A DNA stretch of 64,000 bases from Amphiscolops sp. MND2022 (Eukaryota), in the NCBI GenBank assembly GCA_964187785.1, contig OZ076413.1:71424001-71488000 (forward strand), written 5' to 3'. A program made the translations under genes and the position numbers. Positions within the stretch are counted from its first letter, which is position 1. The number at the start of each line of letters is the position of its first letter. This document shows, in pieces, positions 1 through 64,000 of this stretch. Below the pieces are notes generated by a model. That model had not been told where the DNA came from. It saw only the letters and a list, made by a program, of their open reading frames with translations, and ran no database searches.

Positions 1-427
1 CAAATCTCGGTTTCAGTACGCGCGGTCCTTACATTCTGTTTTATCAAATAGAATCAGCGGAAAATATCCCGGTGTTTAGCGGGCATATCCCAGGTTTTCG
101 ATCATCCCAGTGATGGAGAGTTTCTACTGACTGACCTTAGGTCAGCTAAAATACTCGATGAAGTAGTTGAAGAAGTCCAAAAATGCAATCTATTGGTTCC
201 TTAAAAGCTGCAGAAAAACATATTTCTGCAAAAATCTTCAAAGAAAATCTGCACACTTCTGTAAAGATCTTGCAGATCTGTATGGATCTTCAAGATTCAG
301 TGCAACGATCTTTGCAGAACCCTGCAGAAAAATTCCAGTCAATCCCCACCCAAAGGTGCTCGTGTGCGAATCCCACAGATTCGCAAAGATCGAAAACCTG
401 GGATTGTTATTATTCTTTTCCTTTCAG

Positions 428-609
428 AGGGCAAAGAGAAGTTCATGCGGCAGTTGAAGAACGAGGCGAGTGCCACGGACGAGCTGGTTGTCATCAACTC
501 CCTTCGACCCAAAAACGTCTTCTTCAACGCCCAGTCCTACCCAGACTGCAGCCAGCCACGCATCAACGGCCAGTTTCCGGACATTCGGCTACTCGCCGAG
601 TATTTGGAG
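428..609 (+). CDS. Host gene 1, internal exon (sulfotransferase-like protein, tentative)
   Basis: Acceptor ttcttttcctttcag ends at 427. Open frame EGKEKFMRQLKNEASATDELVVINSLRPKNVFFNAQSYPDCSQPRINGQFPDIRLLAEYLE, GC-richer than the flanks. Phase-0 join to the 2523 exon requires the donor GAG|GCAAGG (GC-AG). Confidence 0.7.
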
Positions 610-763
610 GCAAGGCTAACAACATCAACATGCAATTTACATCACCCTTGTTCAGTAGCCTTCTAAAATATCGCAACTGAAAAAGCCTTGTGTTTCCTAC
701 TTAAAATAGTAATGAAATAAAAATATATTCCTATTTCTAGAGGCAGTGTTTACATTATAAGTG

Positions 764-1277
764 AAACAAGCCGGGACCGGCCCAAGTCGGCGCCATATCC
801 AAGGCTCAAAAATAGCGAAAAGACTTCCAAGTGTCAAGTATTCTCTTTTACAGTACTCGAAAATCGAAAGTTTTTCGAAAAAAAAATTTCGAAAAAATTA
901 CATACTCAAAAAAATGGACCGAGTGGCGCGCTAGCCGAAAAACTGAAAGGGGGGACCCTTTGGGATTTTTCAACATCCATTCTGTCGCAAAACATCAAAA
1001 AAATGCAGGGGGGACCCTTTGGGGAAAATTTTTTTTTCGAAAAAAAGTCTCGCAGTGCCGAAAAAAACTGAAAGGGGGGACCTTTTGGTCTCGCCTGGTA
1101 TGGTATGTTACGCGGAAAAACAGGAAAAATCTTTTTGGTTCAGTTCGCTTGGCCAAATGGTGCAATTTGGCGCAATAATATTTTGTAGAACTTTTAAGAA
1201 CTATTTTGGTCAGTTCCTGTGGATAGAAAAAAAGAGTCACTATAATAGTCGCGTTTCACTTCATGAAGCGAAGACTA
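764..1277 (-). mobile_element. Helentron/HINE-like non-autonomous element
   Basis: Reverse-orientation copy. Terminus aacaag-ccgggaccggc-ccaagtcggcgc (hairpin plus subTIR), internal GGGGGACCCTTT repeats, far end tagtc...gacta. Confidence 0.6.
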
Positions 1278-1849
1278 ATAAAACGCAACTGAAATGTAAA
1301 AGGGGACGTAGTATGTAAAATGGTAAACGTTCCAACATTTTATTCCATAGGTGGTCGCTTAAAATGGTAAAATTCAAATCCAAATATCCGAATTTTGACT
1401 TTAAGGTACTCATTTTCGAAAAAAATTCAAATTTCAATTGAAAGATCCTAAAAATTGTCACTTCTAACATTCTCAATATGGGTCGTAAAAATTTCAAGCA
1501 AACATTTTTGTCAACTGGATAAAATTCTAAGAAACTTTCTAGCTGATATTTTTTTGTATTTGTGAGTTATTTGGTTTTGAGTTTTGTCATTTTGAGTAAT
1601 GGAGTTGCGCTAATTTCAGAACGCTACTGTGCCGAATTGCCAGAAAAACATCACTTGAACTGATTGCTGTAGGATAACGCATCACACTGAAAACCCATGT
1701 AATTTTGTGGAGTTCATGATATATCGTGTTTTCAGAATCAATACTGGAAAAGGTCACTGCAATAGGAAGTAGTTGCAAATATGTTGGAATGGTCCAGATT
1801 CATGGCTCAGAGTGCAATCAGTGTAGCCGGAAATCTGGAGAGACCAAAA

Positions 1850-2300
1850 ATGTCTCTTTTTATTATTTCTGCGACAGCAGGAACAATATAGAAATCTGAA
1901 AAATGCAACTTTTTTCAGACGATTTTGTTCGTCATCCGAGTAAAAAAGGTTCAGATATAATGTTCGGCAGTGAGTATAAGCTTAAATTTTGCAAGCTGCC
2001 GACGACAATTAATTTCGGCGATGAAACGAGTGTTGAGCTTGCATTCGTACGCCGAATTCATTCAGATGAAGCGAATGAGTATTAATTGTTTGTTCGCCGA
2101 GCGCTTCGCCTGCATTCAAATGCGAATGCGAAACTTCGTCTACGCTCAGTAGTTATATTGTCTTTAGTCCGAGAAGAATTAAAGGCGGTGTAAACTGGTA
2201 TTGATTAATTGTGCGCTATATAAATGAATTCAGATATGCTTCTATCATTGAAGATGAAAGCCTAAAAGCAGAAATAATAATGTACCCCGCAGGGGCCTGT
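1850..2300. repeat. Interspersed repeat, inverted copy at about 58245-58740
   Basis: Shared blocks (cattcaaatgcgaatgcgaaacttcg; ggtgtaaactggta; ccccgcaggg end) occur as the reverse complement near 58245-58740. Boundaries approximate. Confidence 0.6.
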
Positions 2301-2522
2301 TTTCTGAAGTGTGAACGCAAAAAGGTAGCTGTTTATGTATTTGTTTTTCATGGGCGGTAAATCCCCAGAAAAGATTTCGTGAAAATTTTCAAAGATTTGT
2401 TCCCCACGTGTTTTAACGAATACAAGATAAACTGAAGTTTCAATAATATGATCATCCGTAATACCATAATTTATAGAAATTTAGTATTTTGGACAATAAT
2501 TCAATTCACACTTTTCTTACAG

Positions 2523-2744
2523 GAGGCGGGTATGGATTTCCGTGTGATTGTAATGCATAGACAAGTCATTGACTCATTTCTCGTGTCCATCACAGTGAAG
2601 AGACACTTCGCTCCCTCGTTCGACGCCAACATAGTCACTGCATATCAGATGTTAACGTACCTTCTAGCCCAGATATCGGTCATTGACCCCAAATTCATAG
2701 CCGGGTGTTTCCACCTAGACATGGATAAAGAAGAGTTCTCTCAG
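2523..2744 (+). CDS. Host gene 1, penultimate exon
   Basis: Acceptor cacttttcttacag, donor CAG|GTCAGG, 222 nt, phase 0-0. EAGMDFRVIVMHRQVIDSFLVS resembles the sulfotransferase 3'-phosphate-binding strand (xIVLxRDPxxxxxS); family call from recall only. Confidence 0.72.
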
Positions 2745-2773
2745 GTCAGGCTTGTAAAATATTGTATTGCAAT

Positions 2774-3152
2774 CACAGTTTTGACACCGCTAATCAGCGA
2801 TTTAGCGAATTAGCGGCCGCGTGTGAACTTTTCAGCGATTTCATAAGCGATTCAAAATAGCGGTAATTAATGGAATGTCCAAAAATTAATTTTGCTAAAA
2901 GTATACACGTTTCAAAAAGGGGTTTCAAATTGAATTTCGAAAAATTCCAACTCACCCTTGTAAAAGCCACTCAGTATGGAAAATTTCAGTCTATTTTTCT
3001 CGGAAAAACACTGAATAAAGTTATCAATTAATTTCGAAATATACTTGAAGTCAAACATTTGTTAGTTTGAAGAAAAATGTTTTCAGCAAATAGCGAATTT
3101 TGAATTAGCGGTTTAGCGAGTAGCGAAAACAATTAGCCATGTCAAAACCCTG
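2774..3152. mobile_element. hAT-type MITE in an intron of host gene 1
   Basis: TIRs cacagttttgacaccgctaa / ttagccatgtcaaaaccctg; 8-bp TSD attgcaat/attgcaag (7/8). Confidence 0.8.
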
Positions 3153-3241
3153 ATTGCAAGAATATTTAAAGTTTTAGAGTTGAAAAATGAAAAATTGCGA
3201 TTATGTTTTGCGCAATAATTTATGCTATAAGACTTTCTCAG

Positions 3242-3451
3242 GTCATGAACAAGGTCGATCACGCCCTGAACACGACTTTGTTCAGCACTCGGATGGTCAA
3301 CAACTTCCGACAGCATTCGTCCAACTCGTGCATAAATGAGTCACAGTTCTCGGAAGTGTGGATGCAGAGGTTGATTGAGAAATGGGACGAGATGAGAAGG
3401 TTTTGTTACCAGTTCGTCACTCAAAAACCACCTGATCAAGTTTCTATGTGA
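3242..3451 (+). CDS. Host gene 1, terminal coding exon
   Basis: Acceptor gactttctcag, phase 0, VMNKVDHALN...KPPDQVSM then TGA at 3449-3451; in frame with the preceding exon. Confidence 0.72.
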   Translation, partial: VMNKVDHALNTTLFSTRMVNNFRQHSSNSCINESQFSEVWMQRLIEKWDEMRRFCYQFVTQKPPDQVSM

Positions 3452-3639
3452 TCAATTATTTCAATGACGTCACTTCCTACTCTATCAGGTGATAGGGAGT
3501 TTAGCTGCTCGATAATAAAGCCGAAACAATTTATAGCAGAACCGAATTGAATTCTCAAATGTGATTGGTTGCTCCGTTCGACAGTGAGCTTTGAATGATG
3601 AAACTATCATGCAACTTCGCAACCAACCACAGTGAATTT

Positions 3640-4288
3640 TGAAAATCGCCTATTTTTGTTTATATCTCAATCAATTTTATTGGAATTTTGAATGCGTAGG
3701 GGCGATTGTGGATGTTTTTGGTTCTTAGGTTATCTCTATAAATTTCTTGAGAAAGTAAATTTAGTCAATTGATGATAACAAAATTGTTAAGAAAAGTTTG
3801 GTTTAGAACAACTTCAAGGAGATTTCACTTTTAATTACAATTACAAACAAACTTACATTTCAGTAGCTGAGGAGTTGATGAATTTAAGCTTACCTTTAAA
3901 ATTCGTCTATAATTTTTTTTGTTGAATCTGCATCTTTATTAATTTATTGCACAGCAGGGGAATGCAGGCAGAGCATCTGCACCAGTAAGGAGTGAGGAAA
4001 AAATTTCTCTCCAATTCTCATGCTCTTTTTAATAAGTTTTTTAAATAAATTTAAGAAGCGCCCCAAGGTAATTAATAATCACACACAATATGACTGAAGT
4101 ACTGCTGTCAAGCTGCACAAAAGGGGATTAATATCTTAAAACCATTATATTGCTCTCTCGAGAACTATTAAACAAGTTGTGCTAAGAAATAATAAACAGC
4201 GAGCTGTTTTAATAATTTAATTTCCCAGTTTGCATCTGTTCTTTTATTCGCCTTTCGCTCCTCCTGTAGCGGTGCTTCGCTCGCTACA
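3640..4288 (-). repeat. 3' LTR of gypsy-1
   Basis: On the minus strand starts TGTAGCG directly after the PPT and ends GGCGATTTTCA; homologous to 12886-13522. Confidence 0.85.
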
Positions 4289-5385
4289 CCACCCTCTCTC
4301 TTGAAGATTGCGTCCACGCAACAAAGAGGACAGCCATTCGCGGACATGCGGGTCGCAGTCCATGCAAGTCTGTAGGCCCTTTTGCGCACATCGGACACCT
4401 CGGATCCCACAACACTGGTAAATCCTGTCGAGAGTCTTGTCTATCAGTATAATACGAGTTTCTGTGATCGTCGGCACCAGTTTGGCGACCGCTGGGGAGA
4501 CAGTAGTGTTTTTGTCCGGGTGGATCAACCGCAGCAAGTGGCGGGCATTTTCCTTCAATTCGTCGGTTGTTGAGGTTCGCGGACTACACAGGAGATGGAA
4601 CAAGAGGTTGTTGTCAACATAGTCCAGTGATGGGGGGGGTAGGTAGACATCTGATAACAAAGCATTTTGGCGGTTACCTGATGATTGCTGAGGGCCGCTG
4701 TTTCCAGTGGTAAGGAGTTTAGCTCATCACTCTGCTTTAATGAGTGGCGGAGTAGCGACTCGTTTTCTTCCGTAAGGGTTTTCAATCGGGATTTCAAGAC
4801 CTCTATTTCTTGGTCCATAGCCGTAATGCGCTCCGCCCGTTGACGACCCACCTCTACACTCTCTTGCATCAGTTTGAACGTGACTTCAGAGGCCTTCTGA
4901 GCTTCTTCATTTTCATGTTTGAGCTCTTGGACTGAGCTGAACTCTTCTGCCAGTAACTCAAGACTCTCGTCCTGCCCTAAGGAGGCCTCCACAGTCACAT
5001 TAAACATATCCGGGTGCACTGGGGTGACACTGGTGATGGACAGTCGCACTCCATGGGGACTGGGTCGAACTTCATTGGAGTTAATCTTTTGGATCAAGAC
5101 TGTTTGGCGTTGTGGGTTACATCAGATGACACGGTAGTCCATTACATCTAACATACAGACGATATGACCACGGGCCAGATAGTGTACCCGCCCATCCGAG
5201 AGCAGGAATGAAGCTGGAGGCACGACCGCGGCGTCAAATTTGTACCTGTAACAAAACGGATCATTAAAAACGACTTCCATAAGGGTGCATGTGTTTAGAT
5301 ATAATTGAGAACATGTATTTGAATAACGATTCAGACGTTGGGCGTGACTTTCGGCGTTGATACACCAGTTGCGTTGGAGGTACAA
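4244..5385 (-). pseudogene. Accessory ORF of gypsy-1: coiled coil plus DnaJ J-domain (one stop, one frameshift)
   Basis: ORFs 5122-5385 and 4555-5097 share a frame across one TGA and shift into 4244-4660. The latter encodes LFHLLCSPRTSTTDELKENARHLLRLIHPDKN...ITETRIILIDKTLDRIY (HPD motif, J-domain spacing, about 4415-4600). Confidence 0.65.
4289..4302 (-). promoter_or_regulatory. Polypurine tract of gypsy-1
   Basis: Minus strand AAGAGAGAGGGTGG immediately 5' of the LTR TG. Confidence 0.8.
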
Positions 5386-5806
5386 CTGGGGAACTGGGAC
5401 TTTTGTTTTACTACACTAGCTGAGGCTGTGACACACCTAGGATACCTCGAGAGTGAGGAATTTAAGTTCACTAGTTGATATACTTGAAAATTAGGAGACG
5501 AGGACCTTATTAACTACACTAGCTGCGCGGAATACAGACTAGGGTACTCGTGACGATCTAGAAAGATGCATACTAACGGGATGATCAAAACTATAGGTGA
5601 GCAAGGTTGAGGGACGTCCTCAAATTAAGTATACACCAGAATGTGCTACACACTAGAGAGTATTGAGACTAACACCAACGCAAGCGTTGGGAGATTTCTA
5701 ACAAAAATAGAGCCTATCCTATTTCATCAACTGAGTTGAGTGTTTCTAGTTTGCTGAAAATAAAACAAATGATGACATTGATAGAAAGACAGAAAGAAGG
5801 ATAAGT

Positions 5807-6882
5807 TTAGGTTTTTATTTCCGAAAACTGAAGGGCTGACACATCCGGGTAAACACGTGGGGGGAGAAAAGGTGCTTTAGGTGTAGTGTAGTTCGAGTTA
5901 GGAGCGATAGGTTGTTTAGTTGTTTCTCGTGCCAGGGAAATAAGTGCTTGAAACTCCATTGTAGTCAGATAAGCAAAAGTTGGATCCATTGGTTCGTAGT
6001 CATAACTTTGGTCATCAACAATGTTGATGAAGCGTCCTGATTGACCCCAAAAGAACTGTGGATGAGTGAAGAAGCGGCGCCACTGTCGTCGGAAGAGCGT
6101 GAAGCATATCGAAAATTTTAACAGTGACATTGTAATCGACAGGGTCGACATAAGAATAGCTGTTCGAATGGGCAGATAAGACTCCAAGGCTGCTGACGTG
6201 GCTGGCGAGACTGCTGAGTAGTAGGTAGCAATTGGTTGCGTCAACTTTTCGAGGGTTTCCTCAGTCATTTGTTCAACGTCTGGTAACTTAGCTAGTTCCA
6301 GGCGTAAACTACCTAGGACGGGATGACGTGCTTCCCCGGAGAATAAGCATGAAAATCAGCGGTACTAATCGATGGGACATGCGAGAAGACCTTATTAAGT
6401 TTCTTCAATGGAAGCCAGAAAAGACTTGGAATTCGTTTCACAAAAATCCATATCAGGGTACAAAACGAGGTCCTCTTGAATAAATGAAATATCACTATAG
6501 CAACTGGGGCGCATCACACAAGCCTGACAATTTATGGTAGAGATAGACAGGCTATAGCTCGACTATCGTTCTTTATCTGAAGATAAGGGGCTCTAGAGAT
6601 GATGTGGTACATCCCTTCGGCCAAATAGAAGACTTGAGGAGCATCCAGCAACCGAACGGATTTAACTTCGCAATTTCACAGGGCTGGAATATCATAGTTA
6701 GAGAAGAGAGAGCCCAGGCATAACAAGGTTTCATCCGTGGTAGTAGAGAAGCCATTCCTGCAAAGTTTTATTCTTCTGTTACCCGAACATTGCTGCAGCG
6801 TATTAGCTTCTAGCTGTGCAAATCTACTATTGTCTGTGAAGACTGCGAGGAACGGATTTGTGAAACTGAAAAGAGAAGCTGT
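5807..6882 (-). pseudogene. env-like glycoprotein, C-terminal half
   Basis: Cys-rich segments (LQQCSGNRRIKLCRNG, LLCLGSLF, NCEVKSV, NCQACVMRPSC) across stops and frameshifts, then a TM helix (TAILMSTLSITMSLLKFSICFTLF) followed by RRQWRR. Located downstream of pol. Confidence 0.55.
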
Positions 6883-9800
6883 TTTCTGTTGAGGATTACA
6901 TCGCTTTTGGCATTCGACGCAACGGCGCACAAATATTTGCTCGTCATCTTTGAGACCGGGCCTTCAAACGCGCTGTCTCACTGTTCCAAGAAGCTTGGCA
7001 ACTCTTAGGTGACCGACGGTGGTTGAACTGTGTAGCGATTCCAGGACATCATCTACCAGTGCAGGAGGCACTACTTGTTAGAGGAACGGTAAATCGCCAC
7101 CGGTGGGTTCAAATCGCCGACACAGTACATCATTTATGAGGTGCAGACTGTGAAATTGGTTATACAGCTTCCAAGCGAGTTCGGGACAACCCTTCAAATC
7201 ATTATTTTGTGGTACGCGGCCTCTTCGGATCCACTCGCGTATCAGTTGTAACGATTCATCAGCCTCCTGTCCTTTGCGGAGGTTTTCGGTGAGATTACCG
7301 GTCTCTGTATCGGACGCTTCGTCAAATGCGCTTTCCTCATTGTTCGAAACAGCTGTGGATGGATCACGGATGTAAACGGTTATGCGAACAACCGAGGTTT
7401 CGAAAATTCTTTGAAAAATGTCGCGTACCAAGGGCCACTCCAATTGGTCGAGTCCACAACCAAGTTGTGGAATGCTAATCGAAGGCACGCCGTTTGCTTT
7501 GGCATGTTCGCGCATACGTTCCAACGACGCTCGACGAGCCGAATATGTCGGTTTATGGTAAAAACGATCTTTCGCCAGGAGGTGGTAAATATACCTCTTC
7601 GTTTCCGGTAGCCACTGCGTCCACAGAGGGACATCATAATAGCGGACTCGTCCCGGATACGCAGTTATGTATTTCCGTTTGATAGACCGCGCTATTCCAG
7701 AACTCATTTTGAAATTCGCGAAGACACAATGGGCTATTGAGTCCTTTGAGTCAAACAAGTTACCCGTGATCTCGACGTACTTCGTCGGTTCCGTTGCTCT
7801 TTCTACGGGTACGTCCTGTCGTTGTAAGGATTCCGATGGCTTGGATTTGGTCACCCTACACTGGGAAGTTAGATGTTGAAAGACATCCTCCGGAGGGGAG
7901 CCGACGCGGGCGGTGTGTCATTGTAATGCCTCGTTGTGTTGGCATTAGGCCACTCCCCTGTTGGTGCGATCCCCGCCGGTTGGTGGTCTTCTGAGACGAA
8001 CAAAGCAGGTGTTGTTGGAATTCGAGAGTCCTCCGGCATGACCGATGGAATTCCCAGGTCGGTATTCACCTTCGTAGTCAAATTGGGCCAGTTTTCCAAG
8101 CAAGCGTGCTACAAGACCATCTGGGTCTTTGAAGTTATGCAACCATCGCAAGGCACTGTTATCAGTTCTCAGGATGCACTTTTGGTCCAACAAGTAATGT
8201 TTAAAATGACGCGTGAAATGTACAACCGCCAGGAGTTCACGTTTAGTTGCTGAGTAGTTCATTTGAGATCATGAAGAGCCTTGGAGGCATAGCAAATAGC
8301 TCGTTCCTTTCCGTCTTGAATTTGGGCTAAGACTGCACCCATTGCCGAAAGGCTAGCGTCGGTGTACAGAATAAACAGCTTTCATAGAAGGGAAAGCTAA
8401 AATTGGTGTTGTAGTTAAGCAGACCTTCAACATGTCGAAAGCATCTTGTGCTTCGGGTGTCCATTTGAATGGGGTACTCGTCTCGCTGGCCTTATGGAGT
8501 GGTCTTGCAATATCGGTAAAATGTTTCACATATCGTCGATAGTTCGAGCAAAGTCCCAGAAAGAATTTGACATGAGTTTTTATTGTCAGAACTGGGAACT
8601 GTCTGACGGCAGCAATTTTCTCGGGGTCCACCAGTAGACCATCTTTACTAATGTCATGGCCCAGGAACTGTACTTTTGTTCTGAAGAATTCACATTTCAG
8701 AGGATTAATTTTCAGATTCGCTGCTCGGAACCGGACTATGACTTCTCGAATCCTACGGAGATGTTCTTCCGGTGTGGTCGCAAAGATGATACAATCGTCT
8801 AAATAGGGGACGACAGTTTTCCAGATCAACGTTGAAATAACTGTTTCCATCAAACTTTGAAACGTAGGCGGACTGTTCGAAAGACCCATTGGCATTCGGA
8901 ACCATTCGAAGGAACCAAACGGCGTACTGAAAGCCGTATAATCCTGACTTTTATCATCCATGGGTATTTGATAGAATCCCCAAGACACATCGGTTGTTGA
9001 AAAAACGCGCTTCTCTCGAGCGTAGGGAAATTTCTTCAATCGACGGTATCGGCCAACAGGACTTTATCGTTTGATTGTTCATTTGTCTATAATCTATTAC
9101 TAAACGTAGCTTGCCATTTTTCTTCGGTACGAGTATTGCTGGTGCGCTGTATGGACTTTTACAGGGTTGGATGAGTTGTTCATCCAAGAAGGCATCTATT
9201 TTTCTTGCAAATCTTCCTTGTAGTGCAATGTCATGCGGCGATTCGGTAATTTTATCGGTTTGGAGCCAGGTAGGACATCTATTTTGTGACTAGTGGCGTC
9301 ACAACGACCTATGTCCAATTGATTCTTCGAGAATACATCTTCAAATTCATTGACAAGGTCCCCGAATTGTTTTTTTTTATTTCAGTGGTATTTCCGCACT
9401 GACGAAGTCAATCACTTATTTCAAATCATATGCTTGGTCAAGTGTCTCGCTTCCCGTCACTTCACTTTTCGGAGTAATGTTGCTCCTCAGGGCATTAACG
9501 GGAAGAATTTCAGAGGTGCCCAATGTCGTTTTCTCATAAAGTGTCAGTTGTTTTCCACAGTCACGGGTATTGTTTGCTCGGACTAATTAAACAGAATGTT
9601 TGTAGCCACTGCCTCTTTTGCTCGTCGAACCGATTATTCAGGTTAAATATAGCCTCTGTTTCATGGTGCGATTGCTTCCAATCGAGTATAAGCGCAGGCA
9701 CTATCAACGAGTGACCTACCGTGACCGAAACGGTCTCTGATACAACTACCCGATATACAGAAGCCGTTTCATCATCGATTTCTCGATGATACAAGGGCAC

Positions 9801-10173
9801 TTGCGTGTCATCGTCCAACCGCAGTACGTCTTTTGAAATCATAGAGTCACACTTATGTTTCTTTAAGAAGTCTAATCCGATCAGACAACCGGCTTCCAAA
9901 GGTTCCAAAACATTGAAAACATGTTCGATTACTTTTGGTCCCGTTTTCAACAACACGCACTTTACCGCGCGTTTGAATTGGCAGTTTGTTGGCTGCCACG
10001 AGCTTCTGTTGCGATGGCTCCAAATATAACTTCTGTAACTGTTTAATTTGGTCAATGACATTCGAAATCAGACAAGACACACTTGCTCCACTATCACACA
10101 CAGCCTCGATTATCTTACCACATCTAGATAACTGGACGAAAACACTTCTGTGATCTGTCACAGAGTTGAGCAT
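6883..10173 (-). pseudogene. pol: pol of gypsy-1 (PR-RT-RH-Macro-IN, integrase core deleted)
   Basis: VCDSGAS protease, YLDD reverse transcriptase, RNase H (RELLAVVHFTRHFKHYL, TDNSAL), integrase zinc finger (LHSSTTVGHL...CVEC); many frameshifts. Confidence 0.9.
7372..7779 (-). CDS. TARG1/OARD1-type macrodomain embedded in pol
   Basis: GNLFDS...IAHCV...MSSGIA...YIYHLLAKDRFYHKPTY...SLERMREHAKANGV..ISIPQLGCGLDQLEW matches the recalled OARD1/Poa1p-like macro signature. Confidence 0.88.
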
Positions 10174-10249
10174 CTGAGTTTGTGAGCCATTTCCGGTGGT
10201 CTCGTCTGCGCTTCGACCCGTGAGCGTAGACTCAATTAGTTTAAAGGTT

Positions 10250-11462
10250 TCTTTTTATCGGCGGTGCAGTCTCTTCGGAAGTGACCGACCTTTAGGCAAT
10301 TAGGCAATTGTAACACGCCCTACAATCCTTTGTTGTGTGAATACTGCGTTTGCAACGATCACACACTTTCTTAGCACTTCCCGTTGTTTTTTCATCTTTT
10401 CTTTTGGACGGATGAGGCAAGCTCTCTCAGTTTTGCGTTTGTTTCCCATTTTCGTTGTTTCGATAATTGAAGGATTTTTGGGTAGACTGGAAGCGGACGG
10501 ATGGGTTACTCTTATTAGAGTCGTTATTCTCAGAACGGGGTCTTAGATTTGACGGGCTATTGGTGCGCCTACCGTTCTCTTGAGGTGCGTAATCGCTGTT
10601 CTGCGGTCGGCTCCTCTGCAGTTCTTGCCGTAGCGTTCGAACAAAATCCGCCATTAGGTCATTTGTAGAGGTATCGTCAGTAAATGTCCTGTTGACAGGT
10701 TGACACGTTTTTGCACCACCACTTTCAATTTCTAAGAACAAGTTTAGTTCCATCGCTAAGGTTAAAGCCTGATCGTTTGTGGCTGGTTTGGCTTTTCGCA
10801 ACTCCCAACAGAGTGTCTCATCTCTTAGGCTCTCGATAAAACATGTCATCACCATTGGGTCGATCAGACCAGGCGTGTCTCGGTATGCTCGCCAAGCCAA
10901 TGTGCGCACAACACACAGGAATGCGGAGATGTCCTGGTTAGACTGCTGTTTAGCAGCCTCCAGCCTGGCTTCAAAATGTCCCCATTTGTCGTGTAATTCT
11001 GTCGAAAAGCGTCAATCAGCAAATCAAAGTTTGTTGGGCAGCGGACAGAGTTGCGTAGAAGTGGAGTGCATTTCCTCTGAGGCGTAATGCGAAGTAATTA
11101 GGACTATTATCGTGCGCAGTTGAGTACCAGCCTGACAAGAATGCTGCAGTGTTGAACTGTTGAAGGTAATCTTCTAAATCTCCCTTAGCCATAAACGTCT
11201 CCGGCATTAAGCATGAAGGGAGCGGGGCGATATTTGGTGTACTCGGAGGTGGACTAGACGTTCCTGGATAGTCAAAAAAAGAGGCGGTGGGGGTTGTCGT
11301 AGTATTCGCTGTGGTACTTCTGGAGGATGATGGGTGCCCTGGAGTAGCCGAGCTACTCCCACTGGCGCTAACACTGGCACTTGTTGTCATTGTTGCTAGC
11401 GGGGGTGTTGACATCGAGGCGATAGAAGTACTAGTATTTGACGGGGTAGACGGCGTTGTCAT
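10250..11462 (-). pseudogene. gag: gag of gypsy-1
   Basis: PETF...LEDYLQQF, FALRLRGNALHFY, LAWRAY, FIESLRD...ELRKAKP capsid-like motifs; CCHC knuckle CYNC/CLKVGHFRRDC disrupted by an 8-bp duplication. Confidence 0.82.
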
Positions 11463-11925
11463 TTGATATTGAACGTTTACAAATTTACGGAGTCTTTAGA
11501 GTCAATATGTTTTAGCGGCAGAGCATCGGAGTACTATAAAGAAAATTCGGCAAATGGCAGTCAGGAAATCACAACAAAGAGGAATCAGAGACGTGGGACG
11601 CAATAAATTCAATCTGCGAATACCAACTTTGAGCTGAATGCGGGAAAAAGGAGGCGCTCGATGACTTTACGCTTGTAGCGTGGTCCATAGGACTGTAAGG
11701 AGACTTTTCGTGAGTGTTTGTTTGCTGCCAGTAATGTACTGCCTGCAGCTGTAAATGGAACGCGAGTTGTTGCGCAGTGAAACGAACCTCCGGTCGATGT
11801 GGAAAAGGGATTTTAAATTTTTTTGTTTGACAAAAATAACATGGTATGATAAGGTTCTCTGACGGTACATTAGAGAATCGTCACAGGGATACTAAAAGAA
11901 TACATAGAAAACACAGAACTTGATT

Positions 11926-12195
11926 TTAGCTCTGATTATAATCAACTGTTAGCGACTCGGCCCTTCGACAAGTTATATTCACTTTGCTGATCTCAAAAGA
12001 GAGTCCACAAATTGCTACGGTTATCATTACAAGTGCTAGGGCGTTGGTGAAAACTATAGATAACATCACACAAGGCAAAAATACACTGGTTTCTCTATCA
12101 TGCTCGTACGACGGTGGCGGACTAGGGGGTCGATATTTTCGCTGAGGTTTTACGTATAGTGGCAATCGGGTGTTTTGAACGTGTGAGCAAGGCAT
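11926..12195 (-). CDS. Small upstream ORF (89 aa) with PPxY motif and one TM helix
   Basis: ATG at 12195; RPPSPPPSY, hydrophobic VFLPCVMLSIVFTNALALVMITVAICGLSF, then an NIT sequon. Lies between PBS and gag. Confidence 0.45.
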   Translation of the reverse strand: MPCSHVQNTRLPLYVKPQRKYRPPSPPPSYEHDRETSVFLPCVMLSIVFTNALALVMITVAICGLSFEISKVNITCRRAESLTVDYNQS

Positions 12196-12864
12196 TGATG
12201 ATGTAAGTGAAATAAGAAGCACGTTATTTAGATTCTCAAAATCTAGAAAAGATTTGATGTATGAAGAAGAGCTAATACGGTTTACTAGTTCGTTGTTTCT
12301 CCATCGAAAGTTTCACATCCAGTAAGGACTCCTCTAAGTTCCTTGGAACCTGTCTTCAGCTAGTAACTCTAGACTGAAAACAGACTGCGCAGCCTTCCCT
12401 CATCAGCGCCCCTTAGGCTAATTTGGATTCTTATATTGGACACTATTACCTTCTGTGTCCAATAAGCTGCATCTGGTGAGGAGCACTATAATGAGACTGG
12501 CTTTCTCAGTGCCTAAGTTCAATGGAACATTTACTTTTACCGGTATATTTGAAAAATTTTAAAACAGTTCAAATTCGCTTCAATTCTCTCACGAGTTTAA
12601 ATCAGGTTAATGAAGAAACAAATTACCAGTTGACCGTTTTTTTTAGGCCCGACTAACCATTAGGTTTCCTAAGAAACGTGAAACTAACAAAAGAAAAGGG
12701 GTCCTTTTCTAATCAGCCGAGGAGGCGATTTTGAAAAGCCTACCAGGATCTTTGTACACTGTTGTACACTGCCAAGGCAGGCTAGGCTTTACATTGAGGT
12801 TTGGTCAAGGCCGGACATTACAGGTTGACAACAGTCTTGAAAAATCATTAAAATTTACTGTTTA

Positions 12865-12882
12865 TCCCACTCCTGTCACCCT
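12865..12882 (-). promoter_or_regulatory. Primer binding site, tRNA-Leu-like
   Basis: Minus strand GGGTGACAGGAGTGGGAT, 3 nt after the LTR-terminal CA; resembles the complement of eukaryotic tRNA-Leu 3' ends (...AUCCCACUCCUGACACCA). Confidence 0.75.
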
Positions 12883-12885
12883 TTT

Positions 12886-13522
12886 GACAATCGCCTATTT
12901 TTGTTATACCTCAATCAATTTTATTGGAATTTTGAATGCGTTGGGGCGATTGTGGGTGTTTTTGGTTCTTAGGTTATCTCTATAAATTTCTTGAGAAACG
13001 AAATTTAAAAGTAAATTTAGTCAGTTTATGATAAATTGTTAAGAAAAGTTCGTTTCAGAACAAATTTAAGGCGAATTTACTTTTAGTTACAAATTACAAA
13101 CAAACTCACATTTCAGTAGCTGAGGAGTTGAGTGAATATAAACTTCCCTTTAAAATTCGTCTATAATTTTTTTGTTAAATCTGCATCTTTGTTAATTTAT
13201 TGCTCAGCAGGGGAATGCAGGCAGAGCATCATTCTTTTTCTCTTTCTAATAGGTCATTTAAATAAAGTTAAGAAGCGCCTCAAGGTAAATAATAATGGAC
13301 ACACAGTTTGACTGAAGTGCTGCTGTTCAGCTGCACAAAAGGAGATTAATATTTTGAAACCATTATTTTGCTCTCTCGAGAACTTTCGAGAACAATAAAT
13401 AATGAACAAGTTGTGCTAAGAAATGATAAATACCGAGCTGTTTTTATTATTTAATTTCCCAGTTTGCATCTGTTCTTTTATTCGCCTTTCGCTCCTTCTA
13501 TAGCGGTGCCTCGTTTGCTCAG
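12886..13522 (-). repeat. 5' LTR of gypsy-1
   Basis: Homologous to 3640-4288; outer end degenerate and abutted by a MITE. Confidence 0.82.
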
Positions 13523-14065
13523 AATGAATGTCAATGCATGGAAATTCTTCTATATTGCCATTCGGTTATATTATCGAGCGGCTAATGTCACGGCTACCAC
13601 TCTATCAGTTGGTAGTTGTGACTTTAGTCGCTCGATGATATAGCTGAATGGTAATATAGAAAAATTTTTGGTGCTAGGTCAATTGGCCGACGGCGTTATT
13701 AGCCGACTGTGCAATTGACCGACTATGTAGTTTCAGAACAGCGGAATTATTCCCGAAATGGAATTAATGAATCCAAATGAATGAAGTTGGGTTTTCACAG
13801 AGGTCAGGAAACGGAGCTTATCTTGAATAAAATCATTTCGCTTTTTTGTTTCCGTTTAAATGAGAAACAGTGGCCGTGTTGACAAACAAATATTTTTGAT
13901 GCAAATCTAACTTTTTATTCGAAGCAAATTATAGTTGAAAATCGAGAATATCGCTACTGATGACCAATCATACTCACTCGGGTCGGCTAACGGCACAGTC
14001 GGCCAATTGAGCGGTCGGCCAATTGCACGGTCACCAGGAAAAATCACCATGCATTGACGTTCATT
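13523..14065. mobile_element. MITE
   Basis: TIRs aatgaatgtcaatgcatgg / ccatgcattgacgttcatt; internal inverted gtcggcc/ggccgac repeats. Confidence 0.65.
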
Positions 14066-14970
14066 TACTGTGGTCGGTTGCAAAGTTACATAATAGATTC
14101 ATCAATCAAAGCTCAGGTGGTATGGATTATAGCCGAACGAGATTAAAGACGAATGGTATTATAGCCGAATAGAATTGAATTTTCAATTGTAATTGGCTAC
14201 ACCACTTGCGAAAGAAACTCCAATTTAGTATCTATTATGTAACCACTACATGTAGTCCGAAAAATGAAATTTAATACGCGTAGGTTCGGTTGAAATCACA
14301 AGCGGCTATAATCCTGTTCGACTAGAATCACGGCTAAAAAGAATTACGACCAGAATCAAAGCTCACTGTCGAACGGAGCGACCAATCACAATTGAGAATT
14401 CAATTTCGTTCTGCCATGATTTTTTTCTGTATTATTATCGAGCTGCTATACGCCTATCACCCTTTCAGTCAGCGCATCTCTATCATAATCAGTTTTAGCG
14501 AGGAATCTTCGGAACTTCGTTCAAAGCCTTTTGCAACCAATGCCTTACTTGTTCTAACTATGAAATAGATATTTGTACTTAATTTTTGTATTATTTAGCA
14601 ATTTTGAAATTTTGCTGTTATATTCTCTATTTTTTTGTGATATTTTATTCAAGAATTGGAACCAAATGTGTTTTGCGCGTCTCGCGAACTCAGGAAAGAT
14701 GATTTAAAAGCTAGCGTTAATTAAGAGTTAGTTGAATGAAACACTGTAATTGAGATGAAAGATGGTTATTTTATTCAAAGGATCAAACGAACTGAACATT
14801 AGCTCTCAATAATGCAATTTGAAGTGAATAGTTGACTCTCATTCGTCAGTAACTATTTGGTAAAGAAGATGAGAAAGATTGAAAATAAGCTACGTGCTCA
14901 GAGCACATTTTACTGTTCCAATATGCCTACCGAAAGCATTTTATTTGAAGCTTCCTGAGATGGAACCGAC

Positions 14971-15328
14971 CAGGGTTTTGACATCGCTAATTTCTTCCGC
15001 TAATCGCTAAACCGTTCTTTGAAAATCGCTATTTCGCTGAAAAGCTTTTTCTGCAAACTATTGAATGTTCAGCTTCAAGTATGTTTCAAATTAACTTATT
15101 CGGTTTTTGGAAGAAAAGAGACTAGAACTTTTTGTAATGTGCGTGTTTTACAAGGGTAATAGTTGGAATTTTTCGAAATTCATTTTGAAACACCGTCTAT
15201 ACACAAAAATTTTTGAATTTGGAGGGTCTGTTAGTTACCGCTAATTTGAATCGCTAATTTGAATAGCTGAAAAATTCCTGCGCGGCCGCTAATTCGCTAA
15301 ATCGCTGATTAGCGGTGTCAAAACTCTG
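14971..15328. mobile_element. hAT-type MITE
   Basis: TIRs CAGGGTTTTGACATCGCTAA / TTAGCGGTGTCAAAACTCTG; perfect 8-bp TSD GAACCGAC (14963-14970, 15329-15336). Same family as 2774-3152 and 57329-57693. Confidence 0.9.
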
Positions 15329-16556
15329 GAACCGACATACTTCGAGGTAATACTGTTGACTTTGAAAGAAAGGCTAAAGCAGTGTTTTACAACAAATTGA
15401 ACCGAAGTTCTACAATCACTTTGAGTATTTCATATTCAAAAACGTTGAAAAAACTCAGAATCCGGCGTCTACGTGCATAGCATTGACTTGAGAAATTCTC
15501 AGAACACGGTCAAGTATTAAAAACGAATTTTAATGCGAGTTTGACAACTGTGTTACTGTGGAAACAAAAGTATTGGTACCGACCCAAAATCAAACTGAGT
15601 TGCAAGTAAGCTTAGCAATTCTGATTATGCCCCGAGTTACAGTTGGCGAAAGTTGTAACTAGAGCAGCAAACTTGTCTAAGCTTAGTGAAATTGTATCCA
15701 ATAGCTGTACACGTGAACAATAATAATAGTGAAACTTTTTTAAATAGAAACTTATTTGAAACTTTTCTGTGCACAAAATGAAACAAAGCCAGAAAATCAC
15801 CTTCACCGGGAAGAAGTCGGCGCTTTTCGGAGGCTTCAAAAAATTTTGAGAAAAAAAATGAATTTGTTTTCCTCATTCGGGTACTGCAGAAGAGAATACG
15901 TTTAAGTCCTTTTGCTATTTTTGAGCCTTGGATGTGGCGCCGACTTATGCCGTTTCCGGCTTGTTTAAAAGTCTGAGATAAAAAACTGCGAATGTCACAA
16001 ATAGCTGATTTTGAGCAAAAGTGGGACTTTTTGCCGTTTTTACTAGTTTTGACAGTTTTGTCCACATTTTTTGGCACGTTTTATAATTAATTATAAATTA
16101 TAATATTCGGGCTTGTTACCTAGAACACCTATAATTGCAAGACAGAAAGTTTTTGAAGCATTCAATTGAAGTAGCTGAGAGTCGCCTCCTGTGGATTCGA
16201 ATTAAGAAAATCTCTGTAACAAAAGTTTCAGCCGGAAACAAAATAGAAAATCGCATGTCAGAACTTTATGAAAACAGTTTTCGCTCCGCACGCGTATTCT
16301 TGCAAGAGTTTTTCAACTCGTGTAAAAACAAATCATCAGTTCCGGGGAAAACTCGTTGTTTTCAGCCATCGAAATGAAAAACAAATCTTTGCCATATACA
16401 AAAGGATACCACAATTTTTCAACAGCTTTTTTTTCGTAGAAAGTTCTGCATTCCAGACATCAAGATCCTACAAAGCTTCCCGAGTTGACCCACCATGCAA
16501 GTCATACTATGTTTCAATATGTGGAAACTAGTTGCCATAAAAAAATTTTACGTTCA

Positions 16557-17022
16557 GACAGTGATGACTCATATAAGGGATTCATTTGATATCCGTTAAA
16601 CGGATTCCTTAAACATTCCATTACTTAAGTATATAAAAATTATTAATGGAATCCCTTTTATTTCACGTAATTCCAACGTATGCCTTACGTCGTTGAATCG
16701 GCTAGCTTATATGTACAGATAACGAATCCAGTTAAATTTCCGCAAGTAGAGAGGGTTGCTGGATCAGTCCTCGGCATCTTTCCTTCGTCTGCCATAGCAA
16801 AGCACATGTTTTTGAGGGCAAGTTTCTGACTGAGAAACGAAGAAATAGACTCTAAATGCAAAATTTACGTTTGCGATTGATTTGTCTTGGTTCTGAAAAT
16901 GAAAAATTCATTTTTCCGTTTCATTTTCATGGAAAAATCCATTTAATGGATCCCTTAAATTCAACGTCTACACGTTAAATATTAAATTTTTCTTTTAAAA
17001 ATTCTAATTGGTCATCACTGTG
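16557..17022. mobile_element. MITE (CACAG/CMC-like terminus)
   Basis: TIRs (g)acagtgatgac / gtcatcactgt(g); repeated ggattc/gaatcc subterminal motifs. Confidence 0.5.
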
Positions 17023-17204
17023 TTCATGACGTGACTTCAATGTTTTCTATATATGATCAAAGTATGGATTGCCTGATTTAAAATAACTGTATGGCCGTTT
17101 TATGGAACACATGCTTTTTCAGTATGTGCTTTCCATGAAACTCATGTTTAACAGTTTGACACTCCTATTTAACTAATTAGCATAGTCCTTTTATGGAACG
17201 TATG

Positions 17205-18734
17205 CAGGGGTGCCTAAAAATAAATGGCCCTCCATTTTCGAGAAAAAAAAACAATGCAATCCATTAATGGTAAATTATCAAATTTTCCCTCCTTATTTCC
17301 ATTAATGGCAATTAATTTCGCAATTTGAAAGTCATTTAAAGCCTGAGAAACTAAATTCTCATCCCAAAATTTTTCGTTGACCTTTAAGAATAACTGCATC
17401 TCTAAGTTCATTGGCAAAAGTTTTTGTCGCAAATCTGAGAAGGAATAAGTTGCAGAACTAAAAAACCGTTCCAGAATATTCGAAGTAGGCAGTAAAAATT
17501 TTAGACTCTGACACTTTTTGAGACGATAATTGAAGTCTTCGTTTTTTTATCAGCAAACTGGCAAAATCACTATCAGAACCTTGGGAATTCGATCCTTCTG
17601 GCTGCTCGACAACTTGTTTTTTCAATTTTTGGACACTCTGTGCTTCTTCTGTTGTTAACGATTTTTCATCGCCATTTAAAATTTTAACGACTGCTTTTTC
17701 GAAAAAAGGGGAATGATAAATTTTTGAGTTTGGCCCACAATACTCATCAAGAACCGGAAATTCTAAAATAGCGTGATCAAAGAGAAATCGTACCTCTGCT
17801 AAGTCAAGGTCTGCTTTTTGAAGAGACTTCGTGATAGAATCCAGTTTTTGAAGGGTCACATGCAGTGTACTTATTTCATGTAGGTGCGACGGTACAAAAT
17901 CCGACAAAGAAGGGTCATCGTAGAAGTCCGTGGGGGACACCAGGCTATGAATTTCAAGAAATCTGCTGACCATCTCGAACGTACTGGACCATCTTGTCTC
18001 ATTTCTTTGAATTGGGCGAAGTTCTGTGAATTTTCGTAGTTTGCCGGCAATTTTCAGGTTTTTCATTTTTGCCGCTAGGGCGTTAATTTTTTGAAGAATA
18101 GTTTCATACGGTTCTAAAATTTTTTTGCTTCGAGATACTTTTTTAAAGTTGGAACGGTTATTGGGTCAAGCTTTGTAAACTCCCGGGTTAGTGGGTTCTC
18201 GACGAATTCAAATGGCTTCATGCTAAGACATACCCATTTAATCTAAGAAAAAGCATTTCTACCTTTTTTGTTGACAATACATGGTTGTGATGTGTCTCTT
18301 GCATCGGCGTAGTCGGGGTGGGCTCCTTTGATATGGTTGAATAAGTTCGAGTAGCCTTTGTTCGTTTTTTGTTGAATAACTTTTCCGCATTTACATTTCC
18401 AATGATCTTCTCTTTCTCTAGTAAAATAGCGCAGGCTTACTGCTTTTGGAGTGAGATTTGCTTTAGCGAACTCCATTGCAACGTATTTTTAAGTACAAAC
18501 TTATATCTGAAAGAACAACTTATTTGTGGCGTAGAATTAGTCTTATTTTTGCAGAGAAGTATCTCTTAGAAATGCATCTCTTAGAACTAGGTTTTTCTCA
18601 GAAATGGGCAATTAATTGCAATAGCTTCCGTCCATTAATGGAAATGGTAAAAATAAAAAAATCCCTAAATTTACCCTTAAAAATGGTAAAAAATGGCCAT
18701 TAATGGAAGTTCCATTAATATTTAGGCACCCCTG
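17205..18734 (-). mobile_element. hAT DNA transposon, internally deleted
   Basis: TIRs CAGGGGTGCCTAAA, perfect 8-bp TSD AACGTATG. BED finger (WKCKC...LFNHIKGAH), TRWSST motif, LPTSNILERFFS and LFLKVN dimerisation motif in broken frames. Confidence 0.92.
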
Positions 18735-18819
18735 AACGTATGTCTTTGAAGTATGGCCCTTTTATGGAAGTCAAGTTTTAAGAATGGCTTTTTTGGAACT
18801 CGTGCTCTGCTAGTCCTAT

Positions 18820-19317
18820 TTTTAGTCGGCGCTTTTCTTAAGAAAAGAGCCCAACTATTACAGTCACTAGTTTTTTTTTCTTTTTTTTTATTCAAGACAC
18901 ACTCGAAGCGACGAACGTTAAAATTAACGTTCAACTACTAAATACAGTACTACTAAAATACTGGCAGCGCATTTGAGATAGTGCAAAGGGTCCCCCTTTC
19001 AGTAAGTCCATTTTTATCGTAAGATACAAAACAGGACGAGACTATAGGGTCCCCCCTTTGAGTTTTTTCGGCACTGTGCGACTTTTTTTTCGAAAATTTT
19101 TTTGTCCCCAAAGGGTCCCCCCTTCGAGTTTTTTGATATTTTGCAACGGAATGTATGTTAATAAATCCAGAAGGGTCCCCCTCTTACATTTTTCGGCACT
19201 ATGCGACTTTTTTTGAAAGAAAAAAATTTTTCAAAAATTTCAATTTTTTTCCAAAAATTTTTTTTGCGCTTTTTGAGCCTCAGATATGGCGCCGACTTTA
19301 GACGTTCCCGTCTTGTT
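18820..19317 (+). mobile_element. Helentron/HINE-like element, full-length
   Basis: 5' tttAGTCGGCGC, internal tandem GGGTCCCCC units, 3' GCGCCGACT-tt-AGACG-ttcc-CGTCT-tgtt. Confidence 0.7.
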
Positions 19318-20425
19318 ACAAATTCAGTTCAAATTAGGATTAATCTGAAAAAGTCACTTTTATTAAAACCTTTGTGTTTATTTGTGACACAAAAAGGAAA
19401 CATCAGAAATATGAATTTGAATAGGAACAAAACACAATAGATTCATAGAGGAAAATGATTTCAAAGAAGACATCGGTTGAATCAAGAAAATTTCTAAACA
19501 AAAAGAAAATCCATCCGTCTCTTTGAAATTTAAGTTATTCGAAAAAATGAATGAAGTATTACTGCAAATAAAAATTGAAAACAACGGAATTTTTGATTGA
19601 AAATAGTTGAAAGATTCTATCAGAAGTCGCAGCGGAGCAATTGCAAGTATACTATATATAGGCCTACTGCAGCTTCTAGTCATTACAGCTGCTTTTCAGA
19701 TCAGAAGAGTTATTTAGAAAACATGTCGGTCGCATACTCAAGTGAAATTGAATTACAGGCCGCATACCGTATTTATTTTTTATTCAAAAATAACTGCTGC
19801 TTTCTTTTGTTTGATCGCTGAATAACTACGGCTTTCAATCCAGGGCGGTTTTGATTCCAGGGCGCTTTTATCGAATGAAAGCGGTATGCGGTCTGTTTTG
19901 CAACTTCACTTGATTATGCGGCCTGTTTTCGATATGTGTTTCATGAAAATGTTGGGAGAATGGAAAGTTCATTTTTCCAGTAAACAATGCTGGCCAACTG
20001 TAATACACTGACATCACTGAAAAGAAGCAGATCCAGAAGCGAGGAAACGAAGTAAAATCAACAAAACGCCCCCCGCTAAGCACCGGGATATTTTCCGCTA
20101 AAAATGTAACGCATCAGCACAGGTTCGAACCCAAAATTGACGACAATGATGCGGACTTGAGTTGAGACAAAAACATTCACAAAGCACTGAGGCAAATAAG
20201 CACTGAGAGAAATATCGCAACCGTGGTGATATTGTATTTTACGCACGATTGTGCAAATGAGCATCGACTGACAATTTTAGTTGTCATGGCAAAGTTGTTG
20301 AAAACAGATTTTCCGGCGAGTTGACGCGTTGACGGAAAACCAAACAGTGCCTGGTGTTCGGAAAAGGTGTAAATGAAATTCGTCTCTGAAGGGAAAAATT
20401 TGGAGACGAGGATATATACCTCCGG

Positions 20426-20908
20426 TAGTGCTGTTAAAAATCTTGATTTTATTTTTGAAATCAAAAATATCCGATTTTTTTGATAAAAATCAGATAATTA
20501 TCAAAAAAATCCGATAAAAATAGGGTTGGGCAGAAACAATTGAATTACGTGTAAGTCAGTGGCAAAATGACAAATTCGTTATTTATTCAGAACTTTGAAA
20601 CAAAGTTTTCCCGCTTTGTGAACACACTCTCCGATGCTGAGTTCAAAAATACCATTCGTCTTTAATCTCGTTCGGCTATAATCCATACCACCGTGAACGA
20701 AGTTGAATAAACTAATGAATTTATAAAAAAGCTGATAGTATTCCAATTTATCAATCGGTTAGCTGACCGATCGCCTAATTGAGCAAGACCCGATCAGGCC
20801 TGCAAGCGTCATATTTGATTTTATTCAGTGATAATGAAAACCGAGCTTGATAATTAACTTGATTTTTATCATTGATATTTATCAATTGATTTTTATCTAA
20901 CAACACTA
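20426..20908. mobile_element. hAT-type MITE (TAGTG...CACTA) inside the Tc1 TIR
   Basis: TIRs tagtgctgtta / taacaacacta; perfect 8-bp TSD ACCTCCGG (20418-25, 20909-16). Confidence 0.85.
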
Positions 20909-21017
20909 ACCTCCGGGCAAAAAAATGAGAATTTTCAATTCAATAGATCTTCAGAACTAACAAACATTATAGCGTAAAATTTCGAACAAAAGTAGATAAT
21001 TATTTTATAATTGTGTT

Positions 21018-21992
21018 TTAGTACTCTACCAAATTTCCCTCATTCTCAAAACACAAAGCCAAACGTCTGGAAACTGAATTCATCAATTTTTCACGCACAT
21101 CATATCCAATTTTTTGTTGAGATTCTTGGATAATGGCTATTAATTCTTCCTTAGTTTGAGGATTCCGCTTTTCAACAAAGTCTTTCAAAATTGTCCAAAC
21201 ATTTTCTACTGGGTTGATGTCAGGAGAATTCGGTGGCCATTGCAGAATCTAGATGTTGTTTTCCGCAAGGAATTCTTTGGTTTCTTTCGACGTATGAGGT
21301 GTTGCTCCGTCCTGCTCAAGTACCCAACCATTCGTATACAAGGCATCAGCATACGGCATAAATTCAGCTACAATTTCGCAATATTTCCTGCTGTTTATTG
21401 TTCCATCTACAATAATGTTTAAGTAAAAACCATTGAAGGAAAGTGCTCCCCAGACCATCTCTTTTGGAGAAAATTTTGGTGCTGCTATTTGTGGTCGTCG
21501 TTGGGACTTGGTACACCAAACCTTCACTTTATTTCGGTGCAATTGGAAAAGGCATTCATCGCTTAGAAAAACATCAGCAAAATGGTAATTTTTCCAATGT
21601 CCGGCAAACTCTAACCGCTTCCGGCGATGGGCATCTGTAATTAAAGGTACCGTTTTTGGCATTTTCTTCTTAATTCCTCCTCTTGCAAGGGTTCGTCGAA
21701 TAGTACTGGCATTCGCAGAAATCCCAGTCTTCTCATACATCATTTCAGCCAAGTTTTGTCCCGAAAAAGTAGAATATTTTAAAGCCAATTGTGCCAGTCT
21801 TCTTCGCTCATCTCCACAAAATTTGTGGGGTCGACCACTTCCTACCTTTCGTTTCAATGAACCTCCTTCTTGTAAAATCTTGAAATTGCGATAAAAGGTA
21901 GATGAAGGCATTCCTGATAGCTTTAGCAACAAATTAAATTCTTTAGTAACATTGTTGTAGAGATAATCAAGTGTTTTACGCTTGGGTTGCAT
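21018..21992 (-). pseudogene. Tc1 DD34E transposase, one premature TAG
   Basis: HTH, SGRP, FLSDEC, VWGAL, QDGATPH and WPPNSPDINPVENVW motifs; D-34-E spacing counted; 325 codons with a single in-frame stop at 21249-21251. Confidence 0.93.
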
Positions 21993-23328
21993 TTTACCGG
22001 AAGTGTGAAAAAGTATGTGTGTTCACGCCAAATCTAGTGCTCGTATATGAATTTTTGTTACATGGCCAGAAAGGCCGGGCAATTATCTACAACTTTTGTT
22101 TCTGGCGTTTAAGCCTAAGTGGCGTCCATTAAAAAATACGGCACAAAAATGAAAGTCTTCAAATTCTCATTTTTTTTGCCCGGAGGTATATTATGGATCG
22201 CTGATTTCACTTTCATTCAAGAGGAATGACAGAAAGCTTTTAAAACTGATCTAATGTTCGACAGAACAAGCGGGAACAGAATAAGTCGGGGCCCGACGTA
22301 AGGCTCTAAAAGAGCAAAATTAACTCAAATGCCAAGAATTCTTTTTCAATAAGTTCTCTATTCCACAAAACCAAAAAATCCAAAGGGGGACTTTTTGGAC
22401 TCTTTGGACTTAACTCTTTGGACTTTGGTTTAGTTCACCAAACGGAAAAAAAACACGATAGAACGTCACAGCAGGAGTAGCGGTTTATTTCATGAAGCGC
22501 TGACTAAAAATGTCAAAAGAAGACGAATGAATAGACAACAAGACGCCCGCTAAGCACCGGGATATTTTCCGCCTTCTTCGCCTTCACCAACTGAGCCATA
22601 GGTCTTTTGGGAGGGGGAATATGATTTAAAGAACAAAATCCGAAATTTAGTGATTTTCGATCTTATTCCCTTTAGATCTCATTCCCATTTTTGAATTTAG
22701 ATAATATTCCCCCTCGAAGCTATTTTAGTTCCTTGATTAGTTCACTAACTACTAATTTTACTGAAATTACTAGTTTTACTATTTTACTAATGTTACTATA
22801 AAATAGTCAAGTAACTATAGGTGAGGTCGAAGAAACTGGGAGATTTGGCAGAATTTGGAAAAAAACGCAACACAGATTATGATTTTCCTTCCCCATTATA
22901 TGTGGGTGGAAAATAACAAGAAATATACTAAAGTGACTTGGACTAAATTCTAGTTGCCAGATAAACTTCCGAAAATGCACGCGAGAACATAGCCAAAAAC
23001 AGTGCAAAAGCCTTGATAGGAAGAGAATGCCGCCTAGTCAAGCTAGTGCAGAGAGAGCGATAGAATCTAGTGACTGAGGGAGTGCGATTTTATTTTCTAA
23101 TCAAAAATCCAATTACCAGTAATGATCGGCTAGGTGAAACAGTTGGAAACCAACTCTCAAATCTTTTGAATTTCAGAATTTTTGTTTCGATCCATATTTT
23201 TTTTGTTGACTCTGTCAGTTCGTCGGTGTTCAAAATTAAACAAAACTCATTACTATAGTCTGCTTTTTGTACGAAAGCGAAAAGACATGCATCTAGAGTT
23301 TTAAAAATAACTGTCCTCTGTTTGGAAC

Positions 23329-23820
23329 AACAAGACGGGAACGTCTAAAGTCGGCGCTATATCTAAGGCTCAAAAAGACTTTTTAAAAAAAACTTGAAAT
23401 TTTTGATTTTTTCTTTAAGAAAATGTCGCATAGTGCCGAAAAATGTAAAAGGGGGGACCCTTTGGGCTTTTTTAACATATATTCTGTTGCAAAATATCAC
23501 AAAACTCGAAAGGGGGACTCTTTTGAGACATTAAAAAATTTTCGGAAAAAGTCGCACAATGCCGAAAAAAATCGAAAGGGGACCCTTTAGTCTCGTCCGG
23601 TTTTGTAGGTTACGTTAAAAAAGTAAAAAATGAAAGGGGAGACCGTTTTGCACTAATTTCCGCTGACCGGACTTGGCCTTATGGCCTTAGTAGTTTTAGT
23701 AGTTTCGATTGTAAGAAAAGTGGACCAATCAGAGTGAGATTGTAGTCTGACGAAAAAAAGAAAAAGAACTAGCCACTGTAAGAGTCGGGCACTTTTCACT
23801 AGAAAAGCGCCGACTAAAAA
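23329..23820 (-). mobile_element. Helentron/HINE-like element, full-length
   Basis: aacaagacgggaacgtctaaagtcggcgc ... aaagcgccgactaaaaa. Confidence 0.7.
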
Positions 23821-25198
23821 CACGTTATCAAATTTGGTTGATTGAAAAACCGTCTATTTCCTGGTTTGGTCTGATTCAGTTCAGATAATTCTTGAAAGAT
23901 TCTGAGCGCGTTTACCTTTTAATACACAAAAATGTCAATCGATGCGGTGTTCGAACCCACAATCACGTGCTTACAAACCTCGCTTTTTAACACCTAGGCA
24001 AACTAGCCAGCTTCTCCAACTTTGGTAAGGAACGTCAGGGAAGATTTTCAAGAAAACACACGTTGACACATTCTGTCCCCCCTTTCCATTCTTTTTGGAA
24101 TTTTTGTGAGATTTTTTTTCATATTTTTTCAATGTCTTCAAACGGTCCCCCATTCCTTTTTTAAAAAATATTTGACAACAAGTTGGATGTTCAAAAAGCC
24201 CAAAAGGTCAGACCTTTTACAATTTTCGGCATTGCGAGACTTTTCAGACTGATCATTTTACGTCTTAGAAGAGGTTTTCTCAGAGGCCCAGCACGCTATA
24301 ACAAGTTTGACGTAATATCTGAAATTGCGTTTAATGCAGAGGATGTCGACATTCGAAATTTTTGAGTTAAGTCCGAATTTTTGACGTCAAATTCAACACA
24401 GAGGCGAAGCCGTGCTTCGCAAACACTTGCGAAGAAAGTTGCGAACTTTTGAACAAACCCAAATAAGCAATATCATACGGAGAGCCAAGGGTAAAAGAAC
24501 ATTATTGTTAAAATTTCATCAATTTTACGCCAAATAATCCCGAAGGGTTACCCATAAATCTCGAAAACAATTCGTCTCCAACGGGAAACAACAGAAAACC
24601 CATCTTTCTCAACCGTAAACCTTTTAAAAAAACAGAAAATTGAGGAAAATAAGTTTTCGAAATTTTTCGAAAATTTTTTTGATGAAGGTCTCCGGCAAGT
24701 CGCATAGTGCCGAAAACCTTGAGTAGTGCTTTATGCTTGCAAAACGTTTCGTTTCTAGTAAAAATTGAGGGGGCTTCGATGAAAACAAATTCGAAAAAAA
24801 GTCGTATAGAAAAAACAGCGGTCTTTAAAAAAACAAAAATCGGATATAGCGTGCTGGGCCTGAGAAAACCTAATTTTAAGACAAAAATCATTCGATTTGA
24901 AAAATCTCACAATGCCGAAAACTGTAAAAGGGGGGCACTTTGAGATTTTTTTAACATCCATTCTGTTGCAAAATTTCAAAAAATTGGAGCGAGACTTGAA
25001 AAAATTTCAAAAAAAACAAAAAATGAGAATTTTCAACGGTCTCATAGGGCCGAAAAATCTGAAAGAAGGGGCCCTTTGGGATTTTTTAATATTCGTTCTG
25101 TTGCAAAATACCAAAAAAATGCAGGGAGGAATCTTTGGTGACATGAAAAAAAAGTGCGAAAAAAAGTCACAAAGCCGAAATAACATGCACAAAAATGT

Positions 25199-25280
25199 TT
25201 GGTCAAGGGCGAGACTCGAACCCACGTCCTTCTGCTTGGCAGACCTCAAAAAACCCTAATTAACCTCTATGCCAAGTGCC
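25199..25280 (-). repeat. tRNA-derived segment (A/B-box like) within a repeat
   Basis: Minus strand TGGCATAGAGG (A-box like), GTGGG-TTCGAGT-CTCGC T-arm and ...TGACCA; the acceptor stem does not pair, so not a functional tRNA. A similar segment lies at about 23938-24012. Confidence 0.45.
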
Positions 25281-26484
25281 AGAAGTTGCGACTTGCACGG
25301 CCACAAATTCAGACTATGCGACTTGCGGTCTGAAACGAGAGAGTTGTCGCGCGGAAAAAAGCACCCACACTTTCCCATAACACTTGCTTATCGCAAGTGT
25401 AAAAACTATATTGCGTTTACTACGGAGGAGACGGAGATTTGAAAACAAGCGCTCCTTTTTGTCCCAACGTTATATCCGAACGTTTGACGTTATATCGGAA
25501 GTAATTCGCGTTTTATTGAGGATGAGGTGTGGGATTGAAAAGAAGAACTCTGAGACGTTTCCCCTTTTTTCGGCCTTGTGAGACTTTCTCTGACATCTTT
25601 TTATTATCCCCGAACTACCAAAATTTTTGATATTTTGCAAGAAATTGTATTTTCGAAAAACTCAAAGAGTACCTCCTTCTACGATTTCCGACAGTGTGAG
25701 GTTTCGAAAAGATTATTTTTAGTCTTAAAATTAGGTCTTCCCAGTGGCCCAGCACGTTATATCCGCATTTTGTTTTTTTTTCTCAAGACCGGCCTTTTTC
25801 TCTGCGACTGTTTTCTAATTTGTTTTCACTGAAGCCCCTCAATTTTTAGTAGAAACGAAACGTAGGGGTTTTGGCACGATGCGCTTTAAGAAGACAAATC
25901 CATTTTTTAAATTGCGTTTTTTTGTTGTTCGCGGTTGGGGAAAAAGTTGTTTTCGAGTGTTTGGCAAACTTCTCACTGTTATCTGGGCTAGTGGTTACAG
26001 AAGTCCGAGAAGCAGGAGTACATGGGTTCGTACTAAACCAAGAAATTATGTTTGCAAAGATAGGGGTAGACCAAAGGAGATCAGAACTATGGAACTAATT
26101 TAAATGTTTCAGCACTGGAATTTGTTTCCCAAAAAAAACTGCCCATGGCTACCACCTGGTCATGGAAAGTTAGAATGTATACCATCTTGGGCTAGAGGTT
26201 AACAAGGGTACAGGGGATTCAGTTCCTCGCTAAGCCAGTTTTTTATGTTTGCAGAGGTAGAAGGCAGATTAAAATGTCCCCCTTTTGGGTTTCACGACAC
26301 TTTACGGCTTTTCGAAGAATTTGTCCAGAGTTCGATTGCAGTTCTCCAAAATTATTTTCTCAAGTTCAATATAAGTGTTGCCATTATTTTCGCGTTAAAT
26401 GGATTCAGGTGAAAATGTCAAAAGGTCCCTGTTTGTCAGTGATGATAACTCTCATTGTAAAAACTACAAACGTTACCAGAAATT

Positions 26485-26895
26485 GGATCTTTTCTGTCCC
26501 CCCCCCCCGCACCATCAAAAATTTTTGATAGAAATTTTCAAAAATTTTCTAAACTAGTTGAATTCGAAGTGAAATTTTTTCCATAACATGAAATTAACTT
26601 CTATTGAATAATTTTTTGTCTGAACAAGTTTTTTCACACATTTTGACTGTGAATATGTTGAAAATTAACTGTTTTTATTGTGATTCAAAACAGGAAGCTG
26701 TTGAAATTTCAACAAGAATGCGTGACTCCATAAGGTAATATAGCGTGAACAAAGTTTGTATCTGAATTCTAATCTGTCATCCTGAGAATAAATATAAAAG
26801 TCAAGGTTTCTAATTTACTCCTAAATATTTTATTTCAATGTTTTCACAATACTTTTTCAGAAAAATTTAGGTGGTGGGGGGAATAGAGAATTTTG
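26485..26895. mobile_element. MITE with C-run/G-run TIRs (copy 1)
   Basis: ttttctgtccccccc..cacc ... ggtggtgggggg; homologous to 35242-35658. Confidence 0.6.
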
Positions 26896-27354
26896 TTAGC
26901 TTCTGCTTTCGAATAAGTTCCTGCGGTGACATAGTAGTTTCAAGAAACGTGGTGCCTGTAAAGTCTTCAAGTGATAACATGAGCCAATGAGGTACCTCAA
27001 AAAAAAACAATTTTATGAGAATCTGACATTTTCACCGTGAAAAGATGTTATTAGTTTTGTGTTTCTTATTCTGGTCGATCCATCGATAAGTTTTTCCTGA
27101 GTATAAAATTGATACCATTGATTTTTTTTCAGTGAAACATCTTTGAAAAGTCATTGAAATAAATTTGTTGTCTTTGGGACATTTTGTACTTTTCGCAGCT
27201 TATTTACGTAGCTTTAGAAGTTTTTTCTGAATGTTCGCATGTTTTGTGATGTGCAGGTTTCCCAGAATAAAGTGTTTTCCTTACGTGGGGCTTTGCAACT
27301 GATCTCTGATAATCTTGTGAACAACAAATGACTCGACGTGTTAGTGAAAATTCA

Positions 27355-30300
27355 TGTCACTGACGTGATTCATCAGCAACTGAAATACTTTAAAACTGCC
27401 AATGCTTTCATGATTGTTCATGCTTCGAGCTGGATAGTAGTACATTGAACTGAATTGTAGTACGTTGACATTAAACTCAATTGAAGTAAAAGAAGTCAAT
27501 CTTTTACATTTTGGCGCTCCTATAAATCCTTCTCCAACCTTCAACGCCGAGTTTTTTCTGCTGCTTTCTGCACCCTTCTCCACTGTTAGTGTGTTCCAAT
27601 TTCTTGAGCAAAAAGAAATCAACCCTCATTTCCCTTCTCTGTTTTGGAAGAAAGACTACAGACAGCCTTTTTTCCGTCTTTTTTTCTACAAAAAGATCTC
27701 TTCAACAGTAAAGTCAAAACCCTCTTCAGCAGTTTTTTCGATGGCAAAGCCAGCTACTAGCTTCCAAAGTTTCGACTACCCAGAAACAACTTCTTCAACC
27801 TTTCGCCTTTTTTCACCTTTACCCTTGCTGCACTGAAGAGAGTGCTAGGAGAAAAAAAACAAACAAAAAAGGTCATTTTTAGGAAAACTTTTGGTCATAG
27901 TTTTGGTTCTGCCTTTTCAAGTAGCGATCTTTAATACAAGAGCGGTGTGAATAAATTTAAAAGACAAAAAGTAACGAAAGCACTTTACAAGGCCACTTTT
28001 GCCTAGGGGCTCAAAAGAGCCCTCTTTCCAACGCCGACCGAAAGTTTTTCTTTTTCATCGCTGAGTTTAGGAATAGCTTCGTCCAGTTTTCGTCCTGTTG
28101 GATCTAGCTGCGTCCTGAACAGGTAAGTAAAACAGAGTCGCCGTTCCGTTCCGTCTTCTAGGTCTTTTCAGCCTTTTTGTCGGTTCCCTTGCGGTTCGCT
28201 CGGTCCGTCTTCGCTCCTCAAAACAGCGATTCCACTAGCTTCAACCAGCGGTATATTATTCATCTCTCTCATTGTATTCTTTTCGGTCGTGGTTGCGAAT
28301 CGAACGGTTTATTTGTTCCGTAAGTTGTCTCTTACCATTCTTTGTGTCAACGCAGCAGAGCTTCAGTCAAAAGATTGTCCTCCATCGAAAGATTCACCCA
28401 GCTTTTCTACAAACAACAACCAACCACAGTGCATCAAAGCTGACAACTTCTTCGCGCCAGTTTCAGCAACCAGAATGGGAAATAAAAAGGAACAAACTTT
28501 GCTCAATCGCTTCCGACTGGAAGAGCGATTGTTTGAGAACACACTAAAATCTTTGCAGCAGAATGTTCTTGACAACCAACCAGTTCATGTTCTGAGGACA
28601 ATTCTCAGAAATCTTTCTCATCGACACCAGCAATTGACAGATATTACCCAGCAGCTTACAGGTTTCCTCGCCAACGACGCTTTGGAAACTCTTTTCGACA
28701 GTATGTCTCGAATCTCAAGTGAGTTCGAGAACGCTGAACTGCAAGTTTCTCTCAAAGAAACAGACCATCATCTACCAACCCGAAGCTGCAGTACCGCCAG
28801 CCGCCAGTTTCAACAAAACTTCTGTAACGAATATACTGACTTCCCACCGGTATCACCTCCACTGAGTCAGTCACAACAGCAACCGCCGTTACCAATGGAT
28901 CAAACAGCAGGTTCTGTCTTTCCCACAGCCGCATGCCAGCTCCAATCAGTAGTGGAAGCCTCCACTACTCCAGCAGTCACTCTTTGTTCGAGTGAGCCTA
29001 CACCCATTGTCACTTGCGGTAACCCATTTGGCACCTTGGCTACAAGGGTACCACCTGTTCTTCCTCAAACTCACCGCCAAATCTCAGCAGTGCATCCTTT
29101 CCAAACTGATGACCGCTCCAAAGCTCACCCTCTTGCAGAAAATACGTATCTCGTTCCACCGAACCCCGCATCGGTTATGCAATTGCCGTTCGACTGTCTG
29201 GCCCCTGACCGTACGCCACTCGAAACTCAGTCCAACTTGATTTAAGCGAATACTTCGCCAGTTCCTCACATCTCACGTCTTGCTCCGACTGAATCGTCCG
29301 TGCCTGTTCTCGTCTCTCGCTTACCCAATTCGTATCAGTTTAACCAGCCCCTGCATACCCGCAGCAATTTTCTGCCGGTCCCGCCATCACAGTTTAACCA
29401 GTTTCGATTTGTCTCCCAGCAGCAACTGCCGCACGCTACCGTCTCGTCCACTACTTCAAATATCGCATTTGTGCAAAGCAATTTTTTGGCAGCCCTTCCG
29501 CCTACAACTAACGATCCGGTATTTACCGAAAGCCTGTCGCGCCCGTTTCCGAACCCAGAGCCGTTCCCTCCTTCCTCCATTACTGCTGCAACATCTTTTG
29601 CCGCAACATCCCATCCCGCTCCGACCAATGCTATATCAACAACATTCGATGGTTTCTCGCATCCGATCGCTTCCACATACCATCCAACTCTCCAGCCGTC
29701 AACATACATTCCGACACATACACAACCACCAGCAATTAAACGCCCGCCTCTGCAATTACCCATGTTTGACGGTGACCCACTTCAATACCATGATTGGATT
29801 AACACTTTCAAGGCAACAGTCCATAGCAACATGTCTATCACAGACACTCGCCGAATAACCTACCTCCAAAATTCATTGAGGGGTCCAGCCAAAGACTTAA
29901 TCAAAGGTTATTCGTACAACCCCACTTTCTACGCAGCAGCACTTGCTGATATTGAGAAACGGTTTGGTGACGCCGACTATATCGTCGCGTCTTACATCGC
30001 AAAGCTGGAAAGCTACCCACAATTTCCTCTGCATGATGCCAAATCCATCACTACCTACAACACGTTCATCAAAGAATTCACTCGAATCTTCTCCGATCTT
30101 GGTTTTCCTTCCGACTTAACGTCTTCCACTGTCCTTCGCTTAGCCAAAGACAAACTCCCGAAACAACTTCTCGTCAAGTGGACTGAATACACCATCCAGA
30201 AGGCAATCGCCAAGCCCAGTCTACTTCATTTCCAAATTTGGCTGGAACTCCAAACTGCAGTGTATGACAAACTCAACCTGCCGTCCTCCTCAAAAACTCA

Positions 30301-33300
30301 CGCTTCGTCTTTTAAACCCAAATCTGACTCTGGTGATTCCTCGTCCCGAGATACTAATTGGAATTCAACAACACAAAGAAAACATCCACCGTCTTGTCCA
30401 TTTTGTAATCTTGACACTATGCATCCAGTTGCCCAAAGTATCGCGATGCCACTCCGAAGCAACGTTTCAATTTCGTCAGAAATCATAACCTTTGCCTTAA
30501 CTGTCTTGGTAAAGATCACATGAAATCTTCGTGTCCGTCCAAAAATCGATGTTCCAAACACGATTGCAGTGAACTTCATCACACGACACTTCATGAAGCC
30601 TTCAACCAACCGCATACCCGATCTCAGCCTGACCAAGAATCAAACCGAAACACCTCCAATGCTACTCGTGTAACAGAACTCAACCGACAACGACCAATCC
30701 GATCGCCACCAACTGATCCCCCAACTCGCCCGTCACAGTTCAACGCCACTGCCTTGAATCGGAAAACGGAAAATTCCCGAAAGACCTGTTTTCAGTCCTT
30801 CAAATTGTCCCCGTTTCAGTTATCAATGATGGCAAAGTCTTCGATACCTACGCCCTCATTGATCCAGGAAGTACTGGTACATATATTCTAGATCACATCA
30901 CGAAAATCCTCAATTTGAAAACCAGTGAAACCTTTGACTTGGATGTACAGTTTTTGAGTTTCTCCCGCTCAATATCCGTCTCTTCGACACACTTTCTTCT
31001 CGTCCCCTACGATGACCATGAGAAAACTTTCCCTGTTCGAAACGTCTTCTCCACTCCCAGCATCAAACTGCCCCCCGCCGACACAAAGGAAATGAACGAA
31101 ATATGCCAACAATTTCCTCAACTTCGACATATAAAATTCCCCGATATCGACAAAAGCAAAATCGGAATACTCCGTGGTACAGCTTGCGTGCAGTTCACCC
31201 ACGCACTGGAATGGATTCGCGGTGCTCCCAATTGTCCCGCCGGAGTTCAAACAGAACTTGGGTAGACCATTGCCGGTGAATTCACGCACCCAAAAAAGAA
31301 AAAACTCACCTCCAGGTGTCACCAAAAGTTCTTTGCCCCACACTCGCCTTCTCCCGAAATTCAACCTTCAACTGATGTGCTAGAAAACTATTGGGCTATC
31401 GAAAAAGCCGGTTGTGAACCCGCTATCGACAAAAAGGTGTCGCTTGAAGACAAAGAAGCCCTCCGCATCTTGAATGAAACTTGTCGTCACAATGGAGAAC
31501 GCTATGAAATTGGGCTCCCTTGGAAATCTTCCGCAACGTTTCTAAATAATTACTTTGCCGCCGTCAGTCAAGCCCGTATTTTTGAGAAACGTCTGAGAGA
31601 CAAACCGATTGTCTTACAGAAATACAAGGAAACTCTCACTAAAGATCTCGCCTCGAAATACGTCGAACCTGTTACTAAACAATAACCCCCTCCTGATAAA
31701 ATTTGGTATCTGCCAACACACCCTGTTGAAAATCCAAACAAGCCAGGAAAAATCCGTCGCGTCGCGAATGCAGCCTCAAAATTCAAAGGCTGTTCTCTCA
31801 ACACTTGTCTTCTGACCGGACCTGAACTTTTGGCCGACTTGCTTGAACTGATTCTCCGTTTTCGCGAACACGCCATCGGTGTCCTTGCTGATATCGAAAG
31901 CATGTTCATGCAAATAGCAATCCGTAAAGAAGACCAGTCAGCCTTACGCTTTGTATGGTTGGAAGACAATTCATTTCGCCAGTACCAATACATCCGTTTA
32001 ATTTTTGATGCTAATTGTTCGCCGTGTTGCGCAATTTTCGTACTCCAAAAAAACGTCCTCGTGCGAGGCGGGTTCCGTCTCACGAAATTCCTATCTAACA
32101 ACGCCGCCGCCATTAATCATCTTCCAGAATCCGAGAAAGAAACGCCCGTTCAAACGACCAGAGTTCTTGGTCAGACTTGGTGTCTGACTGATGACACATA
32201 CACCGCTCCTCCATCAAAGCCCGTACCCACGCCGACAACTCTACGCCAGCTTTTCAGTCTTGTCTCGTCTATTTTTGATCCCATCGGTTTACTAGCGCCC
32301 TTCGTCGTTCAATTTAAAATTCTTCTCCAGTCTCTTTGGAAACGTGGACAGAAATGGCATCAAATGATTCCGAATGACCTTCACACGATCGTAGTTAAAC
32401 TCGTCGACGAATATCGGAACCTGCCTCTAATTTCCGTCCCGCGTCAACTTTGCCAGCCCTGTACTCCCGTCCAGTTACACGTTTTCACAGATGCCTCGAT
32501 TTCAGCATTCGCCGCCGTCATTTACGCCCGTCCGTCGCATACGGCTCCGAAATCCGCTACAATGACATTCGTACTCGGAAAAAGTCGCGTCGCCCCTCTC
32601 AAACAATTAAGCGTCCCGAAACTTGAACTTGACGCCGCTCTACTGGGAGTTCGTCTACTCCAAGTCGTTCGCATAGCTTCCGATCGAAACTTTCCGTGTG
32701 TTACTTTCTGGACAGATAGTTGTGTTGTGCTCGACTGGATCCAAAACCAGAAAAAACTCAAAAGTTTCGTTGCTCACCGAGTCAACGAAATTTCCCGCTC
32801 TTCTGCCCCTTCGGATTGGAGGTATGTTCCATCCAATCTAAATCCAGCCGATCACGGCACAAGAGGTCTGAAATCAACAGATATCACCGTGAAATGGACA
32901 AAAGGTCCAAGATTTTCGACAGAAAACGCTCAACACTGGCCAGCGAGGCCAAACAGCTCGTCCGCCGACATTTGCGCATTCGCGAGTGCTAAGTATCCGC
33001 CCGTCCTGCTTGACGTTCGCCGATTTTCGTCATGGCTCCGCTTGTTTAAAACGACGGCACAAGTCATACGTTTCGTTCGCCGCCTACGCTCTCGAAATTC
33101 TGATACAGGTCTAATTACCGCCGATTTCCAATTTGCCCGTCTTCTGCTCATCCGGCAGTCACAAGCTGAGTCGTTTTCGTCAACCGTTGCCCACCTTAAT
33201 TGCAACCTTCGTCCATCTCCGCAAGATAAACTTTTGCCGTACAATCCAGTCCTCGATGATCAAGGAATCCTTCGTTCTGCCGGCCGCCTGAAATACGCAC

Positions 33301-34701
33301 CACTCCCGGAATCAACACAACTTCCCATCATTCTGGACGCTAAGAATCCCCTCGTGAAACTTCTTGTTGAGCATTCCCATGCCGTTTGCCACCGCGCCGG
33401 TCCGGAATACGTGAAAGCTTTCCTGCAACAACGTTATCTGATTCGTGGAGTTCGTTGCGCGCTTCGAAGCGTAAGTCACAGATGTTTAGCTTGCCGCCGT
33501 TTTCGCGCCGAAAACATTCAACTTTTCATGGCTCCGCTACCTCCTTTCCGCTATCCGTCACCAGATGCGCCTTTCCCTTTCGCTCAAACAGGTATCGACT
33601 TGTTTGGACCCTTTTTTATCGTCAATGGAAAAAAGCTCGAAAAGCACTACGCCATCACCTTCAACTGCCTGGTTACTCGCGCTTGTCATCTTGAGTCATG
33701 TCCTTTCATGACTAGTGACAGCTTCCTCAACGCTTTTCGACGATTCGTTGCCAGGCGAGGACAACCGCAACTTCTAAGATCTGACAATGGTAGCAATTTT
33801 GTTGGTGCTCGACGTGAATTGCAACAATCCCTCAACGACAGCATAAAAAACGTCTGTGAGAATCTTCCTGAGTCCATTGAAATGCGATGGGACTTGAACC
33901 CACCTTTTGCCCCACACTTCAGTGGTGTTTGGAAAAGAATGATACGAACAGCTAAAAGAACCCTCCTGATCATTCTTGGCTCGAAGAAACTGACACTCGA
34001 TTTTTTCCAGACAATTTTAACTGAAACCGAACTGATGCTGAACTCTCGACCACTTGCTCATGTAGCAGACCAACCCGATAACGAAAGACCCCTCACACCC
34101 AATCATTTTTTACTTCACCGACCGTACGCAAACCTGCCACCAGGAATTTTCAACGATACGGAGGAACCCCTGTCCTTCAAGTAATGGAAAGACGTTCAGA
34201 AAGTAATGAACCATTTTTGGGACAGATTCCTCAAGGAGTATCTGCCCACTCTTCATCATCGCTCTAAATGGAATCAAGACCAACATCCTCTCCAAGTCGG
34301 GGATATTGTGTGAGTCCTCAAAGATTTGACCCCCCGTGGAATCTGGCCTCTGGGACGAATCGTCTCTCTGCACCCTGGTCCTGATGGAATAACCCGTGTC
34401 TGTTCAGTGGAAACAGCTTACGGAACATTCGAACGACCCGCCGTTTCTCTTTCTCGCGTTTTCGCCCCGTGACGGCTCGCTCCGCAATTTCAAATTTGCC
34501 CCTCCTCCTCTCTTCTTTGCAGCTCGGGGGGGGGGGGGGGTGAAGCATGTCACTGACGTGATTCATCAGCAACTGAAATACTTTAAAACTGTCAATGCTT
34601 TCATGATTGTTCATGCTTCGAGCTGGATAGTAGTACATTGAATTGAATTGTAGTACGTTCACATTAAACTCAATTGAAGTAAAAGAAGTCAATCTTTTAC
34701 A
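27355..34701 (+). mobile_element. BEL/Pao LTR retrotransposon (decayed)
   Basis: 154-bp LTRs TGTCAC...TTTACA at 27355-27508 and 34548-34701 (3 mismatches seen), 5-bp TSD ATTCA, PBS TGGCGCTCC at 27512, G15 PPT. Confidence 0.95.
28289..34471 (+). pseudogene. BEL/Pao gag-pol
   Basis: DUF1759-like PMFDGDPLQYHDW, Cys-His knuckles, protease YALIDPGS, RT fragment lacking YxDD, RNase H VFTDAS, integrase GIDLFGP/SDNGSNF, WPLGRI; many frameshifts and stops. Confidence 0.92.
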
Positions 34702-35241
34702 ATTCAAGGAAATGTTATTTATTGGCAGTCCTTCAAGCATTACTGGTTGCCTTCAACAAAAAATGAAATTCTATATAAAGTAAAAAAAAGCTTCTTTCAT
34801 TCAACATTTCTTCCCAAAAGAAAAAAAACTACCTAAATTGAATGTCAATTTGTTTTTGTTTTGCAACATGAACTGCTTCAAAACAAGCTTAATTCAGCTC
34901 AATTTGGCAACATGCTCAAGGTTTAAAAAGTGCAGTCTTTTAAAAATGACCTTTGCGTATTTTCTCGAACTTTCAGCAAAAAAATCAAAGCACCGGCAAA
35001 TTTCCAGAAGCAATCACTGCTGGTTACATGTAGTAATGCATATTGAACGCACGATTAATTTATTTTGCAACCATTTCATTTTGATATTAACGAAAGCAAA
35101 TGCTGATAATATTCATCCGCGAAAATAGACTGACAAATTATTATATCAAGCACGACTTTTGCGGTTTTTTAGTCGGCGCTTCGACGAAAAGTGCCTGACT
35201 CTTACAGTGGGTAGTTTTTTAGCCGCATAAGGTCCACTTTT

Positions 35242-35658
35242 GGCTCTTTTCTGTTCCCCCCCCCCCCACCATCAAAATTTTTGAAAGAAATTCTCTTAAA
35301 AACTTTAGACTAGCCTAATTAAAAGTAAAACATTTTCCATAATGGGAAGTTAACGTCTTTTGGAACAATTTTTAGCTTGAACAAAACATTGTTCACACAT
35401 TTTGACTCTAATTATGTTCGTATTAAGTGTTTATTGATGACTCAAAACAGGAAGCTGTTGATTTTTTCATCAAAAAAAAGCGTGACCGCATTTGGAAAAA
35501 GAGTGAACAAAGTTTGTATTTGAATCCTAAACTGTCACCCTGAGAATAAATTCTAAATTGGAGCTTTCTGGTTGGCATTCAAGTCTTTTTAATATAAGAT
35601 TTTCATTAATTTTCTAAAAAAAATATATTGGTGGTGGGGGGAAAAACAGAAAAGAGCC
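35242..35658. mobile_element. MITE with C-run/G-run TIRs (copy 2)
   Basis: TIRs ggctcttttctgttcccc / ggggaaaaacagaaaagagcc; 7-8 bp TSD (c)cactttt. Confidence 0.75.
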
Positions 35659-35949
35659 CCACTTTTTTCTTCAGTTGTTCAACTACGTTCAACACATCGG
35701 AACCTCGTCCAAAACAAAAACTGACGTCCAGAACCTTGAAAGCGTACTAAGGATCCAAACTCTGGCTACCTTGGTGTTTTTACTTAGATTTTTTTGGCAA
35801 TGAGACTTTTTTGATTACTATTGTAGTAACTTTTTTTCAATCCACGAGAACTGACCAAAATAGTTCTACAGTTCCACAACTTTTTATGGTCCCAAATTGA
35901 ATCATTTGGCCTAGCGAACTGAACCAAAAAGGTTTTTCTTTTTTTTTCC

Positions 35950-38072
35950 TGTCACAGCCGCCACAGGGCCGTGGAATAATAAGAACAGAGAGAACGCCAG
36001 AGGAAAGAAATGGAGAAATTAACCAAGAAGAAGCTAATAAACCATCACAAACCTGAAAGGAAACAATCAACAAACAAACACTCATTGATATTGAACAACC
36101 CTGTAAGTGCATAATATTAATATCATCAATCCTCTGCAGTACCTGAAATACATAAATATGTAAATAATTAAATAATAATAACTTGTTGTAAATGTGATTT
36201 GTTTGCAGTAGCTTGACCAATACGCTGATTGAAGTTATTCCAACCAGCGCACTGACCAGCCTACCGTCCCAATATCTGCGTAGCAAAACACATTAATTCT
36301 CACTGTCCTTTTAATTAACCAATCAGCGCCAAGCGCGAATGTGCAGTATTAACTCAGCTACTATACTCGTCAAGCCACCAGTCAGCAAAGACTGGGACGC
36401 ACGCCTGGGAGCTCGATCGAATTAATCAAAGTGCTAACATATTAAGTGACGTCACGTGTGAAGTGAATACAAATCCAAAGCTTAGAAGAAGCTTAAATTG
36501 TGCAGTATTCAATAGTGAAGATCGAAAACGTGATATTTATAGCATGAAAAGGTGTGATTGAAGATTTGTCGATCCCGATAACTGGGACGACCACCGGGAC
36601 GACCGTTCTAAATTTATAATCTGGGACGACCGCCGGGACGCTCGTTCAGTCATTCTAACTGATCAATCAAGTACAAATAATCGATGCTAACTTTAGATAA
36701 ATGTTTTGTGGCTTAAAAGAAGCTAAATACCAAAAGTACTTCCAATGAGTAATAATCGATGATGCTTGTAGTATTTTTAACGCGTTCGGTCCACCTTGTA
36801 GTTGAGTCAACTTCCCAGGCGGAGCGCTAAATTTCTTTAATATTACAAGAGCCTGGACAGCTGACCGAACGTATTCAATTAATACATGCCCTATAGTTAA
36901 CCTAATAACAATGTTGTCCCTGCTAAATGTGATATTTGACGATAATATAGTAAGACAACCCCCAGTGCTGCCTTTTCCAGTCCTCACATGCAATGTTTTG
37001 TTAATACATAGTTGAGTCAATAGCCCGGTCAAACGGCCAGGTCACTCTAAATGGAATTCGTTACCTGGCGTTCACCCAGGACTTTTTCGTTAGCTTCAAT
37101 TTAAAGTGCTAATTAACGGCCATAATCATCTGATTTAGAAGAAATCAGTGCTGTTAGTTTATTTCTTTGATGTTTCCCTTAAATTACTAGTAGTAAAATT
37201 TGGGATTGTTCGGTGATAATTTCATTTCCTTTTCCCGCTTAAGTAGCTAGGTTCATGAATTTCAGTGCCAACTTCACCTTCGGCGTCTTGAAAAGGCGGG
37301 GAATGAAGAAGAAAGGGACGCGGAATTGGGAAGCGGCAGGAAGTGGATTCCCACTTTTCTTTAAAGTGGGTTGAAACCGAATGCCGAGTCCCGAGGAAGA
37401 ATACCTTTTTTGGATTTCCCCGCTTCGGAAAGGACGCCGAGGTGAACAAGGTGTGAATTCACGCGCGGGGTTTTCTCCGCGTGTCTAGCGTAAAGTATAA
37501 ATACCTGAAGCGGGATTAGGAAAAGATAGTTGACAATTTTATTTTTCAAGTGCGTTTGATTAATCATTCTCTGAAAATTTTACTTTTGTAATAAACGAGT
37601 TAATTGCCTTTGCTTAATATAATTACTTTTGTTTCGGAAAACTTTGGATAATCATTGAACTGAAGCCTCCATTACGTTTGTAACGGTTCAAGTTTAATTG
37701 GAATATTGTTCCTCCACTATTTTTACAAGATGCCTGAGAAATCTCAAAAACGGAAGTTAAGGAGTGACCAGTCGACTAGCCAGTTCGACGTAGAAACCGC
37801 AAGCTCTGTTAACGACGAAAACACCACACTTTCGGAAAGGGATTTTGAAGACATATCCAATAAAATTGAGAATAGAATTTCCAAACGTCTCAAAGACACT
37901 GAACTCAATCAACGTGAGATATTAAAATTGATTGAGAACCTGTCGTCCAAAGTTGACAGTTTATCGAGCGTTAATTCTGAACAAGGTTACTCGACGACCA
38001 GGACTGAAAATAGCGGGAATCCTACTGTAGAGCTAGAAGAAACTAGTTTGTCTAGGAACGAGAGTTCCAACA
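35950..38072 (+). repeat. 5' LTR of gypsy-2
   Basis: TGTCACAG...TTCCAACA; candidate TATAAATA at 37496 and AATAAA at 37590; includes the first 114 gag codons. Confidence 0.95.
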
Positions 38073-39145
38073 TGGTGACAGGAGTAATTAGCGAACCGAC
38101 CTCCAGCAACACCCACCCCCGGTCTTCGAGCCTGCCGCCTCCAAACCAGAGGCACTCCGACGAAATCATTGACAAGCTGTTAGAATCCCTGTATGCAACA
38201 CAACAACAGACAGCACAATTACCCCGTCTACCAAAAACGCTTGCCACGACAATGCCAACATTCGACGGCAAAAACGAAAAGTTTGAACTCTTCGAGGATT
38301 TGTTTCAAACAAGCTTGAAGGTCCATCCCCAAATAACGGAGCAAGAGAAAATACATTATTTCCACTCCCTACTGCGAGGAGACGCCTTGCAAACCTTTCG
38401 GAACATGACCGAAACCACCAAAACCAACCTGAACGACATCATCGCCGGATTCAGACGACGATATGTAAAAACCCAGTCAATAGCCACTGCTAGGTGTAAG
38501 TGGGAAAACCTCACATTCGACCCGGCGAACCAAACATTCCAAGATTTCTTGGAGAACTACCAGAAACTTGCCCAAGAGGCATACGCCGACGATGCACCCC
38601 GGTTTATAGAAACCTCCTTCTACGCAAAAATGCCGATACATCTCAAAAGAGTGTTAAATCAGGCACGCCTCGAAACAGCATCATATGAAACGATGGTCCA
38701 GCACCTAGAGCGGGAGATGGAGCTCAACGGATTGGCAAATCCAGAATCCACTACATTTACCGGCATACACAATGTCGAACCCGCCAACACATCCAATCAG
38801 GGGAGACACCCGAAAACTGCAAGCACGTGCTTTGGCTGCGGACACCAGGGCCACCTCCTCCGCAACTGCAGGAAGACAAACCGAGACAAACGGAACCAAA
38901 AACCCCCCAGCAATAACATCACCGATCCCTGCGAAACATGTGGCAAATTAAGCCACGAGACTAAAGACTGCTATTCTGGGGCGAACTGGGCAAACCGCCC
39001 TACATGGTGGAAAATGCCTAAATCAACAGGCGCCAACAGTATACCCCTACCACAACACTCTGCACCCGAAACTATCCAACAACCTTCAGCAAATCAGCAG
39101 CCACAAACCGCGGCACAACCACAATACCAGCCAAAAAACTACTAA
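37730..39145 (+). CDS. gag: Gag of gypsy-2
   Basis: ATG at 37730; PTFDGKNEKFELFEDLF, YFHSLLRGDAL capsid motifs; two CX2CX4HX4C knuckles (CFGCGHQGHLLRNC, CETCGKLSHETKDC). Confidence 0.92.
   Translation: MPEKSQKRKLRSDQSTSQFDVETASSVNDENTTLSERDFEDISNKIENRISKRLKDTELNQREILKLIENLSSKVDSLSSVNSEQGYSTTRTENSGNPTVELEETSLSRNESSNMVTGVISEPTSSNTHPRSSSLPPPNQRHSDEIIDKLLESLYATQQQTAQLPRLPKTLATTMPTFDGKNEKFELFEDLFQTSLKVHPQITEQEKIHYFHSLLRGDALQTFRNMTETTKTNLNDIIAGFRRRYVKTQSIATARCKWENLTFDPANQTFQDFLENYQKLAQEAYADDAPRFIETSFYAKMPIHLKRVLNQARLETASYETMVQHLEREMELNGLANPESTTFTGIHNVEPANTSNQGRHPKTASTCFGCGHQGHLLRNCRKTNRDKRNQKPPSNNITDPCETCGKLSHETKDCYSGANWANRPTWWKMPKSTGANSIPLPQHSAPETIQQPSANQQPQTAAQPQYQPKNY
38073..38085 (+). promoter_or_regulatory. 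Primer binding site, tRNA-Leu-like
   Basis: TGGTGACAGGAGT directly after the LTR CA; same core as the gypsy-1 PBS. Confidence 0.8.
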
Positions 39146-39170
39146 AGCCACGTCTTCGCTTCGGGGACTA
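39133..39170 (+). promoter_or_regulatory. -1 ribosomal frameshift signal (A AAA AAC plus stem-loop)
   Basis: Slippery heptamer 39133-39139 in the gag frame just before the stop; the -1 frame is open into pol; downstream GTCTTCG-ctt-CGGGGAC hairpin. Confidence 0.75.
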
Positions 39171-42100
39171 CACCGACTTCAGATACTACACCATATCTGA
39201 ACCCCCGAAGGACTTCGACAAGGAATTATTTATGGAATGCTCAGGTGAACCATCGATCGACTGGCAGCGACGATGGCTCATAAGACGCATCATCAAATTC
39301 AACAAAAACACCTTGGACAAACTCCCCTATCCAGACTGGTACACCCAAAACCCCACCCAATACAACACAACACGCAGACCATTACTTCCCAGCTCCACAC
39401 CCGAAACTTACATCTACGACCCCGACTTCGAATGCGACCCATACTACAACGACACTCTCTATGACTCAACAAACCTTGTCTTCAGACAGTCAATCAACGT
39501 ACCATTTCATGAATTCATAGCCAAAACCAACATGGACATCTCGACAACTCCAAGAAGGAAAGACGACCTCAGTCATACTCCCGAACCACAGGCTGAAGAA
39601 GAATTCGACACAGAAATCACTGTGATCGTAACACCTCCAACGACTTCCCTCAAGTCAATCCTCAAACACAACAATCAATCGCCACTGGTTGACTTCCAGT
39701 CACCCACGAAACTCCCAGCCACCCCCAATGAAATCCGGGCAGCTATGACGTCGTCCCCCTCCAGTCCAGAGAGTCCTGAACATAAATACTCCACCCCTAA
39801 AACCCTGGTTGACGACACAAAAGCCGGGGACCAAACAATTGCAAGTCAACCCACAACACAACCGAGAACTCGCCGCGTCAAACGAACTCTGACCTGCGAA
39901 TTCAATCAGCAAACAGAAGCTAAAACACCGACAAACAGCCCACTCATCACTACCCAAACCTCAAGAGAAGAGCCAACCAATCTAGAACAAGATGAAGAAT
40001 GGATTCAAACCAACAAACAATTGCATGAAATTGCAATTACAGACCCAGAAACAAGCGAAAAATGCATACCAATTTTTTCGGCCATCAATCTGAAAAAGAA
40101 AAGGAAAATGCTCTTCGCCCCGATGGATTTCAATAACATTTCAGTTGACGCGCTTGTTGACTCCGGAGCACTCGTCAACTGCTTACCAGAAAGGGAATTC
40201 CAGAAAATCAAAACGGTAAGCCCAGACAACATCCTCAAGGAAATGGATCCACCAACATTTAAATTGCAGGTCGCAAACGGCGAAATAGAAACCCCCACAA
40301 AAACAGTTCAACTACAATTTGAACTAGGCGACTGGACGTTCAAAGAGACGTTCATCGTAGCCACAAAGATGACAGGGCCCATCCTCGGACTCACCTTTCT
40401 TAAAAACAATAGCGCAATCCTCGACGTCAGTCAGGCCCTCTTACATTTCCCTCACCTGACTTACGCAATTTCTGCAGACGATAACGAGACAATCTCAAGA
40501 CACCATAAAGTCACTACCAAAACCCAACTCACCATCATGCCCGACCAGTGTGTAACAATTGAAGCCGGCATCAACCTACGTACCCTGACAAACACCACAG
40601 GAATCATCAACCCTACTGAACCATACTCCGGAGAACACCAACTGGTAGTAGCCAGCTCTCTATCAACAGTCACAAACTCCAAAATCGAAATCAGGGTTAC
40701 CAACACATCTCCAAATCCATTCACCCTCAAAAAGAACACAAATCTTGCAGAATTCACCATTCTATCCCCCCAGGAAGCCAAGCAACTCCACCCACTCAAC
40801 TCTGCAGCCCTAAAGGTATTAGCAGAAGACGATTCCGAACAGGCGCTAGAATACGTAAACGAACTCCTCAAATCGTCTGAAAAGCCTCAGACTGTTCAAA
40901 ATTTCTGGTTCCCCACACCGGAAAACCCAGGAGACCCATCAACACACACACCTATCCAGAGCAGGATACTGAGAGAGATAGAAGAACTGGAAAACATCCA
41001 GAAACTCAATCCTCATGACAGCCCTGAGGACAGAGCAACTTTCCTATCCAATTTCAAGTGGACGGATTCACAACTCAGTGATGAAGACAAAAAGGACATA
41101 GAAGCAATCCTTGTAGAATACAACGATATCTTCGCAAGGCACCGTCTTGATATCGGAATTAACAACGAATTCAAAATAAAGCTCACCCCCAAATCCGAAC
41201 AGCCAGCGTACACTCAAAGCCTACCCTGCCCAGTCAACCTGAAAGACGACTTGACAGTCGAATTGGCGTTAATGCACTACTACGGCATAATCACCACGCT
41301 CCCTTTCAGCAAGTACGCAAGCCCAATATTTGCCCAAAGAAAACCAAACGGACGCCTACGATTGCTAGTTGACTTACGAAAGATCAACAACCTCATTTCC
41401 GACGATTATATAAACAATAATCACCCTGTGAGCACCCTCTCGGATGCAGCTCAGCATTTAGCCGGAAAGAAACTGTTTTGCAAGCTTGACTGTTCTCAAG
41501 CCTACCATGTCCTGCAAATGGCGGACCAGAAATCAGTGGAACTCCTGGCGTTCAACTTTGCCAGTCGGACATTCGCCTACCTGCGACTCGCACAAGGGCT
41601 CAGCAGATCTCTCTCCTCCTTCTCGAGCTTTATGCGGGAATACCTTGACCGAGTCATCAAAACCGACAAGTGCGCCCAGTACGTCGACGACATCGGGATA
41701 GCTACCCATACTGCCGAGGAGCTGAAGAACAACCTGCGTGAGGTCTTTCAGTGCATAAGAGAAGCAGGTCTGCGTCTGACAATGGCTAAATGTCAGTTCG
41801 GTGCCAAGGAAGTCGAATTCCTTGGACGAACAGTCTCACCCGAAGGAATCGCCCCACAGAGTCACAAGATCAAGAACTACCTACAAAAACTGTCGTTCCC
41901 AAAAACCAAAAAGGGCCTCCAGAGGTATATTGGTTTCGTTAATTATTATCGGAACTACATACCTCGCCTCTCCGAAAAGATAGCACCCTTCCACGAATTA
42001 GTCAAGGCAGACAAACCAATCAAGATCACAAACGAGATCATAGGGACATTTGACAACATCAACAAGGCACTTGACAACGCTTGTGGGCTATGGCTGAAAC

Positions 42101-44508
42101 AACCACTACCCAACAAACAGTACGTCCTCATGACAGACGCGAACTTCAAAAATGCAGGCTACGCCCTCATGATTGAAGAAAACGCTGATGAAAAACTGAC
42201 CTCAGTTAAAAAGATTTACGCCCCGGTAGCGTTTGGTTCCAAGACATTCTCTCCGTCCCAAATCAAAATGTCAATATATGCCAAAGAATTCTTGGCTATA
42301 TATTTCGCCTTCATGGAATACAGCCACATATTGTGGGGATCGACCAAACCGGTCATCGTCCTAACAGACAACAAGTCCGTCACACGGTTTTTTCAAACCA
42401 AAATAATACCACCAGCCTTGTGGAACGCCTGCGATTTCGTCCTACAATTCCACTTTACGATCGCCCACGTCCCAGGGCGCATGAACACCGCAGCTGATTT
42501 CCTTTCCCGACTTGACCTAGACCCAAAGGAAAAAGTCCAACTCTTGATCCGAGACGACATTCAAACAACACCAATAGAGGTGCACATTCAATCCTCCAAC
42601 GTCGCAGAAGAGGAACAGTTCTACTTCCTCCCCGACGATGATATTGAAACCGAAGAACAGATTTGGGAGAGGAAGCAAAGAGCCCGCAAGAAAATTCTAG
42701 GGAACGACACCCCGCCAACGCCAGGAGAAGAAGCAAATAATGAAACAGTCCAAACAGAAGACACCACAGTCATATTTCAAACGGAAATAACAAGACACAA
42801 CAAAACCACCGAAGACAAAGAAAACACCCTCCCAACTGACATGCGACACCAACAGGACCAAGACAGTGTCCTCAGAAACTACAAACTGCGCCTCCTCAAG
42901 GAACCATACGATGAACACCTGATGGCCACAGACCACAGGGCACTCCGTTACACAGCGCAAGAATCGAGAATCATACTCAAGGACGGGCTGCTATACCGGC
43001 AGTACTTCGGAGAAACCGGAACAGTCAAACACCTGCAAGTACTACTCCCGGAGCATCTGGTCGACTCCTTCATCGAGGCACACCATGGAATGCATAACAA
43101 ACACCCGGGAATAACGAAAGTAATACAACAATGCAGAGAAAAGTATTACTACCCAAGTCTCGCAGCAAGGATAGCCAAACATATCAACCAATGCATGAAA
43201 TGCATGCAAACAAAACGAACAGACAATCGCCTCCTAACCCCACCAATGATCGACACGTCCAAACTGGCAATGGGACCCGAAGACGCCCTACAAATGGACA
43301 TCGTCCCCTTCGACGAGCCATCCAACGGATTCACAGCGATAGTCACCGCCATGGACGTCTTTTCCCGCTATCTATTTACCTATTGTGTCACCAAAATAGA
43401 TGCCCGCTCGATCGCAAGAGTACTGGTAGACATAATGACAAGACATGCTTACCTGCCCACAACGATCATAACTGACAAAGGAACTCAATTCATGTCCGAA
43501 GTAATGGCTGACACCACACGCGTTCTAGGCATCCAATTGAGACACGCAACTACCAAACATGCCCAAACAATTGGTATCCTAGAACGCTGTCATGCATCCT
43601 TAAAAGAAGCCCTGAAAATATCAACAGGAGAAAGGAGAACAATGTGGCACCAGTTCGTACCAACCGCCACACTAAACTACAACACAACCTACCACTCGGC
43701 GCTAGGGTGCGAACCCAGTAGAGTATTCCATGGCAGAATACCATACAATGTGCTTGACTTAAAGTTCGGTCTCAAACAGAACCAAACCCAAAACCCAAAA
43801 ACAGACATAGGCGAAGAAGTCGTCCAGAAGACCCGGATGATACACCAATCAGTAACCAAACACCTCCTCCACTCCTACATACGGTACAAACAGTACTACG
43901 ATAAAAAAGCTTCTGCCCACCCCCTAGCAGCAAACGACTACTGCTACGCCTTACACCCCCAGGCAAACAACCAGGGATCGAAACTACCTTTCCGCGAGTA
44001 TTTATGGACAGGACCATTCGTAGTAGTTAAAACCCTTCCCAACAACAACTACCTAGTTCGTAAATTACAAACGAACAAGACCCAAATTCTACACAGAATA
44101 CGACTGAAACCATGTCCCACGAAAAATCGCCTTCCCGATATACAAGTTCAAACCAAGGACTTTCAACCAGACGATGAAGTCGAAATCCTACACGATGACC
44201 TATACGCCCTAGCCTGGCAATCAGGGTTTGAACACTTTGTGATGACCCATAACCACGATTCCAACAACGAATCGGCAATCAACCCGACAGATAGTCATGA
44301 CGTCTTAGAAAACATTGCCCAGGACGACACCCACGATATCCTAACGGAACCCCAACCCGAACAACAGGAATCCCAACCAGAACCCAACCCAAACCCAGAG
44401 CCTAGTTCCCCCCGTAAAGGCAAATATAACCTTCGCAGCAACCCCCCTTCAAATTGGAAAAGGGACTACGCCTACTACAACCCAATGGTTGTTAGCTCAA
44501 ATGAATAA
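39139..44508 (+). CDS. pol: Pol of gypsy-2 (PR-RT-RH-IN), intact
   Basis: Single open frame: LVDSGA protease, YVDD RT, TDA RNase H, HHGMHNKH...CMKC zinc finger, D-D-E core (QMDIV, TDKGTQF, ILERC), WTGPF C-terminal motif. Confidence 0.96.
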   Translation, partial: LLKPRLRFGDYTDFRYYTISEPPKDFDKELFMECSGEPSIDWQRRWLIRRIIKFNKNTLDKLPYPDWYTQNPTQYNTTRRPLLPSSTPETYIYDPDFECDPYYNDTLYDSTNLVFRQSINVPFHEFIAKTNMDISTTPRRKDDLSHTPEPQAEEEFDTEITVIVTPPTTSLKSILKHNNQSPLVDFQSPTKLPATPNEIRAAMTSSPSSPESPEHKYSTPKTLVDDTKAGDQTIASQPTTQPRTRRVKRTLTCEFNQQTEAKTPTNSPLITTQTSREEPTNLEQDEEWIQTNKQLHEIAITDPETSEKCIPIFSAINLKKKRKMLFAPMDFNNISVDALVDSGALVNCLPEREFQKIKTVSPDNILKEMDPPTFKLQVANGEIETPTKTVQLQFELGDWTFKETFIVATKMTGPILGLTFLKNNSAILDVSQALLHFPHLTYAISADDNETISRHHKVTTKTQLTIMPDQCVTIEAGINLRTLTNTTGIINPTEPYSGEHQLVVASSLSTVTNSKIEIRVTNTSPNPFTLKKNTNLAEFTILSPQEAKQLHPLNSAALKVLAEDDSEQALEYVNELLKSSEKPQTVQNFWFPTPENPGDPSTHTPIQSRILREIEELENIQKLNPHDSPEDRATFLSNFKWTDSQLSDEDKKDIEAILVEYNDIFARHRLDIGINNEFKIKLTPKSEQPAYTQSLPCPVNLKDDLTVELALMHYYGIITTLPFSKYASPIFAQRKPNGRLRLLVDLRKINNLISDDYINNNHPVSTLSDAAQHLAGKKLFCKLDCSQAYHVLQMADQKSVELLAFNFASRTFAYLRLAQGLSRSLSSFSSFMREYLDRVIKTDKCAQYVDDIGIATHTAEELKNNLREVFQCIREAGLRLTMAKCQFGAKEVEFLGRTVSPEGIAPQSHKIKNYLQKLSFPKTKKGLQRYIGFVNYYRNYIPRLSEKIAPFHELVKADKPIKITNEIIGTFDNINKALDNACGLWLKQPLPNKQYVLMTDANFKNAGYALMIEENADEKLTSVKKIYAPVAFGSKTFSPSQIKMSIYAKEFLAIYFAFMEYSHILWGSTKPVIVLTDNKSVTRFFQTKIIPPALWNACDFVLQFHFTIAHVPGRMNTAADFLSRLDLDPKEKVQLLIRDDIQTTPIEVHIQSSNVAEEEQFYFLPDDDIETEEQIWERKQRARKKILGNDTPPTPGEEANNETVQTEDTTVIFQTEITRHNKTTEDKENTLPTDMRHQQDQDSVLRNYKLRLLKEPYDEHLMATDHRALRYTAQESRIILKDGLLYRQYFGETGTVKHLQVLLPEHLVDSFIEAHHGMHNKHPGITKVIQQCREKYYYPSLAARIAKHINQCMKCMQTKRTDNRLLTPPMIDTSKLAMGPEDALQMDIVPFDEPSNGFTAIVTAMDVFSRYLFTYCVTKIDARSIARVLVDIMTRHAYLPTTIITDKGTQFMSEVMADTTRVLGIQLRHATTKHAQTIGILERCHASLKEALKISTGERRTMWHQFVPTATLNYNTTYHSALGCEPSRVFHGRIPYNVLDLKFGLKQNQTQNPKTDIGEEVVQKTRMIHQSVTKHLLHSYIRYKQYYDKKASAHPLAANDYCYALHPQANNQGSKLPFREYLWTGPFVVVKTLPNNNYLVRKLQTNKTQILHRIRLKPCPTKNRLPDIQVQTKDFQPDDEVEILHDDLYALAWQSGFEHFVMTHNHDSNNESAINPTDSHDVLENIAQDDTHDILTEPQPEQQESQPEPNPNPEPSSPRKGKYNLRSNPPSNWKRDYAYYNPMVVSSNE

Positions 44509-44830
44509 ACTTCCAATATGAATTCATGAAATGGTACACCTACTACTCACTCAATTGACCTAAAACTGACTCAAATCCCTACAACTCGTCTACGCACTCA
44601 AGGAAAAACAATACAAAGAGCCAAAAATATACTACAGACTCTCCATGCCCACTACGGACAAATATATCCATTCCCTTTTCTTTGGCTGCAATACTAACTA
44701 CATTTGATTAAAAGACTTCAGCCCATTCAACAACATACATAATACAGAACAAAGTAGACAAAGTGCCAACAACAATAAAGACCAAACTATAAAGATACAC
44801 AGTTCAACGTTCCAACAAATTATGAAATCA

Positions 44831-47454
44831 TCATCGCCTCTTTCCTTTCTTCTTGTCCTTTGAAGCACTCGATGAAGCTTGATTCGAAGACAACATTTCT
44901 TTCCGTTCCTGGCGTCTTTGCTGCAAAACCCGGGTAACGTCACTTGACCGCACAGGACTACACATCAGTAGCGACTTATCGACAACATTAGCAGCTGAAG
45001 GAGGTGGCGTACTGGGAGAAACATCTTGAATACTACCAGCATCACGGGACACACTTGCCCCAGCTTGCGGACTGACAACAGCAGCATCGGCAGACGGCGC
45101 AACACTAGAACCACCAGTACCTGCAACAGCCATCTTTGACAGAGTGCCCAGACGATGACGCCAATCATCCACCTGTTCCAGGAAATACGCGTCGAAACGA
45201 TCACGCAAACTGCGGTACAACTCCTGGTGGCAATGCTGATATACCGATGTCCATGGAGAGAAACTAACGTCATCGATGAAACTCTTTCCAGCAGGGAGAT
45301 TGACCTTTAAATCATCCAGACAGTCTTTTGTCAACAACTCCCCGGAACTGAACCCAGAGAAGGAAACGTAAGACTGCACAGAGAGAATAGCTGAAGTAAG
45401 AATCTTTGCTGGAACAGCTACACCACTCAACGAGATATCCACATCAGGATATGACACCTCACGGGGTACCACCAGAACTGAGGACAACTGAACAACACGC
45501 GACAAATGGTCCCGACAACCGAAAGCCTCAGACTCCCGCATGAAGCTAAAAGTGTCTTTGATGTTGGACACCACTCGGCGATTCCGTCGACGCAATTCCA
45601 CTAAGAAGGACTTGAATTCATTACAGGACCCTTCGGCCTCTACATCAGTCAAACGTCCACACTCTAGGTAACAAGCAACCAGACCACGAAAGAGCTCAAC
45701 AGTATATGATTCCTCGCCAAGAAGCAACATATCCGGAGAAAAACAACTCAAACTGGAGGACAGGCGAGAATTCATAAAGGCAGATTCATTCAACACTCTC
45801 AAAAATCCCATGAGCAGCGAGTGACCCTCGCGAAGGAAAGAACGACGTAGTGCAGCAGTAGATCCAACCAATGCCTTCACCACAATGGGCTCTCCAACCA
45901 GACACTCCGCATATGAGAGGTTTGACCAGGTAGTCAAGGGTTTGCCGACATACTCGCTCCAGGCATCAATTTCAGGAAGTTCAGACAGCTTCTTAACTTT
46001 GCCAAGAAGACTCCAATAAAAGAAGCAGAATTCACTATAATTTCGACAACTGTAGTCGGTAATTTCCATCACGAACTGTTTCTCAAAATTGGCCATGAAA
46101 CACAGAACCAGCACTTGAAGCACACACAGTCGGGGCAAAATATGGTCATCGGCCAACACCATCTGACTCAGGTCCTGCGGAACTTTGCTCCGGGATGACG
46201 AGACAACACCACCCTCCCCCAAGAACAATTTAATATCTCCCCAATGACTGACGATCTCATCGAGAACAACACTGAGAGAGGTGAAAGGGATATCTCGCTG
46301 TTGAATGCAACGGCGCAAGGTCGCAAGTCCAAGCATCCAAGACTGATTTACAGCACGTTGTAAACGCAACAACAGATAGTCCAGAAGAGCGAAGCAGTCC
46401 AGAGCACTAGAACCACTTTTACCAGCTTCTTGCACATGCTCTTTGAATACTTTTGGGGTATATTCAGAAATGAACATGGGCTTGGGGCGACACTGCTCGA
46501 CACACCATTCGGTCACCACATTGAAGAGAGTCGATGAAAACCCTCGCAGGCAAACAGGTGACTGCCCGGCTGGTAGAATTGCAAATATCCGCGTCAGACC
46601 AATAATTTCAGAATCACAGAGACCCGGCGAGTTAGGTTCCCACAAAATGCAAACTTCACGCAGAGTACCACTAGCAAAACAGTGTACATTGAAACGCAAA
46701 CCATCACGATCCTCCCGCAGACTAACACTGGCAAAGGAATCCTTCACCCATCCTTGCACCCGGCGGAGAATCCGGGGGTATAGAGTCTGTCCAATAATCA
46801 CCAACGTTTCAGTCTTACTCCAGGTCGCCTGCGCGCAATTTGAATCCACTGGAAGTGCCGCTTGAAATTGGCTCCACAACCGTCTCAGAAAACGATGAGA
46901 ACCCCCACTCCGAAGCAATTCAAATAGGCCTCCAACCAGAGTTGAAGATGGCACGTTGGACACCACCCCAACTAACGCATCGACCTCATCTTCTATGAAA
47001 GGATTCTTCTTGCCCAAGACTACCACAGGAGTCTCCTCGATCTCTGCACGCAACTCAGCCGAAATAGACGACACAGGCACTTCATCGAATCGGGTAGTAT
47101 ACAGTACATCTTCGTGGTCCAGACGATAACGCCGATCCTTTAAGAAATGGCTCTTGCGGGTAAAGTGACGCCAAATCTCCGGCTCACCCCGACTGAGGAA
47201 AGACACGTCTCGGCGACACACAGCACAATTGAACCCATTGGGATTCCGGTCAGATCTGCGACTCACAAATAGCTGCGGCAATGGATGACTAGCCATTTCC
47301 TTTCGCAGTACATTCCGCTCCACTTGTCGCAGTTTCCTCCTCTCATACTTAGCAAAGAGCCGGCGTTTTGTCTCTTCTTCCACACTTATCTGGGACTGTC
47401 TGGACTGCATGTAAATCCCTTTTGACTTCAACAGGCGGACGATTTCAGTGAGAC
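44831..47454 (-). CDS. Antisense gene exon 5: zinc finger plus degenerate hAT-transposase-like domain
   Basis: 2.6 kb open frame; acceptor tttgtgtgtttag|GT (phase 1); C-x2-C-x16-H-x5-H at 47147-47227; hAT-like blocks without catalytic residues. Confidence 0.8.
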
Positions 47455-47582
47455 CTAAACACACAAACAAACCAATACACCGAAGCATACACTGATAGAA
47501 GACAACCAGTAATGTGAGAACAGACCAGGCGATAGATCAACCAACAAACACATAAATAAACTCAAATGCAACGAAAACTAAC

Positions 47583-47708
47583 GTTTTGACAGACTACGAT
47601 CATCTTCCCGTTTCTGACTCCGTTCCAGTCGAACAGCAGCCTGCCCGAAAGCCAGCACTTGTGAGGAGGACAGGCACACCGCTCCAGCTGGGATATCCGA
47701 GAGACCCG
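47583..47708 (-). CDS. Antisense gene exon 4
   Basis: Acceptor ggtttctttag|CG, donor AAAC|GTTAGT, 126 nt phase 1-1, open (AGLSDIPAG...REDDRSLSK); joins exon 5 in frame. Confidence 0.62.
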
Positions 47709-47805
47709 CTAAAGAAACCAACCAGAATGAGACACAAGCCTACAGAGCATACGAAGAAGGACATGGAAATAAAGCAGCGAAGTTCATAACGCCAATAATA
47801 GTTAC

Positions 47806-48012
47806 CTTTCTCCCATTCATTGTGGAGGACTGAACGCTCCAGACCTACACTAGGCCGAGAATGCTGGGTGCGCTCCCGAGATTTCCCAGAAGAGGGCCCG
47901 GGTTCGAAAGCAACAGTGCCACCCACGCTGGCAGACGTCCCGCAAGTCACATCGCCAGAAGCTGGACCAGACTCATGGTGAGTACCCGCACCACGCATCG
48001 GCGAAGCATTAC
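47806..48012 (-). CDS. Antisense gene exon 3
   Basis: Acceptor ttgttttccag|GT, donor AAAG|GTAACT, 207 nt phase 1-1, S/G-rich. Confidence 0.65.
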
Positions 48013-48081
48013 CTGGAAAACAATCAATACTCAACATCACCAGTCCTGATGTAACACGACCATGACAGAACGAATACCTAC

Positions 48082-48273
48082 TGGATTTGGGCAACTGCAG
48101 AAACAGTGAGTCATCACTACCCTCGTCATCTGATGAATCCACAACAGACACCCGAGAGCGTTTCGTAGCCTCATCCGGAAGAACAGAATGCAATCGCTTG
48201 CTACGGCGCCCACCAGAACCACCGACAGAACTACCGGGTACAAAATCTGCATCACGAGGATCATCACTATCAC
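48082..48273 (-). CDS. Antisense gene exon 2
   Basis: Acceptor TTCTAAT(branch)...ttttgtgcag|GT, donor TCCA|GTAGGT, 192 nt phase 1-1; DSDDPRDADFVP...RRSKR acidic/basic low complexity. Confidence 0.68.
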
Positions 48274-48367
48274 CTGCACAAAACCCATATTCCATTAGAA
48301 GAATGACGCGTCTGTTTACTAGCATAAAACTGTTAGCTGGCCACTAACAAATAGCTAAAGGACTTAC

Positions 48368-48758
48368 CCTGTCGGTCACAAAGATAATCCAGAGAATGTC
48401 TGTTGTCACTCTCAGTGGAATGATCCGAGTTGCCACAGTTTCCATCTCCTTCAACATCGCCTTCTTCACTATCACTCTCGTCAATCTGGCCGAAACCAGC
48501 CGCGGGCCGAATAGCAGAACCAGCAATCACAGGAGACTGTGCTACTTCCTCACGATCAACATCAGCTGACTCCTCTGCGATCACCAATTGACCCTCAGCA
48601 GCAGAACTGTCGTCACCCAATCCTTGCTCGTTCCCAGAAGTCAACTCACACTCCGTATTTTCTCCATCACCGCCCCGCGACTCGAACTCACTTTCCAATA
48701 CTCCAATCTCCCGCGAACGCATAAAGCGCGCGGCATCCTCATCCGTCGACTCAGCCAT
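48368..48758 (-). CDS. Antisense gene exon 1
   Basis: AAAATGG start context, acidic 130-codon segment, perfect donor CAGG|GTAAGT at 48367. Confidence 0.72.
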
Positions 48759-49040
48759 TTTCTACTATCCAAAGCAATCTAAAAGATAACTACCAAGATA
48801 AACCAACAGAAGACGTGGCGTAAAACCAATGAGATTATTATTATTCGATACTATTAGTATGACGTAATGGAAGTCATTCAGTCTGCCAGCTGAAAACTTT
48901 CCCATTCATGCAAGCGGCGTGAACAGAAGAAAAGAACGGAATTATCATTCAATTACTCGACCATTCCGCAGAACAGCCGCTCAGCATTGCTTACAACTAT
49001 TACTATTTATTGCATACAATTTATTTACTCATCGGATCAA

Positions 49041-49691
49041 ATGAATTCATCGACACTCAATTCCTCAACCGATTATTTCATTTTGGACCGCGACCAAGAC
49101 GCTGCCCCAGTAAACCCCCGCGCACATTCAACACCTACAGCGCTTGGTGATAATTGCGAAAATACTCAAACACCAATTATCGAGGATATTTACGAGATTA
49201 TCAATACTGGGACAGAACATATTGTCCTTTACCATGAGTCGGCGCCGATATCTATACTAGAAACAGCCCAATCGGATACATTACCATCCAGGAAATTTAC
49301 AAATTTCAACCCAATTATCCCGGATGACGAATTCATGAGCCCCCCTAGAAACTACGAGAATATGGACAATTGGCTATACGGGCCGCACGATGGGACAATC
49401 AGCCCCATCTCTAGTAACTCTAGTTCGATAGGTTACTTCTCAGGAAGTGACTGGTCAACAGATTCGTCCTGGATGTCTTATGATTCAATGGTACAGTCTA
49501 TATTTCAACCTCCCATCTCTTCCCCATTCAGGCCAATTTCACCACTTCTTCCCACAATGGACGTCTCTCATCAAAGCCGGGGACTGTCACAGCCGCCACA
49601 GGGCCGTGGAATAATAAGAACAGAGAGAACGCCAGAGGAAAGAAATGGAGAAATTAACCAAGAAGAAGCTAATAAACCATCACAAACCTGA
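49041..49691 (+). CDS. Sense accessory ORF (216 aa, S/P/T-rich) overlapping PPT and U3
   Basis: ATG at 49041, open through the PPT region and 107 nt into the 3' LTR; no recognisable domain. Confidence 0.55.
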   Translation: MNSSTLNSSTDYFILDRDQDAAPVNPRAHSTPTALGDNCENTQTPIIEDIYEIINTGTEHIVLYHESAPISILETAQSDTLPSRKFTNFNPIIPDDEFMSPPRNYENMDNWLYGPHDGTISPISSNSSSIGYFSGSDWSTDSSWMSYDSMVQSIFQPPISSPFRPISPLLPTMDVSHQSRGLSQPPQGRGIIRTERTPEERNGEINQEEANKPSQT

Positions 49692-51695
49692 AAGGAAACA
49701 ATCAACAAACAAACACTCATTGATATTGAACAACCCTGTAAGTGCATAATATTAATATCATCAATCCTCTGCAGTACCTGAAATACATAAATATGTAAAT
49801 AATTAAATAATAATAACTTGTTGTAAATGTGATTTGTTTGCAGTAGCTTGACCAATACGCTGATTGAAGTTATTCCAACCAGCGCACTGACCAGCCTACC
49901 GTCCCAATATCTGCGTAGCAAAACACATTAATTCTCACTGTCCTTTTAATTAACCAATCAGCGCCAAGCGCGAATGTGCAGTATTAACTCAGCTACTATA
50001 CTCGTCAAGCCACCAGTCAGCAAAGACTGGGACGCACGCCTGGGAGCTCGATCGAATTAATCAAAGTGCTAACATATTAAGTGACGTCACGTGTGAAGTG
50101 AATACAAATCCAAAGCTTAGAAGAAGCTTAAATTGTGCAGTATTCAATAGTGAAGATCGAAAACGTGATATTTATAGCATGAAAAGGTGTGATTGAAGAT
50201 TTGTCGATCCCGATAACTGGGACGACCGTTCTAAATTTATAATCTGGGACGACCGCCGGGACGCTCGTTCAGTCATTCTAACTGATCAATCAAGTACAAA
50301 TAATCGATGCTAACTTTAGATAAATGTTTTGTGGCTTAAAAGAAGCTAAATACCAAAAGTACTTCCAATGAGTAATAATCGATGATGCTTGTAGTATTTT
50401 TAACGCGTTCGGTCCACCTTGTAGTTGAGTCAACTTCCCAGGCGGAGCGCTAAATTTCTTTAATATTACAAGAGCCTGGACAGCTGACCGAACGTATTCA
50501 ATTAATACATGCCCTATAGTTAACCTAATAACAATGTTGTCCCTGCTAAATGTGATATTTGACGATAATATAGTAAGACAACCCCCAGTGCTGCCTTTTC
50601 CAGTCCTCACATGCAATGTTTTGTTAATACATAGTTGAGTCAATAGCCCGGTCAAACGGCCAGGTCACTCTAAATGGAATTCGTTACCTGGCGTTCACCC
50701 AGGACTTTTTCGTTAGCTTCAATTTAAAGTGCTAATTAACGGCCATAATCATCTGATTTAGAAGAAATCAGTGCTGTTAGTTTATTTCTTTGATGTTTCC
50801 CTTAAATTACTAGTAGTAAAATTTGGGATTGTTCGGTGATAATTTCATTTCCTTTTCCCGCTTAAGTAGCTAGGTTCATGAATTTCAGTGCCAACTTCAC
50901 CTTCGGCGTCTTGAAAAGGCGGGGAATGAAGAAGAAAGGGACGCGGAATTGGGAAGCGGCAGGAAGTGGATTCCCACTTTTCTTTAAAGTGGGTTGAAAC
51001 CGAATGCCGAGTCCCGAGGAAGAATACCTTTTTTGGATTTCCCCGCTTCGGAAAGGACGCCGAGGTGAACAAGGTGTGAATTCACGCGCGGGGTTTTCTC
51101 CGCGTGTCTAGCGTAAAGTATAAATACCTGAAGCGGGATTAGGAAAAGATAGTTGACAATTTTATTTTTCAAGTGCGTTTGATTAATCATTCTCTGAAAA
51201 TTTTACTTTTGTAATAATCGAGTTAATTGCCTTTGCTTAATATAATTACTTTTGTTTCGGAAAACTTTGGATAATCATTGAACTGAAGCCTCCATTACGT
51301 TTGTAACGGTTCAAGTTTAATTGGAATATTGTTCCTCCACTATTTTTACAAGATGCCTGAGAAATCTCAAAAACGGAAGTTAAGGAGTGACCAGTCGACT
51401 AGCCAGTTCGACGTAGAAACCGCAAGCTCTGTTAACGACGAAAACACCACACTTTCGGAAAGGGATTTTGAAGACATATCCAATAAAATTGAGAATAGAA
51501 TTTCCAAACGTCTCAAAGACACTGAACTCAATCAACGTGAGATATTAAAATTGATTGAGAACCTGTCGTCCAAAGTTGACAGTTTATCGAGCGTTAATTC
51601 TGAACAAGGTTACTCGACGACCAGGACTGAAAATAGCGGGAATCCTACTGTAGAGCTAGAAGAAACTAGTTTGTCTAGGAACGAGAGTTCCAACA
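49585..51695 (+). repeat. 3' LTR of gypsy-2
   Basis: Preceded by AAAGCCGGGGAC (atypical PPT); differs from the 5' LTR by a 12-bp indel and an AATAAA>AATAAT change among the differences seen. Confidence 0.95.
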
Positions 51696-52565
51696 TTTCC
51701 GCGTAACATACAATCCGAGAGAGGCTAAATGATCCCCCTTTCAGTTGTTGCCGGCACTGTAAGAACTTTTTTCGCAAAAATCTCCTCAGAGGGTCCCCTT
51801 CATTTTTTTTGAAATTTTGCAACAGGATGGATGTTAAAAAATCCCGAAGGGTCCACCTTCGACATTTTTCGGCACTGTGAGACTGGTCAAAAGTATCAAT
51901 TTTCGTTTTTTTTTAAATAGCTGCAATATCTTTTATTTTTTTCATACTTTTCAACCAACTGGAGTTTCAAAAAGCCCAAAGTTTAAAAACGAGCGCCTAA
52001 CAAGACATAGCGTTAAGACAGCGCCAACTTTGGCGGTTCCCGGTTTGTTACTTTCTACTCTCGCATTGATATTCTGAATTTTGGTTCCTTGATAACTGTT
52101 GTTTCCTCTTCTTTTTGCAGAGGACGCACGGGATCTTTTCTGCCCCGAAATATTTCATCACACCGTTTTTCTGAAATAGTTACGAAATACTTGGAAGACG
52201 TTTTTATGGGCGCTTTCTGTCAAATAAAGAACCCGACTTTGTACGACTGCAGATTTCACACTGAATGATTCACTTTTAGCTCAAGATTTTTTAAAAATTT
52301 CAGAGACATTTTTTATCACCAAAATTTCAGATGTTTCGCGAAAATATGACAAAAAAGATTCCTTGTTTGGATTTTTTCCTGCTCTGAGATTTGAGCAACT
52401 ACGTTAAAGCGAAAAAGTTCAAACAGCCTGCTTTTAGATTTTCTGAGCAATTTTTCAACTTTTATCAAAAGCAGTTGTTTCGCGACTAGAAAGGACGTTT
52501 AGCTGACTTGAGTTTCCAGCTGGCTTAAGGGTGTAATTCAAAAACACAATTCAATTGGAATGACA

Positions 52566-53206
52566 AACAAGACGAGAACGTCTCAAGTCGGCGCTATATT
52601 TAAGACTCAAAAAGCGCAAAGTTTTTAAAATATGCTCAGGACGTATTAATGAAAAGCTCAGAAAAGGTTTCGAGACACCCAAAGAGTGCCTTTCATGCTC
52701 AATAATACTCGGAAACCCTTTTTCCTCAACTGGGAACAAAAAACCTTTTTTTGAAAAAAAACTTCGGACTTTTTTCTTTCGGAAAATGTCGCATAGTGCT
52801 GAAAAATGTAAAAGGGGGACCTTTGGGATTTATTAACATACATTCTGTTGCAAAATATCACAAAACTCGAAGGGGAGACCCTTTGGGGACATCAAAAACT
52901 TTTCGAAAAAAGTCGCAGAGAAAAAAATCGAAGGGGGACTTTTTAGACTCTTCCGGTTTTGTAGGTTACGTTAAAAGTAAAAATGGAAGGGGGACTTTTT
53001 AGACTCTTCCGGTTTTGTAGGTTACGTTAAAAGTAAAAAATGGAAAGGGGTCTTTTGCATCAAGTTTGCGTTGGCCGGACTTGGCCTGAGTAGTTTTAGT
53101 AGTTTCAGTAAAAAGTGGACCGATCAGTGTGAGGTCTGTGGTCTGAAGAAAAAAAGGTCACTGTAAGAATCGAGCATTTTTCCTTTAAAAGGAAAATGCG
53201 CCGATA
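52566..53206 (-). mobile_element. Helentron/HINE-like element
   Basis: aacaagacgagaacgtctcaagtcggcgc ... gcgccgata; internal GGGGGAC repeats. Confidence 0.65.
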
Positions 53207-54061
53207 AAAAAAAACAGTAATCGATTCTCAGTGGCTGGAACTAGGTATCAAACTGGGATATGAAATCTGGTGGTGTTACAAACTTCTCCAAAAGCATCGA
53301 AAATTCGGGTGAAAAACTAGGAAGAAGTTAATTTCCCAACTGAAATACGAGCGGAAAATAACGAAGACTATTGAGCACACGAACAAGAATGATCTCTGGG
53401 AAAAATTGATCGAGAATCGAAATATTTGATTATTCTGAAAAGTATTTTTTACAAATATACAATTTACAACTTTATACAATTTTCCAATTATTCATTTAAT
53501 TAATTAGTAGACTGAATGATTAGATAATTTTAAACAATCGGATAAAAATGAAGATGAACTTTCCGTATTATGATTAATGAAAGCTTTCATTTCAACCTAA
53601 TTGTCTAGTTATCCAGTTTGACGTCATCCAGTTTGCAGAATGTAGAGTGACGTTCAGGGTTGGCTGATTCCAATCAACTTGATTTAAATCGAATTCAAAT
53701 CAAAGAGTAAAAACCAAAAAACATTGATCGATTGCTATTTTTACCAAAAATGCTGATTTGATTCAATTATAACTCATTCTAATGTTATTAGAGCAACACC
53801 ATCTACTAGTATATTGTTCAAAGTTTCAGATTTGTTTGTATATCAATTTGTTGGACAACAACACACGGTGTAAAGACTAGAAGTTCGCAATATTACGCTA
53901 CTTGAAAAGCAAAGAAAACAATCTGGGTATTGAAAGATGTGGAAAAATTGTATTTTGTTTCCGCGCGTTGAATCAGTAATTTGATTTGAATGTCAAAGGT
54001 TAATTGACTCTTTCAAATGCATCTTTTTAGAAAAATAAAATAAATAAATTCAAGGAATATT

Positions 54062-54585
54062 CATTAGAGTGCACAGGCAAGCCTTATTTGCTCAAAGCGC
54101 AACATGGTGCTTTCAATATCTCGGATTCCACGACCATACCTTTAACCGTGCAAAATTGGCAAATTACGTCATTTGTCCCGGATTCCACGGATTTAGTCGT
54201 GGATTCCAGTAGCAAATGCTTAGCTGTACAAACTGTCGGCATGCAGCGGTTTCCCGGATTCCACAAAAACGTAAGTTTTGCGAAATGAACCAATCACATT
54301 GCAGAAATCATAAATTTCCTGGATTCCACGACGCGGCATCTCTTCTTGAATTAAATTCTGAAGACTGAACAAACATAATATTATGCACTACTTTTCGTAT
54401 ATTAATTATGATTACTCGTAAATTAATTATGATTACTCAAAATCAGCGGACCAATCAGAGAGCAGCGGCAAAAGTGTCATTATAGCAGCAGTATTGGCGT
54501 GGAATCCAAGACACGCTTAACATCAAAGAGAAATTTTGTCCTGGATTCCACGACTTTTCTCAACTTTCGCCTGTGCACTGTAATG
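54062..54585. mobile_element. MITE with CATTA termini and GGATTCCACG subterminal repeats
   Basis: TIRs cattagagtgcacaggc / gcctgtgcactgtaatg; about six GGATTCCA(CG) motifs in both orientations. Confidence 0.65.
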
Positions 54586-54774
54586 TTCAAAACAATATTT
54601 AAATCCAAGAGAATTTTTAAAAATCATTTAAATCCAAGGAAATAAAAAAATCATTTAAATCCAAGGAAATTTTAAAAAATCCTTCAAGTCAAAGGAAATT
54701 TGAAGTCCGTTCATTTGAATCATATTTGAATCAGTCATTTAAAAATATCCGATTTTTATCCTACACTGGTGTCG

Positions 54775-54900
54775 TTAGAAGCAGATGTTGGCAGATTCCA
54801 GGAAGATGAGTTGTTCTACTAGGAAACAGTGATCGGAGTCCGGGTGCAGTCTGTTCAAATTCTCCACAATCCCCGATTCGTTCAGGCCTTGTTGGCGTGC
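54775..54900 (-). CDS. NEK11: NEK11-like kinase, terminal coding exon
   Basis: Acceptor gtgttttcgacag, phase 0; ARQQGLNESGIVENLNRLHPDSDHCFLVEQLIFLESANICF* resembles the recalled NEK11 C-terminus (RARHQNASEAEIRECL...DCFEVDQLLYFE). Confidence 0.72.
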   Translation of the reverse strand, partial: ARQQGLNESGIVENLNRLHPDSDHCFLVEQLIFLESANICF

Positions 54901-55154
54901 CTGTCGAAAACACATTAAAGTAATCATCTAACCATTCATCCAAAAGGAATGTTGCTCTAAAACCTACCAAACCCCATCTGACCATTCATACGATGGAATT
55001 TTCTCTAAAATCTCCCAATCAGACCCCCCAAACGCGATAAACTATGTGGAAAAGGTATTGCAAAATTAGCATAAATTGGTAGCTGATTATATGCATTTAT
55101 GTGAAGTCATCAAAATAGAGTAAAATAGAGTGTTTTAGAGAAATTTTAACGAGT

Positions 55155-55573
55155 ATCATTACGAGACACATCCCGGTAAAATGGATATCAGTCACGCAGC
55201 GTAATCTGTGAAATCAGTAAAATGGTCATTCAGCGTAAGTTAGTAAAGACGGTCTACTCCTGAAAGGTGTAGCTGAGTCAACGCGCGTAATGGAAAATAG
55301 TGTAAACTAGTCAAGGTGCGTAGGCAGTGAAAAGAGGAAATTAGTCCAAAAATGCACTTTTCCGTAATTCAGTCAAACTTTGACTAACTTCCACTTATTG
55401 CAAGTATAGCGATCTGCAATTTGCGAAGCTGTGTCAACTAGTGTAATGACTTATCAATGCGTGTAATGTGTGACGAGTGTAAATCTTCCAAAAAAATATT
55501 CGCGCTCTGATTGGACAAACATCGAACTAGCAGGATCCTGCTAGTTCGTTACCGGGATGTGTCTCGTAATGAT
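55155..55573. mobile_element. MITE with 25-bp perfect TIR
   Basis: atcattacgagacacatcccggtaa / ttaccgggatgtgtctcgtaatgat; internal perfect 26-bp palindrome at 55523-55548. Confidence 0.8.
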
Positions 55574-56579
55574 TTTCAATAGTAGTTTTTCAAGGTGTGT
55601 GTTTGTTTTTCGGTAATTCTTCTTATTTCAGAAAAAGGTTCCTGGAAGCGATTTGTGACCAAAAAGCAATTCAAAAGACAAAGAGGTCATTTTTCAGATT
55701 TCGAAATGGGTAAATTCAACACAGTTTGAGAAATTCTAGTCTTTTCCCTGGCAAAAATTCAATAAAGTTATCATTGAATGTTTAAATATACTTGAAGTCA
55801 AACGTTCAATAGTTTGAAAAATCTTTTTCAGCGAAACAGCGATTTTGAAATCAACAATTTAGCAGCGATTACTGCATAAAAGCGATGTCAAAACTCTGGC
55901 AAGCACCCTCACTTTGAAAATCCGATTTTGAAAAAGCGATGATTCACCGACAATGGGACGAATTGCCGCTTGTGACGAATTGTCGCATTACGCTTTCAAA
56001 AATGGTCCAAATTCATCTCGCAACGGAGACTTCAATTATTCCAAATTAGCATACTGACACCCAAACTCTTTTCATTGACACGTCCTCCATGTAATAAGGG
56101 CACAAAATCTCTCTCTACACCAAATCCCGGTTTCAATACGCGCGGTCCTTATTTTAAACCTTCTTAACAGAAAAGAAAGAAAAAATTGGAGAAAAAATAT
56201 TCCAATTTCTTTTCCCTCATCGAATACAGATACTTGAGATTCTTGATAATAAACATGGATGCAGTTTTCGATGACCTCAATTGGCTAAATATTTTTGAAA
56301 CTTTGAAACATACAAAAATTGGGACAAATTCAGAAAACCGTGAACTAATTCCTTCTATTTCAGGAAGAAGTTCACGGAAAAGATTTGGAACCCAAAAGTA
56401 ATTTAATAAAAAGCCTATTATCAGGTTTCAAACTGTGGGTGAGTTAGGTGATCAGCGACGTAAAAATGAAAATTGAATTTCAAGTTAAATGTCATAAGTT
56501 AGAAATCACACAAAATCTTGTTTTTTTTCCACATAGTTGAACTACTTGACTCAATTTTGTGCAAAAACTGTTCATTTTC

Positions 56580-57149
56580 TAGTCGGCGCTTTATGAAGTG
56601 AAAAGCGACTATAATAGTAACTCTTTTTTTCAATCCACACCAACTGACCAAAATAGTTCTTAAACGTTCTACGAAACTTTATGGTCCCAAATTGAATTAT
56701 TTGGCCTAGCGAACTGAACCAAAAAAGTTTTTCCTCTTTTTCCGCGTAACATTCAATACCGGGAGAGACTAAAGGGTCACCTTTTCAGTTTTTTCGGCAT
56801 TATGAGACTTTTTTTAGAAAAAAAATCCCAAATGGTCCCCCTTCAATTTTGTGATGTTTTGCGACAGAATGGATCTTAAAAAGTCCTAAAGGGTCCCCCC
56901 TTTCAGTTTTTTTCGGCATTGTAAAACTTTTCTCAATTTTTTTTTCACGAAAGGGTCCCCTTGAATTTCTTGACGTTTTGCAACAATGTATGTTGAAAAA
57001 TCCGAAAGGGACCCCCTTTTAGCGCGGCAATTTGGTCCTACTTTTGGGTTTTTCGGGTACTGTAACAGATACAATACTTGACACTTTGAAGTGCTCTTGC
57101 TATTTTTGAGCCTCGATATTGCGCCGACTTATGCCGTTCCCGGCTTGTT
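56580..57149 (+). mobile_element. Helentron/HINE-like element, full-length
   Basis: tAGTCGGCGC ... GCGCCGACT-tat-GCCG-ttcc-CGGC-ttgtt. Confidence 0.7.
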
Positions 57150-57328
57150 TCCCGCAACGGAGACTTTAACCAATAAAGACTTTTCCAAAAGCAAACAGTC
57201 TCACTTGGAAACCCATTTTGAAAAGGCGACGATTCGTCCACTATGGGACAAATTGACGCTTGTGACGAATTGCCGCATTACGCTTTTCAAACACGGTTCA
57301 AATTCATCTCGTAACGGAAAGTTTAATT

Positions 57329-57693
57329 CAGGGTTTCGACATCGCTATTTTTTTCGCTAATTACTAAACCGCTATTTTCAAATTCGCTATTTCGCTGAAA
57401 AGTTTTCTTCAAACTAATAAATGATTGACTCCAAGTGTGTTTCAAAAATCGATGCTAACTTCATTCAATTTTTGCAAGAAAAAAGACTAAAATTTTTCAT
57501 ACTGAGTGGGTTTTGCTAAAGTAAGAGGTGGAATTTTTCGCAATTCATTTTGAAAGCCCGTGTATACTTTTAGCAAAATTGATTTTGGACATTCTTTCAG
57601 TTGCCGCTATTTCGAATCGCTAATGAAATAGCTGAAAAGTTCATGCGCGGCCGCTAAATCGCTTAATTGCTGATTAGCGGTGTCAACACTCTG
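57329..57693. mobile_element. hAT-type MITE
   Basis: TIRs cagggtttcgacatcgcta / tagcggtgtcaacactctg; degenerate TSD gtttaatt/cttttatt. Confidence 0.78.
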
Positions 57694-57873
57694 CTTTTAT
57701 TATCCAAATTAGCATATTGACATCCAAACTCTTTCCATTGACACACCCTCCATGTAATAAGGGCAAAAATACTTTCTTTCTCTCTCAATACGCGCGGTCC
57801 TTAGTCTATACCTTTTTTAGCAAAAAAAGAATAGAAAAATAGGAGAAAAAATATTCCCAATTCTTTTCCTCAC

Positions 57874-58125
57874 CGAGTGCAGATATTTGTAGACCTTGTC
57901 GAAGTTGCGTTGGCCCATCTTGCGGATGCACTCTCGTCGCATGTTGTCGATCTTTTTGGCCTTGATGGAGGGAGAGAAGGGGTCGGCGAACAGGACGGGG
58001 TGCTGTCTGTTCTGCTGGGGGTGACCCCCTGCCCCTGTCCCCTTGACCTTCTTGCTGACCCTGGGGCCGGCACCCGAGACATCCATCTCGTCCACTCCAG
58101 GCACTATATCATCCACGTCCACTTG
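57874..58125 (-). CDS. NEK11: NEK11-like kinase, penultimate coding exon
   Basis: Acceptor tgtttag, donor TCG|GTGAGG, 252 nt phase 0-0; KAKKIDNMRRECIRKMGQRNFDKVYKYLHS resembles recalled NEK11 KMKRMRESAMQKLGTEVFEEVYNYLK; joins the 54900 exon in frame. Confidence 0.75.
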
Positions 58126-60639
58126 CTAAACATTTCATTCACATGCACCAAGTAAGATTTTGAGCGATTTTTGCATTTTATGAATCATTTTGTATTTCAT
58201 TACTTTAACTTCTTTTTCTAACCAAAAAAATAATATAAAATAGATCCCTGCGGGGCACTGTATTATTTCGGTTTTTAGGCTTTCATGTTCAATATTAGAA
58301 GCATATCTTAATCATTTATATAACGCACAATTAATTACTGTACCAGTTTACACCGCTTTTAATTCTTCTCGGACTAAAGAAAATATAACTACTGAGCGTA
58401 AACGAAGTTTCGCATTTGCATTTGAATGCAGGCGAAGCTCTCGGCGAACGAATAATTAACACTCATTCGCTTCATCTCAATAACTCGGCATACGAAAGCA
58501 TAATTACCACTCGCTTGGTCCATCGCAGAAACTAATTGTTGTCGGCAGCTTGAGAAATATAAATCTCCCGCTTATACTCACTGCTAAACAAATTATTTCA
58601 GTAATTTTTTCAGTAGGTAAAAACTACACTGAATTTTTCAGTAGGTACTCGATATCACGACAAAAACTTTACTGAAAAAAATTTGAATTCTTGAGATTTC
58701 AATAATATGCTTGCTATCGCAGGAATAATAAAAAAAGCGAAAAATTAATAAAGACTTCAAAAATCAATGTCAATTGAACGTTTGCGATTTCTTAGAAATA
58801 ATCACCTTCTGAATCCTAATCATTCTTCTGAATATAAAAAACAGCATATGGTATACATCAGAGGTACATCAAAACATTCTAGGAAAATATGGCATGTTTG
58901 ATAAATAGAAGGAATTCAGGAGTTGATCATCTTAACCTCGACAATGAATTCGTCCTCAAATGAGGACAACGATTTTTTTGAAATCAATAAAAAATTACAA
59001 AACACAAAAACATATAGGTAAACGAAAAAATGTCTCTCTTATTGACAACTTATTGACTAACTGAGGTGAGTTGTTATTTGTGTCGATATAGTTTTTTCCC
59101 TAGCCACGGCAAAAACGTAACTGGAAAAATGCGAATTTGCAAAAAAATACTTCAAAAAGTTACCTTTACTCAATAACTGAGCAACTGTTTGCTGAGCTGT
59201 TAAAAAGTTGTGTGATGGTTTCTTTTAGAAGAGTTAGAACTGACATAAGAAGTCTAAGATTTTAACAGCAGAGTCGTCTTATCTTTTATCTTGTAGCTAG
59301 CTAGTTCTGAGTACAATCTATTTCTGAGATCTCAGTTCTTGAAGTATGGGAGGAAGACTGATTGCTAGGATGAATTCTCAATTTCTCCGAGTAGATATAT
59401 TCTATTAACTAAGGTAGGTTACATCAATTAACAATGTGACAGCAACAGGATGGAGCAGGGGAGTTTGATACAGGATCTATTAAATGAAGTTTCTTAGTTT
59501 CTAAATTAGATTACATTTACTAATTGGTTTGGTTAAGAGTTCAGAGTATTTCAAATTTATAGAATCTTTGAGGACATGCATCATGGCATCACAATCAACC
59601 GGGAATTTTAAAAATTAAATTACATATATGCAATTTGGGTTTGAGGAGTTCTAGAAGTTTTTGTTATATGCATGGGTTTGTTTCATTTGTGTTGTACTAG
59701 AGTTGCATGAGTTTTGTTTTGTAGAGTACCATACTTAAGGAGTGAGAACAACCTAAGACGATTTGACTTCTTACGTCATAGACGATTCAATTGGTGCAAA
59801 AAGGTTCAAGCAAGGTTCAAGTTCTTTCAGTTTCTTTGACTGACAAGTTCTTTGAAGTTATTGTTGACAACTATTTATCATTTCATGTTTCTTTTTCGTA
59901 TCAGCCATCGGCTTGTTTGAAAAAATTCTTTCATCAACATGAGTTAGTCAGCATTGAAAACTTTTCAAGTTGAAGAATTAAAGCGTGAAGTTGTCAATGA
60001 GTTGTGAACCAACATTGGCGGGTATGTGAACCAAAAGTGAAGAAGTTTCAAAAAGTCAAGGTTCTAGTGAGAGTTCATTTTCAACAAAAGTGAAGAGTAG
60101 AGCAGAAGCAAGAGTTGAAAAAAACTTTGGCTATTTCAAGTTTCAAACATTGGAAAACTAGAAGTGACATTTTTGAAGAGTTCTAAAGAAAATTTGGAAA
60201 ATTTTTGGGAATGCTTTTGGGGATTAAAACAAAGTTGTATAACATGTTTTGTTAAAGAAAAATTTTGTCCAAAAATCTTAGAAAATTTCTTGTACTGTAA
60301 GTAGGACTTGTGTTCTGTAAAAGATGGGTATTGGAGATATATTTTTAAAGTGTATTATAGAAGTATCAACATAATGAGATAAGATTAAGTTATTGTACGA
60401 TACACAATACAATGGAACTAGATATTATTGTGGTTACAAGGATAATTATAGGTAGAAGTTGGGAAGGATTATTTTTAATGGGGGGTAATTATACTACGAT
60501 TAGAGGAGATTAAGATTAAATAAGATTATATAGCACTAGACTGTATTAAAGTTATAATTTGATTAAAATAAGTTACAGGTTATATTGGTTAAAAGTGATT
60601 ATACAGTTCAGTTTGAAATTTGTATTGGCCATTGGAGTA

Positions 60640-60752
60640 TGAAGACCAGTCAAGAAGTCAGCAGTTGAGGTGTGAAGATCAGTGAAGAAGTCAGCAGTTG
60701 AGGTGTGAAGACCAGTCAAGAAGTCAGCATTTGAAGTGTGAAGACCAGTGAC
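60640..60752 (-). repeat. 33-bp tandem repeat (about 3.5 units)
   Basis: gaagaccagtcaagaagtcagcagttgaggtgt units; read on the minus strand as TGLHTSTADFL. Confidence 0.8.
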
Positions 60753-60957
60753 GAGGACAAAGTTTGGCAACGTCGATGAACCCAAAATGGAGATGGATGT
60801 TGTTGACCATCGTGTGTGGGTGGAGTGAAGAGTTTCAGCATGTGTAGGAGTTCTTTGAAGGAGTGAGCGACAGCTACATCTCAAACATCACTGAGGAAGA
60901 ATGACGGATTCAAGAAGAGATGGAGTTGAAGAGTGATGAAGTAAGTAGAATATTGGT

Positions 60958-61410
60958 TTAGTTGTATAGAGGATGTTGTTGAGGTGGGTGTGCCTGATGT
61001 TGGTGAGGATCATAGTGTTCGAGTTTTTGGGTATATCCAAAACTATGAAGCATCTCATTGAATGCATTGGTGGCTTCGTGAAGGGCAGCTTGAAAGTATT
61101 GGTCTTTAGACGTGAACGCCGAGTTTAACACAAAAACGACATTAGAAGCCGTTTCACAAATGGCAATTTTTGGTCCGGCAACATGAAGCCTTGAATATTG
61201 TTCAAATGTAATGTGCTTCTTTTTGATTTGGGTGACATTATATAAGACTTTCAGAAAGGCGATAAGAGATTTTGGCGTTATTTTATTGTTGTTTATTTCC
61301 AGGGAAAGTTTGTAGGCCATTGTGTGGAAAATAGCTGCTTTTAGGCTATGAACTTTAGAATGGCTGGAAGTCATTGTAATTATATCTTGTATTTCAGCGT
61401 TGGGGGCCAT
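60958..61410 (-). CDS. Orphan ORF, 150 aa
   Basis: ATG-initiated open frame in AT-rich context; no recognised domain. Confidence 0.4.
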   Translation of the reverse strand: MAPNAEIQDIITMTSSHSKVHSLKAAIFHTMAYKLSLEINNNKITPKSLIAFLKVLYNVTQIKKKHITFEQYSRLHVAGPKIAICETASNVVFVLNSAFTSKDQYFQAALHEATNAFNEMLHSFGYTQKLEHYDPHQHQAHPPQQHPLYN

Positions 61411-61826
61411 GACGAGAGAGTCCTGTAGAAGACGAAAAAGGAGAAGTAGAGATGTTCTGAAAGAGAATGGAAGGAGGAGGAAGAAGAATGGATGTTTCTA
61501 AAACAAAGGAAGTGTAAGAAGAATGACAATATCGAGTCAAAGATGTACAACAAAATTGGGTGCTAGAATGTATCATATGTAGTTATGTGGTATTCTGTCT
61601 TGTATGTCTTGTATTGTAGTGTTTTTTAAAAAAAATAGTTTTTTGGACATGTACTGTAGGAAAAATTAGTGTACTTGAAAAATAGTCCTGAGATTTCATT
61701 CAAAAGCAAAAATTTACTTTAAAGAAGTAGGTAAAAACGAAAATACCTTGAAGAATATGTCACAGATGTATCATAGAGTGTACCATAGAAGAAAAATTAA
61801 GAACTTTATATTACCTGTAGAAGATT

Positions 61827-63787
61827 TTAATGAAGATTAGTTGAGTTAAAAAGAGTAGTTATAGTTTCCAAAGCAGATTGGATTGCTTGGGATGATTGAG
61901 TGATGCGTTGAGAGTCTAAATCGAGTGTCTGAAGGAGGTTGTGTGTTCTGTCATAACAGTGTAGTATATGTGTGAGTGTTGTGATAGGTGTTTCAGAGGA
62001 GTTTCGTTTATAGGGTTCAAGTAAATTTGTTATGTCGCGAAGTGTTCGGTTGTTTAATACAGAGGAAAGTTTGTCAGGAGCGTTTTTTATAGGTGAAGCG
62101 TGTGATTTATGTTCAGTTTTTTGTTCAGCTTGTACCATGAAAGAGATAGTTTTGGCAGAGATAAAGAGAAGTTCATTGTAGGAATACGTTTGTTTGTAGA
62201 GTGCTGTATAGTATGTTCTATCTTTATCGTCAAGTGGAGAAGAAACGAGGTGTTTAATAACAGTAAGAGGTTTTGCAATTTGAGTAGGAATGTTGCAAGG
62301 CAACAAAAAATCATCGTAATGTATGAGATATTCTTGAGGTACAATAAGTGGACGTGAAGTATTGTTATATGGAAGCAAACAGAAATATTGTTTTATAGGG
62401 TCATAGTTCCGAAGGTAGCCTGTTATACAGGAGTGGTCCAGAGTGTACATATTTGTCATTGTGAACGGTGATGTATATTTGTAATTGACAAAAATGTGAT
62501 TTTGTGGTTTTGTGTATTGTAGAAATTTAGTATATGTCTGATGATGAGTAGCTTTTTGTGCTATAGAGAGAAAGGATGGATCAGATTCATCTGTTTTGAG
62601 ATCGTATATAGAAGGTCGAAGAAAATTGGATTGGAGAGAGAAAATTTTAACTCCATTCTCGAGCCAATATTGGTATGGACCCATTATTTCGGAAGCAATG
62701 GATGTGAAGAAGTCTTGATTTTTGTCATATAAGCGAAATGAATAGTCAGTAGGATGCATATATAGAGAAGTTAGTTGTGCTTTGAAGACGAAATCGTCAG
62801 TAGAAAGAATTGAGATCAAATGATCATCGCGATTCGTGCAAAGTGAAATTTTTGAAGGTATTGAAGGAGGATATATTGGAGATGAAAGAAAGATTGGATC
62901 TTTCATTATTTCATATCGCTTTTTGGGAGGAGGTGGTGTCGATTGTGTATGATCAGTATCATCTTGTGGAGGAGTTGGTTCAAGGAAAGTTGGAGGTGTT
63001 TGTTCTGAAGTCTCAATATAGAGAACAGGAGAATCATTTGAAAGAGGTCTAGTTATTAGATCTGTTGGGGTTGCTTGTTCAAGCTGTGTTTGTAGGTCAA
63101 TTTGTGCTTGTGTCATTGTTTTAAAAACATCAACAATCACAGTGTTATCTATTCCAAGAGGCCTTAGCACTTTAAAGTTAAAGTACTATAAATTACACTA
63201 ACGAGTGGATTTGTCAACTTTAGTTGAAGAGTTTTTGAAGACGGTTATTATGAGAGAAGTATTATTGGGCTGAGGAAGATGAACTTCGGCAAGAGTTTCA
63301 AGTGGTGGAGGAGTAGCAATTGTGAAGAAATAGTAGGCAAGTGTACTGAAAGAGAGTTAGAGAAAAACTGAGAGAGTGTTCAAGAAGGTGGAGGAGGAAA
63401 AGGATAGTTTATCCGCGAATAAATTTTAATTGGCGTATCCGTAGTAGAAGTGACAGGATTGTTAATTAAAGTGTCATGTTGAGTAGTTAGATTGTCATTC
63501 GAGTGAAAGTTTTTATGAGTATAATTAGGAAGTGTAGGATGTTGAACAGGAGAGAAAGGAAGTGGAGTCGTTTTATGGTGAGAATTGTGGTGTCGTTTCG
63601 GAAAGAAGTTAAATTTAGGAAATTGAATTTTGTTAGGTCGTTTAGTATAGAAAGGTGGAGGGGAAGTAACATCTGTAGAATGGTTAATTGAATTTGGAGA
63701 AGTGTCAATAAAATTATCTAAAGATTTGGATTTTAAAAGTGTACTTTTGGGTTTTCTGTTTTGAGTCTCATGGAGGTCACTGACCAT
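61827..63787 (-). pseudogene. Large unassigned ORF remnant (447-aa block plus upstream P/S/T-rich block)
   Basis: Long open frames 61827-63170 (no ATG start) and 63380-63787 on the A/C-rich strand, consistent with a frameshifted retroelement accessory gene. Confidence 0.4.
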
Positions 63788-64000
63788 TCGTGCTGTGAGA
63801 ACATTAAAAAAACCATGTGCTATAGAACTAAGTAAAGTAATATTATTTTTGAGATTATATTTAATAGATATTGTTTTGTACAGTTTTACAAGGAGTGTAA
63901 GAGCAGCTTGTACGAAAAGAAATGTAGAAAAGTATATACCACATTGTGTGAGAATGTAACAAGGGTATCCAAAAAGTGCAATAAAAGCGTCTGAAAACCA

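Follow-up and report, generated by a model that had tools for sequence, protein, structure and literature searches.

The window, a 64,000-nucleotide stretch of Amphiscolops sp. MND2022 DNA, holds a decayed Ty3/gypsy copy with an envelope gene, arranged in the order LTR-gag-pol-env-ORF4-LTR on the minus strand. ORF4 follows env, encodes a J-domain, is under purifying selection and is inherited together with pol and env. We regard it as virtually certain that ORF4 is a real gene under selection. On balance, and with some reserve, we favour a reading in which this conserved fourth gene is expressed by splicing and encodes a soluble adaptor for recruiting host Hsp70 to some target, the element's own RNP being the most likely one.

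The LTRs, primer-binding site, polypurine tract, gag and a pol ordered PR-RT-RH-IN identify the element as Ty3/gypsy. Its parts in the window are as follows (^ marks a predicted splice junction).

12882-13519, minus strand: 5' LTR with slight erosion of its outer end; matches the 3' LTR at 89-94% identity in repeat pieces, the two LTRs being about 90% alike
13104-13111, minus strand: predicted splice donor AT^GTGAGT within the 5' LTR; same site in the LTRs of 7/7 sub-lineages
12864-12881, minus strand: primer-binding site, TGGTGACA.G.GTGGGAT directly after the 5' LTR; 12/12 siblings inspected
10300-11468, minus strand: gag, several broken frames; 84% DNA identity to sibling L034
6886-10254, minus strand: pol, broken; protease, RT, RNase H, weak Macro domain, integrase start
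5807-6897, minus strand: 3' half of an F-type env, in two frames; 65-74% identical to L033 env (788 aa)
5245-5262, minus strand: predicted ORF4 splice acceptor, a T-rich tract then AG^G, exon start at 5245
5026-5223, minus strand: ORF4 N-terminal SH3/KOW/Tudor-like beta-barrel, placed from a sibling model; broken in the window by a stop and a deletion
4696-4974, minus strand: ORF4 long helix, predicted coiled coil, from a sibling model and its heptad pattern
4410-4606, minus strand: ORF4 J-domain, with HPDKN at 4522-4508; profile and structure matches
4325-4409, minus strand: ORF4 Cys-rich tail (C-G...CxxC), from alignment A2
4308-4321, minus strand: short conserved hairpin, after the position of the ORF4 stop and ahead of the purine tract
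4289-4302, minus strand: polypurine tract
3637-4288, minus strand: 3' LTR, by repeat match to the 5' LTR, ends read
3856, minus strand: predicted splice donor AT^GTAAGT, the 3' LTR counterpart, from the sequence as read

This old copy lacks the integrase core and the 5' half of env, both lost in a deletion of about 2.8 kb at ~6886. Its ORF4 is damaged by a stop (5122-5124), an in-frame deletion (~5072), a frameshift (~4635) and the loss of the terminal stop (~4323). In L034 the gag frame matches the Pfam families Retrotrans_gag, Ty3_capsid and zf-CCHC. The RNase H-integrase interval gives a weak Macro-domain match (E 0.005, below cut-off) at 7417-7596 of the window and at residues 343-439 of L033 pol. 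The hairpin ahead of the purine tract has 6 bp, with two-sided change in three of six pairs (nine sequences, two rows seemingly misaligned). The window also contains a 13.6-kb Ty3/gypsy element (35949-50510) with near-identical LTRs, an intact 1828-aa pol frame and long antisense frames without Pfam matches (44831-48343); a BEL/Pao element (27353-34704; Peptidase_A17, rve); a Tc3-like transposase fragment (21249-22022); and a second transposase-like fragment without a Pfam match (17458-18165).

An earlier note on this DNA had described a J-domain gene downstream of env in an LTR element, with an HPDKN motif between a coiled coil and a Cys cluster. The position within the element is confirmed, and all three parts are present: HPDKN at 4522-4508 in the minus-strand frame 4244-4723, a coiled-coil-like stretch upstream (about 4974-4696) and QCCG..CMDCD after the motif. 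DnaJ is the sole Pfam match of the window piece (E 2.8e-4), scoring 21.3 bits against a cut-off of 27.8. Among 12 frames scanned, five lie above the cut-off with 31-40 bits, five lie below it and two have no match; the L137 frame is additionally above. Sub-lineages A, B, C and G are all represented above the cut-off. A profile search of PDB sequences likewise returned J-domains as best matches (DNAJC5, E 1e-9). The modelled domain has the four-helix J fold (helices at 238-242, 251-265, 275-292 and 294-312), and ranks 1-10 in Foldseek are J-domains or matches of J-domain length. In VIA structure comparison the top three J-domains score Z 8.1-9.3 with rmsd 1.9-2.4, the J-domain of ERdj5 giving Z 9.3 and rmsd 2.4 over 74 residues. 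In the Cys tail, C304, G307, C318 and C321 are invariant or nearly so (alignment A2). By profile and model, the ORF4 J-domain is genuine but divergent. The earlier note's proposal of an element-encoded J-domain protein finds support in profile and structure matches, in conservation and in selection. Two features go beyond that note: the beta-barrel at the N-terminus and the splice signals.

In the organism's own genome, 150 candidates were scored and 116 of them matched; the 30 best loci were analysed, 20 loci were extracted with 19 kb of context, and the sub-lineages sampled number seven (A-G). In 18 of the 30 best loci ORF4 stays open all the way from its N-terminal domain through the Cys tail. 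HPD, on whose conservation among copies the earlier note had staked its reading, is kept in 27 (the exceptions are two HAD and one QPD). It is also present in all seven sub-lineage representatives, while ORF4 protein identity to A is 26-54% across sub-lineages A-F. Among database relatives whose alignment covers the motif, 34 of 54 have HPD; many of these relatives are decayed, and six unrelated rows were excluded. Paired LTRs enclose 14 of the 20 loci with context, and several pairs are 99.6-100% identical; young elements therefore keep ORF4. The sibling layout is LTR, long leader, gag (~410-450 aa), pol (PR, RT, RH, a weak Macro match, IN), env (~790-810 aa), ORF4, hairpin, purine tract and LTR. 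A domesticated host gene is excluded by the 14 loci in paired LTRs and, for the remainder, by env or pol remains or decayed context.

The siblings also correct the limits of the gene. It had been taken to start at 5385 and to run through the polypurine tract into U3; it begins instead at the predicted splice acceptor (5245), and the run into U3 holds for the window's decayed copy only. In 13 of 13 siblings checked the frame ends before the purine tract, in 10 of them with the stop 35-56 nt upstream of the LTR, so the read-through is an effect of decay and is ruled out as a real feature. Intact sibling frames measure 326-360 aa from the acceptor and not roughly 370.

ORF4 dN/dS (Nei-Gojobori) is 0.11-0.20 in the six measurable pairs; synonymous sites are saturated in three other pairs, and no pair exceeds 1. 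Between A and B, dN is 0.36 in the barrel and 0.32 in the J-domain, compared with 0.62-0.71 in the coil and linker, making the barrel and J-domain the most conserved parts. Over the whole gene, ORF4 is the fastest-evolving of the four (A-B dN 0.47, against 0.19 for env, 0.28 for gag and 0.32 for pol). Between the B sub-lineages L035 and L037 the J-domain end was exchanged by recombination: up to the coil the two are near-identical (dS 0.04 for the barrel), and from the J-domain through the tail their synonymous divergence is saturated (dS 2.9 for the J-domain). Rapid phylogenies for RT, env and ORF4 all recover the groups (A,B) and (E,F) wherever these lineages were sampled, some forks being open or at support 80-89. 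The database relatives P0162, P0013, P0012 and P0083 have best matches in this genome of only 26, 45, 50 and 65%, respectively, and the ORF4 family therefore reaches other genomes. Phage records and IMG/VR contigs gave no ORF4 match, and best scores in the ESM Atlas are 0.78-0.79, which serve as leads only.

The conserved part of ORF4 begins without an ATG. Conservation starts at a T-rich AG^G acceptor in 7/7 sub-lineages and the window, the G being the third base of a codon; the chance rate of such acceptors is 20 in 36.5 kb, or ~0.5% per 30-nt window and phase. A donor, AT^GT(A/G/T)AGT, is present in the LTR of all seven sub-lineages: within mapped LTRs in A, B, E and F, at A's distance from the LTR end in C, and in a presumed 3' LTR in D and G. 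The seven are related by descent and do not amount to independent tests of this signal. It is very probable from these signals that the ORF4 start codon is built by splicing, the LTR donor, common to env and ORF4, supplying AT and the acceptor supplying the G. The env acceptors share the phase of the ORF4 acceptor; in lineages A and E they give A, not G, and env there has its own ATG a few codons downstream. According to the available parts of two reports, the start codon of Drosophila gypsy env is assembled by splicing in the same way, with AT from the 5' side and G from the acceptor in both gypsy and springer env (PMC2585583, PMC12992720). Unlike in those elements, as far as these sources describe them, the donor here lies within the LTR and is predicted to serve both env and ORF4 (PMC2585583, PMC12992720).

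The env of L033 (788 aa) matches Baculo_F with E 3.6e-5, below cut-off, and the lineage F env has no match. The L033 protein reads as having a signal-like N-terminus, an RQRR site, a hydrophobic peptide and a late hydrophobic segment. By sequence, the element belongs with the envelope-carrying (errantivirus-like) Ty3/gypsy elements. The env tails of A, B, C and F end in PPR[VI]YP (window ~5810-5860), and the ORF4 linker has a similar PP[RK][VI]. The tail motif resembles a late-domain motif. Binding of this tail by the ORF4 barrel was considered in view of the linker motif and set aside: env of families that lack ORF4 also terminates in YP motifs of this kind.

A genome-wide Pfam DnaJ search found paired J-domains ~1.1 kb apart that belong to a second Ty3/gypsy lineage (lineage 2, the ORF4 elements being lineage 1). 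Its RT is 43-49% identical to that of A and its env is gB-type (Monjiviricetes_fusion PF24664, E 1e-18). Lineage 2 carries two tandem coil-plus-J genes, each behind an acceptor and its own ATG, and their J-domains are more canonical (49-64 bits). The loci, most of them decayed, are L101-L113, L148-L152 and L167 (G000:C4:53.67 Mb, C5:54.01 Mb, C3:59.89 Mb and others). Full-length proteins of the two lineages match with probability 96, a score that rests on the coil and J-domain. Their N-termini, aligned with hhalign, reach a probability of 0.2-0.3, under the best of 100 column shuffles, and are alike by eye only. The best J-domain tree unites the lineages at support 44, which is compatible with one capture or with two. 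A locus at L147 (G000:C6:14.2 Mb) has an open frame of >1200 aa with a J-domain, unlike the retrotransposon proteins.

At 15 loci from other envelope families, neither lineage's J-gene profile had a match in the 9 kb extracted; a J gene is therefore not a general need of envelope-carrying elements. In one gB group, 4/4 scanned post-env frames contain a TRAF-type MATH domain, with Pfam scores above cut-off. High-copy gB-env elements have two post-env frames, the second being MATH and the first without a Pfam match; the loci of gB-env post-env frames are L161, L162:4647-5639, L164:4632-5528, L165:4731-5645 and L166:3753-4508. Unnamed post-env frames without Pfam matches lie at L154:3909-4754 and 2489-3493, L155:4020-4865 and 2616-3623, L156:4698-5342 and L163:3386-4639, and L154 and L155 have a 335-aa antisense frame in common.

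A structure model was built from a natural intact sibling frame (pLDDT 76, pTM 0.36); it gives the domains and not their relative packing. Their order is a six-stranded barrel, a low-confidence Pro/Cys linker, a 94-residue helix (116-209), the J-domain and a short tail. The heptad a/d positions of the helix are 54% hydrophobic. Modelled alone, the barrel reaches pLDDT 82, and its best fold matches are Spt5/NusG KOW domains (Z 7.2-7.6) and Tudor domains (6.7-6.9), with PWWP and chromo domains also among them. All are near-tied under Z 8, so a fold is indicated, not a function. Foldseek with the barrel returned nothing at E<=0.001, and in Pfam no family was matched by more than one of 29 members. 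The first 75 residues of ORF4 are net basic in A-F, and the protein has no signal or membrane segment (hydrophobicity maximum 1.22).

We propose that ORF4, folded as barrel, linker, long helix and J-domain, would dimerise through the helix and bind RNA or RNP through its basic KOW-like barrel, RNA binding being a guess from fold and charge. The J-domain would then trigger ATP hydrolysis by Hsp70 at the bound RNP, leading to particle remodelling in export, assembly or uncoating. If the Hsp70 link works, we put the odds that its target is the element's own RNP, and not a host complex, at slightly below even. Our choice of this target rests on the basic, KOW-like nature of the barrel and on the strong LTR splice donor, which would demand a means of handling unspliced RNA, by analogy with CERV for Cer1. 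Particle assembly or disassembly, the purpose suggested by the earlier note, is one of several possible Hsp70 targets.

The same barrel could instead bind a host silencing, chromatin or transcription complex that Hsp70 then dismantles, making ORF4 a counter-defence or host-control factor. The model for this is the polyomavirus T antigen, whose J-domain takes apart Rb-E2F together with Hsp70. Tudor, PWWP, chromo and Spt5 KOW domains among the barrel matches would suit such a role, as would the faster divergence of ORF4 relative to env, gag and pol, the swapped J-domain end in the B sub-lineages and the use of the same slot for TRAF-type MATH in other envelope families. However, the only invariant aromatics of the barrel in the alignment, Tyr37 and Phe61, are by sequence too few for a methyl-reading cage, ORF4 has no conserved nuclear-localisation-like cluster, and dN/dS above 1 is seen in no pair. 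We consider this reading, the main rival, unlikely.

Less likely again is that ORF4 no longer activates Hsp70, and binds it as a decoy or uses the J fold for some other contact. Tyr25, Arg26 and Phe47 of the KFK motif matter in other J-domains, according to the available part of PMC1906734. Arg/Lys26 is found in five of the seven sub-lineages (Asn in F, His in G), Tyr25 is retained in one of seven, and KFK in helix III is replaced by LVP-like hydrophobic residues and a conserved proline. Helix II is also weakly basic in C, D and F, with one Lys/Arg within positions 20-32. Against this, HPD persists while its neighbours drift, both in every representative and in P0012, P0013, P0015, P0083 and P0162. 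Tyr/Phe25 is retained by the basal members P0083 and P0162 and, together with Arg/Lys26, by the J-domains of lineage 2. A large hydrophobic residue at 47 can suffice, and Leu is tolerated elsewhere, in the text available from the same source (PMC1906734). Weighing sequence and model, we think that the ORF4 J-domain probably works with Hsp70. A reading of the frame as neutral cargo, or of HPD as a chance motif in decayed DNA, would fit a window copy broken in four places and is highly improbable. It is refuted by the low dN/dS, far under 1, in comparisons across sub-lineages whose synonymous sites are saturated, and it is countered by intact copies, conserved splice signals and tree congruence.

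The ORF4 J-domain is C-terminal, behind the barrel and long helix, and so falls outside classes A and B of the DnaJ proteins; ORF4 would be a class C J-protein. Such proteins pair a targeting domain with a J-domain that switches on Hsp70 locally. Host DNAJC5/DNAJA-type J-domains are its best sequence matches and share with it a YD.CG/YDKxG extension after helix IV. Unlike those proteins, ORF4 has no cysteine string, G/F region or client-binding beta-sandwich, and the tree singles out no host paralogue as donor of the J-domain. The parallel drawn by the earlier note with pestiviruses is loose, because their insertions carry the Jiv90 part of DNAJC14 and are not known to include its J-domain. 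Polyomavirus T antigen (PMC1906734), the baculovirus BJDP and giant-virus DnaJs resemble ORF4, as far as the sources extend, in joining a virus-encoded J-domain to a targeting module; BJDP is listed as an auxiliary gene in the available part of PMC5794183. These J-proteins, however, belong to DNA viruses, structural matches to them span the J-domain alone, and no barrel-coil-J order was found among them.

Among LTR elements, the literature searched (Repbase, Dfam and GyDB lay outside its scope) yielded no report of a J-domain or DnaJ gene and did not contradict the earlier note, which knew of none in Ty3/gypsy elements. Chary and Hayashi describe 'ancient errantiviruses' with three ORFs and an env of F-type or HSV/gB-type (PMC13524379, available text). 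Their elements are likewise gag-pol-env, with both envelope types and multiple young copies, whereas here a fourth gene, or two, follows env (PMC13524379, same text). In that text 'DnaJ' and 'J-domain' occur 0 times, as does 'DnaJ' in seven supplement files, the element sequences on GitHub lying outside this count (PMC13524379). The available text of PMC10309623 describes CERV of the C. elegans element Cer1 as needed to export unspliced genomic RNA. CERV resembles ORF4 as a multi-domain Ty3/gypsy accessory protein with a Cys motif and a spliced mRNA (predicted for ORF4), and differs in its env position, exons shared with Gag, H, G and M domains and lack of a J-domain, as far as that text goes (PMC10309623); no homology between the two is expected. 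Bdelloid rotifer LTR-element ORF3s (DEDDy, GDSL) are, in the portion of PMC5408684 available, captured host-like domains 3' of pol, as here. They replace env, whereas ORF4 follows it, and 'DnaJ' and 'chaperone' occur 0 times in that paper (PMC5408684).

With ORF4, a group recently characterised as gag-pol-env gains a fourth gene under selection, and the post-env region is marked as a slot for adaptor genes, filled by a J-domain in two lineages and by TRAF-type MATH in others. More tentatively, invertebrate env-carrying Ty3/gypsy elements may be 'complex' in the way that lentiviruses are, with one LTR donor feeding env and accessory genes and with J-domain adaptors recruited more than once, in F-type and gB-type elements, to aim Hsp70 at the RNA particle or at host silencing. 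As a small soluble protein, ORF4 allows a direct test of the Hsp70 link. The usual view is that retroviruses and LTR elements borrow chaperones from the host; with a J-domain encoded by the element, they would be able to direct Hsp70 themselves.
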